The notes under the pieces: model-generated
Seen by the model: the letters and a program-made list of their open reading frames with translations, nothing else
What the model was told of the DNA's origin: nothing
Database searches by the model: none
Position numbers and translations under genes: made by a program
Origin: Verrucomicrobiia bacterium
GTDB taxonomy: Bacteria; Verrucomicrobiota; Verrucomicrobiia; Limisphaerales; Palsa-1400
DNA length: 64,000 bases
Direction: 5' to 3'
Assembly (NCBI GenBank): GCA_036501665.1
Contig: DASXZW010000071.1
Location: 59,763 to 123,762 of the forward strand
Shown: piece by piece, positions 1-64,000 of the stretch
Numbering within the stretch: the stretch's first letter is position 1
Layout: each line of letters starts with the position of its first letter

Positions 1-1
1 C

Positions 2-169
2 GCCAATCGCCATGACGCCGCTGACGCCGGCTTCGACGATGAACTGATTTACAGCGAAATCGCGCTTCCTCCTTTTTCGCGCAAATTACCCACACAACAA
101 GTGTTGAGACAAGAGGCGTTGGCCGTTTTCGCCGAGTGGCGTCAGATGCCCGATAAAATCGAGTATTGA
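2..169 (+). CDS. 3' end of an unidentified CDS running off the left edge
   Basis: The frame is open from the window edge to TGA 167-169 (…FDDELIYSEIALPPFSRKLPTQQVLRQEALAVFAEWRQMPDKIEY*). There is no start in the window and I recognised no family. Confidence 0.3.
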   Translation, partial: ANRHDAADAGFDDELIYSEIALPPFSRKLPTQQVLRQEALAVFAEWRQMPDKIEY

Positions 170-173
170 CGCG

Positions 174-1658
174 TTATTTCTTTTTCTCAAGCAGCGCAAC
201 GCTGTTGGTCATCATCGGAGCGTTCGTTGTCCAGCCTCCGCCAAGCGCTTTGATTAACTGGACGGTTGTCACCATGCCTTCGCCGTTCAGTTGGTAAGCC
301 GTCACCTCGTTATCCAGCAAGGTTCGGTCTGCCACGACAACTTCCAGGTAGCTTGTCAAACCTTCCTTGTAACGCAGTCTCGAAAGTTCGGCGACTTTCT
401 TTGCGCCGTCCACCGCCTTCATTTGCGTGTCAAATTGTTCCTTCAAAAGGCGCACCCCGATCAATCCGTCCTCGACTTCGTGGAACGCCACCAGCACCTG
501 CGATCTGTATTGCGCGATAGATTCCTCGTAGGCCGAGCGCGCGCGTTGAAGGTCCGCTCGCAAGCGTCCGCCTTCAAACAATGGAAAGGTAATATTCGGC
601 CCGATGCTCCACGCGCGGCTTTCCCAACTGAAAACGTCCTTCAAATCCACACTTTCGGTTCCCGCCGCCGCTGTCAATTGTATGGATGGGAAAAAGGCCG
701 CCTTGGCAACGCCGATTCCTTCGCTGGCCGCGGCCATCGAACGTTCCGCCGCCGCAACATCCGGACGCCTCTCCAACAAATCGGACGGAAGGCCGACCGG
801 AATTGCCGGGGGGCGGTAGATTCGCGATGACTCAGCGAGCGAGAAAGTCGAGGCGGGTTGGCCGCACAGGGTGCCAAGCATATTTTCCAGTCGCGCCCTT
901 TGAAGATTCAATCCCAGCAAATCCGCCTGGGCTGTGGCGAGTTCTGTTTGAGCTTCCGCGAGGTCCAACGCGCTGTCCGCCCCGCCTTTGTGAAGAGACT
1001 CGACAAGGTTAAGGTTCGTCTGGCGCAAACCGATGCTTTGGCCGACAACCCACCGATCAAGATCAACCGACCTGATCGTAAAATAAGTCTGCGCGATTTG
1101 CGCCTGAAGCGAGAGAAGGATGTTCTGGTAAGCGGCTGCGTTCGCTTGCGCTGTTTCGCGCGCGGACCGAAACGAACGCCGGACACGACCCCACAAATCC
1201 ACTTCATAACTCAGGTCGAACGGAAGGAAAAATTCATTGCCCGTATAACCTGTCACGGTTGATCCCGGTTCGACGGTTCGTTTTGCCGAATAATGCGTTC
1301 GGTTCCCGTTTGGGTCAAAACTCGCCGCAGGAAACAACTCAGACCTTGTAACACGAGCAATCGCGCGGGCCTCTTCCACGCGTTCAAATGCGGCGCGAAC
1401 ATCCGGGCTGTTCGTCGTCGCTTCCATTTCGAGGGCGCTCAAAATGGGATCGGAAAAAACTTCCCAAAAATTCTGCTTCAACTCGGCGTCCCTTGGCGTC
1501 CCTTGTTTCCACGGTGGCTGCGCCTTCCATTGGTCGGGGACTTTTCCCGGTTCGGGCCTGTGATAATCCGGCCCAACCACGCACCCTCCCAGGAGCAATA
1601 CGCAAAGAATGACGACTCCAACTCGACCGGTCGGGCGTCTCACGCGGCGGTTATTCAT
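174..1658 (-). CDS. RND efflux outer-membrane factor lipoprotein (NodT/OprM family)
   Basis: The ORF-track entry is 174..1718. I place the start at the internal ATG 1658. That gives MNNRRVRRPTGRVGVVILCVLLLGGC, a lipoprotein signal with lipobox Cys, followed by VVGPDYHRP, which is typical of NodT-family OMFs. This start overlaps the adaptor stop by 8 nt (ATGAATAA). It is the last gene of the pump operon. Confidence 0.85.
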   Translation of the reverse strand: MNNRRVRRPTGRVGVVILCVLLLGGCVVGPDYHRPEPGKVPDQWKAQPPWKQGTPRDAELKQNFWEVFSDPILSALEMEATTNSPDVRAAFERVEEARAIARVTRSELFPAASFDPNGNRTHYSAKRTVEPGSTVTGYTGNEFFLPFDLSYEVDLWGRVRRSFRSARETAQANAAAYQNILLSLQAQIAQTYFTIRSVDLDRWVVGQSIGLRQTNLNLVESLHKGGADSALDLAEAQTELATAQADLLGLNLQRARLENMLGTLCGQPASTFSLAESSRIYRPPAIPVGLPSDLLERRPDVAAAERSMAAASEGIGVAKAAFFPSIQLTAAAGTESVDLKDVFSWESRAWSIGPNITFPLFEGGRLRADLQRARSAYEESIAQYRSQVLVAFHEVEDGLIGVRLLKEQFDTQMKAVDGAKKVAELSRLRYKEGLTSYLEVVVADRTLLDNEVTAYQLNGEGMVTTVQLIKALGGGWTTNAPMMTNSVALLEKKK

Positions 1659-2898
1659 GGGCCGGTTTGGCGGCGGACTTTGTGGGTTCGGCAATCCGCA
1701 CCTTCGTGCCTGACTCAAGGGAATCCGAGGGGTTAAGAATCACATTGTCAGATTCCTTGAGGCCATCGACGATTTCCACTGTGGTCCCGTAATCGCGTCC
1801 CATCGTTACGTTGGCGAGCCGCACGGTTCCATTGGCATCAACTACGCCGGCTTGCACTCCCTTTTCGTTGCGAAACAGCAAAGTATTGACAGGGACAACC
1901 ACCGGATCGGTGCCGTTCTGCAAACTGACATCCACCATCGCGTGAGAACCCGGCAACATCGTTCCGTCGCGATTCGAGACAAGGATCTCTGTCAAGAGCG
2001 TGCGCGAAACGGGATCAATCGCGCCCGCAGTGCGGTCAATATGCCCTTTGAATGTCCTCCCTGGAAGTTCGGTGAATTTCAGCACGGCTTCGTCGTTCGT
2101 CTTGACCATCTGACTGTAGGATTGAGGGAGACTGATGTAAACACGCAAGGGATCGGTCCGCGCCAACCGGAAGATTTCCCGCGACGAACCCGCTGTGATC
2201 AACGTCCCGGCATCCATCGTCCGTGCCGTGATCGTGCCGGGAAATGGAGCGACGAGTTTTTTAAAGTTGGACATTTCCGTGAGTCGCTGAACGTTTGCCT
2301 TTTGCGCGTCGAGGCTGGCTTCATTCGCGTGAAAGGTCGCGATTTTCACGTCTGTGTCCTGTTGCGAAACCGAATCGCTCTCGCGCAACTTTTTCCAGCG
2401 ATCCGCGGAAATCCGGGCAATCTCCAGATTTGCGTCGGCGAGCGACACCGCGGCGTTGGCCTGGTTAAGTTCCTGGTCCAGCTCGGGCGTTTCAATTTCA
2501 GCCAGGGGTTGCCCGTTCGTTACGCGCGTCCCAATGTCCGTGTACCATTTTTTCAAATAACCGCTGACTCGCGCGTAAATTGGCGCTTCCTCGTAAGACG
2601 TCACGTTGCCGGGCAATTCCAGTTTGATTTGCGCCTCGGTGCGCTTCGGATGGACTACGCTGACCGTCGGAATGGCATTTTCCGCGGTGTCGCTCTCCAA
2701 TTCCGCGTTCGCCCGCGCGCGCGACATAACGGTCAGGCCAACGCCAATCAATAACAACAATCCAACCCCGGCCAAAACGACCACTGGAGCGCGTCCAGCC
2801 GGTGCTGGTGGCGCGCCGCCGGAAACTCCCAATTCCGCCCCGTGCGGAGTTGAGTGTTCAACGGGCTTCGAACTTTGGTGAGTTTCCCCTTGGTTCAT
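1651..2898 (-). CDS. RND efflux periplasmic adaptor (membrane fusion protein, HlyD-like), TM-anchored
   Basis: 415 aa. The N-terminus is a single hydrophobic anchor (VVVLAGVGLLLLIGVGLTV), not a lipobox. The rest looks like barrel-sandwich/coiled-coil/beta-barrel MFP sequence (VSGYLKKWYTDIGTRVTNGQPLAEIETPELDQEL). It lies between the pump and OMF genes. Confidence 0.85.
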   Translation of the reverse strand: MNQGETHQSSKPVEHSTPHGAELGVSGGAPPAPAGRAPVVVLAGVGLLLLIGVGLTVMSRARANAELESDTAENAIPTVSVVHPKRTEAQIKLELPGNVTSYEEAPIYARVSGYLKKWYTDIGTRVTNGQPLAEIETPELDQELNQANAAVSLADANLEIARISADRWKKLRESDSVSQQDTDVKIATFHANEASLDAQKANVQRLTEMSNFKKLVAPFPGTITARTMDAGTLITAGSSREIFRLARTDPLRVYISLPQSYSQMVKTNDEAVLKFTELPGRTFKGHIDRTAGAIDPVSRTLLTEILVSNRDGTMLPGSHAMVDVSLQNGTDPVVVPVNTLLFRNEKGVQAGVVDANGTVRLANVTMGRDYGTTVEIVDGLKESDNVILNPSDSLESGTKVRIAEPTKSAAKPAHE

Positions 2899-2902
2899 AT
2901 AT

Positions 2903-5900
2903 CTATGACGATTGTGCTGTTGCAGAATTCACGGTGTTCTCGGGTTCGACGGCATCGCGGCTTCGGACCATGCAAAAGACAACTGGAACGAAAAAGAGCG
3001 TCGCGACTGTCGCGAATAATAGTCCGCCGATGACCGCTCTGCCAAGTGGCGCATTTTGTTCGCCGCCTTCACCCAGTCCCAATGCCATTGGGACCATGCC
3101 AATAATCATTGCGAGCGCTGTCATCACGACGGGCCGCAACCGGATATACCCTGCATCCAAGGCCGCCGTGAAGGCGTTGCGCGTTTCCTCCAATCTCTCT
3201 TTCGCAAAAGTCACCACCAAAATGCTGTTGGCGGTGGCCACTCCAATGCTCATTACCGCGCCCATCAATGATGGGACGTTAAGCGTTGTTCTAGTCAAGA
3301 ATAACATCCAGACAATTCCACACAGCGCGCCTGGCAGCGCCGTGATGATAATGAAGGGATCGCTCCAGGATTGGAAATTGATGACGATGAGCAAATAGAC
3401 CAGCAGAATGGCGAAAAGCAGTCCAAAACCGAGCCCGATGAACGACGACTTCATCGTTTCCACCTGGCCGCGAACTTTGATTGAGCTGCCGCGCGGCAGC
3501 TTTTTCTCCGCTTCCTTCACGATTTTTTCAAAGTTTTTGGCCACCGCGCCGAGATCGCGCCCCTGCACGTCCCCGTAAACGTCAATTACAGGCTGGATGT
3601 TATAATGACTGACAACGTCCTGTTCGGCCCCGCGCGAAAATGTGGCCAGATTGCCCAGCAACTGCGGCACAGCACCGCTGGGGCCCGTGACAGGAATTCC
3701 TGCCAGCGATTGAAGCGAATCGAGATTGTATTGCGGCACTTGCGAAGCCACCTGGTAACTTACGCCGTTGGCGGGGTTCAAATAAAATGACGGCGTGGTT
3801 TGGAAACTGCCGCTCAGCGCAACCAATAGGCTCGACGCCACATCGCGTTCCGTAAATCCGACCTCTTGAATCTTCGTTCGGTCCGTATTGATCTTTAAAC
3901 TCGGAAGGTCGAAAGCCTGTTGCACATGCACGTCCACAGCTCCGGGTATCTGGCGGACTTTGTCGGCGATCTCGCTGGCAATATGAAAATTCGCCAACTC
4001 GTCGCGACCAATTACCTGGATGTCGATGGGCGATGGGAGTCCAAAGTTCAACACTTGACTGACAATATCCGCCGGCTGAAAAAAGAATTGGACTCCCGGA
4101 AAATCCCGGGTCAGGTCGCGCCGCAATTTTCGAGTGTAATCGGCGGTGGGATGATGTTTCTCCTGGTTTAGCGAAATCAAAATTTCGGCGTCGAACGGCC
4201 CAATGGTCCCCCCGTTGGCGTACGAATTGTTGATTCCGCTTACGGGAAGGCCGATGTTATCGACTATGCTTTCCAATTCGCTGGAGGGAATCATCCTGCG
4301 AATGGACTCCTCGACATGGTCGCATAGCGCCGCCGTTTGCTCAACGCGCGTGCCGGTTTTGGCCCGGACGTGAAGCCGCATTTGTCCGGCATCGACTTTC
4401 GGAAAAAAGTCCTCGCCGAGAAATGGCGCAAGGCAGCATGAACCAATGCAGAAGAACAAAAAGCAACCCGCAAAAAGACCGCGATGATGCAGGCAGGCGT
4501 TCAACCAGTTGCGATACGCGTTCCGCATCTTCTCGAAGCCAGCCTCAAATTTTGCGTGAAACTGCCCGAACCAACCTCTTGCTTCGCTTCCGGTGTCATG
4601 CACGTGATTGCGAAGAAAATACATGACAAGAGTCGGAACCACGGTGCGTGAAAGCAGGTACGACGCGAGCATCGCGAACACCACCGCTTCCGCCAAAGGA
4701 ACGAAAAGATACCGGGCGGTGCCAGTCAGAAAAAACATCGGAACAAAGACGATGCATATGCACAGCGTCGAAACAAATGCCGGAACGGCAATTTGCGCGG
4801 CGCCATCGAGAATGGCAGTGCGCAGTTCTTTTCCCTGGCGGAGATTGCGCTCGATGTTTTCGATTTCAACAGTCGCGTCGTCAACAAGAATTCCAACGGC
4901 CAGCGCCAGCCCTCCCAAAGTCATGATGTTCATCGTCTCCCCAAGCGCGCTAAGCGTGATAATCGAACAAAGAATTGCCAGGGGAATTGAAATAACGATG
5001 ACAAACGTTGTGCGCCAATTTCCCAGGAAAATCAAAATCATGATGGCCGTCAGACAAGCGGCGATAATCGCCTCCCGTATCACGGATTGCACGGCGGCGC
5101 GAACGAATATTGACTGGTCAAGCAGAGTCTTGATCTCCAGTTCCGGCGGCAAAGTTTTGACCACCTGCGGAACCGCCTTTTTGACGCGGGCCACAATGTC
5201 CAGCGTCGAAGCCGCCCCCGCCTTTATAATTGTCAGCAGCGAAGCCCGAACGCCGTCGCTGCGCACAACGTTTTGTTGCACCGCGTAACCGTCGCGGACG
5301 TGCGCCACGTCCCGGACATAAATCATGTGGCCGTTGATGACCCTAAGCGGGATGTCATTGAGTTGCTTGATGGTGTCGGGGCTGCCATTCAATTCCACCG
5401 CATATTCGGCGTCGCCGATTTTTTCCGTGCCCGCCGGGAGTATCAGGTTTTCCGCGCCAATCGCATTCACGACATCGCTGGGGGAAAGTCCCGCTCCGTT
5501 CAACGCGGAAATATCAATGTCCACCATGATCTCACGCGTTTTGCCACCGTATGGATAGGGCATCGCCGCGCCCTGGACTGTTGCCAGGCCAACGCGAAGA
5601 AAGTTCACGCCAAGGTCGTTCACTTGCGCTTCTGACAAAGTTTTGCTGCTCAAGCTCAACTGCAAAATCGGCACGCTGGACGCGTTGTAAGTAATGATCA
5701 ACGGAGGCGTGATTCCAGGCGGAAGGCCGCGAACAGTCGCCTGGCAAATTGCAGTGATTTGCGCGATTGCCATGTCAATCTTCACGTTCGGATGGAAAAA
5801 CACCTTGATGACGCCCATTCCGTTGAGGGACTGTGACTCGATGTGTTCGATGTCGTTGACCGTCGTAGTCAACCCTCGTTCGCTGTTCAGAACGATGCGG

Positions 5901-6082
5901 GATGCCATCTCCTGCGCCGACATTCCCGCGTATTGCCAGACAACGCTAACAACAGGAATATTGATGTCGGGAAAAATATCCGTCGGGGTGCGCAAAATGA
6001 CGACCGGGCTGACGAGCAGTATCATCAGCGCAAGCACGACGAACGTGTAAGGCCTGTTCAAGGCCAGGCGGACAATCCACAT
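2903..6082 (-). CDS. RND efflux transporter permease (AcrB/CzcA superfamily)
   Basis: 1059 aa. The N-terminus MWIVRLALNRPYTFVVLALMILL…, 12-TM architecture with two large periplasmic loops, and the motif GILVDDATVEIENI are all typical of RND pumps. It ends 4 nt before the adaptor start. Confidence 0.9.
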   Translation of the reverse strand: MWIVRLALNRPYTFVVLALMILLVSPVVILRTPTDIFPDINIPVVSVVWQYAGMSAQEMASRIVLNSERGLTTTVNDIEHIESQSLNGMGVIKVFFHPNVKIDMAIAQITAICQATVRGLPPGITPPLIITYNASSVPILQLSLSSKTLSEAQVNDLGVNFLRVGLATVQGAAMPYPYGGKTREIMVDIDISALNGAGLSPSDVVNAIGAENLILPAGTEKIGDAEYAVELNGSPDTIKQLNDIPLRVINGHMIYVRDVAHVRDGYAVQQNVVRSDGVRASLLTIIKAGAASTLDIVARVKKAVPQVVKTLPPELEIKTLLDQSIFVRAAVQSVIREAIIAACLTAIMILIFLGNWRTTFVIVISIPLAILCSIITLSALGETMNIMTLGGLALAVGILVDDATVEIENIERNLRQGKELRTAILDGAAQIAVPAFVSTLCICIVFVPMFFLTGTARYLFVPLAEAVVFAMLASYLLSRTVVPTLVMYFLRNHVHDTGSEARGWFGQFHAKFEAGFEKMRNAYRNWLNACLHHRGLFAGCFLFFCIGSCCLAPFLGEDFFPKVDAGQMRLHVRAKTGTRVEQTAALCDHVEESIRRMIPSSELESIVDNIGLPVSGINNSYANGGTIGPFDAEILISLNQEKHHPTADYTRKLRRDLTRDFPGVQFFFQPADIVSQVLNFGLPSPIDIQVIGRDELANFHIASEIADKVRQIPGAVDVHVQQAFDLPSLKINTDRTKIQEVGFTERDVASSLLVALSGSFQTTPSFYLNPANGVSYQVASQVPQYNLDSLQSLAGIPVTGPSGAVPQLLGNLATFSRGAEQDVVSHYNIQPVIDVYGDVQGRDLGAVAKNFEKIVKEAEKKLPRGSSIKVRGQVETMKSSFIGLGFGLLFAILLVYLLIVINFQSWSDPFIIITALPGALCGIVWMLFLTRTTLNVPSLMGAVMSIGVATANSILVVTFAKERLEETRNAFTAALDAGYIRLRPVVMTALAMIIGMVPMALGLGEGGEQNAPLGRAVIGGLLFATVATLFFVPVVFCMVRSRDAVEPENTVNSATAQSS

Positions 6083-6360
6083 AATCGAATCAGGTCAGGC
6101 GGTCTTTATTCCCTAACCCGGATAAATTCCAATTCGCGAAATTCATTTGTATCGGACATTTGAACCCGCCACGCCTTTGTTGTCATCCATAAATAATTAC
6201 TCTTTAGCAGACACTGTGCCAACAGGTTTTCAGGCAACAGGAAGGCTCTTTCCGCCTTGTTTTCCAGGATTCTGGCGCGCTTCCCGGCAAAGTCGCAAAG
6301 CAACTATGCGCGGACGGCACATTTGGTAGGCGGGGAATCAAGTGCGCAGGACGTAGGGTA

Positions 6361-8781
6361 TCACGCAATCAAATCGCGGATTTCTTCCCAGGTAAGTGTG
6401 CCCGCAAATTCTTCGTCGCCGGCCAGGACAGCTTGCGTCAACTCCCGTTTGCGCGCCTGCAAGTTAAGGATTTTTTCTTCAACCGTGCCACGCGTGATCA
6501 GCTTGTAACTTGTGACGATGTTTCGCTGGCCAATTCTATGCGCACGGTCCGTCGCCTGCGCTTCGACCGCGGGATTCCACCATGGGTCAAAATGAATCAC
6601 AGTATCGGCGCCCGTTAAATTGAGTCCCGTGCCTCCGGCCTTGAGGCTGATGAGGAATATCGGGATTGTCGGATCATTCTGAAATTTTTCGACGACGCCC
6701 GCCCGATCTTTTGTTGAGCCGTCGAGGTAACAAGATTGAATGTTTTGCGATGTCAATTCCTCGCGCAACAGTCCGAGCATTGTCGTGAATTGGCTGAACA
6801 CCAGCGCCCGATGGCCGCCGTCCAAAGTTTCTTCGATCAACTCGTGAAAAAGCTCAACTTTGCCTGAAGGTGGAGGCGTTTGGTCGGCGCTTCCGGTCTT
6901 AAGCAAACGAATATCACAGCAAATCTGCCTCAACCGCAGCAGCGTGGTCAGCACGAGCATACGGCTTTTGGCCAATCCGTTCTTATTGACGGAATTCAGA
7001 ATTTCGCGCCGGCCGGATTCGAGCATTTGCCGGTAATACGCGCGTTGCTCCTCGCCGAGTTCGCAATAGCTGACCTGCTCGATTTTCTCCGGAAGATCGG
7101 CGGCGACTTCCTTCTTGGCCCGGCGAAGGATGAACGGGCGCAGTCGTCTCGCAAGGCGTGTTTGCGCGGCGGAATTTTTCTCTCGCGTCATTGGAATTTC
7201 ATAACGTTCGCGAAAATCCTGCGCCTCGCCCAAATAACCCGGCATCAAAAAATCGAAGATTGACCAAAGGTCCAGGACGGAGTTTTCCATTGGCGTTCCT
7301 GTCAAGACCACTTTATGCGCCGCGCGAATCGTTTTAACCGCCTGGGCATTTTGCGTCTGGCGGTTCTTGATATGCTGGGCTTCGTCCAACACCAGAGTGT
7401 CAAATTCCACTCCGCGATAATGTTCCGCATCGCGCCGCAACAACGCGTAACTTGTCACCACAAGATCATGCGATGAAATTTGTTGGAACAGCGCCATCCG
7501 GTCTGAGCCTTGCACCGCGAGCACTCGCAATTCCGGCGTGAATTTTTTCGCCTCCGCTTCCCAATTGAACACCAGCGATGTCGGACAAACTACCAGCGCT
7601 GGGCCTCTCTGCGGCCCCTTGAGCGCGCGCAACAGCGCCAAAACTTGCAAGGTTTTGCCAAGACCCATTTCATCCGCCAGAATTCCTCCAAACCGATTCA
7701 ACCGCAGAAAATTTAGCCAGCCAACTCCCTCCTTTTGATAAGGCCGCAGAACAGAATCGAGATTTCTGAGCGGCGGGATTTCGGGTTTGACTTCGCCGCG
7801 CTGAAGGGCAGCCCGCTCCAGCCATGCCTGTGGGGCCTGCACACTCAAATCCGGGCGGCCACGAAACGTCGCATCCAGGAAACCGGCCTGGGAATTATTG
7901 ACGCGATACCCGCCTTCATGTTGCTTTGGCGCGCAGTCGATTAACACTTCCTGTAATTCTTCGACCGCGCCTGTGTCCAGCAGCGCAAATTTCCCGTTTT
8001 TCAACCGCGCATGATTCTGTCCCGTCAGCAGAAGACGTTGAACTTCCGAGGCGGCCAGCGGTTCGCCGCTCGACGTATTATAAGTGACAGCAAGATCGAA
8101 CCATTGCTCGCCCGACGGCGTGATTTGAAATTGCGGACGGACGCGCTCCAGGCTTTCAGCGCTCTTTTCGAGTCGCTCTTCGAGCGTTACTTCCCAATCA
8201 TTTTCGATCCGCTGATAATCCCGCGCGAAGAAATTTAACACCGCATCCTGCCCGCGCAAATACAAAAAGCCCGCCGTATTCGGCCCGATGAACCCGCTTT
8301 GAGCAAGGCGCGCGATTGCCACTTGGCCCGACCTTGTGTGAAGGCCGCCATCCAATTTCGCCTGCAAGCCTGCCAGACCTCCGCTTAGATGCAAACTGAC
8401 CTTCGCAGTCGCTGATTCTTCAGGTTCCGTGGTTCGCCCCGGAACTAATGCGGCGTTTGATGAAACAGGCTCGGGCGTAGAAGTAGCCTTGCGCGGTGGA
8501 CCGTAAATTACATGCAATCCGACGGCTATTGAGTGCGCGCAAATCAAGCCGCGTTGGCGGGAGTCGCGACAAGTGCAAAGATTGTCCGCATCCGTCTCGC
8601 TCCGAATAAGCAACCCGGCGCGATAAGTTGCCTGGCCTTCTTGGACGGTTCCGCGCAGCGTCGGCGGGAGCCATTCCGAGGTCAGCACGCGATCCGCCGC
8701 GAGGAGGCTGCGGGCTTGCTTCGTGGCCTGCCATCCCGCCAATTTCGCCAGCAACGGATCTGATAACTGGATGTCGCTCAC
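6361..8781 (-). CDS. SWIM zinc-finger / SNF2-family helicase
   Basis: 806 aa. The N-terminal SWIM signature is CTCRDSRQRGLICAHS (CxC…CxH). The SNF2 ATPase motifs are ILADEMGLGKT (Walker A), LVLDEAQHIKN (DEAQ box) and, in the C-terminal helicase lobe, LNLTGADTVIHFDPWWNPAVEAQATDRAHRIGQ. Confidence 0.9.
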   Translation of the reverse strand: MSDIQLSDPLLAKLAGWQATKQARSLLAADRVLTSEWLPPTLRGTVQEGQATYRAGLLIRSETDADNLCTCRDSRQRGLICAHSIAVGLHVIYGPPRKATSTPEPVSSNAALVPGRTTEPEESATAKVSLHLSGGLAGLQAKLDGGLHTRSGQVAIARLAQSGFIGPNTAGFLYLRGQDAVLNFFARDYQRIENDWEVTLEERLEKSAESLERVRPQFQITPSGEQWFDLAVTYNTSSGEPLAASEVQRLLLTGQNHARLKNGKFALLDTGAVEELQEVLIDCAPKQHEGGYRVNNSQAGFLDATFRGRPDLSVQAPQAWLERAALQRGEVKPEIPPLRNLDSVLRPYQKEGVGWLNFLRLNRFGGILADEMGLGKTLQVLALLRALKGPQRGPALVVCPTSLVFNWEAEAKKFTPELRVLAVQGSDRMALFQQISSHDLVVTSYALLRRDAEHYRGVEFDTLVLDEAQHIKNRQTQNAQAVKTIRAAHKVVLTGTPMENSVLDLWSIFDFLMPGYLGEAQDFRERYEIPMTREKNSAAQTRLARRLRPFILRRAKKEVAADLPEKIEQVSYCELGEEQRAYYRQMLESGRREILNSVNKNGLAKSRMLVLTTLLRLRQICCDIRLLKTGSADQTPPPSGKVELFHELIEETLDGGHRALVFSQFTTMLGLLREELTSQNIQSCYLDGSTKDRAGVVEKFQNDPTIPIFLISLKAGGTGLNLTGADTVIHFDPWWNPAVEAQATDRAHRIGQRNIVTSYKLITRGTVEEKILNLQARKRELTQAVLAGDEEFAGTLTWEEIRDLIA

Positions 8782-8795
8782 CGGAAGTTCTGTAA

Positions 8796-9467
8796 TTAAT
8801 GCGCGGTCAGATTTTTCAACACTTCGTTCAAATCCAAGCCGGAATGCCCATTCGACGATGACCCTCGCATTGCCATTAGCAGAGCCACACCGGCGATGTC
8901 TGCCTCCGATTTCACGTTGTGAAAAATCTGATTCTTGATGCCGAAACTCACTTCCTCGTCCTGGCCCGATTTCAAGTTGGAAACACGCAGTTTCCCTAGC
9001 GTCAAATCGAGCTTGTCGATTCCTTCAAATTTAATTCCGGTGCTGGGGTCCGTTCCGGACTTTGCTTTGCTTTGTTTCGCAATCGAATCGAAGTTCGACT
9101 TGCCTTGCTTGTCCGTCACGACATCGATCTCCGCAAGATTCAGGCGGACCAACGGAAACCGATACGTCCCCGCGCGCAATGCCATTGGGTCGTATTCCAA
9201 ATGCAATTCCGGCATATCGAGGCACAATTTCCCTCCAAACTCAGCTGTGTTGTAAAGCTTCAAGCCTTCAATTGTAATCACCGGTTGGCGCAATCCGACA
9301 TGCACCGATGCGATTTGCACATTCATCCCGGTCGAACTGTGCAACCCTTTCACCATGACGCTGCGAACAAAAGTGTCCAGCAACATGATTCCCGCAACCA
9401 CCGCGATCACCACGAGAAGAAACAACGCCGCCGCAATACGAAGCAGCCAGCGAATCGGACGAGTCAT
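8796..9467 (-). CDS. AsmA-like N-terminal-domain membrane protein
   Basis: The ORF-track entry is 8796..9578. I prefer ATG 9467, giving MTRPIRWLLRIAAALFLLVVIAVVAGIMLL (a positive n-region plus one TM). The beta-rich remainder resembles AsmA/DUF748 N-terminal regions. It ends 14 nt upstream of the SNF2 gene start. Confidence 0.45.
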   Translation of the reverse strand: MTRPIRWLLRIAAALFLLVVIAVVAGIMLLDTFVRSVMVKGLHSSTGMNVQIASVHVGLRQPVITIEGLKLYNTAEFGGKLCLDMPELHLEYDPMALRAGTYRFPLVRLNLAEIDVVTDKQGKSNFDSIAKQSKAKSGTDPSTGIKFEGIDKLDLTLGKLRVSNLKSGQDEEVSFGIKNQIFHNVKSEADIAGVALLMAMRGSSSNGHSGLDLNEVLKNLTAH

Positions 9468-9590
9468 AAAAAATATGAAGTCAATTATCTCACGCAGAGG
9501 CTCAGAGGACGCGGAGAAAAGGATGGCATCCCAATCGCTTCTGCCTGGCCGTGCCCATGAACTCCCCGCAATTGACAAAACTTTTCTTCA

Positions 9591-9683
9591 CTTCGTTGCC
9601 TTCGTTTCCTTCTGTTGAATTCTTTCAGTTGCGATTTTTTTTTTGCTGCTCTGCGTTCTCTGCGCCTCCGCGCGAGAATTTTC
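9591..9683. repeat. Intergenic short-repeat modules (CTTCGTT-type module plus GCGCCTC(C/T)GCGCGAGA module)
   Basis: 9591-9615 (CTTCGTTGCCTTCGTTTCCTTCTGT) matches the reverse complement of 21238-21263 at 23 of 26 positions. 9662-9677 (GCGCCTCCGCGCGAGA) matches 21483-21498 at 15 of 16 positions. Confidence 0.75.
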
Positions 9684-9697
9684 TTTCAACAAGTAAG

Positions 9698-10297
9698 TCA
9701 GATGACAATGTCTTCTGGTCGAACCTCCAGGCATTCATCCTGATCTTCCCAAACGATGGCCGAATAATGATCGAGAAACGGCGGAAGCAGGCGGCTTCCA
9801 GCCGTCGCAAGAAGTTTTTCTGCTTTCGCGGCGGCGTCTTCGCAAGCCTGGTCGTAATCGCGGACGCTCCGGCGCATGCTGTCCTCCCAATGAGCGACCG
9901 CGTGGACCGGCGCGTATTCGTCTGCCCATTTCTTCGATGACTTCTGAAGTTCCGGCGCCAGGTCTTCAAACGCGATCAACGTTTCCGAACAATGCTGGCA
10001 AATGAGACCGCTCTGAAGAATATCGCGGCTGAAAAGCGGCAGAGACGGCGCCCGGCAGCAGGGTGAATCAATGAAACTTTGCGGAACGCTCGCCAGTCTT
10101 TTAAGCCAGATTTGCCGACGATGCCCAATTTCCGCCGCCAGTCGATACGCGCCAACAAGTGGATGCGAAAACCGCCATACGCGCCCGCTCAATTGACCCA
10201 GCGTCTGCGCCAGCCAGCGCGCCAGCGTCAAGTCGTCGAATTCCTCGAAGACCGCGCTGTATTCCTTGAACAAATTGTCCGGCGACGTATCAGCCAT
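9698..10297 (-). CDS. Hypothetical protein with Cys cluster (CC…CxxC)
   Basis: This 199-aa ORF has coding-like composition. It contains SPCCRAP…LICQHCSE, a possible metal site. I recognised no family. Confidence 0.5.
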   Translation of the reverse strand: MADTSPDNLFKEYSAVFEEFDDLTLARWLAQTLGQLSGRVWRFSHPLVGAYRLAAEIGHRRQIWLKRLASVPQSFIDSPCCRAPSLPLFSRDILQSGLICQHCSETLIAFEDLAPELQKSSKKWADEYAPVHAVAHWEDSMRRSVRDYDQACEDAAAKAEKLLATAGSRLLPPFLDHYSAIVWEDQDECLEVRPEDIVI

Positions 10298-10502
10298 CGT
10301 GTAACAGTAGGGTCAAAGCGTAATGTTTAAAGTTCAAAGTTTCGGAATTCCGTGCCGGAGCGAAATCCATTTTACAGAAATGCTGCCGGGACCTTCGGGT
10401 GGATGAGCATTCGCCCGATTCCGCTTGGTACCACGAAGCGAATATGATGCAATATGTTCGTTTTGCCGCGCCGTTTGGCCAAAAACCAATCATCAAACCA
10501 CA

Positions 10503-13500
10503 ATGAAAATCCGCCAGATCCGTTTCTGGGCCATGTTATCGCTTTTGGCACTTGTTCCCGCGATTTGTTTTGCGGCACCTCCGTCAGCAGACTTGAGCGT
10601 GAGCGCCAACTATTATACTGGCCGGCCGTCCAGCTTGGGACAGGGAGAAACATACACACTTACGATCAGCAACGCTGGTCCCGACACGGCAACCGGCGTG
10701 ATCCTCAGCGACCAGATTCCTGCAAATGTTCGGGTTTCCGATCTTTCAGCAGGCGAAGCGATAGTCACACCTGATGGCCGTGTGACCATCGGCTTTAATA
10801 CCTTGCCCGCCGGTCAATCTCTGACTTTCGATATTGTAGAAATTACCAGCGCCCAATTCCTTACTTCGACCAAAAGCGTAAATCCGATTGATCTTTTTCG
10901 CACCACCGTCACGAACAAGTTTGTTGTACTTGCCAACGAAGCCGATCCTGTCCCCGCCAACAATACCGCCGCTACCGTCATTGATGTGGTGTATTCATTT
11001 CCGGGAACACCCAGTTCGAAGTACGATTTGAAGCCCCTGCAACTGACCACTTCAAATCGCGTCTATGTCTTTTTTTCCCCCGACCCCAATGACGACCCTA
11101 CTTTTTATGGCGGTGCGGCATCGTATGAGTTTCCTTATGGTGGAGTCGGACTACCAAGCGGAGTTCCTTTGAGTTTTGACATTGCCTACCCCGGCGACGT
11201 TGTCATTTTAGGCGGAAGCGACACCAACAGTACTGCCAATACGGATATCACGAACTGGCTGGCGGTCATCAGGTTCTTCAACCCTGGCGATCCGACTGGA
11301 ATTGAGGCACCGGCCAACGAAAAACAGGCGTTTTTTCCCACGAGCATCATCGGGCCAGACGGTTTTACAAACTTTACATTATTCCCCAATGTCATCTACG
11401 TCACGGGAAGCACAACTTCGTCAAACGGCTTTGCCACAGCCTCGGTTTCTTATGGGGCTGAAGCAATTCCTTATTATTACTACCTCGAATTGATCGCCAC
11501 CCATTCTCCCACGGGAGTCCGATTAACTGCCAGTTCGACGCCGGAACCGGTGGTTGTTGGAAATGATCTGACCTATTTGCTTGCCATCAGCAATTCCATG
11601 CCGCGATTGGCGACCGACGTTACAATCAGCAATCTGTTGCCTGCAAATCTGAGCTTTGTTTCGGTGACAGGAGGAACTGTGACCACGAATAAAGGCGCTC
11701 TGCTCATCAATGCCGGTTCGCTGGGGCCCGGAGCAACGAATCTCATCACGCTCGTCGTGAAGCCGAACACTGTGGAAAATCTCACCAATGTGTTTCATGT
11801 TTCCGCCGACCAACCCGATCCCGACCCGAACGCCGGTTTCGCCACAGTGGTCAGCACCGTCAACGGAATTTCGACTCAATTATCGGCGGACGTTAGCGTA
11901 ACGACGACGAATTTCAGTCCAAATTATCAATATATAGTCTTTCCAAACAGTACCCTTACTTGTTGGCTCACTGTGAGCAATGCCGGGCCGGCGACCGCCA
12001 CCGGCTTAACCCTGCGCGATTTTATTCCGCCGAATGTTAGTTTTGTTTCTGCAACGGGTGGAAACGCTACAAGTAATAATGGGGTCATCACGATAAATCT
12101 TGCCTCGCTGCCCGCGGGAGCGACCAATCAGGTGCAGATTGTCGTACAGCCTTCCATGCAATACCTGAACACTTCTCTAATTACCACCGCTTCTTTTCTC
12201 ACCAATTTTTATGAGGTTTCCGACAACGAGCCGGATCCGGTTGCTGGTAATAACACAACAAATGTAGTTGTTGATGTTATCGACTTCGTTCCAGGAACTC
12301 CTGTGAACGGGCCGGGAACCAACAAGAATAATGCTGGAGCTGTAATCGTTTTATCGGCATCTGCGGAAAATGACTTGGTTCAGTCGTACTTCACAGACGC
12401 AAGCTTATATGTTGACAACGATTCGGCAACCGATTCAGTAGCCATTCCTGGTGACCTTGTGCTTCTTAACGGCACTAACGGCGGAAACAAGAATATTGCA
12501 AACTGGGCTTCTATGATGAGGTTTTTCAATCCTGCTGATCCCGATGGCACCCTCGGATTGCCAGCTACAGAGTCCGAGGCGTTTTTTCCCTCCAGCGTCG
12601 CGGGCGGTGTCGGTTTTACCAACTTTTCGTTGTTTCCCAATACATTTTTCGCCTTTGAAAACACCGGTTCCCCGTCAGATGAGCCTGTCGGCTCGATTAC
12701 GGAGTTCGGACCTGCCGGTTTTATTATCCCCGGCCAAACAGCAATTATACTTTACATCTCGTTATTCATACCAAAGGCAGACCTAAGCGTAACTGTAAGC
12801 GGCCCGGATGCTTCAATTCGGGTGGGGAGCAACCTAGTCTTTTCGCTCACGATCAGCAACGCCGGGCCGCAAGCTGCCACTGGAGTGACCATCAGCAACC
12901 AACTCCCGGCTAATGTTGATTTCGTCTCGGCCACTGGCGTAGCAACGCTGACAAATGGCGCAGTGCTCGTTGCCCTTGGGCCGCTGGACGTCGGCGCAAC
13001 CGAAACCGCGCAGATAGTCTTGCGTTCCGCACGCCTGGGTCAATTCACAAACATCTTTCAGGTTCTTGCCACGGAGAAAGACCCCAATACCACAAACAAT
13101 TCCGCTGCGGTGGTCAGCCGCGTGGATGACGCATCGACAGCGGCTGACTTGGTTCTGACCGCGCAAGGCTCAAGTGGATTGATAACGGTGGGCAGCAATT
13201 TCATCTATTCGCTGACGATCAGCAACTCCGGTCCAGTGCCCGCGACTGGATTGGTTGTTAGCAACCAGCTTCCGCCAAACGTTCATTTTCTCTGGGCAAC
13301 CGGCGTGTCAAGAGTCAACGCAACAGATGGTTCATTGCTGCTGAATCTTGGCCCGCTCCAATCCGGCGCAAGTGAACAAGTGCAAATCTTTGCACAACCG
13401 ACTGCGCCCGGCGGAATAACGAATCAATTTCAAGTCTCCGCCAATGAAGCGGATTTTAATGTATCCAATAACATCGCCACGGTCGTCAGCACGGCCACGA

Positions 13501-13784
13501 GTGTTCTATCCGGCGGAGGCTCTCCGACACTCATGATGGCTTCGCCGAAGTCCGGCCAGCAATTGAGCAATCAGATTACGCTTGAAATTACTGGAGGCAC
13601 ACCGGGTCTGAATTATGTGATTGAGTATAGCAGTAATCTTTTCACCTGGTTGCCTGCGACTCCAACCTTCGTCGCCAGCACGAACGGAGTTCAATGGACC
13701 GACGCCGGTCCTCCTCAAACTGACAGCATTCCCGGCAAACGCGGCGTTCGATTTTATCGTGCTGCGCTTCATCTTGGCGACTGA
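10503..13784 (+). CDS. Secreted giant surface protein with five DUF11-type repeats and two copies of an unknown insert module
   Basis: The ORF-track entry is 10425..13784. I prefer ATG 10503, giving the Sec signal MKIRQIRFWAMLSLLALVPAICFA. A repeated signature marks the DUF11 'conserved repeat domain': TISNAGPDTATGV, TVSNAGPATATGL, TISNAGPQAATGV, TISNSGPVPATGL, each followed by …ANEADP/DNEPDP…NN. The C-terminus ends …YVIEYSSNLFTW…RFYRAALHLGD. Confidence 0.85.
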   Translation: MKIRQIRFWAMLSLLALVPAICFAAPPSADLSVSANYYTGRPSSLGQGETYTLTISNAGPDTATGVILSDQIPANVRVSDLSAGEAIVTPDGRVTIGFNTLPAGQSLTFDIVEITSAQFLTSTKSVNPIDLFRTTVTNKFVVLANEADPVPANNTAATVIDVVYSFPGTPSSKYDLKPLQLTTSNRVYVFFSPDPNDDPTFYGGAASYEFPYGGVGLPSGVPLSFDIAYPGDVVILGGSDTNSTANTDITNWLAVIRFFNPGDPTGIEAPANEKQAFFPTSIIGPDGFTNFTLFPNVIYVTGSTTSSNGFATASVSYGAEAIPYYYYLELIATHSPTGVRLTASSTPEPVVVGNDLTYLLAISNSMPRLATDVTISNLLPANLSFVSVTGGTVTTNKGALLINAGSLGPGATNLITLVVKPNTVENLTNVFHVSADQPDPDPNAGFATVVSTVNGISTQLSADVSVTTTNFSPNYQYIVFPNSTLTCWLTVSNAGPATATGLTLRDFIPPNVSFVSATGGNATSNNGVITINLASLPAGATNQVQIVVQPSMQYLNTSLITTASFLTNFYEVSDNEPDPVAGNNTTNVVVDVIDFVPGTPVNGPGTNKNNAGAVIVLSASAENDLVQSYFTDASLYVDNDSATDSVAIPGDLVLLNGTNGGNKNIANWASMMRFFNPADPDGTLGLPATESEAFFPSSVAGGVGFTNFSLFPNTFFAFENTGSPSDEPVGSITEFGPAGFIIPGQTAIILYISLFIPKADLSVTVSGPDASIRVGSNLVFSLTISNAGPQAATGVTISNQLPANVDFVSATGVATLTNGAVLVALGPLDVGATETAQIVLRSARLGQFTNIFQVLATEKDPNTTNNSAAVVSRVDDASTAADLVLTAQGSSGLITVGSNFIYSLTISNSGPVPATGLVVSNQLPPNVHFLWATGVSRVNATDGSLLLNLGPLQSGASEQVQIFAQPTAPGGITNQFQVSANEADFNVSNNIATVVSTATSVLSGGGSPTLMMASPKSGQQLSNQITLEITGGTPGLNYVIEYSSNLFTWLPATPTFVASTNGVQWTDAGPPQTDSIPGKRGVRFYRAALHLGD

Positions 13785-13800
13785 ATGGTTAACAATTATT

Positions 13801-13830
13801 TGGAGCGACACCTGGTTTGCTCCATTTATT
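13801..13830 (+). terminator. Weak hairpin plus T-rich tail after the DUF11 gene
   Basis: TGGAGC (13801-13806) pairs with GCTCCA (13819-13824) across a 12-nt loop, and TTTATT follows. The stem is short and the loop long, so this is weak. Confidence 0.3.
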
Positions 13831-13995
13831 AAATCTGCGTCACCAAGCGATCCAGATTTTGTATGGGATATACATGGCACAGAAAGTTGTGGTCAATCGC
13901 CTCAACCGAAATATCTTCCAAAGTTTCGATCAATTGCGGGTAAAGGCACCGATTGACGCAGGGCGCTTGTGATGCAACTTTTATTCAGAGGAGAT

Positions 13996-14463
13996 ATGAC
14001 GAGCTTCACCTTGGTTCTGCAACTTGTCGCGGTGATGGTGCTGGGTCTTATGTGCGGCAGCGAGTTGAATGTGGCAGTATTCGGAAACCCTACACTGGAT
14101 CGCCAGCCACTTGATGTTCATATACCAATGCGCGCTTCATTTGCGAGCTTGTTGGGCCGCGTGATGCCGTTTTGGATGACCGGTTCTGCGGTGATGAATC
14201 TCCTTCTTCTGCTGCCATTTGCCGGCGTTTCAGGCCTCGCTTGGCGTTTGTCTGCCATTTCTTCCGGGATTCAGATCGGCGCGGTTTTATTTTCGCTTGT
14301 GGCTCCAGTACCTATCAATAAGCGAATAGAGAAATGGACATCCTCGTCGCTTCCCGAAGATTGGAGATTCCAGGAACACCGCTGGGGCGTATATCACTGG
14401 TTCAGGACTTGTGGATTGGTCGTTGCGTTTGCGCTGCTCGGTCTTAGCCTTGCTGCACGATGA
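13996..14463 (+). CDS. DUF1772-family small membrane protein
   Basis: The ORF-track entry is 13969..14463. ATG 13996 is preceded by AGAGGAGA (Shine-Dalgarno-like). The protein has four hydrophobic segments. The N-terminus MTSFTLVLQLVAVMVLGLMCGSELNVAVFGNP resembles DUF1772 (anthrone-oxygenase-like) proteins. Confidence 0.55.
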   Translation: MTSFTLVLQLVAVMVLGLMCGSELNVAVFGNPTLDRQPLDVHIPMRASFASLLGRVMPFWMTGSAVMNLLLLLPFAGVSGLAWRLSAISSGIQIGAVLFSLVAPVPINKRIEKWTSSSLPEDWRFQEHRWGVYHWFRTCGLVVAFALLGLSLAAR

Positions 14464-14585
14464 TTTTGGTTTTGGATTCGCAACTTTTGCCAGGCAGTTA
14501 CAAAGGCGGTTCTGCCATTCACGCCTTGGTGAGTTGACAACGGTTTCGGTGTGCAAAGATTCGGCATGGGCGTTAAGATCTCGCG

Positions 14586-16601
14586 GTGCCGGGCGAGAAA
14601 AATCCACTCGATACGCCGCTCCTTGGATTACCTGGAGTCGGCAAGGAACGCGCGTCGCAGTTGGAACGCCTGGAGCTTCGCACGGTTGGTGATTTGTTTC
14701 TGCATCGTCCCGGGCGTTATGAGGATCGCCGTCACTTCGAGAAAATTGCGGGATTAAAGTTGAATGAACCGGCGCTGACTCACGGCAAGATCATTGCCAG
14801 CGGAGTCCGACGGTTTCGCAAGGGCAGTCAGTCAATATTTGAATTCATCCTGGACGACGGCACCGGACGCCTTCATTGCCGCTGGTGGAACCTGCCGTTC
14901 ATGGAGAAGTATTTCAAAGTCGGCGATGAAACGGTTGTTTTCGGCAAACCCAATTCTTTGCGCCCGCGCACGATGGACCATCCGGAAACCGAAGTCATTC
15001 AAGCGTTGGAAAATTCACTGCATTTGAATCGCATTGTCCCGATTTACCCGTTAACCGAGGGATTACCGCAGCGCTGGCTCCGTTCACTCACATGGCGGAT
15101 TCTCGAACAATTCGGCAATGCAGTCCCCGAACCGAAGCTGACCACCACAGGCAAATCAGCTCTTGGCGTGTCGCTCCTTTCACGCGCAGAAGCCATTCGT
15201 CTTCTCCATTTTCCCATGGAGATCGCCGATACCGAAGCTGCCCGTCGGCGTCTGGCTTTGGATGAATACATTGAACTTCAAAGCGCAATCCAAACACGCT
15301 GCAAGAACCTTGAACGCAACGCGCGCTCGGTTTCGTGTTCCGGCGATAATCATCTGATCAAACCATTTCTTGCTGCGCTCGGTTTCCATTTGACAGATTC
15401 CCAGACTGGCGTCCTGCGTGAAATCCGCCGCGACATGGCTGGGCCGACTCCCATGCGCCGCCTGCTTCAAGGCGACGTTGGTTCTGGCAAGACAGTTGTC
15501 GCGGCTTGCGTGGCTTTGATGGCGTTGGAAAGCGGGGCCAATGTCGCGCTTATGGCGCCAACGGAAATTCTGGCGGAACAACACTGGCGCAATTTTCGGC
15601 GGTGGCTGGAACCGCTCGGCATCGCCGTGGAATTGCGAACTGGCAGCACGAAAACAGGGATCGAAACAGGTCAGGAAGAACTTCGTTTGCACAGGTCCAA
15701 CGTGGTCAACCAGAAGGTGTGGGTGGGTACCCACGCATTGGTTCAGGAAGGTTTTACTCCCGAAAAGTTGGGTCTCGTGATCATTGACGAACAGCACAAA
15801 TTCGGCGTCGCTCAACGAGAAACACTGGTTCGCAAAGGCGCTTATCCTCATCTTCTTGTCATGACCGCGACGCCAATTCCGCGAACCTTGGGCCTGACGT
15901 TGTACGGCGATCTGGATATTTCAATTTTGGCCCAAAGCCCGCCGGGCCGAGGTAAAATCAAGACTTTCGTCCGCGATTCGACTGGATTGCCGAAAGTATG
16001 GAAATTTGTCGCAGAGCAACTTTCCAAAGGACGCCAGGCTTACGTCGTTTATTCCCGCCTCGAAGCAGAGGACACAGCCGCTGGCGTGAAAGCCGTTGAA
16101 AAGGAATTCCACAATTTGGAAAAAACTTTTGCGCCGTGGCGAGCGGGGTTGTTGCATGGCCGACTTAAGAGCGAGGAGAAAAACCAGGTCATGGCCGCTT
16201 TCGAGGCGAATCATGTGCAGGTGCTCATCGCGACTTCCGTGGTGGAAGTCGGCTTGGACGTGCCCAACGCCACTGTGATGGTCATCGAAAACGCGGAGCA
16301 ATTTGGCCTTGCCCAACTGCATCAGATTCGCGGTCGAATTGGGCGCGGCAAGGAGGATTCTTATTGCATTTTGATTGCCGCCGGCAAAACTGAAGATTCC
16401 ATCCAACGCCTGAAAATCATGGAGGAAACTTCGGATGGTTTTCGCATTGCCGAGGAGGACCTGCGGTTGCGCGGACCTGGGGAGTTTTTAGGCCGCGAAC
16501 AAAGCGGCGCGCCTCCACTGCGCTTTGGTGAATTGTCACGAGACATTGCGCTCATTGAACAGGCGCGCGAGATTGTCAGAGAGAATCTCAAGTTGAAGTA
16601 G
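14586..16601 (+). CDS. recG: ATP-dependent DNA helicase RecG
   Basis: 671 aa with a GTG start. There is an N-terminal wedge/OB region. Helicase motifs are GDVGSGKT (Walker A), IIDEQHKFG (DEQH) and LHQIRGRIGRG (motif VI). Confidence 0.9.
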   Translation: MPGEKNPLDTPLLGLPGVGKERASQLERLELRTVGDLFLHRPGRYEDRRHFEKIAGLKLNEPALTHGKIIASGVRRFRKGSQSIFEFILDDGTGRLHCRWWNLPFMEKYFKVGDETVVFGKPNSLRPRTMDHPETEVIQALENSLHLNRIVPIYPLTEGLPQRWLRSLTWRILEQFGNAVPEPKLTTTGKSALGVSLLSRAEAIRLLHFPMEIADTEAARRRLALDEYIELQSAIQTRCKNLERNARSVSCSGDNHLIKPFLAALGFHLTDSQTGVLREIRRDMAGPTPMRRLLQGDVGSGKTVVAACVALMALESGANVALMAPTEILAEQHWRNFRRWLEPLGIAVELRTGSTKTGIETGQEELRLHRSNVVNQKVWVGTHALVQEGFTPEKLGLVIIDEQHKFGVAQRETLVRKGAYPHLLVMTATPIPRTLGLTLYGDLDISILAQSPPGRGKIKTFVRDSTGLPKVWKFVAEQLSKGRQAYVVYSRLEAEDTAAGVKAVEKEFHNLEKTFAPWRAGLLHGRLKSEEKNQVMAAFEANHVQVLIATSVVEVGLDVPNATVMVIENAEQFGLAQLHQIRGRIGRGKEDSYCILIAAGKTEDSIQRLKIMEETSDGFRIAEEDLRLRGPGEFLGREQSGAPPLRFGELSRDIALIEQAREIVRENLKLK

Positions 16602-16648
16602 GCTAACACCCACGTTGCGTCGAGTCTGCCGGGCGGCGACGGTCTTGC

Positions 16649-16792
16649 ATGACGCGAATTCTCTTACTGATGGCTATGGGACTGCTTTTGATGAATATAA
16701 CCAGCGGTTGCAACAAATCGGACGATACATCGACGATGTCCTCCACTAACAGTGTTGCGACGAACACTGCGCCGGTTACGCCTCCCAAATAA
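16649..16792 (+). CDS. Small putative lipoprotein (47 aa), absent from the ORF track
   Basis: ATG 16649 to TAA 16790-16792 encodes MTRILLLMAMGLLLMNITSGCNKSDDTSTMSSTNSVATNTAPVTPPK. That is a signal peptide, an ITSGC lipobox-like site and an S/T-rich tail. It sits just upstream of another lipoprotein gene. Confidence 0.45.
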   Translation: MTRILLLMAMGLLLMNITSGCNKSDDTSTMSSTNSVATNTAPVTPPK

Positions 16793-16851
16793 TTCTGAGT
16801 TCGTCGCGAGGCCGTTTGATTTTTGGGCTGTGGCCGGGTAAGTTTTCTCCA

Positions 16852-17181
16852 ATGAAGATTTACCTCAGCCCAAGTGTTTTGGTTTGCGCAATTTTGGTTG
16901 CGGGCTGTGGGAAGAATGAAAATGCCGCGCCTGCAGCTTCGAGCGCTTCGTCGGGGTACATTGGCACTTTGGAAAAAGGGCAACAATCATCGGTGAAGGC
17001 CGTTGATGTCACTTCGCTGAATCAGGACATTCAACTTTTCAACGTGCAGGAGGGGCGGAATCCGAAGGATTTGGACGAGCTTGTCAGCAAACATTATATC
17101 GGCGCGCTTCCCGAAGTGCCGCAAGGGATGAAGTTCGTTTATGACGCGACGCAGGGCAAAGTCAGCCTGGCGTCGCAATAG
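16852..17181 (+). CDS. Small lipoprotein with a pseudopilin-like C-terminal segment
   Basis: The ORF-track entry is 16816..17181. ATG 16852 gives MKIYLSPSVLVCAILVAGC, with lipobox LVAGC. The C-terminal IQLFNVQEGRNPKDLDELVSKHYIGALPEVPQGMKFVYDATQGKV loosely resembles the globular part of GspG-type pseudopilins. Confidence 0.55.
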   Translation: MKIYLSPSVLVCAILVAGCGKNENAAPAASSASSGYIGTLEKGQQSSVKAVDVTSLNQDIQLFNVQEGRNPKDLDELVSKHYIGALPEVPQGMKFVYDATQGKVSLASQ

Positions 17182-17196
17182 CGCGCCACTCGACCT

Positions 17197-17799
17197 GTGC
17201 GCCTCCGACATACCAAAACGTCCGTCAATGCAGCCGCATTCTCATTGCTCGAGCTTCTCCTGGTTGCGACGATTATAATCGTCTTGTACGCGCTGACGAT
17301 GGGGCAGTTCAGCACGTCCGCCCGCCGCAAGGAGATGACTGCGTGCCGATCGAACTTGCAGAAAATTTATCTCGCGCTGAACCTTTACCGCAGTGACAAT
17401 GGCGCATTCCCGTTCGTGCAAGGCGCAACCTCACCTTCAGCGCCCTTGAGCCTCCTCATTCCAAAAAGCACGACCACAACCGAAATTTTCATCTGCCCCG
17501 GCAGCAGCGACAAGCCGTTGCCTGAAAGTGAGCATTTCGCCGAGCGCCGGATTAGTTATGCCTACTACATGGGCCGGGCCACCAATGATGGCGGTATTCT
17601 TATGAGCGATTGGCAGGTGGACAATGCGCCGAAGAGGGCGGGGCAGCTTTTGTTTTCAGTCGATGGGAAGAGGCCGGGGAATAATCATAAGGATACTGGG
17701 GGGAATTTGCTTTTTATGGATGGGAGTGTGAGGGAGAGCGGGACGAAGGCGAAGGGGGATTTTTTGATTTCGGCGCCGGTGGTTTTGTTGAATCCTTGA
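17197..17799 (+). CDS. Prepilin-type N-terminal cleavage/methylation-domain protein with an H-X9-DG-like C-terminus
   Basis: 200 aa with a GTG start. The N-terminal AAAFSLLELLLVATIIIVL is the class III (prepilin) signal core. The C-terminal NNHKDTGGNLLFMDGSV fits the PVC-typical H-X9/10-DG motif. Confidence 0.8.
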   Translation: MRLRHTKTSVNAAAFSLLELLLVATIIIVLYALTMGQFSTSARRKEMTACRSNLQKIYLALNLYRSDNGAFPFVQGATSPSAPLSLLIPKSTTTTEIFICPGSSDKPLPESEHFAERRISYAYYMGRATNDGGILMSDWQVDNAPKRAGQLLFSVDGKRPGNNHKDTGGNLLFMDGSVRESGTKAKGDFLISAPVVLLNP

Positions 17800-18066
17800 A
17801 ATTTTTTTTTGGAAATGACGAAGGAAGGGACTTGAATTATCAGGATTTTCCTACGGTGGGTTTGTTACTTTCGTGTGAACAGGGGGTGGATAACTTTTTT
17901 TCCACTTTTTTCTTGCCACCACAATGGGTGGTGGTAGTCTGGCGGCAGACTCCCTACTGATGGGGTTCGCAAGATAATCACAAGTGGTTGAAAATGCGGC
18001 CCAAAGGGATGTTTTTGCCAGTTTTTTTGAGTTGGTTTAAATTTAACAAGCAACACTATTAGAAGG
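17800..18066 (+). promoter_or_regulatory. Structured ~270-nt leader/intergenic region upstream of nrdJ
   Basis: Two back-to-back perfect hairpins: CCACCAC-AATGG-GTGGTGG (17916-17934) and AGTCTG-GCGG-CAGACT (17936-17951). A third pairing is GTGGA…TCCAC (17886-17905), followed by a T-tract. A second T-run lies at 18022-18028. AGAAGGA (Shine-Dalgarno-like) is at 18061-18067. Confidence 0.4.
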
Positions 18067-21000
18067 ATGTCCATGATCGACGCACGCGACCAAGTCCAAC
18101 CCTCGGCCCAATCCATTCACCGCAAGCGGCCCAAAGTTTCGACGCTTTCCCGCAACCGCGGTTCAGAGTCCGGCGCGGCGACGTCGTCCCTCCCGTTTGA
18201 GCGCGTTTTCAGCAGCGCGACGGTGAAGCCGTTTGACCAGATTGAATGGGAAAAGCGGACGGCGGAAATCACCGATGACGGCGGCAAAGTCATTTTCAAA
18301 CAGGAAAATGTCGAAGTGCCGAAATCGTGGTCGCAACTGGCGACGAAAGTTGTGGTTTCGAAGTATTTTTACGGTGAACAGCATACGAGCGAGCGCGAGA
18401 CTTCCGTGAAGCAACTGCTTCATCGTGTTTGCCGGACGATGGCCGATTGGGGCGTTCGCGACGGTTATTTCGACAAGGCGAAAGGCGAGTTGTTTTACGA
18501 TGAACTTCTCTGGCTATGCCTGAATCAATATGGCGCGTTTAATTCGCCGGTCTGGTTCAACGTCGGTCTGTACCACGAATACCAGGTCGGCAACAAGTCG
18601 GCGAAGGGGAACTGGTTTTATAATCGGCAGACTGGCGAGGCGGAACGCGCGCGGACCCAATACGAATATCCGCAGGGGAGCGCCTGTTTCATTCAATCGG
18701 TGGATGACAACATGGAGAGCATCATGCACTTGACGTATAGCGAGGCGATGCTTTTCAAATACGGTTCCGGCACCGGCACCGACCTGACGCCGATCCGTTC
18801 CAGTCGCGAAAAGCTGAGCGGCGGCGGACGCCCGAGCGGGCCGCTCTCGTTCCTGCGCGTCTATGACCAGGTTGCCAATGTCGTGAAATCCGGCGGCAAG
18901 ACACGTCGCGCGGCCAAGATGAACACCTTGCGCGACTATCATGGCGACATCGAGGAATTCATCGACGCCAAGCAGCGCGAGGAAAAGAAGGCGTGGGCGT
19001 TGATCGAGCAGGGTTACGACGGCTCGTACAATGGCGATGCGTATGGCAGCGTCATGTACCAGAATGAAAACCTTTCCGTTCGCGCCGGCGATGAGTTCCT
19101 TGAAGCGGCGCTGGCCGGCAAGGAATGGTGGACGCGCAAGACGACCGACCATTCTCCTTTGCAAAAGAAAGACGCGGCGACGCTGTTGAACAAAATTGCT
19201 GAAGGAACGTGGATTTGCGGCGATCCCGGCATTCAATACGACGGGGCGATTCAAAAGTGGCACACTTGCAAGGGGACTGAGCCGATCCACTCGACCAATC
19301 CTTGCTCGGAGTATGTTTTCATCAACAACACGGCCTGCAACCTGGCTTCGCTGAACCTGATGAAGTTCAAGCGCGAGGACTCGAAGTTCGACATCGCGCG
19401 CTTCAAAGCGGCGGTGCGGATTTTCATCACGGCGCAGGAAATTCTGGTCGATAACGCCAGTTATCCGACGCCGGAGATTGCAGTAAATTCCCATATTTTC
19501 CGCACACTCGGTTTGGGATTTGCAAATCTCGGCTCGCTCATCATGAGTTACGGGTTGCCGTATGATTCCAACGAAGGCCGCGCGCTGGCGGGGGCTGTGA
19601 CCTCGATCATGACGGGACACGCTTACGAGCAATCGGCTGAGATTGCGTCGGTTATGGGGGCGTTCAAGGGGTATCGCGACGCGAAATGCGCGCATGTTTC
19701 CAAGCCGCTCGCAAAGGACAACGTGGATTCGATGCTGGGCGTGGTCCAGCTTCATCGCGACGCCGTGGAAGACATTCATCCGAGCGACGAATTTGCTTAT
19801 TTGAAGGAAGAGGCGCGCCACACTTGGAATCGCGCGTTGTCCCGCGGCAAACAGTCCGGTTATCGCAACGCGCAGGTCACGGTTCTTGCGCCGACCGGCA
19901 CGATCGCGTTCCTGATGGATTGCGACACGACGGGCGTTGAGCCGGACATCGCTTTGGTCAAATATAAGTTGTTGGCGGGCGGCGGCATGTTGAAGATCGT
20001 CAATCGCGGAGTTGCGGACGCGCTTCGCCGACTTGGCTACACGGAATCGGAATTGGCGGCGATTGTGGCGCATATTGAGAAATACGACACGATTGAGGAC
20101 GTTCATGAAAACGGCGCGACGATCAGCAGCGGGTTGAAAACGGAGCATCTGCCGGTGTTCGACTGCGCGTTCAAGGCGTATCGCGGCAAGCGGAGCATCA
20201 GCTACATGGCGCACCTGAAAATGATGGGCGCGGCGCAACCGTTCATCAGCGGCGCGATTTCCAAGACGGTCAATTTGCCGCACGAATGCACCGTGGAAGA
20301 CATCAAGGACGCCTACGTTCAGGCTTGGAAGATGGGGCTGAAGTGCGTCGCCATTTATCGCGACGGTTCGAAGCGTTCGCAGCCGTTGAACACGCGCAAG
20401 GGGACCGAGGGCGAAAGCACCTCGACCACGCGGGTGAAGGATTTGGAAGCGGAGATCGAGAAGATGAAGGGCGAGGCCGGGCAGCCTTTGCGCAAGCGCC
20501 TGCCGGATACCCGTTCCGCTGTCACGCACAAATTTGACGTCGCCGGGCACGAAGGATACTTGACGGTGGGCCTGTTTGAGGACGGGCAACCGGGCGAATT
20601 GTTTATCACGATGGCCAAGGAAGGTTCAACGATTGGGGGGCTCATGGACTGCATCGGCACGCTTACGAGCATGGCCCTGCAATACGGGGTGCCTCTGGAT
20701 GCGTTGCTTCGGAAGTTCGCGCACCAGCGTTTCGAGCCGTCCGGTTACACGAAGAATCCCGAAATCCGCAATGCGTCCTCCATTATTGACTACGTGTTCC
20801 GCTGGCTGGCGTTGCAGTTCATTCCGGGCTATCGGGAGTCCACCACTAACTTGATTGGGCGGAATCAGACTGAGATGCAATTGCCGGGACTCGTGGAAGA
20901 GTCCAAAAAAAAAATAAATCGCCCGGTGTCTGACCTGGCGGTGGCGGATGAGACGGAAATCATCCTGCAACCGGTGAAGGGTGGGGGGACTAATGGGAAT

Positions 21001-21195
21001 GGACTGGGTGGACATGGTGGACACAATGGACATGGGGCTTCCGCGGGTGTGGGGCAGGTTGTCACGAGCCTGAGCCAGAGCGTTTCGCATTTTCAACTTG
21101 ACGCGCCGACTTGCCCGAATTGCGGGCATGTGGCGGTGCGCAATGGGGCTTGCTACAAGTGTTTGAATTGCGGGGAGAGTTTGGGGTGTAGTTGA
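18067..21195 (+). CDS. nrdJ: Adenosylcobalamin-dependent (class II) ribonucleotide reductase
   Basis: 1042 aa. Class II RNR sequence is visible throughout (TKVVVSKYFYG, SACFIQ, active-site NPCSEY, TVNLP). The C-terminal four-Cys ribbon is CPNCG…CYKCLNCG. The alternative start ATG 18073 has better Shine-Dalgarno spacing. Confidence 0.9.
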   Translation: MSMIDARDQVQPSAQSIHRKRPKVSTLSRNRGSESGAATSSLPFERVFSSATVKPFDQIEWEKRTAEITDDGGKVIFKQENVEVPKSWSQLATKVVVSKYFYGEQHTSERETSVKQLLHRVCRTMADWGVRDGYFDKAKGELFYDELLWLCLNQYGAFNSPVWFNVGLYHEYQVGNKSAKGNWFYNRQTGEAERARTQYEYPQGSACFIQSVDDNMESIMHLTYSEAMLFKYGSGTGTDLTPIRSSREKLSGGGRPSGPLSFLRVYDQVANVVKSGGKTRRAAKMNTLRDYHGDIEEFIDAKQREEKKAWALIEQGYDGSYNGDAYGSVMYQNENLSVRAGDEFLEAALAGKEWWTRKTTDHSPLQKKDAATLLNKIAEGTWICGDPGIQYDGAIQKWHTCKGTEPIHSTNPCSEYVFINNTACNLASLNLMKFKREDSKFDIARFKAAVRIFITAQEILVDNASYPTPEIAVNSHIFRTLGLGFANLGSLIMSYGLPYDSNEGRALAGAVTSIMTGHAYEQSAEIASVMGAFKGYRDAKCAHVSKPLAKDNVDSMLGVVQLHRDAVEDIHPSDEFAYLKEEARHTWNRALSRGKQSGYRNAQVTVLAPTGTIAFLMDCDTTGVEPDIALVKYKLLAGGGMLKIVNRGVADALRRLGYTESELAAIVAHIEKYDTIEDVHENGATISSGLKTEHLPVFDCAFKAYRGKRSISYMAHLKMMGAAQPFISGAISKTVNLPHECTVEDIKDAYVQAWKMGLKCVAIYRDGSKRSQPLNTRKGTEGESTSTTRVKDLEAEIEKMKGEAGQPLRKRLPDTRSAVTHKFDVAGHEGYLTVGLFEDGQPGELFITMAKEGSTIGGLMDCIGTLTSMALQYGVPLDALLRKFAHQRFEPSGYTKNPEIRNASSIIDYVFRWLALQFIPGYRESTTNLIGRNQTEMQLPGLVEESKKKINRPVSDLAVADETEIILQPVKGGGTNGNGLGGHGGHNGHGASAGVGQVVTSLSQSVSHFQLDAPTCPNCGHVAVRNGACYKCLNCGESLGCS

Positions 21196-21237
21196 ACGAA
21201 AATGACAGCGCAGCAGAGCCGAACTAAAAGCATTTCA

Positions 21238-21500
21238 CAGAAGGAAACGAAGGAAACGAAGGATGGAAAGAATTTTGCCTTACATGGAGGGTTTTCAGGA
21301 ATAGCATTGCAAGGACTCCTCCGCGATGGGCAGAGCTTTATGCAATTCATGAGTAACCACGGATTTCACGGATAACACGGATAAAAAGCGCGGAACCAAT
21401 TGTTTAACGCTTTTTTGGCAAAATTTTCTCGCGCAGAGGCGCAGAAAAAAGGAAAAATAATAGCTTCCTCTCTGTGCCCTCAGCGCCTCTGCGCGAGATT
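21238..21500. repeat. Composite cluster of three short-repeat modules downstream of nrdJ
   Basis: Module 1 is CAGAAGGAAACGAAGGAAACGAAGGA (21238-21263). Module 2 is AACCACGGATTTCACGGATAACACGGATAAAAA (21355-21387). Module 3 is a perfect 16-bp inverted repeat, TCTCGCGCAGAGGCGC (21427-21442) with GCGCCTCTGCGCGAGA (21483-21498). Each module has a second copy elsewhere in the window. Confidence 0.8.
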
Positions 21501-21574
21501 CAGGGTTTGAGTTTTTGTTTGCGGCTTTTGCCGCGCTAAGTCTTTGCGTTGATTTCCGATTCCTGCATTCGGTT

Positions 21575-22312
21575 ATGGAATTGAAACAGAAAAGTATCGT
21601 TGCCGAAGGGATTACGTCCCGGTCCTTTGTTATTCTTGGACTATCGGTGATTATCGGGCTGGGGATTTTTGGGGTTGAGATTGGGCGGGCGGTTAGGACG
21701 GGGCGGGAGTTTGATCGGTATTTGACGGTGAAGGGGTTGTCGGAGCGCGAGGCGAAGGCGAATCTGGCGATTTGGCCGATTCGTTTTTCGGTTTCAGCGG
21801 AGGATTTGAGCGGGTTGAAGACGGCGATGGAGTCGAATGGGGCGCTTGTGCTTGACTACTTGAAGTCGAGCGGCATCGACGCGAAGGAGATCACGCAGGG
21901 GTTGCCGGAAATTGCGGACCGCGAGGATGAACGGATCCAGATGAATCGCCCGGCGTTGTCGCGGTACAAGGCGGTCGTGACTTTTGTGATCCGGAGCGCG
22001 GGGGTGGACTTGGTGAAGAAGGCGATTCAGGGGGTGGATGCGTTGCTGGAAAAAGGGGTGACGCTCGATGGCGGTGGACAGCAAACCGAATTTATTTTCA
22101 ATGAGTTGAATGCTGTGAAGCCGGAGATGATCCAGGAGGCGACGGCGAATGCGCGCGCGGCGGCGGAGAAGTTCGCGCAGGATTCGCACAGCAGGGTGGG
22201 GCGCATCCGCAAGGCGAATCAGGGGTTGATGGAGATCGAGAATCGGGACGCGGCGTCGCCGGAGGTGAAGGTGTTGAGGATAGTGACGACGGTGGATTTT
22301 TTTCTGGAGTGA
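21575..22312 (+). CDS. SIMPL (DUF541) domain protein
   Basis: The ORF-track entry is 21515..22312. I prefer ATG 21575 (MELKQKS…), followed by one TM/signal segment. The stretch YLTVKGLSEREAKANLAIWPIRFSV… and the overall length fit SIMPL-family periplasmic proteins. Confidence 0.6.
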   Translation: MELKQKSIVAEGITSRSFVILGLSVIIGLGIFGVEIGRAVRTGREFDRYLTVKGLSEREAKANLAIWPIRFSVSAEDLSGLKTAMESNGALVLDYLKSSGIDAKEITQGLPEIADREDERIQMNRPALSRYKAVVTFVIRSAGVDLVKKAIQGVDALLEKGVTLDGGGQQTEFIFNELNAVKPEMIQEATANARAAAEKFAQDSHSRVGRIRKANQGLMEIENRDAASPEVKVLRIVTTVDFFLE

Positions 22313-22675
22313 TCAGGCTGAGGCATCGTCAATGAATGCGCTTTTTCCGCAAACTCCACAGTTGCTTGAGGCGACGGCAATTTGAGCGAGGGAACCACTA
22401 AGCCGAGTGTTGCAGGTCGGGCATCGATAGCCAAATCGACGTTGCTGGCGCTTTGCAAAAAGGATTATGAACACATAATTTCCTATAAAAAGGATCAACC
22501 AAATAACAAATATGGTATTGTTGACCCACTCTGGCGCTCCATGTCGCTTGGTATATGCGCTCACTGGCACAATTCCAAGGATTATGGCAAAAAACAGTAC
22601 AAGCCATACTTTCATAGGTTTGCTTGAATTTTGCTTCAGCGCTTTCTGTCTGGAGATGAAATCCTGTTTTGTCAT
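22313..22675 (-). CDS. Small membrane protein with C-terminal CxxC…CxxC zinc ribbon
   Basis: 120 aa. Two hydrophobic helices (VWLVLFFAIILGIVPV and IFVIWLILFIGNYVFIILF) precede CPTCNTRL…NCGVCGK. The DNA is locally AT-rich. Confidence 0.5.
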   Translation of the reverse strand: MTKQDFISRQKALKQNSSKPMKVWLVLFFAIILGIVPVSAYTKRHGAPEWVNNTIFVIWLILFIGNYVFIILFAKRQQRRFGYRCPTCNTRLSGSLAQIAVASSNCGVCGKSAFIDDASA

Positions 22676-22786
22676 AAGTGGCTATCGCGCAGATGACAAC
22701 TTTGCGCTCTTTATGTGCGTTGTCAATTATGTTGTTTCTGTAAAAAAAGCATCGCGGGCGCGAACGATTGAGCGTAACCTTTTTGC

Positions 22787-23020
22787 ATGATTCAACCGGA
22801 AGATTTGGTTGGGGAGGAATGGGCGGAGTGGTATCGGCTCACCCCGGTCGAGCGCTGGTTGGAGAGCGAGAAGCTGTGGCAAACGTATCTCGCGCTGGGA
22901 GGCTCTCTTGATCCCGAACCCGATTCGCAAAGTCCTTTCTTCGATGAACGAGAGGCGCGTGAAAGCGCAACTTCTCAGGTAAAGTTACCTTTGCGCGTTT
23001 TGCGGCGGGGCAAAATTTAG
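22787..23020 (+). CDS. Hypothetical 77-aa protein
   Basis: The ORF encodes MIQPEDLVGEEWAEWYRLTPVERWLESEKLWQTYLALGGSLDPEPDSQSPF…. Its composition is coding-like. I cannot name a family. Confidence 0.4.
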   Translation: MIQPEDLVGEEWAEWYRLTPVERWLESEKLWQTYLALGGSLDPEPDSQSPFFDEREARESATSQVKLPLRVLRRGKI

Positions 23021-23171
23021 CGGTGACGGCAATCTTTCGATTGGATCCGGACGCGAATTTTCAAAAGCTTCATCATTCAAGGTTAAAATGATCCAGTTGG
23101 CGTGATCCAGGCCGTTCCGGGTTGTCTATCTAATTAGCCCGAATCTCCGTTCGACGGGCGTAACAATAGCT

Positions 23172-24995
23172 GTGCAACTGTCATCAAACATTTCGGGAAT
23201 TAGAAAGCCGAGAATTCCTCGGATTATAGTGGTCTTGTCGGTGTTGGTGATGGCCGGACTTGTTTGGTGGGCCGTGGGTATTGATTCTATGCCGAGTTAT
23301 CAGGGGTTGCCTGCGGGTTACTGGTTGACAAACGGCGACGTGAACGCTTTCAGAGCGATGGGGCCGCCCGGGGCGCGATTTCTTGGAAGGGTATGGGAAA
23401 TGGAACCGTCGAACCTGGCTTCCAACAAGGATTATTATTTGAACCTTATTGGATTAGCTCGATACGCTCATTTTCAGGACGAGGATGATAGTCGGATGGA
23501 ACTGCGTGGCGACGCAGCCAAGATTCTCGAAGAATTGCGACGCGATGCGGGGCCGGCATGGCCGTCGTTCTTGCGCGTCTTCCGCAGACCGAATTCGGAT
23601 TCGACAGACTGGAGGGAAACAGCCTGGCTGATGAAGCCGATGGGGCTGGACATTGGTTTTTTTGCTCCGGAGTTGTTGGGAGACTTGCTCAGGTCCGACG
23701 AATTATCAGGGGACAATCGGGCGAGTTCGGACCAACGAGACAACGCAGAAGAGAGAGTCGTCGCGGACATCGATTTGCTCGGCGCGATCGGGCCGCCTTC
23801 CAAAAACGCGATTCCGACGTTGTTGCACTGCGCATCAACGCCATCGCCGTTTTCCCGAATGAGAAGGACGCACGCGGCAGTTGCGCTTTGGAACATTGAC
23901 GCTCGGACGAATGTGCTGATTGACGTCATCTCGAACGAGATTAGCAGTCGTGACAGGGACGGAGCGATGGCGATTCGCGATTTGGGCGACGCCAAGGCGC
24001 CACCCAAATTTCTGGGGCCAATTCTCGAAAGAGCGCTGCATAATCCTTATCGGGAAGTTCGCGAATGGGCGGAGTTTCGGCTGAGTCAAATCGATTCAGA
24101 GCGGCTGAAGGGAATCGCTCACGAACTCAACAGCCATCAGTCCGAACTGCTGCAGCAGCACATCGAACTTCTCAAAAGCACAAATGTAATTGACCGATTG
24201 AATGCCTTGGAGGCGATTCGATTCTTTGGACCGGAAGGTGCCCAGGCTGAGCCTTTACTGGCACGCATTCTCGCTGCCTGTCTTGCGCGCAATTCAACAA
24301 CGACAGCTAACCGGCAAACGACGATGGTTGAGCGAATCGAGCTAATAAAGGAACAAGGCGCCGCCGTGCGCGCTCTGAAGGAAATTAACGCCAAAAGTCC
24401 CGCGTCTGCGTCAGCGCTAATGGATCTCTCGCGGACTATTCCAGGGCCGGACGAGGATTTACTATCCGCTCTTGCAACTGCGGGGCGAGATTCTTCTGAT
24501 GTGCTGCCTTATTTGAGGCAACGTCTTGCGAATTGTGACCAACGCGTCGGGTACGGTCCGCATTTCATTGCCCGGGCAATTTGCAGCATTGCCCCGGATG
24601 ATTTGAAGGCAATTGAAGTTCTTAAGTTTTTGGAAACCAATGCGGTGGGCCTCAGTTCGAACGGACTTAATATCGTGCAAACATCGGCGGCTGTAACTCT
24701 GTGGGAGTTGGGTGTGGAAAAAATGTCGCCGATAGACCTTCTGAGCAAGCAAGTCGATGCGCCTCCTGGGCAAGCTTTTGATCGCACGTGGGCCATTGAT
24801 TTGCTGGGCGAAATCGGCCCGACGGCGCGGGAGGCATTGCCGGAATTGGAAAAGTTCATGAATGCGGAATTTTATCCGTATCCAAATCCCAGCCTTCGCG
24901 CGCACATCGCCATGGCGATCCGCAAGATTGACCCGGATAAAGCGAAGCGCCTCGACCTGCCGGGGGTTTTCATCATTTGCCCAGACAAACTATAA
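23172..24995 (+). CDS. HEAT/ARM-like repeat protein with N-terminal membrane anchor
   Basis: 607 aa with a GTG start. The N-terminal TM is IIVVLSVLVMAGLVWWAV. Helical repeats recur with the pattern …LGxIGPxAxxAxPxL… (LGAIGPPSKNAIPTLL, FFGPEGAQAEPLL, LGEIGPTAREALPELE). Confidence 0.55.
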   Translation: MQLSSNISGIRKPRIPRIIVVLSVLVMAGLVWWAVGIDSMPSYQGLPAGYWLTNGDVNAFRAMGPPGARFLGRVWEMEPSNLASNKDYYLNLIGLARYAHFQDEDDSRMELRGDAAKILEELRRDAGPAWPSFLRVFRRPNSDSTDWRETAWLMKPMGLDIGFFAPELLGDLLRSDELSGDNRASSDQRDNAEERVVADIDLLGAIGPPSKNAIPTLLHCASTPSPFSRMRRTHAAVALWNIDARTNVLIDVISNEISSRDRDGAMAIRDLGDAKAPPKFLGPILERALHNPYREVREWAEFRLSQIDSERLKGIAHELNSHQSELLQQHIELLKSTNVIDRLNALEAIRFFGPEGAQAEPLLARILAACLARNSTTTANRQTTMVERIELIKEQGAAVRALKEINAKSPASASALMDLSRTIPGPDEDLLSALATAGRDSSDVLPYLRQRLANCDQRVGYGPHFIARAICSIAPDDLKAIEVLKFLETNAVGLSSNGLNIVQTSAAVTLWELGVEKMSPIDLLSKQVDAPPGQAFDRTWAIDLLGEIGPTAREALPELEKFMNAEFYPYPNPSLRAHIAMAIRKIDPDKAKRLDLPGVFIICPDKL

Positions 24996-25109
24996 TTTCC
25001 GAATTGCTCCACTTTCTTCGCTCATGAATTCTGAGTCCTAATTTCTGAATTCTCTCCTCATCGGCATTGCTTGCGTATGGGGGAGTTATTCCTTACGTTC
25101 GCGGGATAA

Positions 25110-27773
25110 ATGACTAATGGCGAAAGAAAGAAGGCGGCTCTGCTCGTAACGGATAGAAAATCGACTGCGGCGTCGACATCGACGCGCAGCGGTCGTGTCA
25201 AGAAAAGCGTTTCAAAGCGCGCGGGTCAAGGCGAGGCGGTGTCGGAGATTTCTGCGATGCCGCCGGGGGCGAGGTTGACGACGCTGGAGAATGGGTTGGT
25301 GATTATTACGCGGGAAGATCACAGCGCGCCGGTGGTTTCTGCGCAGGCGTGGTGCCAGACGGGGAGCATCAGCGAGGGGAAGTGGCTCGGAGCGGGGTTG
25401 TCGCATGTGTTGGAGCATATGCTTTTCAAGGGGACGACGACGCGGCCGGGCAGCAGGATCGATCAGGAGGTGCAGGGGGCGGGCGGTTACATGAACGCTT
25501 ACACGTCGTTTGACCGGACGGTGTATCATATCAATGTTCCGAATACGGGAGCGTGGACGGCGATTGATATTCTTTGTGACATCATGCAGAACGCGACGTT
25601 GCCGGCGGATGAGCTGGCGAAGGAGTTGGATGTGATTCGGCGCGAGATGGACATGAACCAGGATGATCCGGGGCGTCGCGCGGGGCGGAGATTGTTTGAG
25701 ACGGCGTTTGTAAGAAGCCCGTATCGGTTCACGATCATTGGGTATCCGGATATTTTCAACACGCTGCAGCCGGCGGATATTCTGGCGTATTACAAGGAGC
25801 GTTACGTTCCGAATAATTTGTTTTTCGTTGTGACAGGGGACATCAAGCCGGACGAGGTTGTTGAGCAAATCCGAAAGGCGTTCGCTCAAAACAAGTCGAA
25901 GGCGCTCGCGCCGATGGTGCTTCCGGGCGAGCCGCGGCAATCTTCGCCGCGCGAGGTGATCGAAGAGGCGGCGGTGGAGCTGGCTTACTTTCATTATGCG
26001 TGGCACATCCCGGACGTCCGGCATCCCGATGCGCCGGCGCTGGATATTCTGGCGTCGCTGCTGGGGAGCGGGCGGAGTTGCCGGATTTTCCGCGAGGTGC
26101 GGGAGAAGAAGGGACTGGTGACCTCGGCGGATGCGTGGACTTACAGTCCGGGCGAGCAGGGGCTTTTTGGGGTGAGCGGGGTGACGACGGCGGACAAATT
26201 CGAGGCGGCGCGCGATGCGTTGCTTTTGGAAATTGAGCGGGTGAAGAGCGAAGCGCCGTCGCCGAAGGAATTGGCGAAGGTGATCAAGCAGTTTGTCACG
26301 GCGACGCTTTCGACGCGCAAGACGATGCAGGGGCAGGCGCAGGACATGGGCGGGAGTTGGATGGCGGCGAATGATTTGAATTTTTCGGAGCGTTACCTGG
26401 CGGCGGCGCGGAATGTCACGCCGGCGACGTTGCAGCGGGTTGCAAAGGAATACTTGACGGAGACGAACCGGACTTTGTACGGGTTGCTGCCGCAAGGGGC
26501 CGCGCCGAAGAGCGGCGAGACGGCGCATGTGCCGGTGGAATCGACGGTCAAGAAGATTGAGTTGCCGAATGGGTTGCGGTTGTTGGTGAAGGAAGACCAT
26601 CGGTTGCCGTTTGTGGAGATGCGGGCGGTTTTCCAGGGCGGGGTGCTGGCGGAATCGGCGGAGAACAATGGGCTTACGCAACTCGTCGCAAAAATGCTGA
26701 TGCAAGGGACGCGTCGGCGCAGCGCGGAGAAGATTGCGCTGGAAGTCGAGTCGTTGGGCGGGAGTATTGACACGTTTGGCGGCAATAATAGTTTTGGCGT
26801 CAGCGCGGAGGTTTTGAGCAGCGATCTGGGGGCGGGTTTTGATGTGTTTGGCGACGTGATTTTGAATCCGGCATTTCCGTTGAAGGAGTTTGAGCGCGAA
26901 CGATCCATCCAATTGGAATTGATCCGCGCGCAACGGGATCAGTTGCTTCAATGCTGCAATCAGGCGATGCGGAAGGAACTCTTTGGCGCGACGGGTTATG
27001 GGCTGGACGCGCTGGGGTCGGAGAAGAGCATTGGCTCGCTGGGCGTTGCGGATTTGGCGGGGTATTACAAGAACATGGCTGTACCGAAGAATTGTGTGAT
27101 GGCCATTTTCGGGGACGTGCAGGCGGCGAAAATTGAAGCGCTGGCGCGGAAGGTTTTTGGGAAGTGGACTTCAAATGCGCCGAACATTCCGTTGCGCAAG
27201 GCGACTCCGGCTTTGACGAAGATCAAGCGTGTCGTTGAGGAGCGGGACAAGAAGCAAGCGGTCATCGTGGTTGGGTTTCCGGGATTGACGGTGAGCAACC
27301 CGGATCGATACGCGCTGGAGTTGTTGCAGGAAGGGTGCAGCGATCTTGGTTCGCGGCTGTTTATGCGTGTTCGCGAAAAGCTGGCCTTGGCGTATTACGT
27401 CGGCGCGCAGCATTTTCCGGGACTTGCGCCGGGATATTTTTCGTTTTATGCGGGCACTGCGCCGGAGAAAGTGGATTTGGTCGAGAAGGAATTGCTCAAG
27501 GAGGCGGCGTTGCTGCGGTCTGAAGGTTTTACGGAGGAGGAATTGGTGCGGGTGAAGGCGAAGGTGATCGGGCAGAGGAAAATTTCGCGGCAGGACCTCG
27601 GCGGGCTGGCTTTGACGATGGCGCTGGATGAGCTTTATGGGTTGGGTTATCAGAATATCGACGGCGAGGACGCTCATTATGAGGCGGTGACGTTGAAGGA
27701 CATTATTGATGTCGCGAAGAAATATTTGACGCCGGATCGGGCGGTTATTTCGATTATCAGGCCGGGAAAATAA
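25110..27773 (+). CDS. M16-family zinc peptidase (two fused M16 units)
   Basis: 887 aa. The inverted zinc motif HVLEHMLFKG (HxxEH) is in the first unit. The second half repeats the fold (PNGLRLLVKEDHRLPFVEM…) but has no HxxEH. Confidence 0.85.
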   Translation: MTNGERKKAALLVTDRKSTAASTSTRSGRVKKSVSKRAGQGEAVSEISAMPPGARLTTLENGLVIITREDHSAPVVSAQAWCQTGSISEGKWLGAGLSHVLEHMLFKGTTTRPGSRIDQEVQGAGGYMNAYTSFDRTVYHINVPNTGAWTAIDILCDIMQNATLPADELAKELDVIRREMDMNQDDPGRRAGRRLFETAFVRSPYRFTIIGYPDIFNTLQPADILAYYKERYVPNNLFFVVTGDIKPDEVVEQIRKAFAQNKSKALAPMVLPGEPRQSSPREVIEEAAVELAYFHYAWHIPDVRHPDAPALDILASLLGSGRSCRIFREVREKKGLVTSADAWTYSPGEQGLFGVSGVTTADKFEAARDALLLEIERVKSEAPSPKELAKVIKQFVTATLSTRKTMQGQAQDMGGSWMAANDLNFSERYLAAARNVTPATLQRVAKEYLTETNRTLYGLLPQGAAPKSGETAHVPVESTVKKIELPNGLRLLVKEDHRLPFVEMRAVFQGGVLAESAENNGLTQLVAKMLMQGTRRRSAEKIALEVESLGGSIDTFGGNNSFGVSAEVLSSDLGAGFDVFGDVILNPAFPLKEFERERSIQLELIRAQRDQLLQCCNQAMRKELFGATGYGLDALGSEKSIGSLGVADLAGYYKNMAVPKNCVMAIFGDVQAAKIEALARKVFGKWTSNAPNIPLRKATPALTKIKRVVEERDKKQAVIVVGFPGLTVSNPDRYALELLQEGCSDLGSRLFMRVREKLALAYYVGAQHFPGLAPGYFSFYAGTAPEKVDLVEKELLKEAALLRSEGFTEEELVRVKAKVIGQRKISRQDLGGLALTMALDELYGLGYQNIDGEDAHYEAVTLKDIIDVAKKYLTPDRAVISIIRPGK

Positions 27774-27819
27774 GGGGGTTTTGTGATTGATCGGTGGGGG
27801 GGCGGCTTGCGTCGTCTGC

Positions 27820-27895
27820 GGACGCCTCGGCGAGGCGTCCCTACCTCGAAGATTTTGAGAAGAGATTTTAGTGGCGTCGCGGCAGCGACCTACCA
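27820..27895. repeat. Two GC-rich palindromes, each followed by CTACC
   Basis: GGACGCCTCG-G-CGAGGCGTCC (27820-27840) is followed by CTACC. GTCGC-GGCA-GCGAC (27876-27889) is followed by CTACC (27890-27894). The element lies between the M16 gene and the next gene. Confidence 0.65.
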
Positions 27896-28020
27896 AAATT
27901 ATTAAATGAATTTCTGGGACCCCATACGAGTTGAAATTGACGAAATCCATCAGGGGTCTCGCGGTTCTTTAGTTTCCTTCTCGCGTTCAATTTGAGTTCT
28001 GGTCATATTTTTGTCATTCA

Positions 28021-29571
28021 ATGAAAACGACCTCGTTCACGGCGCGGAATTATAGAATCTCCATTATTCGTGGAATTACGATTTTCCTTTTGGCCATCGC
28101 TTTCGCTGCTTCGCAGGGAATCACGACGGGAGAAGAGACGAAAGCGGCAACTTCGTTCGAGGGTGAAACAGTGCAGTGGCACGGATTTGACCGCTACGAT
28201 TTCATGATGGACGAATCGGACTTGAGCATCACGCCGTTCAAGCAACCGCAAAAAGAAAAATTTGGCGTGGGCCAACCGCCGGACGGACATCGACGCTGTA
28301 TTGTTGTCGTACCGAAAAATCCGGCGCCCGGAAATCCGTGGTCGTGGCGAGGCTGTTATTGGGACCATCAGCCGCAGACGGAAATCGAATTGCTCAAGCG
28401 CGGTTTTCACATCGTGTTCATCACGCCCGACCCGGATAAAACCTGGGACGCCTGGTATGCCTACCTCGTCGAAAAACACGGACTGTCGTCGAAGCCGGCG
28501 TTCATTGGGATGAGCAAAGGCGGCTACAACGAATTTGTTTGGGCCACCGACCACCCGGACAAAGTCTCCTGCATTTACGCCGATAATCCCGCGATCAACC
28601 GAACGAGTCTGCTGAAACTGGACGGGCTTGCGAGCAATGACGTTCCGCTTCTGCACGTCTGCGGGAGCATTGATCCATTGTTTCCGAATCATACACTTGC
28701 GGCAGAGAGCCTTTATCAATCTTTGGGTGGGCGCATCTCGGTGATGATTAAGGAAGGTTTCGGCCATCATCCGCACAGCCTGCACAATCCGACGCCAATC
28801 GCTGATTTTATCGTGGCGAGTCAAACACCGATTGTTGACGCAACGCCGCCGTTCACCGGCAATAAAATGAGGAAAACCTGGTTTTACGGCGTGAAGAATG
28901 ATTACCGGGATTTTCCGTCGGAGAAAACGCGCATCACTTGTCGGGGGCCTTTGTTTACGGACCGTTATCGGCGTTACGAGTTTGAAATGAAAGGGATTCA
29001 AGGTTCCATAACGATCATCGCTCCAAAAAGCGAAGCGCCGGGAAAACCGTGGGTTTACCGCACTGGATTTGTTGACAGGAATGCGGCAGTCGATCTCGCG
29101 TTGCTCGCGAAAGGATATTATATTGTGACCGGCCCCGTTCCTTATAACGCCGACGGCCCGTTGAAGCCTGACTGGGACGCAGTTTATCAATATCTGGCCA
29201 GCGTCGGTTTCGCGGCAAAGCCGGTTATGGAAGGAGCAGGCGGGGCTGGTGGAGTCGTGTATGCATGGGCCGTTCAGAATCCCGACAAAGTTTCGTGCGT
29301 TTACACGGAAAATCCAGTTCTGCGCGGCGCAATGTCGGTGTCGTCGCTCGTTGATCATTTTGAACCGCTGGCAAAGGCGGGAGTTCCGTTGATCAACGTT
29401 TGCGGCGGGGCGGACCCGGGAATCAATGACAACACTCGGTCGCTGGAAGCCAAGTACAAATCGCTTGGCGGAAAAATCACGGTCATTGTCAAAGAAGGGC
29501 AGGGGCATTATCCACTCGCGCCGACCGATGCTTCCGCCGTGGCAGATCTTATTGTCAAGAATAACCCTTAA
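28021..29571 (+). CDS. Secreted protein with two tandem alpha/beta-hydrolase-like domains
   Basis: 516 aa with a signal/TM segment ITIFLLAIAFAA. Domain 1 (about aa 50-266) has the nucleophile elbow GMSKG, plus D (CGSIDP) and H (GFGHHPH). Domain 2 (about aa 295-513) is a clear paralogue (…NPDKVSCVYTENP…, CGGADP, GQGHYP). Confidence 0.7.
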   Translation: MKTTSFTARNYRISIIRGITIFLLAIAFAASQGITTGEETKAATSFEGETVQWHGFDRYDFMMDESDLSITPFKQPQKEKFGVGQPPDGHRRCIVVVPKNPAPGNPWSWRGCYWDHQPQTEIELLKRGFHIVFITPDPDKTWDAWYAYLVEKHGLSSKPAFIGMSKGGYNEFVWATDHPDKVSCIYADNPAINRTSLLKLDGLASNDVPLLHVCGSIDPLFPNHTLAAESLYQSLGGRISVMIKEGFGHHPHSLHNPTPIADFIVASQTPIVDATPPFTGNKMRKTWFYGVKNDYRDFPSEKTRITCRGPLFTDRYRRYEFEMKGIQGSITIIAPKSEAPGKPWVYRTGFVDRNAAVDLALLAKGYYIVTGPVPYNADGPLKPDWDAVYQYLASVGFAAKPVMEGAGGAGGVVYAWAVQNPDKVSCVYTENPVLRGAMSVSSLVDHFEPLAKAGVPLINVCGGADPGINDNTRSLEAKYKSLGGKITVIVKEGQGHYPLAPTDASAVADLIVKNNP

Positions 29572-29578
29572 ATTCTGT

Positions 29579-30925
29579 ATGAAACGGATCAGTTTGTTCT
29601 TCCTGTCACTCGCGCTGTTCGTGGCTTGGGTTTCAACTGCCTGGGCTGAAGCCGCGACCGGCGAACTTCGCGCCGGCACGGCGAAAATCAGCATTACTCC
29701 CGAAACCGCGGAGCCAATCCATGATCCCGTTTTTGCGCGGAGTTTGGTCCTTGAAGTGAACGGCCAGAGGTGGGCTTTTGTTTCGGCGGACCTCGCCGTT
29801 TTCACGAGCGACAACGTGGAAAAGATTTGCCACGAGAAGTATGGGCTCGACAAGGTTTTCATCTGTTCCACACACAATCACACCGCGCCGTCGAAGCCCG
29901 GCAAAGGCCCGGAATACGCGAACTTGAAGGAGTTTTTCGAAAAGCAAATCGTCGAAGTTGTTGGGATGGCCCTGACGAATATGTTTCCCGCGAGGATCGC
30001 TGCCGGGCGCAAAAGTTTTCCGCAATTGGGATTCAAGCGGTTGATCGTGCGCGAGGACGGCCACTCGCGCGAATCGTGGATGGGCGACGATCATTACGCG
30101 CCGATCAATCCGGACCGGATTCCTTTCGGGCCAGTCGATAACGAAGTGGGCGTCATTCGCATCGAAGACACCAACGGGCAGCCGCGCGCGATTGTGATGA
30201 ATTATGCTTGTCACGCGGATGTGGTTTGCCTGAGTTTCGCGATTTCTGCGGATTATCCCGGGGTCGCCACGCGAAAGGTTGAGGAGGCCTTTGGAAACGG
30301 CGTGGTTTGTTTGTTTGTGAATGGAGCGGCGGGAAATGTGGCGCCGCTGTTCACGGTTCCGCGTCGGACCGGGCCGGACGACCCATTCAAAACCGACTAC
30401 ACGCCGATGGAGCGGATGGGCGAATTACTTTCATATGAAACGATCAAGGTCGCAAAGTCGCTCAGCGGAAAATCAGGCGAAACCACGATCAAGGAAAAAG
30501 ACACCACGCTGGAATTCACAGGGCGATTCGACAAGTCGCGGCATATTGAAGTTCATCTGAGCACGCTGATGATCAACAATGATATTGTGATTGCCGCGAA
30601 TCCCGGCGAGCTGTTCGCGGAGTTGGGCATTGATTGGAAAGCGAGGATGCAGGCGGAAGTCGCGAATCCGTTTTATTTTGGATACACATGGAGCGGCGGC
30701 CAATGGCCCGGTTACGTTCCGAGCATCAAGGGCGCGGCGCTGGGCGGCTTTGGCGCTGACCAGGATTCGCGGATGATTGAAGTCGGCTCCGGCGAAGCGA
30801 TGTTTAACAAGCACCTTGAAAACTACTATGTGCTTTCCGGATTGATGCGCGACAAGCCCGGCCCATCCGGTTTCAAACAAGGTCCTCGATGGATCGTCGT
30901 CCCGGTTCCAGAAAAACCGGAGTAA
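29579..30925 (+). CDS. Secreted hydrolase resembling neutral/alkaline ceramidase N-terminal domain proteins
   Basis: The ORF-track entry is 29426..30925. I prefer ATG 29579 for its Sec signal, MKRISLFFLSLALFVAWVSTAWA. The segments AGTAKISITPE…, FVSADLAVF… and CSTHNHTAPS resemble the ceramidase_alk pattern. This is by memory only. Confidence 0.45.
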   Translation: MKRISLFFLSLALFVAWVSTAWAEAATGELRAGTAKISITPETAEPIHDPVFARSLVLEVNGQRWAFVSADLAVFTSDNVEKICHEKYGLDKVFICSTHNHTAPSKPGKGPEYANLKEFFEKQIVEVVGMALTNMFPARIAAGRKSFPQLGFKRLIVREDGHSRESWMGDDHYAPINPDRIPFGPVDNEVGVIRIEDTNGQPRAIVMNYACHADVVCLSFAISADYPGVATRKVEEAFGNGVVCLFVNGAAGNVAPLFTVPRRTGPDDPFKTDYTPMERMGELLSYETIKVAKSLSGKSGETTIKEKDTTLEFTGRFDKSRHIEVHLSTLMINNDIVIAANPGELFAELGIDWKARMQAEVANPFYFGYTWSGGQWPGYVPSIKGAALGGFGADQDSRMIEVGSGEAMFNKHLENYYVLSGLMRDKPGPSGFKQGPRWIVVPVPEKPE

Positions 30926-30945
30926 TTTCGGTCGCCGGCGGCCTT

Positions 30946-30957
30946 GTCAAATTTGAC
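30946..30957. promoter_or_regulatory. Perfect 12-bp palindrome GTCAAATTTGAC (candidate operator)
   Basis: Read directly from the sequence. It lies about 60 nt upstream of the ATG at 31016, in the only sizeable gap (90 nt) of the co-directional array. Confidence 0.3.
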
Positions 30958-31015
30958 CAAACGGTGACGCGCTCTCGACTCAGCGGCGGCGATGCCGTAG
31001 CGTGACCGCACCATT

Positions 31016-31981
31016 ATGACCAACCTGAACCGTAGAGCGTTCCTTCAAAAATCGGGGCAGGGCGCGTTGATTGCCGGAGTCCTCGCCGGAGATATTCTTG
31101 ACGCCAATGCCGCGGAGACGAAGCCGCGCAAAATGACGGCGGATCTTGTTTGCGGCAACCTTGGAATTTCCGCCAATCAGAATGAGGCAATCGAATTGGC
31201 GGGGCGGCATGGCTTTGAGTCTGTCGGCGTTGACGCGGAGTATGTTGCATCTCTGGAGGCCAGTCAAGTTGAAGAAATAAAATCCAAACTGAAGAGCAAA
31301 AATCTTGTGTGGGGCGCTGCCGGTCTGACGGTGGATTTTCGCGGGGACGATGCTCGTTTTGAATCAACCCTCGCAAAGCTGCCCGCAATTGCCGGCGGAC
31401 TTCAGCGGGCCGGAGTGCAACGTGTTTCCACCTGGCTCAATCCGAGTCATCATCAACTGACTTACATGCAGAATTTTCGGCAGCACGCGTCCCGGATGCG
31501 GCGGGTTGCGGCGGTTCTTGCGAACGAGAACATTCGCTTCGGCATGGAGTATGTCGCGCCAAAAACATTGTGGGCGAGCGGGCGTTATCCGTTTATCCAT
31601 ACGCTCGCGGAAATGAAAGATTTGCTCGCTGAAATGAACTCGCCGAACGCCGGCGTTGTTTTGGATAGCTGGCATTGGTGGCATGCTGGAAACACTGCGG
31701 AGGACATCCTCACTCTCCGGGGCCGGGACGTTATTGCTGTGGATTTGAACGACGCTCCGACCGGCGTTCCAAAAGACCAGATGCCGGACAATCGCCGCGA
31801 ATTGCCTTGCGCAACGGGAGTCATCGATCTTGGCGCGTTTTTGAGCGCTCTTAACGAAATCGGGTACGACGGCCCGGTTCGCGCCGAACCTTTCAACCAG
31901 ACTGTCAATCATATGCCAAAGGACGAGGCTTGCGAGGCCGCGGTCGTTTCGATCAGGAAGGCATTCGCGATGATTCATTGA
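31016..31981 (+). CDS. Tat-exported sugar phosphate isomerase/epimerase (xylose-isomerase-like TIM barrel)
   Basis: 321 aa. The twin-arginine signal is MTNLNRRAFLQKSGQGALIAGVLAG. TIM-barrel AP-endonuclease-2-fold sequence is present (…VVLDSWHWWHAG…, YDGPVRAEPF). Confidence 0.75.
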   Translation: MTNLNRRAFLQKSGQGALIAGVLAGDILDANAAETKPRKMTADLVCGNLGISANQNEAIELAGRHGFESVGVDAEYVASLEASQVEEIKSKLKSKNLVWGAAGLTVDFRGDDARFESTLAKLPAIAGGLQRAGVQRVSTWLNPSHHQLTYMQNFRQHASRMRRVAAVLANENIRFGMEYVAPKTLWASGRYPFIHTLAEMKDLLAEMNSPNAGVVLDSWHWWHAGNTAEDILTLRGRDVIAVDLNDAPTGVPKDQMPDNRRELPCATGVIDLGAFLSALNEIGYDGPVRAEPFNQTVNHMPKDEACEAAVVSIRKAFAMIH

Positions 31982-31995
31982 GCAACTTGCATGAT

Positions 31996-33651
31996 GTGAA
32001 AAAAACTATTGACACAATTATTGGGCTTGCGTTGGTATTGTTGATGATGGCCGGCCTCGCTGGCCGCGCCGTTGCCGGGCCGCTCGAAGACCTGGATAAG
32101 CCGATGGAAGGCCGTTCGATGCGCGCCACCTCCACGATGCGCGAAGGCGAGAGCCGCCGCATGGGCCACGATGTCCGTCATCCCGAAGCGCCTCCTCGCG
32201 GCGATACCAACGAGATGAGCAATTGGGATAATTTCACCGTCGCTCCGGGGGACACGCATGTATTGCTCGACGCGCGAGGGCCGGGCGTCATCAACCATAT
32301 CTGGATGACCTTTCTCGGGCCGGAAAAGCAAAACTGGGCCAAGAACGGTTCGGCCAATCACCAGGAATTATTGCTGCGCATTTATTGGGACGGGAACGAG
32401 CGGCCCGGAGTTGAAGCGCCGGTCGGTGATTTTTTTGCAAGCTGTTTCGGGCAGCGGCACGAAGTGATCAGCCTGCCGGTTGTTGTCACGGACGGGTCCG
32501 CATACAATTGCTTTTGGCCGATGCCCTTTCGCAAATCCGCCCGGATCGAAATCGTCAATCAAAGCAAAAAGCCGCTCAGCCTGCTTTACTACAATATTGA
32601 TTGGGTCAAGAAGAACAGCGTATCAGAGGACACACCCTATTTTTACGCGCAATACCGCCAGGAATATCCGGTCGGGCATGGGAAGGATTACGTAATACTT
32701 GACACCAAAGGGAAAGGCCATTACGTCGGCACGGTGCTGGCCGTCCGCACGCGCAGCCCGCTCTGGTTCGGCGAAGGAGACGAAAAAATTTATATTGACG
32801 GTGAAAAATCGCCGTCGATCTGGGGCACCGGAACTGAGGATTATTTTCTCATGGCCTGGGGCTTGCGCGCCCACAACACGCCGTATTTCGGATGCCCGTG
32901 GACGGACCAATGGGGGATCATCGGCGGCCATACCGAGGCGTATCGCTGGCACATCAACGATCCCATCATCTTCGACAAAGGCATTCGTGTGACGATCGAA
33001 CATTGGGGCTGGATTTCGCCTGATGAAAATCCCGATTACAAACAAATGAGTTGGAACGAACGCGAGGACGATTATTCCAGCGTCGCGTTTTGGTATCAGA
33101 CCGGCCAACCGACTTTTGATTATCGCGCTCCCGATGCCGTCGAACGCGCGTTGCCCAGCCTCGAAAAACTGATCGTGCCCGCGACAAATTTTATGGACGC
33201 GCAGTTTCATGGAAAAGGCGTCGCGTTCCCGCAGGAGCTTGATCTGTACGACGAACCGCAACTCTTTTTCCGCCCAAGCGACGTTTCGGACGGCTGGATG
33301 GAAATGCACTTTACCGTAACCAAAAAGGAGCCTGTCCGTCTTTTGCTCAATACGACGAAAGCCCCCGATTTTGGGATTTACCAGATTTCGCTCAACGGCG
33401 TTAAGCTCGGCGATCCGGTTGATTTTTACAGTTCCAACGTCGTCAACGAAGAGACTCAACTTCTGGATTTCTGGCCCGATCCCGGCGAATATACTTTGCG
33501 CATGGAATGCACCGGCAAAAACTTCGCCTCCAGCGGTATTTATTGTGGCGTGGAATCGCTTCGATTGCGCGGCCGCCGTCCGCGCGTCACAACGATGGGT
33601 CACGACAAGGACAAAGACTGGCGCAAAGACCCGAAGATGTACAACGATTGA
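31996..33651 (+). CDS. DUF2961 / GH172-family glycoside hydrolase with C-terminal extension
   Basis: The ORF-track entry is 31930..33651, which overlaps the upstream gene. The GTG at 31996 gives (M)KKTIDTIIGLALVLLMMAGLAGRAVA, a signal peptide. DUF2961-like motifs are LLDARGPGVINHIWMTF, YFYAQYRQE and GEGDEKIYIDGE…IWGTGTEDYF. Confidence 0.75.
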   Translation: MKKTIDTIIGLALVLLMMAGLAGRAVAGPLEDLDKPMEGRSMRATSTMREGESRRMGHDVRHPEAPPRGDTNEMSNWDNFTVAPGDTHVLLDARGPGVINHIWMTFLGPEKQNWAKNGSANHQELLLRIYWDGNERPGVEAPVGDFFASCFGQRHEVISLPVVVTDGSAYNCFWPMPFRKSARIEIVNQSKKPLSLLYYNIDWVKKNSVSEDTPYFYAQYRQEYPVGHGKDYVILDTKGKGHYVGTVLAVRTRSPLWFGEGDEKIYIDGEKSPSIWGTGTEDYFLMAWGLRAHNTPYFGCPWTDQWGIIGGHTEAYRWHINDPIIFDKGIRVTIEHWGWISPDENPDYKQMSWNEREDDYSSVAFWYQTGQPTFDYRAPDAVERALPSLEKLIVPATNFMDAQFHGKGVAFPQELDLYDEPQLFFRPSDVSDGWMEMHFTVTKKEPVRLLLNTTKAPDFGIYQISLNGVKLGDPVDFYSSNVVNEETQLLDFWPDPGEYTLRMECTGKNFASSGIYCGVESLRLRGRRPRVTTMGHDKDKDWRKDPKMYND

Positions 33652-33660
33652 ACAAACCTC

Positions 33661-34926
33661 ATGGACGGCGATCCCGCCAATCTGAGTAAACAAAAGCGGA
33701 ATTATCCGTTGTTGCTGGCGAGTCAGTTTCTGAGCGCGTTCGGCGATAATCTGATTTTGATGATTATTCTCGGCCCCTTCCTGATAGAGCGGAACAAGGG
33801 ACTGATCACCGAGCAGCAGCAAAGCATCGCGAACGTTTTTTACACGAGCCTGTTGTTTGTTCCTTATGTGTTGCTCGCGCCGCTTGCGGGTTATTTGAAC
33901 GACCGATTTTCCAAGAACCGCGCGTTGATGGCCGGCAATCTTTTCAAGCTCATCGGCGCCGCGATCACCGCCGCTGGAATTGGCGCAAATAAAACCTGGC
34001 TTGGCGTCGGGTATTTTGTTGTTGGCATCGGCGCTTGTGTTTATTCGCCCGCAAAATACGGCATTCTTCCCGAAATTCTTCCGAAGGAACGGCTCGTCAA
34101 GGCGAACGGGCTGTTGGAATTGTTGACGCTCGTCGCTATCCTCACCGGCAACATCGCCGGCGCAATGGCATTTGACAGACTGGCGCTCTCAACGTGTTAC
34201 GCAATCACGATGGCGATCTACGCGCTTTCACTCGCGCTGAATCTCGTGATGACGCGGACTCCCTTTTATCGCGAGGTGCAATTTGCGGGAATTTCCGGCG
34301 AATTCTTCCACAACGTTGGCCAGCTCTTTTCGCAAAAGCGGCTTGCTCGTATCCTGGTTGGAACCGCTCTTTTTTGGGTTTGCGGCGCGGTGCTGAAAAT
34401 GAATTTTCAACCCTGGGGCCAGCGCGTTTTGAACCTGCAAACGATGACCGCCATCAGCCTGTTGGGTCTATGGCTGAGCATCGGCGTCATGGCGGGGAGT
34501 GTGTTGGCGGGGCAACTTTATGCCGTTGGCGATTTGCGCGCGACACGGCGATACGGCTGGCTGCTGGCCGGTGGGATTTTAGCGCTTGGCAGCGTAAGGG
34601 CTATTGTTGACTCTGGGTTCAGCCATGTTCTCGCGGTTGCGATTGCGATATTGATTGTTACCGGTCTGATTGCCGGCTTGTTTTTGATTCCGCTCAACGC
34701 CGCGCTTCAGGCCGAATCGCACAAGGACCGCCTCGGCAAAACCATCGCCACTCAAAACGGAATGGAAAATCTCGCGATGCTCGGCGGGTCCGCAATCGCT
34801 TACTTGAACGTAAAAATCGACTTCAACCCTTCGCAACTTCTCCTGGTCCTTGCGGTCTTCGTTGCAGTGGTAGTCGTCTGGTTAAAAATTCCGCCAAAGC
34901 AGCCCCTTGCAGAAAATGGTGAATGA
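33661..34926 (+). CDS. lplT: MFS transporter, lysophospholipid transporter LplT-like
   Basis: 421 aa with about 12 TM segments. The N-terminus LLLASQFLSAFGDNLILMII is typical of LplT-type MFS proteins. It is translationally coupled to the next genes, and an aas homologue lies two genes downstream. Confidence 0.7.
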   Translation: MDGDPANLSKQKRNYPLLLASQFLSAFGDNLILMIILGPFLIERNKGLITEQQQSIANVFYTSLLFVPYVLLAPLAGYLNDRFSKNRALMAGNLFKLIGAAITAAGIGANKTWLGVGYFVVGIGACVYSPAKYGILPEILPKERLVKANGLLELLTLVAILTGNIAGAMAFDRLALSTCYAITMAIYALSLALNLVMTRTPFYREVQFAGISGEFFHNVGQLFSQKRLARILVGTALFWVCGAVLKMNFQPWGQRVLNLQTMTAISLLGLWLSIGVMAGSVLAGQLYAVGDLRATRRYGWLLAGGILALGSVRAIVDSGFSHVLAVAIAILIVTGLIAGLFLIPLNAALQAESHKDRLGKTIATQNGMENLAMLGGSAIAYLNVKIDFNPSQLLLVLAVFVAVVVVWLKIPPKQPLAENGE

Positions 34927-36332
34927 ATTCCGGCCCACCCATAACTGACAAGCCGGTGTCGATCTTGAAGGCACTTGCGCTCGCAGTCATCGCGGTGGCC
35001 ACTTTTCATCTCGCGTATTTATTCGACGGTTGCGAATTCCTGATAGCCATCTTTCTATTGGGTCTGTTTCAACTCGCCAGGCTGCGCAGCGCACGGCTTG
35101 CGTTCTATTTCGGTTTTGCGATTGGCATTGCCGCTTACGCGCCGCATTTGGCGTTCTTTTGGGAAATATTTGGAGGAGGCGCTATTGCGCTATGGTGCAT
35201 TCTTTCCTTCTGGCTGGGTCTGTTTCTTCTTGTTGGCAGGGCATGTCGAAATCGGTTCGGGCCAACCATTTGGGCCTGCCTTGCGCCATTTATTTGGACC
35301 GGTATTGAATTTTTCCGAAGCGAGCTCTACTACTTTCGATTTTCCTGGCTGAATCCTGGTTACGCATTTTCGCATTTTTCTGGTCTGCAATTTCTAGCGG
35401 AATTCGGCACATATGGAATTGGATTTTTGCTCATGGCATGGGTCGCTTTTTTAAGTTCGTTCATTTGCTTGCCTGCAAAAGTTCGCATCGCGTATGGAAT
35501 TGTTCTGATTGGAATTTCAAGTCTGCCGTTCCTGTATCCGTTTTCTCCAACGCTGGGATCAACTGAATTAATCGTGACGGGCGTGCAATTGGAAGAATGC
35601 ACGGCGGGACAAACCAAGCTTGCTCTGGATGGCGCTCTGAAACATTTCCCGCAAACGGATCTTTTTGTTCTAAGCGAGTATGCCTTTCACGGGCCTGTGC
35701 CTCAGGCGATTCGCGATTGGTGCAAAGCGCATCACAAATTCCTGTTGGCTGGAGGAGAAGACGCAATTTCGCCAACTCAATATTATAACACCGCCTTTGC
35801 GATTGCTCCCGACGGTGAGATTGCCTTTAAGCAAGCCAAGTGTGTCCCGGTTCAATTGATGAAAGACGGCACGCCCGCCTCCAGCCAACATTTATGGAAC
35901 TCTCCCTGGGGCAAGTTGGGAGTGGGGATTTGTTACGATGCAAGCTACTCGCGTGTCACTGATAATTTGGTTCGACAGGGCGCACAAGGGTTGATCTTTC
36001 CAACGATGGATCTCGGCGATTGGGGCCGGCACGAACACGATCTGCACGCGAGGATTGGCCCGATGTGCGCCGCCGAATACCGGTTGCCGATCCTTAAGGT
36101 TTGCAGTTCGGGAATCTCGCAACTAATTTCTCGTCAAGGCCGCGTAGTGGTTTCGGCGCCGTTTCCCGGCGAGGGCGACCTGATCTCTGGGCGGCTCGAA
36201 TTGGCCGGGAAAGGTCAAATGCCGCCAGACAGATTGCTCGGACGAATTTCGGTAGCCATTACTCTCGCGCTGGTCTTGTGGCTTTTGATTGATTCTATTC
36301 GAGGGCGGCGAATTAAACCTTCAATTCCATGA
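34923..36332 (+). CDS. lnt: Apolipoprotein N-acyltransferase-like protein (polytopic membrane domain plus C-N hydrolase domain)
   Basis: 469 aa. A multi-TM N-terminal half precedes a nitrilase-fold half with an E/K/C triad context: DLFVLSEYAF, FKQAKCVPV, GVGICYDASY. ATGA overlaps join it to its neighbours at both ends. Confidence 0.7.
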   Translation: MNSGPPITDKPVSILKALALAVIAVATFHLAYLFDGCEFLIAIFLLGLFQLARLRSARLAFYFGFAIGIAAYAPHLAFFWEIFGGGAIALWCILSFWLGLFLLVGRACRNRFGPTIWACLAPFIWTGIEFFRSELYYFRFSWLNPGYAFSHFSGLQFLAEFGTYGIGFLLMAWVAFLSSFICLPAKVRIAYGIVLIGISSLPFLYPFSPTLGSTELIVTGVQLEECTAGQTKLALDGALKHFPQTDLFVLSEYAFHGPVPQAIRDWCKAHHKFLLAGGEDAISPTQYYNTAFAIAPDGEIAFKQAKCVPVQLMKDGTPASSQHLWNSPWGKLGVGICYDASYSRVTDNLVRQGAQGLIFPTMDLGDWGRHEHDLHARIGPMCAAEYRLPILKVCSSGISQLISRQGRVVVSAPFPGEGDLISGRLELAGKGQMPPDRLLGRISVAITLALVLWLLIDSIRGRRIKPSIP

Positions 36333-38461
36333 TGAAAACAATCGTCCGTTTTCTTCTGCGCCTGTTGTTTAGGTTTCGCGCCGAGAATGTTGCGGTTCTT
36401 GACACCACGGGGCCGGTCATCCTGCTGCCGAACCACACTTCGTGGCTCGATTGGTTTTTTGTGGCGGCGTGCGTTGATAGCACCTGGCGGTTTGTGACGT
36501 CGAAGGAGGCGGCGCAGACCAGCTTAGTTCATCGGTTCATCATGATCAACCGATTCACTTTTCCCGTCGAAATTGATTCCCCGTTTGCTGTCAAGCGCAT
36601 GGCGGAGTTTCTTCAAAGCGGCGGCAAGCTCGTTCTTTTTCCCGAAGGCCGCCTCTCCCGAACCGGCTCGTTGATGAAGCTTTTTGAAGGCACCGGTTTT
36701 CTGCTGCTCAAAACGAACGCCAAGGTCATCACCTGTTATTTGCGCGGCGCGAGGCGGCTCCCGTATTCTCCCAATCCCAACCGCAAATTCCTTTTCCCGA
36801 ATGTCTCCGCCCATTTCAGCGAACTTCTGACCGCGCCAAAGCCCGAAGGCATGAGCATGATCCGCGCACGGCAGCGCGTGACGCGATGGGTCTATGATAC
36901 GATGGTCCGTCAACAATTTGAATGCGATTTCGCCGCCTCGCCGGATTCTGTGCTGGGCTTTATCGTGGAAACCGCGCGGCAATTCCCCGCGAACAATGTC
37001 CTCCAGGATGTGTCGCGGAAAAAGCTCACGTTGCGCCGATTGCTCGCGGGCGCAGCGGCGCTCGCGGAACAATGGCCTGCTCGGTTGTCCGCGGAACAAG
37101 GTGAACACGTCGGCGTCCTTCTTCCCAATTCCAACGCGGTCCCGGCGGCGCTTCTCAGCCTTTGGTCAGTTTCCAAAATCCCCGCGATATTCAACTTCTC
37201 CACTGGCATTCCGACAATGCTCGCCTGCGCGAAACTTGCGGGGGTCAAGAATATCATTACTTCCAAATTGTTCCTGGAGCGCGCCAAGCTGAACCTCCAG
37301 CCGATGACCGACGCAGGCGTCAATATTATTTATCTGGAGGATGTTCGCGCCGCGATTTCCAAACCGCAGCAATGGCGCGCGCTGCTTCGCGCGACTTTCA
37401 GCGCGAATTCCCTCGTCGGCGCTCAGAAGCGCGATGCCACGGCGGTCATTCTTTTCACGAGTGGTTCCGAAGGCCCGCCCAAAGGCGTCGAGTTAACCCA
37501 CGCCAATCTTATTTCCAACATCCTCCAAATGCTCTCGGTCCTAGACCTCATGGACACCGACCGCATTTTCAACGCAATGCCGCTGTTCCATAGCTTTGGC
37601 TTGCTGGGGTTGCTTCTCGGCGTTTCGCGCGGGATTTATGTTTTTCTTTATCCTTCGCCGCTGCACTACCGCATCATTCCGTCGCTCCTTTACGAATTGG
37701 ATTGCACGATTTTTTTTGGCACCAACACGTTCCTCAACGGATACGCGCGCAAGGCCCACGCGTACGATTTTCGCAGCGTGCGAATGCTCATTGCCGGCGC
37801 GGAAAAATTGCAGGAAGCCACCGCCAACATTTGGGCGCGGCAACTCGGTGTTCGCGTGTTGGAAGGCTACGGCGCGACGGAGTGCAGCCCGGCGATCACT
37901 ATCAATACCTTGCTCAATCCGCGGTTCGGTTCCGCAGGGCGGTTCCTGCCGGGAATCGAGTCTCGATTTGAGCCGGTCGAGGGCGTTGCGGAGGGCGGTC
38001 GATTATGGGTGCGCGGCCCGAACATCATGCGCGGCTATCTCAATCCTGAACCAAACGCGAAATTCCAGGAGCAGGGCGGGTGGTATGACACCGGCGACAT
38101 CGCGCGAGTTGATGAGGACGGATTTCTTTTCATACTGGGTCGCCTTAAGCGATTCGCAAAAGTCAGTGGCGAAATGGTCAGCCTCACAGCGGCCGAGGAA
38201 GCGTTGGCGGGCGCTTTTCCACAATATGGTGTGCGCTTTCAAATCGCTGTGCTTGCCCGCCACGATCCCCAGCGCGGCGAGGCCCTTGTTGCCGTTTCAA
38301 ACGAACAAAAGCTGAACCTTGAAGAAGTCCGCGCCGCGATTCGGTCCGCCGGGTTGAGTAATCTTTACGTCCCGCGCGAGGTCAAGTTTTTACGCGAGAT
38401 TCCGAAATTGGGCACCGGCAAAGTCAATCATCGGGAACTTCAGCGATTGATTGACGAGTAG
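36329..38461 (+). CDS. aas: Bifunctional 2-acyl-GPE acyltransferase / acyl-ACP synthetase (Aas-like)
   Basis: 710 aa. The N-terminal PlsC-type HX4D motif is PNHTSWLDW. The C-terminal adenylate-forming domain shows FTSGSEGPPKGV, YGATE and GWYDTGD…GRLKRFAK. Confidence 0.85.
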   Translation: MMKTIVRFLLRLLFRFRAENVAVLDTTGPVILLPNHTSWLDWFFVAACVDSTWRFVTSKEAAQTSLVHRFIMINRFTFPVEIDSPFAVKRMAEFLQSGGKLVLFPEGRLSRTGSLMKLFEGTGFLLLKTNAKVITCYLRGARRLPYSPNPNRKFLFPNVSAHFSELLTAPKPEGMSMIRARQRVTRWVYDTMVRQQFECDFAASPDSVLGFIVETARQFPANNVLQDVSRKKLTLRRLLAGAAALAEQWPARLSAEQGEHVGVLLPNSNAVPAALLSLWSVSKIPAIFNFSTGIPTMLACAKLAGVKNIITSKLFLERAKLNLQPMTDAGVNIIYLEDVRAAISKPQQWRALLRATFSANSLVGAQKRDATAVILFTSGSEGPPKGVELTHANLISNILQMLSVLDLMDTDRIFNAMPLFHSFGLLGLLLGVSRGIYVFLYPSPLHYRIIPSLLYELDCTIFFGTNTFLNGYARKAHAYDFRSVRMLIAGAEKLQEATANIWARQLGVRVLEGYGATECSPAITINTLLNPRFGSAGRFLPGIESRFEPVEGVAEGGRLWVRGPNIMRGYLNPEPNAKFQEQGGWYDTGDIARVDEDGFLFILGRLKRFAKVSGEMVSLTAAEEALAGAFPQYGVRFQIAVLARHDPQRGEALVAVSNEQKLNLEEVRAAIRSAGLSNLYVPREVKFLREIPKLGTGKVNHRELQRLIDE

Positions 38462-38503
38462 CATCGACTTCCCATCCCTGGCGGCATATTGTGGCGCGAA
38501 TTT

Positions 38504-39130
38504 ATGAAACTGCTCTTGTGTTTTCTCCTTGCTGCGTGTGCATCCATTCGCGCCGAAGCCCAGACTCCGCCTCCTCCTGCCGCCGACGCCGGGACGACGA
38601 GCGTCGAGACGATTGTTTGCGTGCGCCACGGGGAAAAACCAAAAGGCGGCCTGGGCCAGCTTAATTGCAAAGGTCTCAATCGCGCCCTGGCTTTGCCGAA
38701 AGTCTTGCTGGGAAAATTCGGAAAGCCTAATTTTGTCTTCGCACCCAACCCAACGGAAAAATCTGATGGGGACAACTATTTCTACGTGCGTCCGCTTGTG
38801 ACCATTGAGCCGACCGCGATTCGATGTGGGCTGCCAATCAACACTAAATTCGGGTTTCGCGACGTCGCCGGACTGGAACAGGAACTTCAACAGGCGCAAT
38901 ATCACAAAGCCACAGTTTTTGTCGCCTGGGAACACGCTTTGCTCGACGTTTTTGCGAAGGAAATGGTAAAGTCACTTGGCGGCGATTCTGCGCAAGTTCC
39001 AAGCTGGGCCTCGGATGATTTTGACAGCATTTTTCTGATCAAAATCACACGCGCGGGGCAGCACCAGACAATTGCATTCAGCGTCGATCACGAAGGCTTG
39101 AATGGCCAGAGCGACGACTGCCCGGATTAA
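38504..39130 (+). CDS. Secreted histidine-phosphatase-superfamily protein
   Basis: The ORF-track entry is 38489..39130 with a TTG start. ATG 38504 gives the signal peptide MKLLLCFLLAACASIRAEA. The RHG motif is present (IVCVRHGEKP), with a later VAWEH. Confidence 0.5.
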   Translation: MKLLLCFLLAACASIRAEAQTPPPPAADAGTTSVETIVCVRHGEKPKGGLGQLNCKGLNRALALPKVLLGKFGKPNFVFAPNPTEKSDGDNYFYVRPLVTIEPTAIRCGLPINTKFGFRDVAGLEQELQQAQYHKATVFVAWEHALLDVFAKEMVKSLGGDSAQVPSWASDDFDSIFLIKITRAGQHQTIAFSVDHEGLNGQSDDCPD

Positions 39131-39154
39131 ACGCGCCGCTTTCGCAATACTTAT

Positions 39155-41359
39155 ATGTACACTTCAAAATTATTTCGTGCGATCTATTTAACCGTGGCGA
39201 TGCTCGCCAGTGTCATCGTTTCTCCGGCGAACGCGGAAGTTCGATTGCCAAAAGTTTTCGCAACCCACATGGTGCTTCAACAGGAAAAGCCGATTGTGGT
39301 GTGGGGTTGGGCGCAACCGAATGAAACAGTGACCGTGACTCTCGACTCGGCAACCGCGCAAGCACAGGCCAATGACCGTGGTGAATGGAAAACCACTCTT
39401 CCTGCAATGAAAGCCGCCGGTCCCTTCACACTCAAAGTGACCGGCTCCAGCACAGCCCAATTTGATGACGTAATGATCGGCGAAGTCTGGCTTTGCTCAG
39501 GCCAGTCAAACATGGAAATGGGAATCGGCGCGGCCAACGATGGCGAAAAGGAAATCGCCGCAGCGGACCATCCTGGAATCCGCCTCCTCCTCGTCGCAAA
39601 AAAATGGGACCCGCTGCCGCAAAATGATATTGACGGCGAATGGAAGGTTTGCTCGCCACAGACGGTGGGGCAGAACGGTTGGGGCGGCTTTTCCGCCGCC
39701 GCCTATTATTTCGGGCGCGAACTCAACGCGAAGCTCGGCGTTACCGTCGGATTGATCGACTCCAGTTGGGGCGGGACGCTCATTCAGCCGTGGACGCCGC
39801 CTGAGGGTTTTGCCTCCGTCCCCGCGCTCGCTGGGGATTACAAACTGGTCCAACTTGCTGACCCCACAACTCCGCAACATCAGGAGCGCCTCAAACAAAC
39901 CCTCGACGGCACCGAAAAATGGCTCGAATCCGCCCGCAAAGCTTTGACCGACCGCACCATCGTTCCGCCGATGCCAGCTTACCCGGCTGATTTGCTTGCG
40001 CCACACGAATTGCAAAACTCCACCGCTCTCTACAATGGAATGATTCATCCGCTCGTCGGATATGGAATCCGCGGCGCAATCTGGTATCAGGGCGAGGCAA
40101 ACCTCGGCGACGGAATGCATTATGCCGACAGAATGAAGGGCCTCATCGGTGGCTGGCGCACGATTTGGAATGAAGGCGAATTCCCGTTCTACTTCGTGCA
40201 AATCGCGCCATTTAATTACGGCGGAAATCCAGAAAAGGAAGCTGAATTCTGGGAAGGGCAGGCCGCTGCCGCTCAATCCATTCCGAACACCGGCATGGCC
40301 GTCATCAACGATATTGGCAACCTTAAGGATATTCACCCTAAAGACAAACAAGATGTTGGCCACCGTCTGGCTTTGTTGGCCCTCGCAAAAACCTATGGTC
40401 GCACCGATGTGACGTATTCCGGGCCAAGCTTTAACTCGATGAAGGTCGAGGACAACAAGTTAAGACTCACCTTTGACAATATCGACGCCGGATTGGCCAC
40501 CCGCGATGGCACTCCGCCGAATTGGTTTGAGATCATTGACGCGGACGATGGCGGATTCGTGAAAGCTGACGCGCAAATTGATGGGGCCACAGTCGTTCTT
40601 TCCGCGCCCGGCGTCAAACATCCGGTCGCCATGCGATACGCCTGGAGCATGCTTGCCGAGCCGAATCTCATGAACAGCGACCGCCTGCCCGTCAGCGCAT
40701 TCCGCGCCGGCACCATTCCGAAACGCGATCTTCTTGCGATGAAAGTTCCCGAAGCCAAGGAGTATCGGCTCGTTTATGATCTTGACCTCGGAAAATTGGG
40801 CAGGGAGATCCAATACAGCGCGGACAATCATCAATCCATTACCCAACCCTTCGACCGCATCGCCTACTTCGTCGAAGTTCAGGAAAATGACGACAACACG
40901 GAATATTTATATGTCTCAATGGATGCTTTCACGACTGACCTGAAAAAAATCGGCGTGCCGACTGTCCAATCCGGCGCGCATTTCCAGGAGAACGTCGCGA
41001 ACTTGAACGTTTTTTCAAACGTTAAAGGAATTGAAACAGGGTCGAATCTTCCCGGAGGCAATATTGAATTCTGGCCAAACAACTACGCTCCCAACAACGC
41101 TTCAAAAGTTCCCAACGCTTCCAATGAAGCCTACGATTTCGGCGACGAACCGGTCGATCCGCCCGATGGCTACGGTTCCATGCAAGTCCACAACCACGAT
41201 GCCAAACAAACACTATTCGCGATCAACCATTGGAGCGAAGGGGGCAGGGCGGACATCGGCATCGGCAATCAGCCAGGCAACAACGCCGATTGGACTTTCT
41301 CCGCCAACGCTGGGAACTTCCCCGTCAAGCGCCTCCGGGTCCTTGTGCGTTGCCGCTAA
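39155..41359 (+). CDS. Sialate O-acetylesterase-like SGNH/DUF303 esterase with ~200-aa C-terminal extension
   Basis: 734 aa with Sec signal …VIVSPANA. The catalytic block GEVWLCSGQSNME, together with IRGAIWYQGEAN and FYFVQIAPF, is typical of the family. The extension starts at about nt 40751. Confidence 0.8.
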   Translation: MYTSKLFRAIYLTVAMLASVIVSPANAEVRLPKVFATHMVLQQEKPIVVWGWAQPNETVTVTLDSATAQAQANDRGEWKTTLPAMKAAGPFTLKVTGSSTAQFDDVMIGEVWLCSGQSNMEMGIGAANDGEKEIAAADHPGIRLLLVAKKWDPLPQNDIDGEWKVCSPQTVGQNGWGGFSAAAYYFGRELNAKLGVTVGLIDSSWGGTLIQPWTPPEGFASVPALAGDYKLVQLADPTTPQHQERLKQTLDGTEKWLESARKALTDRTIVPPMPAYPADLLAPHELQNSTALYNGMIHPLVGYGIRGAIWYQGEANLGDGMHYADRMKGLIGGWRTIWNEGEFPFYFVQIAPFNYGGNPEKEAEFWEGQAAAAQSIPNTGMAVINDIGNLKDIHPKDKQDVGHRLALLALAKTYGRTDVTYSGPSFNSMKVEDNKLRLTFDNIDAGLATRDGTPPNWFEIIDADDGGFVKADAQIDGATVVLSAPGVKHPVAMRYAWSMLAEPNLMNSDRLPVSAFRAGTIPKRDLLAMKVPEAKEYRLVYDLDLGKLGREIQYSADNHQSITQPFDRIAYFVEVQENDDNTEYLYVSMDAFTTDLKKIGVPTVQSGAHFQENVANLNVFSNVKGIETGSNLPGGNIEFWPNNYAPNNASKVPNASNEAYDFGDEPVDPPDGYGSMQVHNHDAKQTLFAINHWSEGGRADIGIGNQPGNNADWTFSANAGNFPVKRLRVLVRCR

Positions 41360-41377
41360 AAGCCAAGGCAAAAGGCG

Positions 41378-41440
41378 AACCACGGATTTCACGGATTTCA
41401 CGGATTTAAGAAAATCCTTTTCCCATCCGTGAAATCCGTG
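41378..41440. repeat. CACGGATTT tandem repeat forming a 16-bp perfect hairpin
   Basis: AACCACGGATTTCACGGATTTCACGGATTT occupies 41378-41407. ATCCGTGAAATCCGTG (41425-41440) is the exact reverse complement of CACGGATTTCACGGAT. The first 19 nt are identical to 21355-21373. Confidence 0.8.
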
Positions 41441-41656
41441 TTTATGCTTATGCCCTGTATTGCCTAAGGTTCTGGATGCGGCTGATGATCCGGCAAGTGT
41501 GAAAGCATTCGTTCCGATTGGCTGTGGGGGATTGATGTGTTTTGCGGGCACTCGTTTCGTTGACAAGATTTTCCTTTCACTTTCGGGAATCTCTTTTTAT
41601 TATTTGGTTCTGGGGCGGCTCAAATACCCCGTTCGCCGCCTGTGAGACAGATACTT

Positions 41657-42622
41657 ATGCCACTGACACATACTAAAGAATTGTTCGGCAAAGCCCTCAA
41701 AGGCAAATACGCCCTGGGCGCTTTCAACGTAAACAACATGGAACTGCTCCAGGCCATCATTGAGGCTTGCGAAGAGGAAAAGGCGCCCGTGATGCTCCAG
41801 ATTTCCAAGGGCGCGCGGCAATACGCCAGTCCTGTTTACCTCAAAAAACTTATTGAGGCCGCCGTCAGCACTTCCAACATTCCCATTGCCGTTCACCTTG
41901 ATCACGGCGATTCGTTCGACCTTTGCAAGGAGTGCATCGACGAGGGCTTTACCAGCGTCATGATCGACGGCAGCCACGAGCCATTCGAGAAAAACGCCGA
42001 AGTCTGCAAGCGCGTTGTCGAATACGCGCACAAACATAACTGCGTCGTTGAAGGCGAACTCGGCATGTTGGTCGGCGCCCAGCACGACGACGGCGAAGAA
42101 GGCGGCAGTTACTCCAAGGGCGGCGTTTATACCCATCCCGAGGAAGCGGTCCAATTTGTCCGCCAAACGGGGGTTGATTCCCTTGCCGTCGCCATTGGGA
42201 ATTCGCACGGCGCTTATAAATTCAAAGGCGAGCAACGCCTCGATCTTGACCGCCTCAAAGCGATCAAAAAAGCTCTCATGGACGCTGGTTTGGGCGATTA
42301 TCCCCTGGTTCTGCACGGAGCTTCAAGCGTCCCGAAGGAGTTGGTCCAAGAAATCAATAAATACGGCGGTAAAATGGGTGAAGACACGGCTGGTGTGCCC
42401 GAAGCCGACATCGAAATTGCCCGCCGCGTCGGATGCACCAAGGTGAATATTGACACCGATTTGCGCCTTGCCATGACGGCGGCTATCCGCAAGGTTTTCA
42501 CTGAAAGTCCTAAAGAATTTGATCCGCGAAAATATCTCGCTCCCGCTCGGGCAAAGGTCAAAGAACTGGTTCGCCACAAGGTTCGTGATGTCCTTTGCTG
42601 TGCTGGCCACGCCTTTGATTGA
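41657..42622 (+). CDS. fba: Class II fructose-1,6-bisphosphate aldolase
   Basis: The ORF-track entry is 41642..42622 with a GTG start. ATG 41657 gives MPLTHTKELFGKALKGKYALGAFNVNNMELLQAI…. The segments HLDHG, MIDGS and AIGNSHGAYKF are classic class II FBA. Confidence 0.9.
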   Translation: MPLTHTKELFGKALKGKYALGAFNVNNMELLQAIIEACEEEKAPVMLQISKGARQYASPVYLKKLIEAAVSTSNIPIAVHLDHGDSFDLCKECIDEGFTSVMIDGSHEPFEKNAEVCKRVVEYAHKHNCVVEGELGMLVGAQHDDGEEGGSYSKGGVYTHPEEAVQFVRQTGVDSLAVAIGNSHGAYKFKGEQRLDLDRLKAIKKALMDAGLGDYPLVLHGASSVPKELVQEINKYGGKMGEDTAGVPEADIEIARRVGCTKVNIDTDLRLAMTAAIRKVFTESPKEFDPRKYLAPARAKVKELVRHKVRDVLCCAGHAFD

Positions 42623-42633
42623 TTTGTGAAGTT

Positions 42634-42780
42634 GGTAGCGCGGGCCGTCTCGCCCGCCGCCTTCGGCGTCCCGCCGAAGGCATCACAGCCAGTGAGTGGT
42701 GCTCTCTACAGGAAGTCTAATTATGTAAGAATCCAGCAGGCGGGACGCCGACTGGGGCGACCAAGACGTTCGCGCTCCCA
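42634..42780. repeat. GC-rich element with imperfect terminal inverted repeats and an internal 10-bp hairpin
   Basis: The ends are GGTAGCGCGGGCCGTCTCGCCCGCC (42634-42658) and GGGGCGACCAAGACGTTCGCGCTCCCA (42754-42780); they share AGCGCG…CGTCT cores in inverted orientation. The inner perfect hairpin is GCCTTCGGCG-TCC-CGCCGAAGGC (42659-42681). Confidence 0.55.
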
Positions 42781-42824
42781 TTGCTGAAGTCTTATGGGTC
42801 ATATTGTCTCTTGTTGATGCCTCG

Positions 42825-42857
42825 AATTTGCGCCATTGTGATCCAATTGCGCAAATT
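42825..42857. promoter_or_regulatory. Perfect 9-bp inverted repeat AATTTGCGC-N15-GCGCAAATT upstream of hsp20
   Basis: Read directly from the sequence. It lies about 120 nt upstream of the first hsp20 ATG. Confidence 0.3.
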
Positions 42858-42891
42858 TATAAAAACATAAGTCGCTTCTCTTAAGCGTGTT

Positions 42892-42929
42892 ACAGATTTT
42901 ACAATCTGTGGCACGTCTTACGCTATAAT
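42892..42929 (+). promoter_or_regulatory. 18-bp palindrome ACAGATT-TTAC-AATCTGT followed by TATAAT (candidate operator plus -10 box)
   Basis: The palindrome is at 42892-42909. TATAAT is at 42924-42929, 47 nt before ATG 42976. The palindrome covers the position where a -35 element would lie. No good TTGACA is present. Confidence 0.35.
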
Positions 42930-42975
42930 GTGTTGTTGCATTTAGCACACAACAATAGAAAGAAGGAAACGATTT

Positions 42976-43461
42976 ATGAACTTAGCAAAATGGCAAAGAC
43001 CGGCATTTTGGGCCTTATCGCCTGTCCGGCACGTGGCGAATCTTCGCGACGAAGTCGATAACCTGTTTAACCTGGCGTTTGCGCGCCTCGGAAACACTCC
43101 AGAGGCCGAACCGCGATCCCAATTCCTCGAAGGTTGGTATCCCGCCGTGGATGTGACGGAGGATAAGGACACCTTGTCGGTGCGGGCGGAGATTCCTGGC
43201 ATGAAAAAGGAGGACATTGAAATCTCCCTGCACGAAGGCTTCCTGACTTTGTCGGGCGAGCGCAAGGGCGGAGAAAAGCTGGAAGGCTCGGAAACGTATC
43301 GTTCAGAGCGGTGGTTCGGGCGATTTCATCGCACGATCAGCCTGCCGTATGCAGTTGTGGCTGACCAGATCAAGGCCACTTACACCGACGGCGTCCTGAC
43401 GGTCACTCTGCCGAAAGCAGAAGAAGCCAAGCCGAAACAGATACCCATCACCGTAAAGTAA
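42976..43461 (+). CDS. Hsp20/alpha-crystallin small heat-shock protein
   Basis: 161 aa. The alpha-crystallin domain shows PAVDVTEDKDTLSVRAEIPGMKKEDIEISLHEGFLTLSGERK…F.R.ISLP…A.YTDGVLTVTLPK. Confidence 0.9.
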   Translation: MNLAKWQRPAFWALSPVRHVANLRDEVDNLFNLAFARLGNTPEAEPRSQFLEGWYPAVDVTEDKDTLSVRAEIPGMKKEDIEISLHEGFLTLSGERKGGEKLEGSETYRSERWFGRFHRTISLPYAVVADQIKATYTDGVLTVTLPKAEEAKPKQIPITVK

Positions 43462-43528
43462 ACAACAAAGTAAATCAATCATCGGGCAACTTCGGTTGCC
43501 CCGTCACAAAACAACAAGAAATAATTTT

Positions 43529-43909
43529 ATGAACACAGTTGCACAAGAAGAGACAAGACCACAGACCGCGCCAAACGTTGAGACGCCGCGCGAGTATATT
43601 TCGCCGGGAGTCAACATCGTTGAGACGAAGGAAGGCTACATCCTGGAAGCTGAGATGCCGGGCGTCAACAAAGACGGGCTGGACATCCAGTTGGAAGAAA
43701 ACGTATTGACGCTCGTGGGGCGCCGCGCTCCGGCGCCGGGGGGAACTTCGCTTTATCGCGAATCCCGCGCCGCCGATTTTCGACGCGTCTTTGAGTTGGA
43801 TCCGTCGATTGACACCCAGAAGATCAACGCCCGGATTGACCAAGGCATTCTGACTCTGACTCTGCCCAAGGCGGAAAAGGTCAAACCGCAAAAAATCACC
43901 GTAGGATAA
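43529..43909 (+). CDS. Hsp20/alpha-crystallin small heat-shock protein (second copy)
   Basis: The ORF-track entry is 43496..43909; I prefer ATG 43529. The domain shows PGVNIVETKEGYILEAEMPGVNKDGLDIQLEENVLTLVGRR…FRRVFEL…IDQGILTLTLPK. Confidence 0.85.
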   Translation: MNTVAQEETRPQTAPNVETPREYISPGVNIVETKEGYILEAEMPGVNKDGLDIQLEENVLTLVGRRAPAPGGTSLYRESRAADFRRVFELDPSIDTQKINARIDQGILTLTLPKAEKVKPQKITVG

Positions 43910-43934
43910 ACGAGCCACGAAAGTGGCATAGCCA

Positions 43935-43970
43935 AACGCCGGAAGCTCAACAAGTTTCCGGCGTTTTTTT
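43935..43970 (+). terminator. Rho-independent terminator after the hsp20 pair
   Basis: The stem is a perfect 10 bp, AACGCCGGAA (43935-43944) with TTCCGGCGTT (43956-43965). The loop is 11 nt and the T-run extends to 43970. Confidence 0.8.
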
Positions 43971-44004
43971 AGAGAGAATCACAAAAACCGTAGCCATTTT
44001 GGAT

Positions 44005-44069
44005 CCCCTCTCTTGGCGCTGCGCGTCCGTTCTCTCCCCGCCATGCGGGGAGAGAATTGAAGAGAGGGG
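44005..44069. repeat. Nested double hairpin between convergent hsp20 and metF
   Basis: The outer pair is CCCCTCTCTT (44005-44014) with AAGAGAGGGG (44060-44069). The inner perfect 12-bp stem is TTCTCTCCCCGC (44030-44041), CAT, GCGGGGAGAGAA (44045-44056). Confidence 0.7.
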
Positions 44070-44112
44070 TGCCAAAAAACTGTTGGAGATTTTGTTGAAA
44101 TTGCTTTAATTC

Positions 44113-45009
44113 TTAATTCCCGCCACAAAGCCCAAGATTCTTGACAACCTGCGATGTCGAACGCGCCTTGTTCAGCGTATAAAAATGAAGCCCTGGCACG
44201 CCGGACTTAAGCAGTTCTTCGCATTGCTTCGTTGCGTAATTGATCCCAAATTCCGCGCAAGCTTCGTCGTTATCGGCATGTTGTTCCAGGCTGGTGAGCA
44301 GGGTAGATGGCAATTGCGCGCCGCACAGCGCGGTGAAACGCTTGATCTGGTGCGCGCTGAGAATCGGAATGATCCCCGGACAAATCGGCACGGTGACGCC
44401 GCGTTTCGCCAAATGATCGCGGAAGCGAAAGAAATCGTTGTTGCTGAAAAATAGCTGCGTCAAAACGAAATCGGCGCCGCTATCAATTTTCGCCTTCAAC
44501 CGGTCCCAATCCACTTCGCGGCCTTCTTTGCAGGCGACATGGCCTTCGGGGAATCCGGCGGTGCCGATGCAAAATCCGCCCATTTCCTTGATGAATTTCA
44601 CCAGTTCATACGAAAACTCAAATCCGCCCTCGGTCTTCGTGAATTCGCCGTTGCCGCCGGGAGGATCACCGCGCAACGCCAGAATATTTTGAATCCCGCG
44701 CCGCCGCGCCTCCAACAGAACATCGCGCAACTCCGCCGAGGTCGCGTTAACGCATGTCAGATGGGACATCGCGGTCAAGCCGTGTTCGCGCTGGATTCGA
44801 TCGACGATTCCAAGCGTTTTTTCCCGGGTGCCGCCACCGGCTCCGTAAGTTACCGAGCAATAGTCCGGCTGCAATTCCTTCAGGGCCGGAATCGTTTTTT
44901 CCAGCAGAGTTCGGTCGCCTTCATCGGTCTTAGGCGGGAAAAACTCAAACGAGATCACCGGCCGCCGCGCGGCGGCTTTTTTGGCATGAATATCGCGAAT
45001 CAACTGCAT
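44113..45009 (-). CDS. metF: 5,10-methylenetetrahydrofolate reductase
   Basis: 298 aa. The segments VISFEFFPPKT, CSVTYGAGG, LTCV and ALRGDPP are classic MetF. Confidence 0.9.
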   Translation of the reverse strand: MQLIRDIHAKKAAARRPVISFEFFPPKTDEGDRTLLEKTIPALKELQPDYCSVTYGAGGGTREKTLGIVDRIQREHGLTAMSHLTCVNATSAELRDVLLEARRRGIQNILALRGDPPGGNGEFTKTEGGFEFSYELVKFIKEMGGFCIGTAGFPEGHVACKEGREVDWDRLKAKIDSGADFVLTQLFFSNNDFFRFRDHLAKRGVTVPICPGIIPILSAHQIKRFTALCGAQLPSTLLTSLEQHADNDEACAEFGINYATKQCEELLKSGVPGLHFYTLNKARSTSQVVKNLGLCGGN

Positions 45010-45125
45010 CCTCCCATTATCGGCAAGTACGCGCCGGACTCAAGAGCAACGTCGCGTAAACGTGCATCGCCGGCAGCCGAAAATTAACCTTCGTTACATC
45101 CGTTCAAGTGATGTAAAAGAGCGGT

Positions 45126-46124
45126 ATGCACTTACTCGCCCGATATATCAAACCGTCGCACTGCTTTCTGATTCCCGTCATTCTTGTCGCCTCGATTCCG
45201 TTGTTCGCTGACTCCGTGACGAATGCTCTGCCGACTGTTCTCCCCGGCAAGGGACTGGCGCAGCATGATTTTTTCTATGCTGGGGAGGGGAAAGCCGAGA
45301 AAATGTCCATCGTGCATGACGGAAAGATTGTGTGGACTTACACGCATCCCGGGCGTGGCGAAATTAGCGATGCGGTGTTGGAGGCGGGCGGCAAAATACT
45401 TTTTGCGCATCAGTTTGGCATCGCAGAAATCACGCTCGACGGCAAGGTGCTTTGGAATCTTGACGCCCCCGAGAAAACGGAAATCCACACCGCCCAGCCT
45501 TTTGGCGAGGACAGCGTCTGGTACATTCAAAATGGCGATCCGGCGAAGTTCGCTGTAATCTACAAGAGCACCGGCGCGATTGAGCATCAATTTGAATTGC
45601 CGGTGAAAAACCCCAAGAGCACGCACGGCCAATTCCGTCACGCGCGAATGACTGCGGCGGGAACGATCATGGTCGCGCACATGGATCTCGGAAAAGCTGT
45701 CGAATACAATTTGGAAGGGAAAGCGCTTTGGTCGGTCGATGTCCCGGGAATCTGGTCAGCCACGCCATTGGCAAATGGAAATATTCTGGCCGCGAGCAAT
45801 AAAAAGTTCGTCCGGGAAATCAATCGCGAAGGTCAAACCGTTTGGGAATGGACCGTCGCCGATGCCCCTGAATATGCTGTCAACAATCCACAACTCGCCG
45901 CGCGTTTGCCGAATGGAAACACGCTGATCAATAATTGGTTCAACCAATGGTCAAACAAACTGGACCCCGCGAACGAACCGGTCCAGGCCATCGAAGTTAC
46001 ACCGAACAAGAAAATCGTCTGGGCGCTGCGTTCGTGGGACGCGCCTGCCGATCTTGGCCCGTCAACAACGATACAGATTCTCGACGGCGCTGAAATGCCC
46101 GCGATTCCTCCGGGCCACAATTAG
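45126..46124 (+). CDS. Secreted beta-propeller repeat protein (PQQ-like/ASST-like repeats)
   Basis: 332 aa with an N-terminal signal. Blades repeat as 'G(K/Q)x(V/L)W' (DGKIVWTY, DGKVLWNL, EGKALWSV, EGQTVWEW, NKKIVWAL). Confidence 0.45.
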   Translation: MHLLARYIKPSHCFLIPVILVASIPLFADSVTNALPTVLPGKGLAQHDFFYAGEGKAEKMSIVHDGKIVWTYTHPGRGEISDAVLEAGGKILFAHQFGIAEITLDGKVLWNLDAPEKTEIHTAQPFGEDSVWYIQNGDPAKFAVIYKSTGAIEHQFELPVKNPKSTHGQFRHARMTAAGTIMVAHMDLGKAVEYNLEGKALWSVDVPGIWSATPLANGNILAASNKKFVREINREGQTVWEWTVADAPEYAVNNPQLAARLPNGNTLINNWFNQWSNKLDPANEPVQAIEVTPNKKIVWALRSWDAPADLGPSTTIQILDGAEMPAIPPGHN

Positions 46125-46133
46125 GCAAAGAAC

Positions 46134-47822
46134 ATGATGCGCTTTGTCCAGTTGATCATAATCGTTTCCGCGTTTCTCTTCGCGTTCGCTGGCTTTTCAC
46201 AATCCGCGAGCGACATCGCTTTTCCCGTAACGATTACTGTCGATGCCAGCCAGCGTCTCGGCGAGTTGACGCCGACGTGGAGATTTTTTGGCGCGGATGA
46301 GCCGAATTACGCCTACATGAAGGATGGCAAGAAATTGCTCTCCGAACTTGGCCAACTCGGCAAACCGCAGGTTTATTTTCGCGCGCACCATTTGTTGATA
46401 AGTGGCGACGGTTCGTTCGCGCTGAAATGGGGTTCCACCAGCGCATACAAGGAAGACGCCGAAGGCAAGCCAGTTTACGATTGGACGATCAACGACAAAA
46501 TATTTGACACCTATCTCGAACGCGGCATCAAGCCTTATGTCGAGATCGGTTTCATGCCCGAAGCGCTTTCAACGCATCCGCAGAATTACCCACACAATCC
46601 GCCGCAAAACCGACGCGCGCCCGTCGAGGGCGGCCAATCGTATCCGCCCAAGGATTACGCGAAGTGGGGCGAACTCGCGCATCAATGGGCCAAACATTGC
46701 GTCGAGAAGTACGGCAAAAGCGAAGTCGAGCAGTGGTATTGGGAGGTGTGGAACGAGCCGAATATTTCTTATTGGCACGGCTCGCGGGCGGATTATTTCA
46801 AGCTCTACGATTATGCCGTCGATGGCGTCAGACGCGCGTTGCCGACGGCCAGAGTTGGCGGCCCTGAAACTGCGGGCGGCGCAGGCGGCGGGTTTTTGCG
46901 CGATTTCCTCGAACATTGCTCGCGCGGCACGAACTTCGTTACGGGCAAAACCGGTTCGCCCCTGGATTTTGTTTCATTTCACGCGAAAGGTTCGCCCGAC
47001 TTCACGAATGGCCACGTCCGAATGGGAATGGCGAACCAATTCAAGGACATCAATGGCGCATTCACGATGATCGCGTCGTTTCCTGAATTTAAAAAATTGC
47101 CGGTCATCATCGGCGAATCCGACCCCGAAGGTTGCGCCGCTTGCCGGGAACCGCGCGACGCCTATCGCAACGGCACGATGTATTCCAGTTACACGGCGGC
47201 CAGTTTTTCCCACGAATACGAACTTGCGGCCTCATACGGTGTCAATCTGCAAGGCGCGCTGACCTGGGCCTTTGAATTTGAAAATCAACCTCCGTTCGCC
47301 GGTTTTCGGCAAGTCGCCAGCGCCGGTATTGATTTGCCGGTGCTGAATGTTTTCAGGATGTTTGGTAAAATGAGCGGCCAACGCCTCGCCGTGGAGAGTA
47401 GTTCAGGTTTGTCCGCGAAAACAATTTTTGCGTCGGGCGTGCGCGGCCATCCTGATGTCTCCGCGCTGGCGAGTCTCGGCGACCGCCAAGTTGCCGTGCT
47501 GGTCTGGCATTACCATGACGACGATGTGCCCGGTCCTGATGCGAGCGTGAACCTGTCGCTCAATCACATTCCTTTTTCCGACGGTAAGGCGACAGTGACG
47601 CGATATGTCATCGATGCCAATCACAGCAATTCCTATCAGGTCTGGCTGCGCATGGGATCGCCGCAAAACCTTTCCGACGAGCGACGCCTCGAACTGGAAA
47701 AAGCAGGGCAACTTGCGATGTTTGACAATCCGGAATCAATCCGCGTGGAGCAGGGGAAAGCGAGGTTAAAATTCATCTTGCCGCGACAGGCGGTGACGCT
47801 GCTTTTGTTTGCGTGGAATTAA
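46134..47822 (+). CDS. Glycoside hydrolase, GH39-like (clan GH-A)
   Basis: 562 aa with signal MMRFVQLIIIVSAFLFAFAGFSQSA. The acid/base block is WYWEVWNEPN. The candidate nucleophile is in VIIGESD. Confidence 0.6.
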   Translation: MMRFVQLIIIVSAFLFAFAGFSQSASDIAFPVTITVDASQRLGELTPTWRFFGADEPNYAYMKDGKKLLSELGQLGKPQVYFRAHHLLISGDGSFALKWGSTSAYKEDAEGKPVYDWTINDKIFDTYLERGIKPYVEIGFMPEALSTHPQNYPHNPPQNRRAPVEGGQSYPPKDYAKWGELAHQWAKHCVEKYGKSEVEQWYWEVWNEPNISYWHGSRADYFKLYDYAVDGVRRALPTARVGGPETAGGAGGGFLRDFLEHCSRGTNFVTGKTGSPLDFVSFHAKGSPDFTNGHVRMGMANQFKDINGAFTMIASFPEFKKLPVIIGESDPEGCAACREPRDAYRNGTMYSSYTAASFSHEYELAASYGVNLQGALTWAFEFENQPPFAGFRQVASAGIDLPVLNVFRMFGKMSGQRLAVESSSGLSAKTIFASGVRGHPDVSALASLGDRQVAVLVWHYHDDDVPGPDASVNLSLNHIPFSDGKATVTRYVIDANHSNSYQVWLRMGSPQNLSDERRLELEKAGQLAMFDNPESIRVEQGKARLKFILPRQAVTLLLFAWN

Positions 47823-47824
47823 CA

Positions 47825-48028
47825 ATGAAGACCGATACCCAAGTCCGAACTGAAGGAATGATGGCGTTGATGGACCGCCTTGGTCCGGCGGAAGCGACGC
47901 GGTTTATGACGCTTATCCAACGAGAAGGGTTCGATTACACCAAATGGCGGCAGGGACTATTTGAAGGAAAAAACGTGGACCAGTTAGCAGACCTCGCAGG
48001 CGGGGAAAAAGCACAAAGCCCTGATTGA
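47825..48028 (+). CDS. Hypothetical 67-aa protein
   Basis: ATG 47825 lies 2 nt after the GH39 stop. It encodes MKTDTQVRTEGMMALMDRLGPAEATRFMTLIQREGFDYTKWRQGLFEGKNVDQLADLAG…. The prediction is helical. I cannot name a family. Confidence 0.4.
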   Translation: MKTDTQVRTEGMMALMDRLGPAEATRFMTLIQREGFDYTKWRQGLFEGKNVDQLADLAGGEKAQSPD

Positions 48029-48087
48029 TCAAGCTTGTAGCTTTCTCTTAAATTGAATTGAGATATCCTAAAAATGATGTGGTAACA

Positions 48088-48981
48088 TCACAGCGGCAAC
48101 GTGCTGAACTCCACTTGCAGCGTGCTCGATTTACCCGCAGGCAAAGTCACCCGGTTATCCGCGACGTTCCCGGATTCCACACAGACCATACGCAAATATT
48201 CGTCATCGCCGAAGTCCGGCATCGCCTGCGCCTTTTCCACCCACGGGTTCCAAAGCACGGTGGACGACGAACCGGTTTTCTCGATTCGGATGCGGCGGCC
48301 GAGCTTTGAATCGTGAATCTCCACGGGCGACGACGTGTTCAAATAAATTCGGTCCGTCTCTCGCGAAATTTTTGCGTGTTCGACATGCTCAGTCCTTCGG
48401 GAGAAATTCTCCGTTTTATCGAGATACTCCGCGCCCTTCAGCCCAGTAATGGAAATGGCGCCGATGTCGCCCACGTGAAAATAAGTGTGAAGACAATTCT
48501 CAAACGTAAAATCCCGGTCCTGAGATTTATTTGTGACAGTCAGTTTTGCCGTCAATGTCTTCCCGACTGTGACAACGTAATCCGCCGTAAAATCCGGAAA
48601 GAGCGCGGCAGAAGGGGAGAAGGGCAAAGAAAGCTGGACCGAGACTTCTCCAGAGGCTGATTGCGAAAGTTTTTGCGCAACCCACGTTTGAGTGCGGGCG
48701 AAACCGTGCGCCGATTCGCCCTCGCGCGCGCCGAACCAGGGAAAAATAACCGGAATGCCGCCGCGAATGGGCGTCGCGTGCTTGAAACTACTCAGTTGGC
48801 TCAGGAACAACAGCGGAGGCTCGTTTTTGCGTTGAAAGTGAGTTACATGGGCGCCGTGCAAATAGATTTCGGCGTTGCTCCACGGCGTGCTGATTTCGAG
48901 GCGCGGCAATTCACCGTTGCCTTCCGAAAGCAGCACCCGACCGGGAATTTCATCGGACTTTTGCCATTGTGTCGTTGACAT
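48088..48981 (-). CDS. Aldose 1-epimerase family protein (glucose/hexose-6-phosphate 1-epimerase, YeaD-like)
   Basis: The ORF-track entry is 48088..49152, which would overlap the divergent nfo start. I prefer ATG 48981 (MSTTQWQK…); ATG 49008 is also possible. The motif IRGGIPVIFPWFG and the beta-sandwich sequence fit the family. Confidence 0.65.
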   Translation of the reverse strand: MSTTQWQKSDEIPGRVLLSEGNGELPRLEISTPWSNAEIYLHGAHVTHFQRKNEPPLLFLSQLSSFKHATPIRGGIPVIFPWFGAREGESAHGFARTQTWVAQKLSQSASGEVSVQLSLPFSPSAALFPDFTADYVVTVGKTLTAKLTVTNKSQDRDFTFENCLHTYFHVGDIGAISITGLKGAEYLDKTENFSRRTEHVEHAKISRETDRIYLNTSSPVEIHDSKLGRRIRIEKTGSSSTVLWNPWVEKAQAMPDFGDDEYLRMVCVESGNVADNRVTLPAGKSSTLQVEFSTLPL

Positions 48982-49126
48982 AGCGTTGGTTCCGTTGTCC
49001 ACCATCATAGTTGGACGCTGCGCTTGTAACAGCAAATTCGGGAAATCTTTCAAAGGACGCTGGAACTGAAAATGACGGCTTACTTTTTCCGATTGCGCCC
49101 GGCGACTTTTTGTCCAGCATTCCGCA

Positions 49127-49981
49127 ATGATTTTCGGCGCACATTGTTCCACGGCGGGAGGAGTCTATATGGCCTTGCGGCGCGCGGAACAAATTTCCGG
49201 CCAATCAGTCCAAATTTTCGTCAAGAATAACATGCAATGGTTCGGGCGACCGCATCCGGCTGGCGACATCGAGAAATTCATGGACGCGCGAGAACGAGGA
49301 GGTTTTTCGCCCATTTTTGGCCATGCCGGTTACTTGATTAATCTCGGAGCTGGGCCTTCGGACAATCGGACAAAATCAATCCAATCACTCATCCAGGAAC
49401 TCACGCTCGCATCAACACTTGAACTGCCATTTCTCGTATTGCATCCAGGAGCGCACCTCGGCGCGGGAGAAGAGGAAGGATTGCGCCAGATCGTTGCTGG
49501 TTTGGATGAAGTTTTTCGCGAAACCCAAAAATTAACCGTTCGCGTCGCGCTGGAAAATACGGCGGGGCAGGGAAGTTGCCTCGGAAACCAGTTCGAACAT
49601 CTGGCCGCTATTTTCGACGCGTCGCAATTCCCGGAGCGGCTTGCAGTTTGCATTGATACCGCTCATCTTTTCGCGGCGGGCTACGATATTCGCACTCAGA
49701 AAGGCTGGGATGCAACTGTCAAACAAATGGATTCCGTGTTTGGAAAAAAGCAAATCGTCGCATTTCATCTCAATGACTCCAAGACCGATCTCAATTCGCG
49801 TGTGGACCGTCACGAGCATATCGGCAAGGGGAAAATCGGCCTTGAAGCGTTCCGTCACATCGTCAACGACGCGCGATTTAAGAAAATTCCCGGCTGCCTG
49901 GAAACATTTAAGTCCGAAGACTTGCACGAAGACATCGAAAACCTGGCAATGTTACGTTCGCTGGTAAAAAAACCTTCGTAA
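49127..49981 (+). CDS. nfo: Endonuclease IV
   Basis: 284 aa. The segments FGAHCSTAGG, LVLHPGAH, LENTAGQG, CIDTAHLFAAGYD and FHLNDSK are characteristic. Confidence 0.9.
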   Translation: MIFGAHCSTAGGVYMALRRAEQISGQSVQIFVKNNMQWFGRPHPAGDIEKFMDARERGGFSPIFGHAGYLINLGAGPSDNRTKSIQSLIQELTLASTLELPFLVLHPGAHLGAGEEEGLRQIVAGLDEVFRETQKLTVRVALENTAGQGSCLGNQFEHLAAIFDASQFPERLAVCIDTAHLFAAGYDIRTQKGWDATVKQMDSVFGKKQIVAFHLNDSKTDLNSRVDRHEHIGKGKIGLEAFRHIVNDARFKKIPGCLETFKSEDLHEDIENLAMLRSLVKKPS

Positions 49982-49984
49982 ACG

Positions 49985-50620
49985 CTATTTCGTCAGCGCG
50001 ACGAAATTGCTCAGGAGCCGCAGCCCAATCGCCTGGCTTTTTTCCGGGTGAAACTGAGTCGCATAGACATTGTCACGCCAGACCGACGACACAAAAACCT
50101 CGCCATAGCTGGTCTCAGTTGCGGCGATGGAACGATCCGCCGGCTTCGGGAAAAAGCTGTGAACAAAATAGACGAAACTTCCGGGCGCGATTCCTTGAAA
50201 AATCGGGCATTCAGGCTGGACGATTTCAATGCGGTTCCACCCGATTTGCGGAATTTTCACGCCGCTGTTTTCCGAGAACCGCACCACCTTCCCCCCGAAA
50301 ATTCCCAAACCCGCCGCGCAACTGTTAAACTCCTCGCTTTTGTCAAACAAAGCTTGATAGCCCACGCAAATTCCGAGAAATGGCCGACCGCCCTTTATAA
50401 AATCCTTGATGCCGCCGAGCAATTCCTGCCTCTGCATCGCGTTGAGACAATCGTCAAACGCGCCGACGCCCGGCAGCACGACTGCTGCAGCGTCCTTCAT
50501 CTCTGAAGGAGTCTTGACCACGCGCACGTCCGCGCCGACTTTGAGCAACGCCTTTTGGACGCTGCGCAAATTCCCCGAACCATAATCCAGAAGCGCAATC
50601 ACAAGGCCGCAGGCTAACAT
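49985..50620 (-). CDS. hisH: Imidazole glycerol phosphate synthase glutamine amidotransferase subunit (HisH-type)
   Basis: The ORF-track entry is 49985..50656; I prefer ATG 50620 (MLACGLVIALLDYGSGNLRSV). Class I GATase motifs are PGVGAF, GICVGYQ (nucleophile Cys), HSF and FHPEKS. Confidence 0.8.
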   Translation of the reverse strand: MLACGLVIALLDYGSGNLRSVQKALLKVGADVRVVKTPSEMKDAAAVVLPGVGAFDDCLNAMQRQELLGGIKDFIKGGRPFLGICVGYQALFDKSEEFNSCAAGLGIFGGKVVRFSENSGVKIPQIGWNRIEIVQPECPIFQGIAPGSFVYFVHSFFPKPADRSIAATETSYGEVFVSSVWRDNVYATQFHPEKSQAIGLRLLSNFVALTK

Positions 50621-50723
50621 TGGAACGCTTCTGTTGCAAATTTCCGCGTCGATCATTTTGCGGGCGTTGCTCTATGTTTCGATTGAGTTGAGAGACTTTC
50701 CGCTTCAACTTGTTGGAGTCGTG

Positions 50724-53309
50724 ATGAAAAAGGCCCTCTGTATCAGCGTCGCCGCGGTCTGTTGGTTGCTCGCGGGATGCGCTGGCAGTCCAAACGTCAA
50801 CCTCCTGGTTCCCGGCCCCGGTTCATGGATTGTTTACCCGTCTCCGCCGCGAGTAACGCCTCTTGCGGGAACGCCGTTGACGACGGTTTTTCGCCGTGAG
50901 TTTGTGCTAGCGTCGCTCCTGTCCACGGCGACTTTGTCGTGGCGCTGTTTGAAGTCCGGCCAACTAAACGTGAATGGAACGATCGTAAACATTGCGTCGT
51001 CTCCTGACTGGACAACGAAAACGGATTTGGATGTCGTAAATTTTCTTCATCCGGGAACGAACTTCATCGTAGCGCAAGTTTCATGCACCAACGCGTTTCC
51101 TGCCTTGAGCCTCGCGCTGAAAATGGGGGATTTGCAAATTGCCTCCGACGAAACGTGGGAAAGTTCGATGGCGGGCGCGGTTTGGAAACCGGCGCAACTC
51201 GCCTTCAAAACAACGGAAGCTTCTCCCGGCAATCCCATCCACGGCGCAGAAAATTTCCCTGGCGCCTGGCGCAAATCATTTGGGTTAGTTGCCATATTAG
51301 CTGTCGTGGCGATTGCCGTCGTTGCTTTATTAAATCTACTTGCGGCTATGCGTCCGGCGCGGATTCATCTTGCAGTTGTTCTATTGACGGTCTCTTCACT
51401 GACGCTGTTGGTTTTTCACAATGCCAGGTTGCTGCCGGCGTGGTCGGGCTTTGACGCATCTGCGCATCTTGCCTACGTGCAATTCATTCAGGACCATGCG
51501 TCACTGCCTTCGGCCCGCCAGGGATGGGAAATGTTTCAAGCGCCACTTTATTATCTACTCAGCGCTGTGTTGCTTGGCGCGATGCATCTCAAGGCCATTG
51601 AGCCTTCGGCAACCTCGTTTTTTTGCGTGTTTAATTTTGCGCTGGGGTTGCTGGGATTGGTTTTGATTCTGGATGCTATGCGGATTTTATTTCCGAGCCG
51701 AAGGGGGACTCAAATCGTTGGCCTCCTTCTCGCGGCGTTTCTTCCCGCGCAAATTTATTTAATTCACTATCCGACAAATGAAATTCTTGGCGCTGTGACC
51801 ACAACTACTTCTCTCTGGTTATGTCTGCGAATATTAACCAGCGATAAGCCCGGCTTGGGACTTTATATCGGATTGAGCATTGCTCTGGGTGCATCGCTGT
51901 CAAGCAAGGCTTCAGCAATTGCCGTGCTTCCGGCGATATTTCTTGCGCTCGCGGGAAAAGCGGCATTGCGCCGCGATCCTGTTGTTGTCAGCGTCCGAAA
52001 TATCGCGCTGACGTTTGGTTTGTGCGGAATTTTCGGAGGCTGGCACTATACTCGGTTATGGCGGGAATTCGGCAGTCCTTTTGTGGGCAACTGGACCCCA
52101 TCCGTCGCCGGAGTTTGGTGGCAACAACCTGGTTTTCGAACGCCGGGATATTATTTGAACTTCGGGGAGTCTCTGGTTCGCCCGTATTTCAGCGGGTTCC
52201 ACAGTTTTTGGGACGGCCTCTATTCGACTTGGTGGGGAGACGGTTGTTTCGGCGGCGCAACCCGCCTGTATGGGCGGACGCCCTGGAATTACGATCTGGT
52301 CACAATTGGTTTTGTGCTGGCACTGGTTCCCTCGGTGCTGGTGCTCACCGGTTTTATTCTGGCATTGCACGAGGCGATACTGCTGAGGCGGTTGGAATGG
52401 ATATTATTGACTTCGGCGGCGCTCCTTATGGGTTTCGCGGTGTTAGTAATGAGCGTCAGGCTTCCGTACTACTCAGAGTCGCGGGCGATGTACGCGCTTC
52501 CTGCAATCCTACCTTTCTGCGCATTTGGTGCGCTTGGCATGGAATTCTACTCTACCTGCTTTCGCCAAATGCGGAATTTCCTTTCTGTTTGTCTAGGGAT
52601 TTGGATCCTTGTTGTTTACGCTTCGTTCTGGATCAGGCCAAATGCCGTTGAAACTCTCGTCTCTCGTGCCGTAGGCCTTCTTTCCGCAGCCCCGAAGGAA
52701 TCCGCCTCGGCATTCGAGAAAGTTCTCGAAATTGATCCGCGCAATCCGATTGCCGTCGATTCATTGGTGGAATTAGAAAAGGACACCATTGGAATCACAA
52801 ATGCCATCACGCGGCTGGAGACCGAAGCGCGCTCTGTCACTAACGAGATTGTATGGACAACATTGGCGCGGTACCTCGGTGAACAAGGCCGCGCCGAAGA
52901 AGCAGTCGATTGGCTGAGGCGGGCTTGCGAAGTTGCTCCAGATTATCCCGCCGCGCCGGCTCTTCTCTGTTTGCTCTCGTTAAGATCCAATCAAAACGAC
53001 GAGGCAGTCCGCGCGGGCCAACTGGCTCTTCGTGTCGCGCCACAGGATTACGAAGTTCAGTTTAATGTCGGTCTTGCTTTGGCTCGACAGAAGCGATTTC
53101 CAGATGCTGCCGCTTATTTCTCCAACGCGCTCGATTGCAATCCGCGGGGCGCCGATGCCCATTTCTGGCTCGGAATCACGCTCTGGAACTTTCCTCAAAG
53201 AAAAGTCGAAGCAATCGAACAAGTTGCGACAGCCGTCCAGCTTGCGCCGCAAAATCCGCACTGGAAATCGACTTTGGAGGAAATGCGAAGGGAAATCGTT
53301 CCTCGGTGA
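50724..53309 (+). CDS. GT39/PMT_2-like polytopic glycosyltransferase with N-terminal periplasmic domain and C-terminal TPR repeats
   Basis: The ORF-track entry is 50634..53309. ATG 50724 gives MKKALCISVAAVCWLLAGC, a lipobox-like signal. Next is a beta-rich domain of about 170 aa, then more than 10 TM segments with FDASAHLAYVQFI…MFQAPLYYLL (PMT_2-like loop). The C-terminal TPRs include EIDPRNP and NVGLALARQKRFPDAAAYFSNAL. Confidence 0.55.
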   Translation: MKKALCISVAAVCWLLAGCAGSPNVNLLVPGPGSWIVYPSPPRVTPLAGTPLTTVFRREFVLASLLSTATLSWRCLKSGQLNVNGTIVNIASSPDWTTKTDLDVVNFLHPGTNFIVAQVSCTNAFPALSLALKMGDLQIASDETWESSMAGAVWKPAQLAFKTTEASPGNPIHGAENFPGAWRKSFGLVAILAVVAIAVVALLNLLAAMRPARIHLAVVLLTVSSLTLLVFHNARLLPAWSGFDASAHLAYVQFIQDHASLPSARQGWEMFQAPLYYLLSAVLLGAMHLKAIEPSATSFFCVFNFALGLLGLVLILDAMRILFPSRRGTQIVGLLLAAFLPAQIYLIHYPTNEILGAVTTTTSLWLCLRILTSDKPGLGLYIGLSIALGASLSSKASAIAVLPAIFLALAGKAALRRDPVVVSVRNIALTFGLCGIFGGWHYTRLWREFGSPFVGNWTPSVAGVWWQQPGFRTPGYYLNFGESLVRPYFSGFHSFWDGLYSTWWGDGCFGGATRLYGRTPWNYDLVTIGFVLALVPSVLVLTGFILALHEAILLRRLEWILLTSAALLMGFAVLVMSVRLPYYSESRAMYALPAILPFCAFGALGMEFYSTCFRQMRNFLSVCLGIWILVVYASFWIRPNAVETLVSRAVGLLSAAPKESASAFEKVLEIDPRNPIAVDSLVELEKDTIGITNAITRLETEARSVTNEIVWTTLARYLGEQGRAEEAVDWLRRACEVAPDYPAAPALLCLLSLRSNQNDEAVRAGQLALRVAPQDYEVQFNVGLALARQKRFPDAAAYFSNALDCNPRGADAHFWLGITLWNFPQRKVEAIEQVATAVQLAPQNPHWKSTLEEMRREIVPR

Positions 53310-53392
53310 ACTTCCTCAAGACGCCAAACGAAGTGTTCTGAAACAATCAGCCGGACTTGACTGGGTTTGGAGGCCGCGCCTACGATTTGGCG

Positions 53393-55606
53393 ATGTTTAC
53401 ACGGCGGATTCTTTTCCTGCTTTTCTTTCTCTCGGGCTTTTGCAGTTTGGTTTATCAATTGGTCTGGACACGGCTGGCCTTTGCGTCGTTCGGCATTATC
53501 ACGCCGGTTCTGTCAGTCGTTCTCTCTGTGTTCATGCTCGGACTCGCGCTGGGATCGTGGGCCGGAGGCCGCGTCGTGGCTGGGCTTTCCCGATCCACCG
53601 GCCTGTCACCCATCTTTTTTTATGGCGGCGCCGAACTGATCATCGGTTGCGGCGGCGTCCTGGTCCCCAAACTGTTCAAAATCGGGGAGCGCATTCTTCT
53701 TTCCAGCGGACAAAGCGATTCCGCCGGTTATCTGTTTCTTTCGGCATTGGTGCTTTCGATTTCAATTCTTCCGTGGTGCATTTTCATGGGCGCAACATTC
53801 CCGCTCGTGATGGCCTATGTGCGCGAGCAGGAAACGCAAAGCACCGAAAGCTTCAGTTACCTTTATTTCGCAAACGTAGTGGGAGCGATGTGCGGCAGCG
53901 TTCTTTCCGTCCTTGTGCTGATTGAAGTGCTCGGTTTTTTTCATACGCTGGTTTTCGCCGCAGTGGGAAATGCCATTATCGCGGCCATCAGTTTCGCCCT
54001 TGGTGTAAAGTCGAAACAGGGCAACCGTGCCGTGACTTCCGCTGAAAGCGCGCCAGTTCCCGTAATTTCCAAAGAGTCCTCACGCCTCGTCCCGTGGATT
54101 TTATTCTCGACAGGTTTCAGCGCGATGGCGATGGAGGTTGTCTGGACGCGGATGATGACCCCTGTGCTCAGGACACAGGTTTATTCCTTCGCATTCATCA
54201 TATTCGCATATCTTGGGGCGACGTTTGCGGGTTCGATGCTTTACCGTGACCACTTAAAGCGGAGCCTCGTCGCCCCGGTGCCGTTTTTGGTGGCTCTCCT
54301 TGCGGCGACAGCCCTTCTTCCCATCATAGCAGTGGATCCCGCTATTATCGACGTCCGCTGGAATATGTCTTCCGGGATGTACGGGGATACAGTGGTCGGC
54401 AAACTTTTAGTGCTGGCAAGCATCGTTCCCCTATGCGCGTTGCTCGGTTATTTGACGCCCAGCCTCATAGATCAATACTCCGGCGGTCAACCTGCGAACG
54501 CTGGAAAGGCCTATGGGATCAATATTGTTGGCTGCGTCCTTGGCCCGCTCGTCGCGTCGTATCTTCTCATTCCAAACATGAGGGAGCGATACGCGCTGGT
54601 CCTCCTTGCGTTGCCATTGCTGGCGCTCTTTTTAATTTCAAGCGCGCGTCTAGCCCGAACGGAGCGTCTCGTTTTGGGTCTGGCCAGCGTCGCGATGCTG
54701 GCGTGGTCAATATTCGGAGCGGGTGACTTTGACCGCCTTCTCGTGCAGAACGAGTCCGGCACTCAAATCCGCCGGGATTACGCCGCTTCCGTGGATTCCT
54801 TCGGGGAGGGGATGGGAAAACGGCTTTTGGTCAATGGCATTGGAATGACCATTCTCACGCCAGTGACAAAGTACATGGTCCACCTCCCGATGGCGTATCA
54901 TCAGGGAAAAGTTGAATCGGCGCTGATCATTTGCTTTGGCATGGGAACCACATTTCGTTCCGCGCTGACCTGGGATGTCAAAACTACTGTTGTTGAACTT
55001 GTGCCGAGTGTGCCGAAGGCCTTCCCGTTCTATCACGCGAACGCCGCGGAAGTCCTCGCCAATCCCAACGGCCACATCGTCATCGACGATGGGCGGCGTT
55101 ACCTGGAGCGTAGCGGGGAAAAGTTTGACGTCATTGTTATTGACCCTCCGCCGCCCGTCGAGGCTGCCGGCACGAGCCTTCTTTATTCGAAGGAATTTTA
55201 TGATCTGGTCAAAGCCCACCTGAAGCCAAACGGCATTCTTGGAACCTGGATCCCCGTCGGCTCGCTTGAGACGGAGAAGGCCATGGCTCGCTCAATGTAC
55301 GAGTCTTTTCCCTACATCAAATGTTTTGATAGTCTCGACAGCATTGGCACCCATTTTCTGGTGTCGATGCAGCCAGTCTCTTCGATGTCTGCCACGGAGG
55401 TTGCGGCGGCCATGCCCGCGAAGGCGCGAAAGGACATCATGGAATGGACGCACACTGGAGTTTTGACGAACGACATTCAGATGGTCCTGTCAAAGGAATT
55501 TGAAATCACCAACGCGCTGGATCCCGACTTAAATGTCGCCATTACCGATGAGCAGCCGTTCAATGAATATTTCATTTTGCGTCAGAGCGGTTGGTACCGC
55601 CCTTGA
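53393..55606 (+). CDS. Fused polytopic-membrane / spermidine-synthase-like protein
   Basis: The ORF-track entry is 53357..55606. ATG 53393 gives MFTRRILFLLFFLSGFCSLVYQLVWTR, the typical N-terminus of this family. The C-terminal methyltransferase-fold region has ALIICFGMGTT, VIDDGRRYL and FDVIVIDPPPP. Confidence 0.7.
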   Translation: MFTRRILFLLFFLSGFCSLVYQLVWTRLAFASFGIITPVLSVVLSVFMLGLALGSWAGGRVVAGLSRSTGLSPIFFYGGAELIIGCGGVLVPKLFKIGERILLSSGQSDSAGYLFLSALVLSISILPWCIFMGATFPLVMAYVREQETQSTESFSYLYFANVVGAMCGSVLSVLVLIEVLGFFHTLVFAAVGNAIIAAISFALGVKSKQGNRAVTSAESAPVPVISKESSRLVPWILFSTGFSAMAMEVVWTRMMTPVLRTQVYSFAFIIFAYLGATFAGSMLYRDHLKRSLVAPVPFLVALLAATALLPIIAVDPAIIDVRWNMSSGMYGDTVVGKLLVLASIVPLCALLGYLTPSLIDQYSGGQPANAGKAYGINIVGCVLGPLVASYLLIPNMRERYALVLLALPLLALFLISSARLARTERLVLGLASVAMLAWSIFGAGDFDRLLVQNESGTQIRRDYAASVDSFGEGMGKRLLVNGIGMTILTPVTKYMVHLPMAYHQGKVESALIICFGMGTTFRSALTWDVKTTVVELVPSVPKAFPFYHANAAEVLANPNGHIVIDDGRRYLERSGEKFDVIVIDPPPPVEAAGTSLLYSKEFYDLVKAHLKPNGILGTWIPVGSLETEKAMARSMYESFPYIKCFDSLDSIGTHFLVSMQPVSSMSATEVAAAMPAKARKDIMEWTHTGVLTNDIQMVLSKEFEITNALDPDLNVAITDEQPFNEYFILRQSGWYRP

Positions 55607-55696
55607 TGGAAAACCCTGATCGACTACATAAGTTAGTGAAGAAAAAGCGGTTGCGGCTTGATTCAGCAAAATCTTACCGTATGTTTTGCAACTCGA

Positions 55697-56851
55697 ATGA
55701 GGTATCGAACGGTTGCTTTGACAGCGGTGGGGGTTTTTCTCTGCGCAGTTTCTTGTAAAAAGAAAGAGCCGCCCAAGCCTGCGCCACTTAAGGTTCAGGT
55801 CATCACTGTCGCCACGCAGGACGTCCCAATTTACCAGCAATGGATCGGGACGCTCGATGGTTATCCAAACGCCCAAATTCGCGCGCAGGTCAGCGGCTAT
55901 TTAATCAAGCAGGATTACTCAGAAGGCGGCGCTGTTAAAAAGGGCGACCTCCTTTTCGAAATCGACCCCCGGCCTTTTCAAGCGACTCTCGACGCCGCAA
56001 AAGCCAAGCTCGCCCAGGACGTCGCCCAATCCGGCAAAACCGAACTCGACGTCAAACGCTACACACCTCTCGCGCGCGACCAGGCTGTCAGCCAGCAGGA
56101 ATTGGACGATGCCGTTCAGGCCAATCTCGGCGCGCAAGCGGCGATTCAAGCCGACAAAGCCACCATCGAAAGCGCCACACTCAATCTGGAATTTTGCCGG
56201 ATTACATCGCCGGTCGATGGAATCGCCGGAACCGCTTTGGCGCAAATCGGCGATCTCGTCGGCCCCGGCGGCGCGTTGCTCACCACAGTATCCACTGTCG
56301 ATCCGATACGCGTTTATTTCAGCATGAGCGAGCAGGATTATTTGAATTTTCACCGGCAATTCACCAACTCCGCCGGGTTGGAATCGTTTCGTTCGGAAAT
56401 GCAACTGCAACTGATTCTCTCTGACGGGTCAATTTATCCACAATCCGGCAAGTGGCTTTTCACCGGTCGGCAAGTCGATGTCAACACAGGCACATTCCAG
56501 GTCGCGGGCGTTTTTCCAAATCCTGATTTTTTTCTGCGTCCCGGCCAATACGGTCAGGTTCGCGCCAAAGTCGAAACTCATCGAAACGCCGTCCTCCTCC
56601 CGCAGCGCGCCATCATGGAATCGCAGGGTTCCTATCAAGTGGCGACCGTCAATGAAACAAACGGCGTGCATATCAAGAGCGTCCAGGTTGGCGATCAGAT
56701 CGGCAAGAATTGGCTGATCAACAGCGGCATCGATCCCAACGACAAAGTCATTGTGGAAGGCGACCAAAAGGTCAAAGAAGGAACTGTCGTCGATCCTCAA
56801 CCTTATAATACAGATTCGACCAACGCGCCGCCCCCTTCAGCAAAACCATAG
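55697..56851 (+). CDS. RND efflux periplasmic adaptor lipoprotein (AcrA/MexA-like)
   Basis: The ORF-track entry is 55658..56851. ATG 55697 gives MRYRTVALTAVGVFLCAVSC, ending in a lipobox. The stretch IRAQVSGYLIKQDYSEGGAVKKGDLLFEIDPRPFQA is a classic MFP lipoyl/hairpin segment. Confidence 0.85.
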   Translation: MRYRTVALTAVGVFLCAVSCKKKEPPKPAPLKVQVITVATQDVPIYQQWIGTLDGYPNAQIRAQVSGYLIKQDYSEGGAVKKGDLLFEIDPRPFQATLDAAKAKLAQDVAQSGKTELDVKRYTPLARDQAVSQQELDDAVQANLGAQAAIQADKATIESATLNLEFCRITSPVDGIAGTALAQIGDLVGPGGALLTTVSTVDPIRVYFSMSEQDYLNFHRQFTNSAGLESFRSEMQLQLILSDGSIYPQSGKWLFTGRQVDVNTGTFQVAGVFPNPDFFLRPGQYGQVRAKVETHRNAVLLPQRAIMESQGSYQVATVNETNGVHIKSVQVGDQIGKNWLINSGIDPNDKVIVEGDQKVKEGTVVDPQPYNTDSTNAPPPSAKP

Positions 56852-59800
56852 ATGTACCGCTTTTTCATCAACCGGCCCATTGTGGCCATGGTCATAGCCA
56901 TTTTGCAGGTCGTCTTGGGACTTGTCACGATGTTGAGCCTGCCGGTGGCGCAATATCCCAACATCGTCCCTCCGGAAATCCGAATCCAGACCACCTACGT
57001 CGGCGCTGACGCTCAGACTTTGGCGGAATCCGTTGCAACGCCGATCGAGGAGCAGATGAGCGGCGTGGACAACATGAACTACATGTATTCCGTCAGCGCG
57101 AACAACGGCGTCATGCGGATGGGCGTCAATTTCGATGTCAAGACCGACCCGAACATCGACCAGGTTTTGTCCCAACTCCGCGAAAATCAGGCGCAACCGC
57201 AACTGCCCGCTGCTGTCAATAATTTCGGTATTACACTGATTAAATCGCCCACGACCCCTCTGATGCTCGTGGCGTTGACCTCGCCCAAAGGCACGCACGA
57301 TTCCACATTTTTGGCCAATTACGCCTACATCAACCTGGTCGATCAAGTCACTCAGTTGAAAGGAATCTCAACCGTCACAGTCTTCGGCGCGGGACAATAC
57401 GCCATGCGCTTTTGGGTAAAACCGGATCAACTCGCCAAGCTCAATATTACTGTCAGCGATTTGCTCAGCGCCATCAACGCGCAAAACACCGTCAATCCCG
57501 CCGGGCAAATCGGTGGGCCACCTACGCCAAAGGGGCAGGAATTTACTTACGCCATTACAGCGCAAAGCCGGTTGGTGACTGAAAAAGAATTCGGCGATAT
57601 CGTTGTGCGCGAAAATTCCGATGGTTCCGTCGTGCGGTTGCGCGATGTCGCGCGAATCGAACTCGGTGCGCAAACCTACAGCCTTCTCGGCAAATTAAAT
57701 GGCAAACCTTCAGCGGTCATGGCCATTTACCAATTGCCCGGCTCAAATGCCATCGACGCCGCCAACAACGTCAAGAACCTCATGGCGCAACTCAAAGGCC
57801 GTTTTCCCGAAGACCTGGAATACGGCGTCTCGCTCGACACGACTCTTGCTGTCTCAGAAGGCATGCGGGAAATCAAATGGACTCTCGGAATTGCCTTGGT
57901 GCTTGTCATCATCGTCGTCTTTATTTTCCTCCAGGGTTGGCGGGCCTCGCTAATTCCACTGCTGGCCGTTCCGGTATCGTTGATCGGGACGTTTTCCTTT
58001 TTCCCCATTTTTGGCTTTTCGCTCAATACGCTCTCGCTGTTGGGGATAACGTTGGCCATCGGCCTGGTGGTGGACGACGCGATTGTTGTGGTCGAAGCCA
58101 CCGAACGCCATATCGAGGAAGGACTTAAACCCAAGGATGCCGCGCTCAAGGCGATGGACGAGGTGTCGGGGCCGGTGGTGGCGATGGCTTTGATATTGGC
58201 GGCGGTGTTCGTCCCAACCGTCTTCATCGCCGGCATCTCCGGCAGACTCTACCAACAATTCGCCGTAACGATTGCGATTTCCGTTGCGCTCTCGGCGTTC
58301 AACGCGCTTTCGTTAAGCCCGGCGCTGGCGGCAATGTTGCTACGGCCGAAGAAAAAGGGAAGAGCGCGCGGGCCACTATGGCGTTTTTACGACTGGTTTG
58401 ACCGCGAGTTCGACAAGGCGCGCCACATCTACCTCGGCGTGAGTTTGTGGTTCATCCGCAAGGCGGCATTCGTCCTGGTTGCTCTGCTGCTGGTCGGCTT
58501 GGCTGCTGTTTTACTGGCGCAGCATTTGCCGACGGCATTTGTGCCGGAAGAAGACCAGGGCTACGCCTTCGTCCAAGCCCAATTGCCCAACGCTTCTTCA
58601 TTGGAGCGCACTGATGCTGTCGCAAAGAAAATCGAGAACCTGATGAAAGACATTCCCGGCGTGAAATATTACACGACTGTGGAGGGGTTCAGTTTGTTGA
58701 GCCAGGTGCAGGCGACTTACAACGTATTTTTCTTCGTCACGCTCAATCCCTGGGGCAATCGCCATAAAGATTCCGAACATTTCGACGCCATTAAAAAACG
58801 GCTCAATACCGACTTGGGTAAATTGTCCGAGGCGCAAGCCTTTGCTTTTTCGCCTCCCTCCATTCCCGGCATCGGAACGGCGGGAGGTTTTACGATCATG
58901 CTCGAAGACCGTTCGGGGTCGCAAGACCAGGCGTTTCTGACGGAAAACCTGAACAAATTCATGGCCGCCGCAAAAAAGCGGCCCGAACTCTCCGGACTCA
59001 TCACCACGTATTTGCCCGATGTGCCGCAAATTTATGTCAAGGTGGACCGCGACAAGGTCTTGAAGCAGGGAGTGGCGCTGAATGATGTTTACGGGACGTT
59101 GCAAACGTTTATGGGCGGGAATTTTGTCAATTATTTTAATCGCTTCGGCCGCCAATGGCAGGTCTATGTCGAAGCGGAGGATAAATACCGCGCCAGCGCC
59201 GACAACCTCGGTTTGTTCTATGTGCGAAACAAAGCAGGGCAAAGTCTTCCGCTGACTGCTTTCGCAAAGGCGGAACGCCGCGTTGGCCCTGAATTCATTC
59301 TGCACTACAATGAATATCCCTGCGCGCAAATCAACGGGGCCGCCGCCCCGGGTTACAGCTCTAGTCAGGCCACTAAAGCGTTGGAAGAGGTTTTCGCGCA
59401 GAACATGCCCAAGCAAATGGGCTTCGACTATTTCGGCATGTCCTTCCAGGAAAAGAAAGCGGCGGAAGGTGTCAAGCCGGCAGTGATCTTCGGCGTTTCC
59501 TTGTTCTGCGTCTTTTTGATTCTCGCCGCTCAATACGAGAGTTGGACGCTCCCGTTCAGCGTTCTGCTTGGAACGCCCACCGCTATTTTAGGGGCGTTCC
59601 TGGCGCTCAACGCGCGCGGTTTGCAGAACAACGTCTTCGCTCAAATTGGTTTGATCATGCTCATCGGTTTGGCCGCAAAAAACGCCATCCTCATCGTCGC
59701 CTTCGCCAAAACTGAGTACGAGAATGGCAAGCCGATTATCGAAGCCGCGCAAACCGGCGCATCCGTCCGTTTGCGCCCGATTCTCATGACTTCCTTTGCG

Positions 59801-60037
59801 TTCATCCTGGGATGCGTGCCTCTCTGGGTCGCTTCGGGCTCGGGCGCGGTAGCTCGTCAAACTTTGGGCACGGTCGTCATCGGCGGCATGTTAGGCGCCA
59901 CTTGCGTGGACACGCTGATCGTCCCGGTGACTTTTTACATCGTCGAAAAAATGGGCGAACGATTCCATAAAAAACCCAAGCCAGCAGAGGAGGGGGAAAA
60001 ACCGCCGCCGCCGCACTCGGAGGGCGCGAAGGCATGA
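56852..60037 (+). CDS. RND multidrug efflux permease (HAE1, AcrB/MexB-like)
   Basis: 1061 aa. It begins MYRFFINRPIVAMVIAILQVVLG. Other matches are GLVVDDAIVVVE and AAKNAILIV. It starts immediately after the adaptor stop (TAG then ATG). Confidence 0.9.
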   Translation: MYRFFINRPIVAMVIAILQVVLGLVTMLSLPVAQYPNIVPPEIRIQTTYVGADAQTLAESVATPIEEQMSGVDNMNYMYSVSANNGVMRMGVNFDVKTDPNIDQVLSQLRENQAQPQLPAAVNNFGITLIKSPTTPLMLVALTSPKGTHDSTFLANYAYINLVDQVTQLKGISTVTVFGAGQYAMRFWVKPDQLAKLNITVSDLLSAINAQNTVNPAGQIGGPPTPKGQEFTYAITAQSRLVTEKEFGDIVVRENSDGSVVRLRDVARIELGAQTYSLLGKLNGKPSAVMAIYQLPGSNAIDAANNVKNLMAQLKGRFPEDLEYGVSLDTTLAVSEGMREIKWTLGIALVLVIIVVFIFLQGWRASLIPLLAVPVSLIGTFSFFPIFGFSLNTLSLLGITLAIGLVVDDAIVVVEATERHIEEGLKPKDAALKAMDEVSGPVVAMALILAAVFVPTVFIAGISGRLYQQFAVTIAISVALSAFNALSLSPALAAMLLRPKKKGRARGPLWRFYDWFDREFDKARHIYLGVSLWFIRKAAFVLVALLLVGLAAVLLAQHLPTAFVPEEDQGYAFVQAQLPNASSLERTDAVAKKIENLMKDIPGVKYYTTVEGFSLLSQVQATYNVFFFVTLNPWGNRHKDSEHFDAIKKRLNTDLGKLSEAQAFAFSPPSIPGIGTAGGFTIMLEDRSGSQDQAFLTENLNKFMAAAKKRPELSGLITTYLPDVPQIYVKVDRDKVLKQGVALNDVYGTLQTFMGGNFVNYFNRFGRQWQVYVEAEDKYRASADNLGLFYVRNKAGQSLPLTAFAKAERRVGPEFILHYNEYPCAQINGAAAPGYSSSQATKALEEVFAQNMPKQMGFDYFGMSFQEKKAAEGVKPAVIFGVSLFCVFLILAAQYESWTLPFSVLLGTPTAILGAFLALNARGLQNNVFAQIGLIMLIGLAAKNAILIVAFAKTEYENGKPIIEAAQTGASVRLRPILMTSFAFILGCVPLWVASGSGAVARQTLGTVVIGGMLGATCVDTLIVPVTFYIVEKMGERFHKKPKPAEEGEKPPPPHSEGAKA

Positions 60038-60057
60038 ACGCCCTTTCTTCATTTTTT

Positions 60058-60141
60058 CCTAATCTTAATCTTAATCCTAATCATAATCCTCTTCACGTAA
60101 TGGGAAAAGAGATTATGATTAGGATTAAGATTACGATTAGG
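60058..60141. repeat. 31-bp near-perfect inverted repeat built from hexamer (NGATTA) repeats
   Basis: The left arm is 60058-60088 and the right arm 60111-60141, complementary at 30 of 31 positions, with a 22-nt loop. Each arm is five tandem hexamers. Confidence 0.9.
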
Positions 60142-61566
60142 AGTGTCCCCTTATTGTCGGCTGGTTTGATCGTTCTACTATTAGCCGGCTGCGCAGTTGG
60201 TCCAACATACAAACGCCCCGCCGTCAATTCTCCAACGACATTTCGCAACGCCGGTTCCGACACAAATTCCCTCGGCGATCTCCCGTGGTGGCAACTCTTT
60301 CAGGACCCCGTCCTCAAGAACCTGATCCAAACCTCCCTCACCAACAATTATGACTTGCGCATTGCCGCGGCGCGAATCGAGCAATCCCGCGAAATTCTGG
60401 TGCAAACCCGTTCCGCCTATTACCCGCAAGTGGGTTACGAACTCGGTGTCGGCGGCGGAAAAAATGTCTCGGGAGGGTTGCCATCTCCCACGGGCAAAGG
60501 CGCCGGCAAGGAATATTTCGGCGCTCTCGATGCCTCGTGGGAAATCGACCTTTGGGGCCGCGTCCGCCGCCTTTCCGAATCGGCCCGCGCCCAATATTTT
60601 GCGACCGAGGAAGCGCGCCGGGACGTGACCGTCAGTCTTGTCAGCGGAGTTGCGCAATCGTATTTCCAAATTCTCGCGCTCGACGACGAATTGGTGATTG
60701 CAAAGAACGCCACCAATTCCTTCGCGGAAAGCCTGAGAATATTCGACGAACGCCTCCGCGGCGGTGTCGCGTCCAAACTGGAAACTTCTGCCGCCGAAGC
60801 TGCGCTCGATTCAGCCGCCGCGACGATTCCAGAATTGCGCCGCCAAATTGTCGCTCAGGAAGATTCGCTGAGCGTGCTGCTTGGCTTCAATCCCGGCCCA
60901 ATCTCGCGCGACACAAACGCCTTCAATCAGACGACGCTTCCCGATATTCCGCCGGGCTTGCCTTCCTCCTTGATGGAGCGGCGTCCCGATGTTCGCCAGG
61001 CCGAGCAGCTCATGATTTCTGCCAATGCGCAAATTGGCGTCGCGAAGGCCAACTTTTATCCCCAACTGTCGCTCTCCGGCCTCTTCGGTCGCGTCTCTCC
61101 TGAACTTTCTATGTTGACAGGCGGAGGAGCCAACGCATGGGAAGCCGCCGCTGAAGTCGTGGGCCCCATCTTTCAAGGCGGCCAGCTTCGGGCGCAAGTG
61201 CGCGAGGCCCGCGCCGTGTGGGACGAAACGCGCCTTTCATACCAATCCACAATTTTGCGCGCATTCCAGGAAGTTGCCGACGCTTTGACTTCCCGCGAAG
61301 AACTCAGTCGCGAGCGCGATTTTCAATCACGAGCCGTCGCCGCCTACGAGGAAGCCGTCAAAGTCGCCAACCAACGCTACCGCGGCGGTCAGGCAAGCTA
61401 CTACGAACTCCTTCAGGAGCAACAACTCCTTTTCCCCGCGCAAAACACGCTGGCCCAGGTCCACCTCAACCAGCTTCTCGCCACCGTCCAACTCTACAAA
61501 GCCCTCGGTGGCGGCTGGATTGCTCCAACTTCACCCGGTCAACCCGCCGATTCGCCGAAGAATTAA
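60115..61566 (+). CDS. RND efflux outer-membrane factor lipoprotein (NodT/OprM family)
   Basis: The ORF-track entry is 60034..61566. ATG 60115 gives [26 protein letters not shown] (lipoprotein signal) followed by AVGPTYKRP. The alternatives ATG 60100 and ATG 60034 would translate the repeat arms. The body is paralogous to the OMF at 174..1658. Confidence 0.8.
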
Positions 61567-64000
61567 GTGAGGCTCTTCGCTTTTCCGCGATTCAGCTAAG
61601 TCAACTGCAAACTCAACCACCCAATCGTTGTGTTCCTCGGGATCGACCAGCATCTGTTGCACACGCCAATTTTTTTTGTCCTCCGACACCGTGACATACG
61701 TGTGCCTCGCGTTTCGCGCGTTCGGATCAAGACAAATGCGCTCGTGCTCGACATAAAACGCGTCCAATGCCTGTTGCAATCGTTCCGGCGTCCAAGGCTG
61801 GCCGTCCGCGTCGTTTGGCGAAGAAAGATATCCGATGGCCTCGGCAAAATCGCCAATGACCGACCCACGCAAAAACGTGAAAATGCGATTTCTAATTGAC
61901 GCAGTGAAACCCTTCGTATCACGCGTGACATCCCGTTCAGCTTCATCAGAACCAGGAGGACGGACTTCTTTCGCTTCGGCGCGTTGAAAATTCGGGTCCC
62001 GCATTTTTTCCCATTCGTCCAATAAACTCGAATCGACCTGGCGAATCATCGTTTGCAGATAAAGTTCCATTTCGCGGACGGCGTCATTTTTCGCGGAGTC
62101 TGGGACCGTTTGCGAAAGCGCCTTGTAAACGCTGTTCAAATGTCGGAGCAAAACACCCTCCGCCCGTTGCAATTCGTAATCGCGAATGTAATCCGAGAAT
62201 GACCGGAAATTCTCAAACATCTCCCGCGCGATGGATTTCGGACGAATATTTTCCTGACCGACCCACGGATGCTTGTCAGCGAAAGCGTTGAAGGTCGAAT
62301 AAACAAATTCGCGATTGGGCTTCGGGTACTCGAGCTTTTCCAATTCCTCAATTCGCTTGTCGTAATCGATCCCTTCCATTTTCATCTCAGCCATCTTCTG
62401 TTTTTTCAACTTGTCAAGCTGCCGCCGCAGCACAATGTCCGGGTTTTCGAGAATCGATTCCACGAGCGTCAGCAGAACCAGCGCGTAATCCGGTTGTTGC
62501 GGGTCAACCAAAGGAATCGTGTCCAAAAGGTAAAGCGAAAGCGCCTGGTCCATCGAAAAATCATCCTGCAAATTCACATTGACGCGCAGATATGCCCCAT
62601 CTTCCGTTTTCGGGATGAATTCGATTATTTTTCTATCAAGTAAGGACCGAAACAACTGCCAGGCGCGCTTGGTGTGCTCCTTCTTGGCCTTTGGAGTCTC
62701 GTGGCTGTCGCGAATCAACCGTTGCATCGCCGCGCACCCGTCGCCTTTTCTGCTAAGCACATTCAACAACATTCCGTGCGACACCGAAAACCGCGATGTG
62801 AGCTTTTCCGACGGGGCCTGAATCAATCGCAAAAAAGTTTGCTTGTCCCAATTGACGAAATTCTTTTCCGGGGGCTTGCGTTTTACCGATTTCTTTCCTT
62901 CCTTCGCCTTCTCCTCCAGCTTGATGTTTTCAATCGTGTGTTCCGGCGCTTGCGCCACAACCCAGCCACGATCGTCAAATCCTTTTCGCCCCGCGCGCCC
63001 GGCGATTTGGTGAAAATCCCGCGCGCTCAAAATCGCCGTTTTCTGCCCATCAAATTTGCAAAGCTTCGTGAAGAGCGCGGTGCGAATCGGCATATTGATC
63101 CCAGCGCCCAACGTGTCCGTTCCACAAATGACTTTGAGCAGCCCTTTTTGCGTGAGTTGTTCCACCAGGACGCGATATTTCGGGAGCAAACCGGCGTGAT
63201 GCAGGCCGATTCCGTGCTTGAGCCAGCGGCGAATTTCCGGGCCGTACGGACTGGTGAATTTAAATCCTTCAATCGCGCTGCCGATGGCGTTTTTTTCCTC
63301 CCGCGTGCAGACATTGATGCTTGTGAAATCCTGCGCGCTCTGCGCCGCTTCAAGTTGCGTGAAGTGGACGACGTAAACCGGACTTCGCCCCTCGCTCGCG
63401 AGCCGCTCCAAAGCCTGTGCCAATGTGATTTCCGAATAGGCGTACTCCAGCGGTACCGGCCTGTCCGTTGATGAAATAGTGATTGACTGTCGGCCGTTTC
63501 GCTTCGTCAGTTCCTCCTCAAAAAAAGCTGTCTCTCCCAACGTCGCGGACATTAACAAGAACCGCGCCTGCGGCAGCGTCAATAATGGAACCTGCCACGC
63601 AACGCCGCGCTCCCGGTCCGAGTAATAATGGAACTCGTCCATGATAACTTCCTGAAACGGAGCGTCCCGCCCTTCGCGAAGCGCGATGTTTGCGAGAATT
63701 TCCGCGGTGCAACAGAGAATCGGGGCGTTGCGATTCACCGTGGCGTCGCCTGTGCTCAAGCCGACGTTTTCCGGCCCAAACTCGCGGCAAAGCGCCAGCC
63801 ATTTCTCGTTGACAAGCGCTTTGATCGGGCAGGTGTAAACCGAGCGCTTTCCTTGCGCGAGCGCCTTGAACTGCACGGCGGCGGCAACGAGCGATTTGCC
63901 GGAGCCTGTCGGGGTGTTCAGGATGACGTTCTTCTCCTCAAACAATTCGAGCACCGCATTCTCCTGCGCCGGATAAAGTTCAAGACTCCGACTTTCGACA
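61531..64000 (-). CDS. Ski2-like DEAD/DEAH-box helicase with long C-terminal domain (DUF3516-like); N-terminus beyond the window
   Basis: The frame stays open upstream of the track start (GTG 63954) to the window edge (…[30 protein letters not shown]). Helicase motifs are TGSGKS, MDEFHY, SATL and [10 protein letters not shown]. The C-terminal region is about 450 aa. It overlaps the convergent OMF gene end by 36 nt. Confidence 0.8.

What the first reader, a model, noticed from the sequence alone, without database searches (positions are those of the whole stretch)
33661..38461. lplT - lnt-like - aas joined by ATGA overlaps: the lysophospholipid producer is hard-wired to its salvage pathway
Three genes are translationally coupled by ATGA start/stop overlaps at 34923-34926 and 36329-36332.
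- The first is an LplT-like MFS transporter.
- The second is a polytopic protein with a C-N hydrolase domain that retains the Lnt-type Glu/Lys/Cys contexts (LSEYAF, FKQAKCVPV, GICYD).
- The third is an Aas-type fusion, with HX4D acyltransferase motif NHTSWLD and adenylation motif TSGSEGPPKGV.

Established E. coli biology gives a rationale. Lnt N-acylates apolipoproteins using the sn-1 acyl chain of phosphatidylethanolamine and leaves 2-acyl-lysoPE. LplT flips lysoPE to the inner leaflet, and Aas re-acylates it. In E. coli aas and lplT form an operon, but lnt is unlinked. Here the by-product generator sits between the two repair genes. I am not aware of this three-gene coupling having been described. 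Alternatively, the middle gene is a paralogue that acylates a different acceptor while generating the same lysolipid. The unit follows the GH172 gene after only 9 nt.
Basis: partly seen in the sequence, partly recalled or inferred. Interest (0 to 1): 0.6.

Follow-up and report, generated by a model that had tools for sequence, protein, structure and literature searches.

The report
Lnt-like gene wired to lysolipid salvage
In one group of soil and peat Verrucomicrobia, a stripped-down relative of the enzyme that adds the third fatty acid to bacterial lipoproteins sits in one overlapping gene unit with the two proteins that repair the damaged lipid this reaction leaves behind, an arrangement I did not find described and moderately interesting.

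Summary
Three same-strand ORFs (33661-34926, 34923-36332, 36329-38461) are joined by ATGA overlaps.

**What the genes are**
- Gene 1 is an LplT homolog (33% identity to E. coli LplT, E 6e-41).
- Gene 3 is a full-length Aas (36% identity, E 9e-151).
- Gene 2 has the complete Lnt fold (TM 0.73-0.78 to Lnt structures) and the Glu252/Lys306/Cys337 triad.
- Gene 2 scores below the curated Lnt cutoff (74.9 against 132.9 bits). It belongs to a compact Lnt subtype that lacks E. coli's essential E343, the W237 loop and the 345-365 arm.

**How conserved the linkage is**
- aas follows the lnt-like gene in 62 of 78 related loci.
- The same 4-nt overlap occurs in 57 of 68 junctions.
- lplT is upstream in only 22 of 73 loci.
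- A MarR gene heads the unit in 37 of 79 loci, though not in this window.
- The nearest non-Verrucomicrobial relatives lack the linkage.

**Open points**
- Whether these genomes also carry a canonical lnt could not be tested.
- I found no published description of this linkage.

**Verdict:** a real, conserved operon variant. Its functional reading is plausible but unproven. It is a new variant of a known kind, of moderate interest.

The parts
33661..34926 (+). lplT homolog: MFS lysophospholipid flippase candidate, 421 aa
   Evidence: Pfam MFS_1 scores 89 bits. The best NCBIfam hit is LplT NF008397 at 232.8 bits over the full length, below the 297 cutoff. It also matches the N-terminal MFS half of fused LplT-Aas models. 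It is 33% identical to E. coli LplT over 372 aa, E 5.7e-41. It is conserved upstream of the lnt-like gene in 22 of 73 loci.
34923..34926 (+). ATGA overlap: lplT stop (TGA) and lnt-like start (ATG)
   Evidence: Read directly from the sequence. lplT/lnt-like junctions in 23 related loci overlap by 4 to 63 nt or are 3 nt apart.
34923..36332 (+). Compact Lnt-like membrane acyltransferase, 469 aa: seven N-terminal TM helices, a C-N hydrolase domain (about residues 215-426) and a C-terminal TM helix
   Evidence: CN_hydrolase scores 41 bits. TIGR00546 lnt scores 74.9 bits against a 132.9 cutoff, covering profile positions 21-394 of 395. The AF2 model has pLDDT 88.7 and pTM 0.88. The top 24 Foldseek PDB hits are full-length Lnt structures with TM 0.73-0.78. 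hhalign against canonical Lnts gives probability 100%, E 3.5e-41.
35295..35363 (+). Lnt membrane-domain motif W125-x3-E129-x2-R132 ... F140-x-W142-L143-x2-G146-Y147
   Evidence: These columns are invariant in the alignment with E. coli Lnt. This is the only region that BLASTP aligns significantly with E. coli Lnt (E 5e-5). The translation was checked.
35676..35678 (+). Catalytic Glu252 (E. coli E267)
   Evidence: Invariant in the 30-sequence family alignment.
35838..35840 (+). Catalytic Lys306 (E. coli K335). It is followed by the compact loop C-V-P-V-Q-L-M-K-D315-G, which replaces the FGE(E343) motif and the 345-365 arm
   Evidence: K306, P309, Q311, D315 and G316 are invariant in the family.
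35931..35939 (+). Nucleophile Cys337-Tyr338-Asp339 (E. coli C387-Y388-E389)
   Evidence: Invariant in the family.
36329..36332 (+). ATGA overlap: lnt-like stop (TGA) and aas start (ATG)
   Evidence: Read directly from the sequence. The identical 4-nt overlap occurs in 57 of 68 related loci.
36329..38461 (+). aas: bifunctional 2-acyl-lysophospholipid acyltransferase and acyl-ACP synthetase, 710 aa
   Evidence: Pfam Acyltransferase 57.5 bits and AMP-binding 184 bits. NCBIfam PRK08043 (Aas) scores 536 bits over residues 1-710 aligned to 1-713 of 719, and PRK06814 scores 713 bits. It is 35.6% identical to E. coli Aas end to end, E 9e-151.
36431..36451 (+). HX4D acyltransferase motif N-H36-T-S-W-L-D41
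   Evidence: E. coli Aas has its HX4D at the same residue, 36.
37457..37489 (+). Adenylation (AMP-binding) motif TSGSEGPPKGV

Best explanation
This is a translationally coupled operon module typical of one clade of Verrucomicrobiota: [marR]-[lplT]-compact lnt-aas.

**Proposed mechanism**
1. The middle protein is a membrane acyltransferase of the Lnt fold, with its nitrilase-type domain on the periplasmic side.
2. Cys337, assisted by Glu252 and Lys306, takes the sn-1 acyl chain of an outer-leaflet phospholipid as a thioester.
3. It passes the chain to an amine acceptor. The most likely acceptor is the N-terminal cysteine of diacylated apolipoproteins, which would make it the lineage's divergent Lnt.
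4. Each turnover leaves a 2-acyl-lysophospholipid. LplT flips this to the cytoplasmic leaflet.
5. Aas re-acylates it with acyl-ACP made by its own synthetase domain.
6. The 4-nt stop/start overlaps enforce co-expression of the lysolipid producer and the repair enzymes.

**Shown here:** the gene structure, the overlaps, the folds and motifs, and the conservation of the linkage.

**Inferred:** the catalytic activity, the acceptor, the membrane topology, co-transcription, and that this is the only Lnt in the genome.
For: **The middle protein**
- Full-length Lnt fold.
- Profile-profile match to canonical Lnts over 404 columns, with the triad aligned.
- Lnt membrane-domain motif retained.
- Many family members carry Pfam LNT_N, and JGI names them Lnt.

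**The flanking genes**
- LplT and Aas are clear full-length homologs of the E. coli proteins.

**The linkage**
- aas is directly downstream in 62 of 78 loci.
- The identical 4-nt overlap occurs in 57 of 68 junctions.
- The full trio is present down to 44% identity, in L094.

**Orthology rather than an old paralogue**
- TIGR00546 scores form a continuous gradient from 75 to 184 bits, and the NJ tree is ladder-like.
- About 20% of members stand alone among housekeeping genes.
- No second Lnt homolog appears in the window or in about 0.9 Mb of related loci.
- The two searches for outgroup-type Lnts showed no contig coincidence with the window-type gene.

**Biochemical rationale from the literature**
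- Lnt leaves 2-acyl-lysoPE, which LplT and Aas recycle (PMC11416262; PMC13170283; PMC6167442).
Against: - The protein falls below the curated Lnt cutoff.
- phmmer against PDB finds only Nit2 and not Lnt.
- The segment carrying E343 is deleted, as are the W237 loop and the 345-365 arm, which act in the transfer step. E343 is essential, acts in the first step, is invariant in my canonical set, and is retained even in the paralogue AatD (PMC6971011; PMC7943197).
- Another verrucomicrobium, Methylacidiphilum, has a far more canonical Lnt (BlastP 3e-32 to E. coli, against 5e-5 here).
- The linkage to aas coincides with the divergent clade and is absent from its nearest outgroups. That pattern also fits neofunctionalisation.
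- A MarR gene often heads the unit, which is unusual for a housekeeping lnt.
- lplT is missing from most loci.
- There are no expression data, and the promoter/terminator scan was uninformative.
Confidence: 0.55

Rival explanations
1. The middle gene is a neofunctionalised Lnt paralogue, and a canonical lnt lies elsewhere in the genome. It would still strip an sn-1 acyl chain from a phospholipid. It would then deliver the chain to a different acceptor, such as another protein N-terminus (as AatD does) or an amino-lipid, or to water. With LplT and Aas this would form a regulated sn-1 acyl-chain remodelling cycle of the Lands type, rather than lipoprotein maturation.
For: - E343, the W237 loop and the 345-365 arm are lost. 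In E. coli the last two act in apolipoprotein transfer and docking.
- Linkage to aas appears only in the divergent clade.
- A MarR regulator is upstream in 37 of 79 loci.
- A more canonical Lnt exists in Methylacidiphilum.
- AatD is a precedent for an Lnt homolog with a non-lipoprotein acceptor.
Against: - No second Lnt was seen on any shared contig or locus, although the power of that test is low.
- The compact loop architecture is shared with outgroup proteins from Elusimicrobiota, Phycisphaerae and other phyla. Several of these pass the Lnt cutoff and are named Lnt by NCBI. The deletions therefore predate the aas linkage and are not specific to it.
- No candidate acceptor or dedicated transporter gene is conserved beside the unit.
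- About 20% of members lack aas altogether.
Confidence: 0.28
2. The adjacency is inherited gene order without functional coupling. Under this reading, lnt simply happened to land next to lplT and aas in an ancestor of this clade.
For: - All the loci come from one phylum-level lineage, so they share ancestry.
- lplT is often absent, and aas is absent in about 20% of loci.
Against: - The pair persists down to 44% protein identity, while every other neighbour turns over.
- The exact 4-nt overlap is kept in 57 of 68 junctions. That indicates selection on coupled expression.
- The biochemical producer and salvage relation is established in E. coli.
Confidence: 0.1
3. The middle protein is catalytically dead or merely structural, for example a scaffold for the LplT-Aas complex, because it has lost E343.
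For: E343 is essential for acyl-enzyme formation in E. coli Lnt, and it is absent here.
Against: - Glu252, Lys306 and Cys337-Tyr-Asp are invariant across 30 family members at 47-63% identity.
- So are Q311, D315 and G316 in the replacement loop. This indicates purifying selection on an active site, and D315 could substitute for E343.
Confidence: 0.05

Closest known systems
E. coli / P. aeruginosa apolipoprotein N-acyltransferase Lnt (PDB 5N6H, 5N6M, 8B0K and others; TIGR00546)
   Same: - Same overall fold: a TM bundle plus a nitrilase domain plus a C-terminal TM helix, with TM-score 0.73-0.78 over about 500 columns.
- Same Glu-Lys-Cys triad and Cys-Tyr-acid motif.
- Same membrane motif W..E..R...F.W...GY.
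   Different: - Only about 21% identity.
- Below the curated cutoff.
- About 40 residues shorter: the FGE motif with E343, the 345-365 arm and the Q..KW (W237) loop are deleted, and CYE becomes CYD.
- E. coli lnt sits next to ybeX/ybeY, unlinked to aas-lplT.
E. coli aas-lplT bicistronic operon and single-chain LplT-Aas fusions (PRK08633, PRK06814)
   Same: - Same two salvage proteins. Both are full-length homologs with the same HX4D position.
- Tight genetic coupling; the E. coli genes overlap by 8 nt.
   Different: - The order here is lplT, then lnt-like, then aas. E. coli has aas then lplT.
- A third gene, the presumed lysolipid producer, is inserted between them.
- The literature I found reports only the two-gene operon or the fusion.
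AatD, the Lnt paralogue of the Aat system in enteroaggregative and enterotoxigenic E. coli (PMC7943197)
   Same: It is an Lnt-fold N-acyltransferase with the same triad, encoded in a dedicated operon rather than at the housekeeping lnt position. It shows that Lnt homologs can have acceptors other than lipobox cysteines.
   Different: - AatD keeps the E343 equivalent (E286). This protein does not.
- AatD is linked to a T1SS/Lol-like exporter and its substrate. This unit is linked to lysolipid salvage, and no exporter or substrate gene is conserved nearby.
Chlamydia trachomatis LpaT (CT775) and AasC (CT776), with a separate lnt (CT534)
   Same: It is a PVC-superphylum example where lysophospholipid re-acylation is proposed to serve lipoprotein maturation.
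   Different: - Aas is split into two genes there.
- lnt is at an unlinked locus.
Compact Lnt-type proteins of Elusimicrobiota, Phycisphaerae, Omnitrophota and others (for example P0231, P0266, P0401, P0405)
   Same: They share the short K-x-x-P-[VI]-Q-F...D-G-x-P-A loop and the CYD motif, and they lack the W237 loop. They are the nearest outgroups in the tree.
   Different: - They score above or near the TIGR00546 cutoff (121-184 bits).
- They are not next to aas or lplT.

Membership tests
Lnt (apolipoprotein N-acyltransferase; TIGR00546; Pfam LNT_N + CN_hydrolase) | A single chain with a polytopic membrane domain, an extracytoplasmic nitrilase-fold domain and a C-terminal TM helix, in the Lnt fold | tested here: met
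   The AF2 model has pLDDT 88.7. The top 24 Foldseek hits are full-length Lnt structures with TM 0.73-0.78, while soluble nitrilases cover only half of the model. hhalign gives probability 100% over 404 columns.
Lnt (apolipoprotein N-acyltransferase; TIGR00546; Pfam LNT_N + CN_hydrolase) | Catalytic triad Glu-Lys-Cys (E. coli E267/K335/C387) | tested here: met
   E252, K306 and C337 align in three independent alignments. They are invariant in the family.
Lnt (apolipoprotein N-acyltransferase; TIGR00546; Pfam LNT_N + CN_hydrolase) | Score at or above the curated equivalog cutoff | tested here: not met
   74.9 bits against a cutoff of 132.9. NCBI PGAP accordingly names the family 'nitrilase-related carbon-nitrogen hydrolase', whereas JGI names it Lnt.
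Lnt (apolipoprotein N-acyltransferase; TIGR00546; Pfam LNT_N + CN_hydrolase) | [quoted passage not shown] | tested here: not met
   The FGE segment is deleted in both hhalign and the joint MAFFT alignment. E343 is invariant in my 21 canonical Lnts. An invariant D315 lies nine residues after K306 and might substitute.
Lnt (apolipoprotein N-acyltransferase; TIGR00546; Pfam LNT_N + CN_hydrolase) | The W237 loop and the 345-365 arm, which act in the transfer step and in apolipoprotein docking in E. coli | tested here: not met
   Both are deleted. Their roles are described in PMC6971011.
Lnt (apolipoprotein N-acyltransferase; TIGR00546; Pfam LNT_N + CN_hydrolase) | N-acylation of diacylglyceryl-cysteine apolipoproteins using a phospholipid donor | not testable with these tools
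   This needs complementation or biochemistry.
Lnt (apolipoprotein N-acyltransferase; TIGR00546; Pfam LNT_N + CN_hydrolase) | Being the genome's only (orthologous) Lnt homolog | tested here: inconclusive
   No second homolog appears in the 64-kb window or in about 0.9 Mb of related loci. There are no shared contig lengths. Whole genomes could not be scanned.
LplT (lysophospholipid transporter, MFS; NF008397) | MFS fold with full-length similarity to characterised LplT | tested here: met
   MFS_1 scores 89 bits. The best NCBIfam model is LplT, aligned over residues 14-409 to profile positions 4-393 of 414. It is 33% identical to E. coli LplT, E 5.7e-41.
LplT (lysophospholipid transporter, MFS; NF008397) | Score at or above the curated equivalog cutoff | tested here: not met
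   232.8 bits against a cutoff of 297.
LplT (lysophospholipid transporter, MFS; NF008397) | Genetic linkage or fusion with aas | tested here: met
   It lies in the same overlapping unit in the window, and it recurs in 22 of 73 loci.
[quoted passage not shown] | An N-terminal PlsC-type acyltransferase with HX4D fused to a C-terminal adenylate-forming domain, collinear with E. coli Aas | tested here: met
   Pfam Acyltransferase plus AMP-binding plus AMP-binding_C. Residues 1-710 align to 1-713 of 719. It is 35.6% identical, E 9e-151, with H36-x4-D41 at the same position.
[quoted passage not shown] | Score at or above the curated equivalog cutoff | tested here: not met
   536 bits against a cutoff of 886. 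The higher-scoring PRK06814 model (713 bits) describes an 1140-aa fusion, so an unfused protein cannot reach its cutoff of 1349.
AatD-type specialised Lnt paralogue | Encoded with a dedicated T1SS/Lol-like exporter (aatPABC) and its glycine-acylated substrate | tested here: not met
   No such genes are present in the window or in related loci.

The most novel reading that the evidence does not exclude
The compact Lnt-like enzyme is not the lipoprotein N-acyltransferase. Instead it is the deacylating half of a dedicated, often MarR-controlled, periplasmic-leaflet sn-1 acyl-chain remodelling cycle, a bacterial Lands-type cycle. In that cycle the enzyme strips sn-1 chains onto Cys337 and passes them to water or to a non-lipoprotein amine. 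LplT flips the lysolipid, and Aas installs a new chain from activated free fatty acid. This would be a new physiological role for the Lnt fold. It would also explain why the loops used for apolipoprotein docking are gone.
Probability: 0.2. Interest if true: 0.75.

Novelty: new variant of a known kind. Interest (0 to 1): 0.45.

Why it matters
**Independent support for an E. coli inference**
In E. coli, the idea that LplT and Aas exist largely to mop up the lysolipid left by Lnt rests on biochemistry. Here evolution has written that relationship into one overlapping gene unit. This is independent comparative support, and it offers a compact three-gene cassette for testing the relationship: express the lnt-like gene with and without lplT and aas, then measure lysoPE.

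**A subtype that breaks the E. coli rules**
The unit also flags a widespread, uncharacterised compact Lnt subtype that lacks residues considered essential in E. coli (E343 and W237) and the 345-365 arm. There are two possibilities:
- These enzymes N-acylate lipoproteins without those elements. That would revise the mechanistic model and matter for Lnt as a drug target.
- They do something else. That would reveal a new use of the Lnt fold.

**A possible regulatory input**
The recurrent MarR gene hints at regulation of envelope lipid repair in abundant soil and peat Verrucomicrobia.

Tried and rejected
1. **Soluble nitrilase reading.** phmmer against PDB hit only soluble Nit2/Nit3. I rejected it because the fold search and the profile-profile alignment match full-length Lnt, including the membrane domain.
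2. **Searching for a second, canonical lnt in the same genomes.**
   - I used the 'longest contig' column to look for Lnt-type hits on the 2.63, 3.04 and 3.62 Mb contigs and other contigs that carry the window-type gene.
   - Searches seeded with a bridge protein (P0267) and with a profile of nine bridge and outgroup proteins (A3) gave no coincidences. They returned mostly proteins from other phyla, so the test has low power.
   - tblastn with E. coli Lnt on all loci found nothing extra.
3. **The 16 loci without aas.** I suspected a divergent aas because 670-700 aa ORFs lie directly downstream. They are UvrD helicases, FGGY kinases and similar proteins, so the absence is real.
4. **Promoter/terminator scan of 30800-39400.** Counts equal those from shuffled sequence, so the scan is uninformative. 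No promoter-like site lies on the + strand.
5. **GH172 as part of the unit.** Rejected. Neither it nor any other window neighbour recurs in related loci.
6. **Measuring whether D315 sits where E343 does.** Model coordinates are not exposed to the sandbox.
7. **Literature.** Five searches found no report of lnt linked to lplT or aas. The library is not exhaustive.

Full report
**1. Observation.** ATGA occupies 34923-34926 and 36329-36332, so each stop codon overlaps the next start. All quoted motifs are present: E252 in LSEYAF, K306 in FKQAKCVPV, C337 in GICYD, and N35-D41 (NHTSWLD) and T377-V387 (TSGSEGPPKGV) in the third protein. The upstream gene is DUF2961/GH172 and ends 9 nt before the first ATG.

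**2. Organism and setting.** The middle protein is 100% identical to a protein from a Verrucomicrobiae MAG on a 137-kb contig. All close homologs (50-66% identity) come from Verrucomicrobiota, mostly from peat and soil metagenomes. The rest of the window is ordinary chromosome: two RND efflux operons, ribonucleotide reductase, RecG, aldolase, MTHFR and glycoside hydrolases. It contains no lgt, lspA or lol genes and no second C-N hydrolase.

**3. The flanking genes.**
- Gene 1 is an MFS protein. Its best curated model is LplT, matched over the full length at 232.8 bits, below the 297 cutoff. It also matches the MFS half of fused LplT-Aas models. It is 33% identical to E. coli LplT, E 6e-41.
- Gene 3 is collinear with E. 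coli Aas from end to end (35.6% identity, E 9e-151). Its HX4D motif is at the same residue, 36, and it has a complete adenylation domain.
- I accept both as homologs of the salvage pair. They miss the equivalog cutoffs, as distant-phylum orthologs often do.
- E. coli has the order aas then lplT, with an 8-nt overlap. Here the order is reversed and a third gene sits in the middle.

**4. The middle gene.** The sequence evidence alone is ambiguous:
- Pfam sees only CN_hydrolase (41 bits).
- TIGR00546 (lnt) aligns over positions 21-394 of 395 but scores only 74.9 bits against a cutoff of 132.9.
- BLASTP to E. coli Lnt is significant only in the membrane region (E 5e-5).
- phmmer against PDB finds only soluble Nit2.

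Structure and profile evidence settle the architecture:
- A confident AF2 model (pLDDT 88.7, pTM 0.88) has as its 24 best PDB matches the full-length Lnt structures of E. coli and P. aeruginosa. These score TM 0.73-0.78 over about 500 columns. Soluble nitrilases match only the extramembrane half.
- hhalign of a 30-member family alignment against 21 canonical Lnts gives probability 100%, E 3.5e-41, over 404 columns.
- Glu252, Lys306 and Cys337 align with E267, K335 and C387.
- The Lnt membrane motif W..E..R...F.W...GY is retained.

**5. How it differs from canonical Lnt.** A joint alignment of canonical, intermediate and family sequences shows two discrete architectures.
- Canonical Lnts have K-x-H-L-V-P-F-G-E(343), followed by the 345-365 arm, and a Q..K-W(237) loop.
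- The window protein has K306-C-V-P-V-Q-L-M-K-D315-G and no arm. It has no W237 loop, and its nucleophile motif is CYD rather than CYE.
- According to the literature, E343 is essential, is highly conserved among Lnt homologs and acts in acyl-enzyme formation. W237 is essential for the second step, transfer to the apolipoprotein, and the arm is proposed to guide the incoming apolipoprotein (PMC6971011).
- Even the specialised paralogue AatD keeps the E343 equivalent (PMC7943197).
- In the family, K306, P309, Q311, D315 and G316 are invariant, so the site is under selection. D315 may stand in for E343, but I could not measure this.
- I therefore file the protein as Lnt-fold or Lnt-like, in a compact subtype, and not as a demonstrated Lnt equivalog.

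**6. Where the compact subtype sits.**
- A profile search of 1.84 billion representatives finds 439 clusters at E of 1e-30 or better. The top 150 all belong to this family.
- More distant representatives hit both the window protein and E. coli Lnt.
- TIGR00546 scores rise smoothly: 75, 93, 112, 121, 126, 146, 161-184.
- An NJ tree is ladder-like. It runs from canonical Lnts (Acidobacteriota and others), through compact 'bridge' proteins whose named members are Elusimicrobiota, Phycisphaerae and Omnitrophota, into the Verrucomicrobial clade.
- The bridge proteins already have the compact loops, and several pass the Lnt cutoff and are named Lnt by NCBI. The deletions therefore predate the operon linkage and are not peculiar to it.

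**7. Conservation of the linkage.** I assembled 98 loci from genome, metagenome and assembly look-ups.
- aas lies immediately downstream of the lnt-like gene in 62 of 78 loci with enough flank. The figure is 32 of 33 at 53% identity or above and 30 of 45 below that.
- The stop/start overlap is exactly 4 nt in 57 of 68 junctions and the gap is 18 nt or less in 66 of 68.
- lplT is upstream in 22 of 73 loci: 21 of 33 in the near subclade and 1 of 40 beyond it.
- The full trio nevertheless recurs in a deep member, L094, at 44% identity.
- The 16 loci without aas have unrelated neighbours such as UvrD and FGGY kinase.
- None of the window's other neighbours is conserved in related loci.
- Outgroup compact Lnts (P0230, P0274, P0276, P0277, P0405) and two deep members (P0410, P0432) are not next to aas.
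- A MarR-family gene directly precedes the unit in 37 of 79 assessable loci, six of them as MarR-LplT-Lnt-like-Aas. It is absent in the window and its nearest relatives.
- The loci are phylogenetically related and a few are near-duplicates, so the counts are not independent events. Even so, retention of the pair and of its exact junction, while every other neighbour changes, argues for selection.

**8. Most likely mechanism (inference).** The Lnt-fold enzyme forms an acyl-Cys337 thioester from the sn-1 chain of an outer-leaflet phospholipid and transfers the chain to an amine. The most probable acceptor is the N-terminal cysteine of apolipoproteins. The 2-acyl-lysophospholipid left behind is flipped by LplT and re-acylated by Aas. 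This is the established E. coli cycle (PMC11416262, PMC13170283 and PMC6167442), and translational coupling would keep producer and repair in step. I put this at about 0.55.
- The main rival, at about 0.28, is a paralogue with another acceptor or a hydrolytic role. It is favoured by the missing apolipoprotein-handling elements, the MarR gene, the coincidence of the linkage with the divergent clade, and the more canonical Lnt of Methylacidiphilum.
- Against that rival: the compact architecture is older than the linkage, no second Lnt was seen anywhere I could look, and about 20% of members stand alone among housekeeping genes.
- Synteny without function (about 0.1) and a dead enzyme (about 0.05) are less likely.

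**9. What could not be settled.** The decisive unknown is whether the same genomes also carry a canonical lnt. My indirect tests were negative but weak. They were: contig-length coincidence in two wide searches, tblastn of the window and all loci, and an attempted AFDB search. Co-transcription is inferred from the overlaps only, because the promoter/terminator scan was uninformative.

**10. Novelty and verdict.** In five full-text searches I found the Lnt-to-lysoPE-to-LplT/Aas relationship described only biochemically. Genetic coupling was reported only for lplT-aas operons or fusions. In Chlamydia, another PVC lineage, lnt is unlinked. The parts are all of known kinds. What is new is the operon architecture, together with the recognition that the lnt partner belongs to an uncharacterised compact subtype lacking elements thought essential. 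I rate it a new variant of a known kind, with interest 0.45. It is a tidy, testable comparative-genomics result rather than a surprise, with upside if the compact enzyme proves to have a different acceptor or mechanism.

Noticed in passing
Related loci, e.g. L007:7528-8004, L094:2538-3011, L027:6317-6775 (not present in the window): A MarR-family regulator gene sits directly upstream of the unit in 37 of 79 assessable loci. In 31 it is MarR-Lnt-like-Aas, and in 6 it is MarR-LplT-Lnt-like-Aas. This suggests the module is regulated, perhaps by fatty acids or lysolipids. The window and its nearest relatives lack it.
   Followed up: partly
Family-wide; window 35838-35870 and the alignment: A 'compact' Lnt subtype occurs in several phyla (Verrucomicrobiota, Elusimicrobiota, Phycisphaerae, Omnitrophota). 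It has K-x-x-P-[VI]-Q-F...D-G-x-P-A and CYD, and it lacks the FGE/E343 motif, the 345-365 arm and the W237 loop. Several members pass TIGR00546 and are named Lnt by NCBI. This conflicts with the view that E343 and W237 are universally required.
   Followed up: partly
window 38489-39130 (+): This 213-aa ORF lies 27 nt after the aas stop and has no Pfam hit. Its N-terminus, MKLLLCFLLAAC, looks like a lipoprotein signal peptide with a lipobox (LAAC). It would be a potential substrate of the pathway, but it is not conserved beside the unit elsewhere.
   Followed up: partly
L034:7894-13942: About 5.3 kb is inserted between the lnt-like gene and aas. A duplicated C-terminal fragment of the lnt-like gene lies at 13185-13610. 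This is probably a mobile-element insertion that disrupts the otherwise invariant junction.
   Followed up: no
L010:9387-11511: The gene caller splits aas into a 282-aa minus-strand ORF and a 419-aa AMP-binding ORF. However, tblastn aligns Aas residues 2-710 continuously. This is probably a frameshift error in a long-read assembly, not a real split.
   Followed up: partly
window 29426-30925 (+); also L092:8078-9400: There is a weak match to the N-terminal domain of neutral/alkaline ceramidase (23 bits, below the 32 cutoff) three genes upstream of the unit. A clear Ceramidase_alk gene lies near a bridge-type Lnt in L092. This may be a coincidence, but both are lipid amidases.
   Followed up: no
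window 31016-33651 (+): The genes upstream on the same strand are a xylose-isomerase-like TIM-barrel protein and GH172/DUF2961. The listed GH172 ORF (TTG at 31930) overlaps the preceding gene by about 50 nt, so its true start is probably further downstream. The 9-nt spacing to lplT is not conserved in relatives.
   Followed up: partly
window 174-6082 (-) and 55658-61566 (+): Two complete RND efflux operons (membrane-fusion protein, AcrB-type pump and outer-membrane factor) lie at opposite ends of the window.
   Followed up: no
window 10425-13784 (+): This 1119-aa protein has five DUF11 repeats and a weak match to the Chlamydia cysteine-rich OMP6 domain. It is probably a large envelope or surface protein typical of the PVC group.
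   Followed up: no

Follow-up and report, generated by a model that had tools for sequence, protein, structure and literature searches.

The STRR heptamers of cyanobacteria are direct tandem arrays, intergenic and characteristic of their lineages. SSRs with units of 6-9 nt are said to be rarely reported in bacteria (PMC4692102). MITE-like elements have been found fused in-frame to ORFs, one of them forming part of a signal peptide (PMC2229807), and REP hairpins can stabilise upstream mRNA or affect neighbouring genes (PMC3116915). Here we compare with such systems a hairpin of tandem hexamers at the junction between an RND pump gene and the gene for its outer-membrane channel (OMF) in a stretch of verrucomicrobial DNA, the whole of which (64,000 nucleotides) is called the window. 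Comparison with orthologous loci makes it probable that this hairpin is a REP/MITE-like palindrome residing in-frame in the n-region of the OMF signal peptide, where it would be translated from a start coupled to the pump gene and removed together with the signal peptide. The hairpin is a copy of a scattered repeat family, not a dedicated riboregulator. The features on which the argument turns are the following.

56852-60037, + strand: RND inner-membrane pump gene, AcrB family (Pfam ACR_tran, E = 0, residues 1-1031; ORF list).
60019-60024, + strand: GGAGGG, Shine-Dalgarno-like, 10 nt 5' of ATG 60034 (sequence).
60034-60036, + strand: ATG overlapping the pump stop codon (ATGA), the proposed OMF start (hairpin-less orthologues; JGI gene call).
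60034-61566, + strand: OMF ORF, a NodT/OEP-family outer-membrane lipoprotein, long form of 510 aa (Pfam OEP, 1.8e-44).
60037-60056, + strand: pyrimidine-rich left flank, codons 2-8 of the long form (NALSSFF).
60057-60088, + strand: left arm, T-CC-(TAATCN)x5, read in the OMF frame as P-N-L-N-L-N-P-N-H-N (sequence, repeat search, TRF, translation).
60089-60110, + strand: loop of 22 nt, holding an ATG at 60100 in the window copy only (sequence, repeat search).
60111-60142, + strand: right arm, (GATTAN)x5-GG-A (sequence, repeat search, translation).
60115-60117, + strand: ATG inside the right arm, the start chosen in the preliminary description of this DNA and called by NCBI (P0001, 483 aa).
60151-60192, + strand: signal-peptide h-region and lipobox, with the Cys codon at 60190-60192 (translation).
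60154-60156, + strand: in-frame TTG, 10 nt after AGGAG 60139-60143, an alternative downstream start (sequence).

The pump gene ends with TGA at 60035-60037, and the OMF frame is open from 60034 to 61566 (ORF list, translation). The OMF has 7317 homologues with E <= 1e-30, and the best named matches are Verrucomicrobiae efflux outer-membrane subunits. Translation predicts MNALSSFFPNLNLNPNHNPLHVMGK as the N-terminal peptide of the long form. Between the start of this frame and its lipobox, a repeat search delimits two inverted arms of 32 nt (60057-60088 and 60111-60142) that are complementary at 31 of 32 positions (97%), T60065/C60134 being the sole mismatch, and that enclose the 22-nt loop. Each arm consists of about five 6-nt units, TAATCN on the left and GATTAN on the right (4.8 and 5.3 copies according to TRF). 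Sequence and repeat search thus confirm the inverted repeat, loop, hexamer arms and single mismatch reported in the preliminary description, which had also placed the pump stop, the ATGA overlap, ATG 60100 and the ATG at 60115 within the right arm correctly. The window loop is homologous to those of the orthologous loci L213 and L210 (alignment A2). The right arm supplies the signal-peptide n-region with its positive charges by translation, and its I-K/R/T reading is common to L208, L128, L210, L212, L213, P0051, P0083, P0109 and P0112.

The structure is more stable than shuffled sequence and is confined to this site within the window. By itself the hairpin folds to -45.7 kcal/mol; as RNA, the segment 60030-60170 folds to -51.1 kcal/mol (z = -6.7), and 0 of 200 shuffles are as stable. 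Runs of three GATTAN units give 9 overlapping matches in the 64-kb window, all within the two arms, against 0.01 in shuffles. An Rfam search at a permissive threshold returned only generic miRNA-precursor hairpin models, at 20-40 bits against gathering scores of 54-117. No intrinsic terminator is predicted at the element, whose stem is AT-rich and followed by GGAGTGTCCCC. A promoter within the element was considered and dropped, the one weak match (9/12, at 60092-60119) being no better than those in shuffles and hence uninformative.

Gene callers disagree on where the OMF begins, JGI placing the start at 60034 (510 aa) and NCBI at 60115 (483 aa). The preliminary description had argued for ATG 60115 as the true start, hidden within a duplex of some 31 bp whose pairing is maintained, the hairpin gating the OMF or uncoupling it from the pump, possibly by way of RNase III. 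Several observations are in keeping with this proposal. ATG 60115 yields a textbook lipoprotein signal peptide, and in the predicted fold it is fully paired, with a probability of being unpaired of 0.00; the corresponding values are 0.98 for ATG 60034, 0.57 for TTG 60154 and 0.08 for AGGAG 60139-60143. A stem of this kind meets the duplex length that RNase III requires, and the suggestion that it would be an RNase III-type substrate is physically sound as a prediction from duplex length. The Correia hairpins of Neisseria are indeed bound by RNase III and then cleaved or protected (PMC2649163).

A comparison of orthologous RND operons, which the preliminary description had proposed, reveals the element at eight junctions including that of the window and its absence from many. 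No fewer than seven further orthologous operons carry the hairpin where RND and OMF genes meet (L121, L208, L209, L128/L129, L210, L212 and L213), and these junction copies are orthologous; it is absent from the junction in L122, L125, L211 and many others. The numbers of units and the spacer bases vary from one orthologue to the next, and the distribution of the hairpin on the OMF tree is patchy: L122, at 78% identity, is without it, and L128, at 67% identity, carries it. Such presence/absence polymorphism at orthologous sites is that of a MITE/REP-like repeat. The closest relatives came from exact-protein look-ups, a metagenome scan having returned no orthologue above 68% identity.

Alignment of the orthologues (A1) resolves the element as an insert of 25-46 residues between a conserved MSAP and a conserved RxFKLW..MILALLLAGC, and the residues that flank the insert are conserved with those of hairpin-less orthologues. 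The lipobox Cys is aligned in all orthologues. As in RPE-type in-frame insertions, the element sits within an ORF that is conserved, leaves its frame intact and holds no in-frame stops in the six hairpin junctions known from short-read assemblies (window, L208, L128/L129, L210, L212 and L213). MITEs in the strict sense have a target-site duplication, terminal inverted repeats that derive from an IS element, and a cognate transposase; a possible short direct repeat (AGCGC.C) surrounds the L210 insert and is not convincing.

In all six of these junctions the OMF can be read in register and without a stop from an NTGA start through the hairpin to the lipobox, the open frame spanning 44-80 nt of element plus flanks. 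Among the orthologues 20, 23 or 26 nt separate the start codon from the first TAATC, always 2 modulo 3; hexamer slippage cannot produce these 3-nt indels of the left flank. In a larger set of 62 orthologous junctions placed by tblastn-anchored coordinates, the overlap start opens an uninterrupted frame in most cases where the gap reaches 89 nt or more. An open frame is expected in only a few percent of random sequence. Frame conservation is in part mechanical and not selective, because most length changes in the element and its tail are multiples of 6. In the two nanopore-derived orthologues, L121 and L209, the frame is broken 3' of the hairpin, which may be an artefact of assembly or may mark a true change to a start further downstream.

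The orthologues also bear directly on the choice of start codon. Hairpin-less orthologues begin the OMF at the ATGA overlap and proceed directly into a signal peptide of about 17-22 residues, and an ATGA or GTGA overlap start with GGAGG about 10 nt upstream is common to them and the window. GGAGG or GGAAGG stands at an equal distance before the NTGA start in L122, L128, L208, L210, L212 and L213; as evidence for a Shine-Dalgarno sequence this conservation is only suggestive, the motif doubling as coding sequence for the C-terminal tail of the pump. In contrast to the conserved overlap start, ATG 60115 and ATG 60100 occur in the window copy only, and every orthologous hairpin is without an in-frame ATG. 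ATG 60115 exists because the spacer base at 60116 happens to be T, the orthologous spacer being A or G. By comparison with these orthologues we infer a start at ATG 60034. It would be unusual for ribosomes to translate through a hairpin as stable as this one (about -46 kcal/mol), which begins 23 nt past that start codon.

Nor does the pairing itself appear to be maintained. Among the eight orthologues, paired cells make up 88.5% of the total, and shuffled alignments give 87.9 +/- 1.0; the observed percentage is reached by 171 of 500 shuffles, and the covariation score of 0.078 (0.064 shuffled) is reached by 77 of 500. Across the whole family 44 of 80 spacers are complementary, against a null of 36.3 +/- 3.9, barely above chance. 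The preliminary description had seen the sixth positions co-vary between the arms; this holds within the window copy, where three of four spacer pairs are complementary, and does not extend to the orthologues or the family. Hairpin energy ranges among the orthologues from -18 to -46 kcal/mol. The lack of covariation in both orthologues and family speaks against a structured cis-regulatory RNA, and a start-sequestering riboregulator was rejected for want of a conserved ATG 60115 and of compensatory pairing.

Gating of the OMF start by the hairpin is consequently not supported by the sequences compared, and ATG 60115, hidden by the hairpin, is most likely not the true start of the OMF. So deeply buried a start, served only by a weak Shine-Dalgarno sequence within the loop, would mean that an essential part of the pump is hardly translated. 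With an overlap start, GGAGG and open frame all conserved upstream, no covariation and so wide a range of stabilities, we consider the gating proposal, the central idea of the preliminary description, distinctly improbable.

A different reading would leave the element untranslated, as an intercistronic REP-like hairpin, with the OMF starting at TTG 60154 by means of the AGGAG that the last hexamer provides; the hairpin would then act as a barrier to 3'-exonucleases or as a decoupler that sets pump above OMF. AGGAG 60139-60143 does sit 10 nt before this in-frame TTG, the equivalent place is TTG in L208 and ATG in L121 (which as assembled can start only there), and most members of the repeat family are intergenic, in operon-like spacers. 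REP hairpins are established as stabilisers of upstream mRNA. The signal peptide made from TTG 60154 would be very short, however, and would be devoid of a positive n-region, unlike that of any hairpin-less orthologue, and the AGGAG is itself part of the stem. The 3-nt indels of the left flank, the open frame in six of six junctions and the conservation of residues to either side of the insert are all left unexplained by such a start, which we regard as unlikely.

The preliminary description had offered as a fallback that a dispersed hairpin repeat landed in this junction, and a survey of the repeat family bears this out through its breadth, its polarity and its multiple copies within genomes. 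At least four GATTAN units occur in at least 119 stretches of representative genomes, and 51 of the 80 titled ones are from PVC bacteria. Hairpins run TAATC-then-GATTA in about 45 cases and the opposite way in about 4. Among scorable hairpins, 35 of 42 are intergenic under a greedy ORF model, 23 of these 35 between co-directional genes, a mainly extragenic location such as MITE/REP-like repeats have; at the OMF loci, too, long inverted repeats avoid coding bodies. In one Akkermansia MAG there are several copies that agree in their loop and in their outer inverted repeat (CTAAGTTAAG..CTTAACTTAG). Seven or more hairpin copies with shared flanks are present in one Desulfobacteraceae MAG, and L098 and L109 have two copies each. 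A search for (NGATTA)n hairpins, which the preliminary description had envisaged for the genome, finds multiple copies in some other genomes and a single copy in the 70 kb examined of the source contig. Literature searches returned nothing specific on hexamer strings, on Verrucomicrobia hexanucleotide or inverted repeats, or on Akkermansia REP/MITE elements. The sequences point to a tandem-hexamer hairpin family widespread in PVC bacteria, a description of which was not found in the literature searched.

Single arrays are a different matter. They show no bias with respect to gene direction (13 vs 10), which tells against a motif specific to the mRNA strand, for instance protein-binding sites spaced periodically along an RNA. 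Hfq (ARN)n motifs, TRAP/HutP-like triplet arrays and RNase E site arrays were considered and set aside. In viral contigs the arrays number more than 120; almost all of them are single and many belong to giant-virus MAGs, so that single GATTAN arrays are generic and stand outside the hairpin family. Array matches in Firmicutes are coding DY repeats.

Could the arrays instead be sites at the DNA level, bound for example by a transposase, or by a nucleoid protein with specificity for GATTA repeated every 6 bp, with the RNA hairpin incidental? Conservation extends to the 5-nt core, to the 6-nt period and to the inward polarity (about 45 vs 4), but not to spacer pairing; the inward polarity resembles that of the terminal inverted repeats of a transposable element, and the lack of directional bias in single arrays agrees with DNA-level recognition. 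Set against this, a 6-bp period is unlike the DNA helical repeat, no candidate protein was identified, and single arrays are widespread in unrelated genomes and viral contigs as coding DY repeats or microsatellites. We therefore give this reading very little credence.

The recurrence of hairpins at the junction raises the further alternative that they are positively selected, each blocking independent initiation, tying the OMF to ribosomes arriving from the pump gene and so setting stoichiometry, with different lineages having recruited different hairpins. At least four unrelated repeat-built hairpins are found there, of the GATTAN, AAGAAGTAAGAATTAAGAA, NGTCCAA/CCAAAG and CACGGAT types; long inverted repeats are most frequent in two places, the junction (at least 10 loci) and the stretch immediately 3' of the OMF (6 loci), and hairpins are still present where OMFs have diverged to about 62% identity. 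This recurrence of different families could reflect selection for a hairpin rather than tolerance of one. Yet the distribution is patchy, many orthologues being without any hairpin, covariation is lacking, and the hairpins differ greatly in how stable they are and in where they lie with respect to the start, the AAGAAG family even having the start in its loop. Hairpins are moreover frequent in ordinary spacers of these genomes, and the junction may be merely permissive. Positive selection is on balance an improbable account. We also think it unlikely that hairpins with arms of tandem short repeats, of which (TAATCN)n...(NGATTA)n is the most widespread type, form an undescribed class of PVC elements, marked by a fixed inward polarity and a conserved 5-nt core, whose repeated in-frame residence in the OMF is selected because it forces dependence on pump ribosomes.

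We thus return to the in-frame palindrome as the reading best suited to the sequences. In an ancestor of this verrucomicrobial lineage the element would have arrived just past codon four or five of the OMF, in the n-region of the signal peptide. Translation of the OMF would begin at ATG 60034, either by re-initiation of ribosomes finishing the pump gene or by initiation through the upstream GGAGG, and ribosomes would unwind the hairpin and read through it. The product would bear a signal peptide of 53 residues, and signal peptidase II would cut it off before the lipobox Cys, leaving the mature OMF unchanged. The insertion would have been tolerated because the segment is cleaved and permissive, because any spacer base gives a sense codon in this frame (CNT, ANG) and because hexamer slippage keeps the frame. 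A dampening or coupling-enforcing effect of the hairpin is possible; the likely form of any effect on expression would be damped independent initiation, making OMF synthesis dependent on translation of the pump, and the hairpin may possibly also contribute to mRNA processing or stabilisation.

Recognition of the element corrects gene calls such as the conflicting JGI (510 aa) and NCBI (483 aa) starts, and it accounts for the implausibly short signal peptides called for many orthologues (MILALLLAGC, MSLLVLLFVGC), which arise because the hairpin confuses start prediction. It also suggests that, in an operon without intergenic space, the cleaved n-region of a signal peptide offers palindromic repeats a safe landing site. 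Were occupancy of the junction selected, it would amount to a simple natural device linking synthesis of the outer-membrane channel to that of the pump, and hence to a stoichiometry or coupling device made from selfish repeats.

Among known systems, the window element resembles the RPE, ERIC/RU-1, YPAL/RU-2 and 107-bp Correia forms, small palindromes that are likewise mostly intergenic, with some copies in-frame in conserved genes and translated, as is predicted here. YPAL at locus YPO1552 contributes part of a predicted signal peptide (PMC2229807), as the window element would, and RPE-type elements and the window element share the same pattern of tolerance and near-neutrality. RPE-type elements are 100-170 bp long, with a fixed sequence and short terminal inverted repeats, whereas the window family has arms of a variable number of hexamers, free sixth positions and genome-specific loops, and its core recurs across phyla. 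REP, BIME and REPIN elements are, like the present family, short extragenic hairpins in operon spacers and at 3' ends that form genome families and occupy orthologous sites patchily (PMC3116915). REPs are imperfect palindromes, rich in GC and 20-40 nt long, that go with RAYT (an IS200/IS605-like Y1 transposase) and a conserved GTAG-type motif; the window arms are AT-rich tandem repeats inside an ORF, and a reading of the sequence finds the REP consensus absent from the element.

The Correia/NEMIS elements (CREE) of Neisseria are co-transcribed hairpins that RNase III binds and then cleaves or protects, changing the expression of neighbouring genes (PMC2649163), and the gating mechanism of the preliminary description would resemble theirs. 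They measure 105-155 bp, and their 26-bp terminal repeats, their TA duplication and their IHF and promoter motifs are all absent from the window element. STRRs and SSRs with 6-9 nt units resemble the window family in placing tandem units of that length in intergenic DNA; the window family differs from STRRs in having two arrays of fixed inverted polarity that form a long hairpin. The MITE of Porphyromonas gingivalis (PMC4596501) is a palindromic mobile element that, like the window family, combines inverted repeats with variable-number tandem repeats. There the tandem repeat is internal cargo carried between conventional terminal repeats, whereas here the tandem repeats are themselves the arms.

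The junction between the AcrB-type RND pump gene and the NodT-type outer-membrane lipoprotein (OMF) gene of the window is occupied by a hairpin of tandem TAATCN/GATTAN hexamers. The features, with arms delimited from the window sequence and an inverted-repeat search, are as follows.

55658-56851, MFP gene
56852-60037, AcrB-type RND pump gene, stop codon TGA 60035-60037
60034-61566, plus strand, OEP/NodT-type OMF gene in its long form
60057-60088, left hairpin arm, 32 nt
60111-60142, right hairpin arm, 32 nt
61531-63954, minus strand, DEAD/DUF3516 helicase gene

The arms are 97% complementary and 22 nt apart, with T60065/C60134 as their sole mismatch; arms, spacing and mismatch of the preliminary description are all recovered. 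Tandem Repeats Finder assigns 4.8 and 5.3 copies of the 6-nt unit to the two arms, and within the 64-kb window three-unit GATTAN runs are confined to them, compared with a shuffle expectation of 0.01 matches. The RNA fold of 60030-60170 has an energy of -51.1 kcal/mol (z = -6.7), and that of the hairpin by itself -45.7 kcal/mol. At its other end the OMF gene overlaps the 3' end of the convergent helicase gene by 36 nt (61531-61566), and an identical overlap is present in the orthologous loci L121 and L122.

The fallback proposal of the preliminary description, a dispersed hairpin repeat, is supported by related hairpins in many genomes. With each species represented by a single genome, a scan recovered at least 119 stretches with at least four GATTAN units; among the matches listed, 51 of the 80 titled stretches belong to the PVC group, spanning Verrucomicrobiota (including Akkermansia and Chthoniobacter), Lentisphaerota, Planctomycetota and Kiritimatiellia. 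Under a slightly looser unit definition requiring one array followed by its complement within 120 nt, about 45 hairpins among the matches listed (L002-L120) are TAATCN-first vs about 4 GATTAN-first. Because a hairpin's polarity is identical read from either strand, this polarity is an intrinsic and genuine property of the element. The arms continue into a pyrimidine-rich left and a purine-rich right flank, and copies within single genomes have loops and outer inverted repeats in common: one Akkermansia MAG encloses the hexamer arms in CTAAGTTAAG...CTTAACTTAG in both orientations, and in one Desulfobacteraceae MAG seven or more copies have a 5-nt loop and share their flanks. In L029 (4523-4645 and 4719-4829), L048, L093 and L081, from Akkermansia and a Lentisphaerales MAG, the hairpin is nested inside a larger palindrome with the outer inverted repeat CTAAGTTAAGG/CTAACTTAAGG; these copies occur in both orientations with one common asymmetric loop and look MITE-like.

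Of the 42 hairpins among the matches listed that could be scored with a simple ORF model, 35 are intergenic, 23 of them between co-directional genes, where they often fill short spacers. Unpartnered single arrays are unspecific: over 120 viral contigs contain them, giant-virus MAGs making up many of these, and Firmicutes carry them as coding DY repeats. One single TAATCN array (L034, 3609-3655) is translated as PNLNPNLNLNPNLNPNP within a Lentimonas permease (Pfam ArsP_1, 1.6e-42, residues 12-334), giving another case in which the repeat lies in frame within a genuine gene. No Rfam family matches the element, and a literature search for the hexamer motif found no paper describing it.

In a comparison of orthologous RND operons, at least seven of the closest OMF relatives share a hexamer hairpin at this position: L121 (OMF 86% identical, P0002), L208 (87%, P0003), L209 (86% over a partial protein, P0114), L128/L129 (67%), L210 (77%, P0010), L212 (66%, P0067) and L213 (66%, P0062). 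These copies have two to five units per arm, variable spacer bases and arrays 22, 16 or 10 nt apart. The hairpin is missing in other orthologues, such as L122 (78%), L125 (76%) and L211, where OMF start and pump stop overlap as ATGA and the start leads directly into an ordinary signal peptide, 17-22 residues long. In a neighbour-joining tree built from the mature proteins, hairpin-bearing and hairpin-less OMFs are interleaved, which indicates repeated gain or loss. Since the loops of the window copy, L210 and L213 can be aligned and the insertion point is identical in all, these sequences favour an old insertion followed by repeated loss. Two other verrucomicrobial orthologous loci carry a GATTA hexamer hairpin directly 3' of the OMF stop instead of at the junction (L132, 2895-2990; L133, 1731-1784).

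The preliminary description placed the OMF start at ATG 60115, buried in a duplex that could gate expression. Comparison supports neither this start nor the gating: ATG 60115, which needs the spacer base T60116, and ATG 60100 in the loop are found only in the window. The window retains the ATGA overlap (ATG 60034), which is the ancestral state, with GGAGGG 10 nt upstream; in hairpin-bearing orthologues the overlap is ATGA or GTGA, and the GGAGG is likewise retained. In a partition-function fold the unpaired probability is 0.98 for ATG 60034, 0.00 for ATG 60115 and 0.08 for the AGGAG before TTG 60154. Each of the six short-read assemblies (the window, L208, L128/L129, L210, L212 and L213) has a frame that runs uninterrupted from the overlapping start, across the entire element, as far as the lipobox Cys; three of these were picked for truncated gene-caller starts (such as MILALLLAGC), so open frames were not favoured in the choice of loci. 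In a set of 62 orthologous junctions, a pump stop and a Cys codon 89 nt or more apart are mostly spanned by a frame open from an NTGA start, as against only a few percent expected of random sequence. The frame is broken only in two contigs from sample ERZ26871208, presumably nanopore-derived (names ending np1212): after the hairpin in L121 (5975-6033), through a 5-nt tail difference, and likewise after it in L209, whose pump gene is split into three ORFs. The split gene makes assembly indels likely.

In the protein alignment the element is an insertion of 25-46 residues between a conserved MSAP and a conserved RxFKLW..MILALLLAGC core, and the called N-termini of P0051, P0083, P0109 and P0112 include a translated hairpin that has partly decayed. 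The element itself changes length by multiples of 6, so its frame is kept for a purely mechanical reason; the left flank measures 20, 23 or 26 nt among orthologues, and these 3-nt indels are not hexamer slippage. Start calls for the window OMF conflict (JGI, 510 aa from 60034, vs NCBI, 483 aa from 60115), and the hairpin causes many orthologues (P0002, P0003, P0010, P0034, P0062, P0067, P0098 and P0118) to be called with a signal peptide that is missing or too short to be plausible, a systematic annotation artefact.

In the most likely mechanism, ribosomes finishing the pump gene would restart at ATG 60034, or use GGAGG to initiate at that codon, and then translate through the hairpin. Read in the OMF frame, the left arm encodes (P/L/H/R)-N and the right arm I-(K/R/T/M), so that the codons are sense codons whatever the spacer base; stop codons (TAA, TAG or TGA) occur in the other frames. 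The right arm (IRIKITIR) would supply the positive charges of the n-region, ahead of the h-region and the lipobox LAG|C. Signal peptidase II would remove the whole segment, and the insertion would be tolerated because the mature OMF is left unchanged. The stem, which begins 23 nt past ATG 60034, probably hinders independently loading ribosomes and slows elongation, which could tie OMF output closer to pump translation; it could also serve as an RNase III or exonuclease-barrier site.

The sixth positions of the hexamers were said to co-vary between the arms as a sign of maintained pairing. In the window copy three of four spacers are indeed complementary, but the wider reading fails. When the window's 31 pairs were imposed on an alignment of eight orthologous hairpins, standard pairs filled 88.5% of cells, vs 87.9 +/- 1.0% with 3' partners shuffled among sequences (171 of 500 shuffles reached the observed value); the covariation score likewise did not exceed that of the shuffles. 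The invariant TAATC/GATTA cores supply all the pairing, and the four spacer pairs leave 13 of 31 cells unpaired. In a set of 29 strict hairpins covering all genomes, 44 of 80 spacer bases are complementary, vs 36.3 +/- 3.9 under a register-matched null, and energies among orthologues range from -18 to -46 kcal/mol. Judged by these alignments, pairing does not appear to be the maintained feature; the window copy is thus merely a well-matched family member, its spacers no sign of structural selection.

Quite different tandem-repeat hairpins occupy the same pump/OMF junction in other orthologues. Five loci (L136, L138, L139, L143 and L176) carry a purine-arm-first family, AAGAAGTAAGAATTAAGAA.../...TTCTTAATTCTTAATTC, with the OMF start (MKNS...) in the loop and the signal-peptide h-region (FLNFLILNS) encoded by the right arm; L153 has five NGTCCAA units, L150 CACAAAGG-type units, and L155 ACGGATGGAC-type units (a CACGGAT-type hairpin; junction -59 kcal/mol). 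Most of these other hairpins are likewise in frame. In OMF loci, 10 or more have long inverted repeats at the junction and 6 have them just 3' of the OMF stop, the two places where such repeats cluster, and the coding bodies are avoided. This may reflect no more than the n-region being the sole permissive spot in an operon without intergenic DNA; that stems at the 5' end of the OMF gene were selected convergently is an improbable reading. In L148 a hairpin of the AAGAAGTAAGAATTAAGAA/TTCTTAATTCTTAATTC family lies 3' of the OMF. Elsewhere in the window, a second tandem-repeat hairpin (41364-41457; three copies of CACGGATTT, then the inverted copy ATCCGTGAAATCCGTG), comparable to that of L155, begins 5 nt past the stop of ORF 39155-41359, and a 320-nt intergenic region (21196-21514) is dense in short repeats: 2.7 copies of GAAGGAAAC (21240-21263), three of CACGGATNN (21358-21384) and a 19-nt, 95% inverted repeat (21427-21445/21480-21498).

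The sequence comparisons thus make the junction element most likely a REP/MITE-like palindrome translated in frame. It matters for the annotation of OMF starts and points to a repeat family that appears to be undescribed. Palindromes inserted in frame are known, namely RPE, ERIC, YPAL and the short Correia form, and one YPAL copy contributes part of a signal peptide (PMC2229807). The element resembles these in its in-frame insertion within an ORF and is set apart by arms of variable-number tandem hexamers, by its fixed polarity and by a hexamer core common to PVC phyla.
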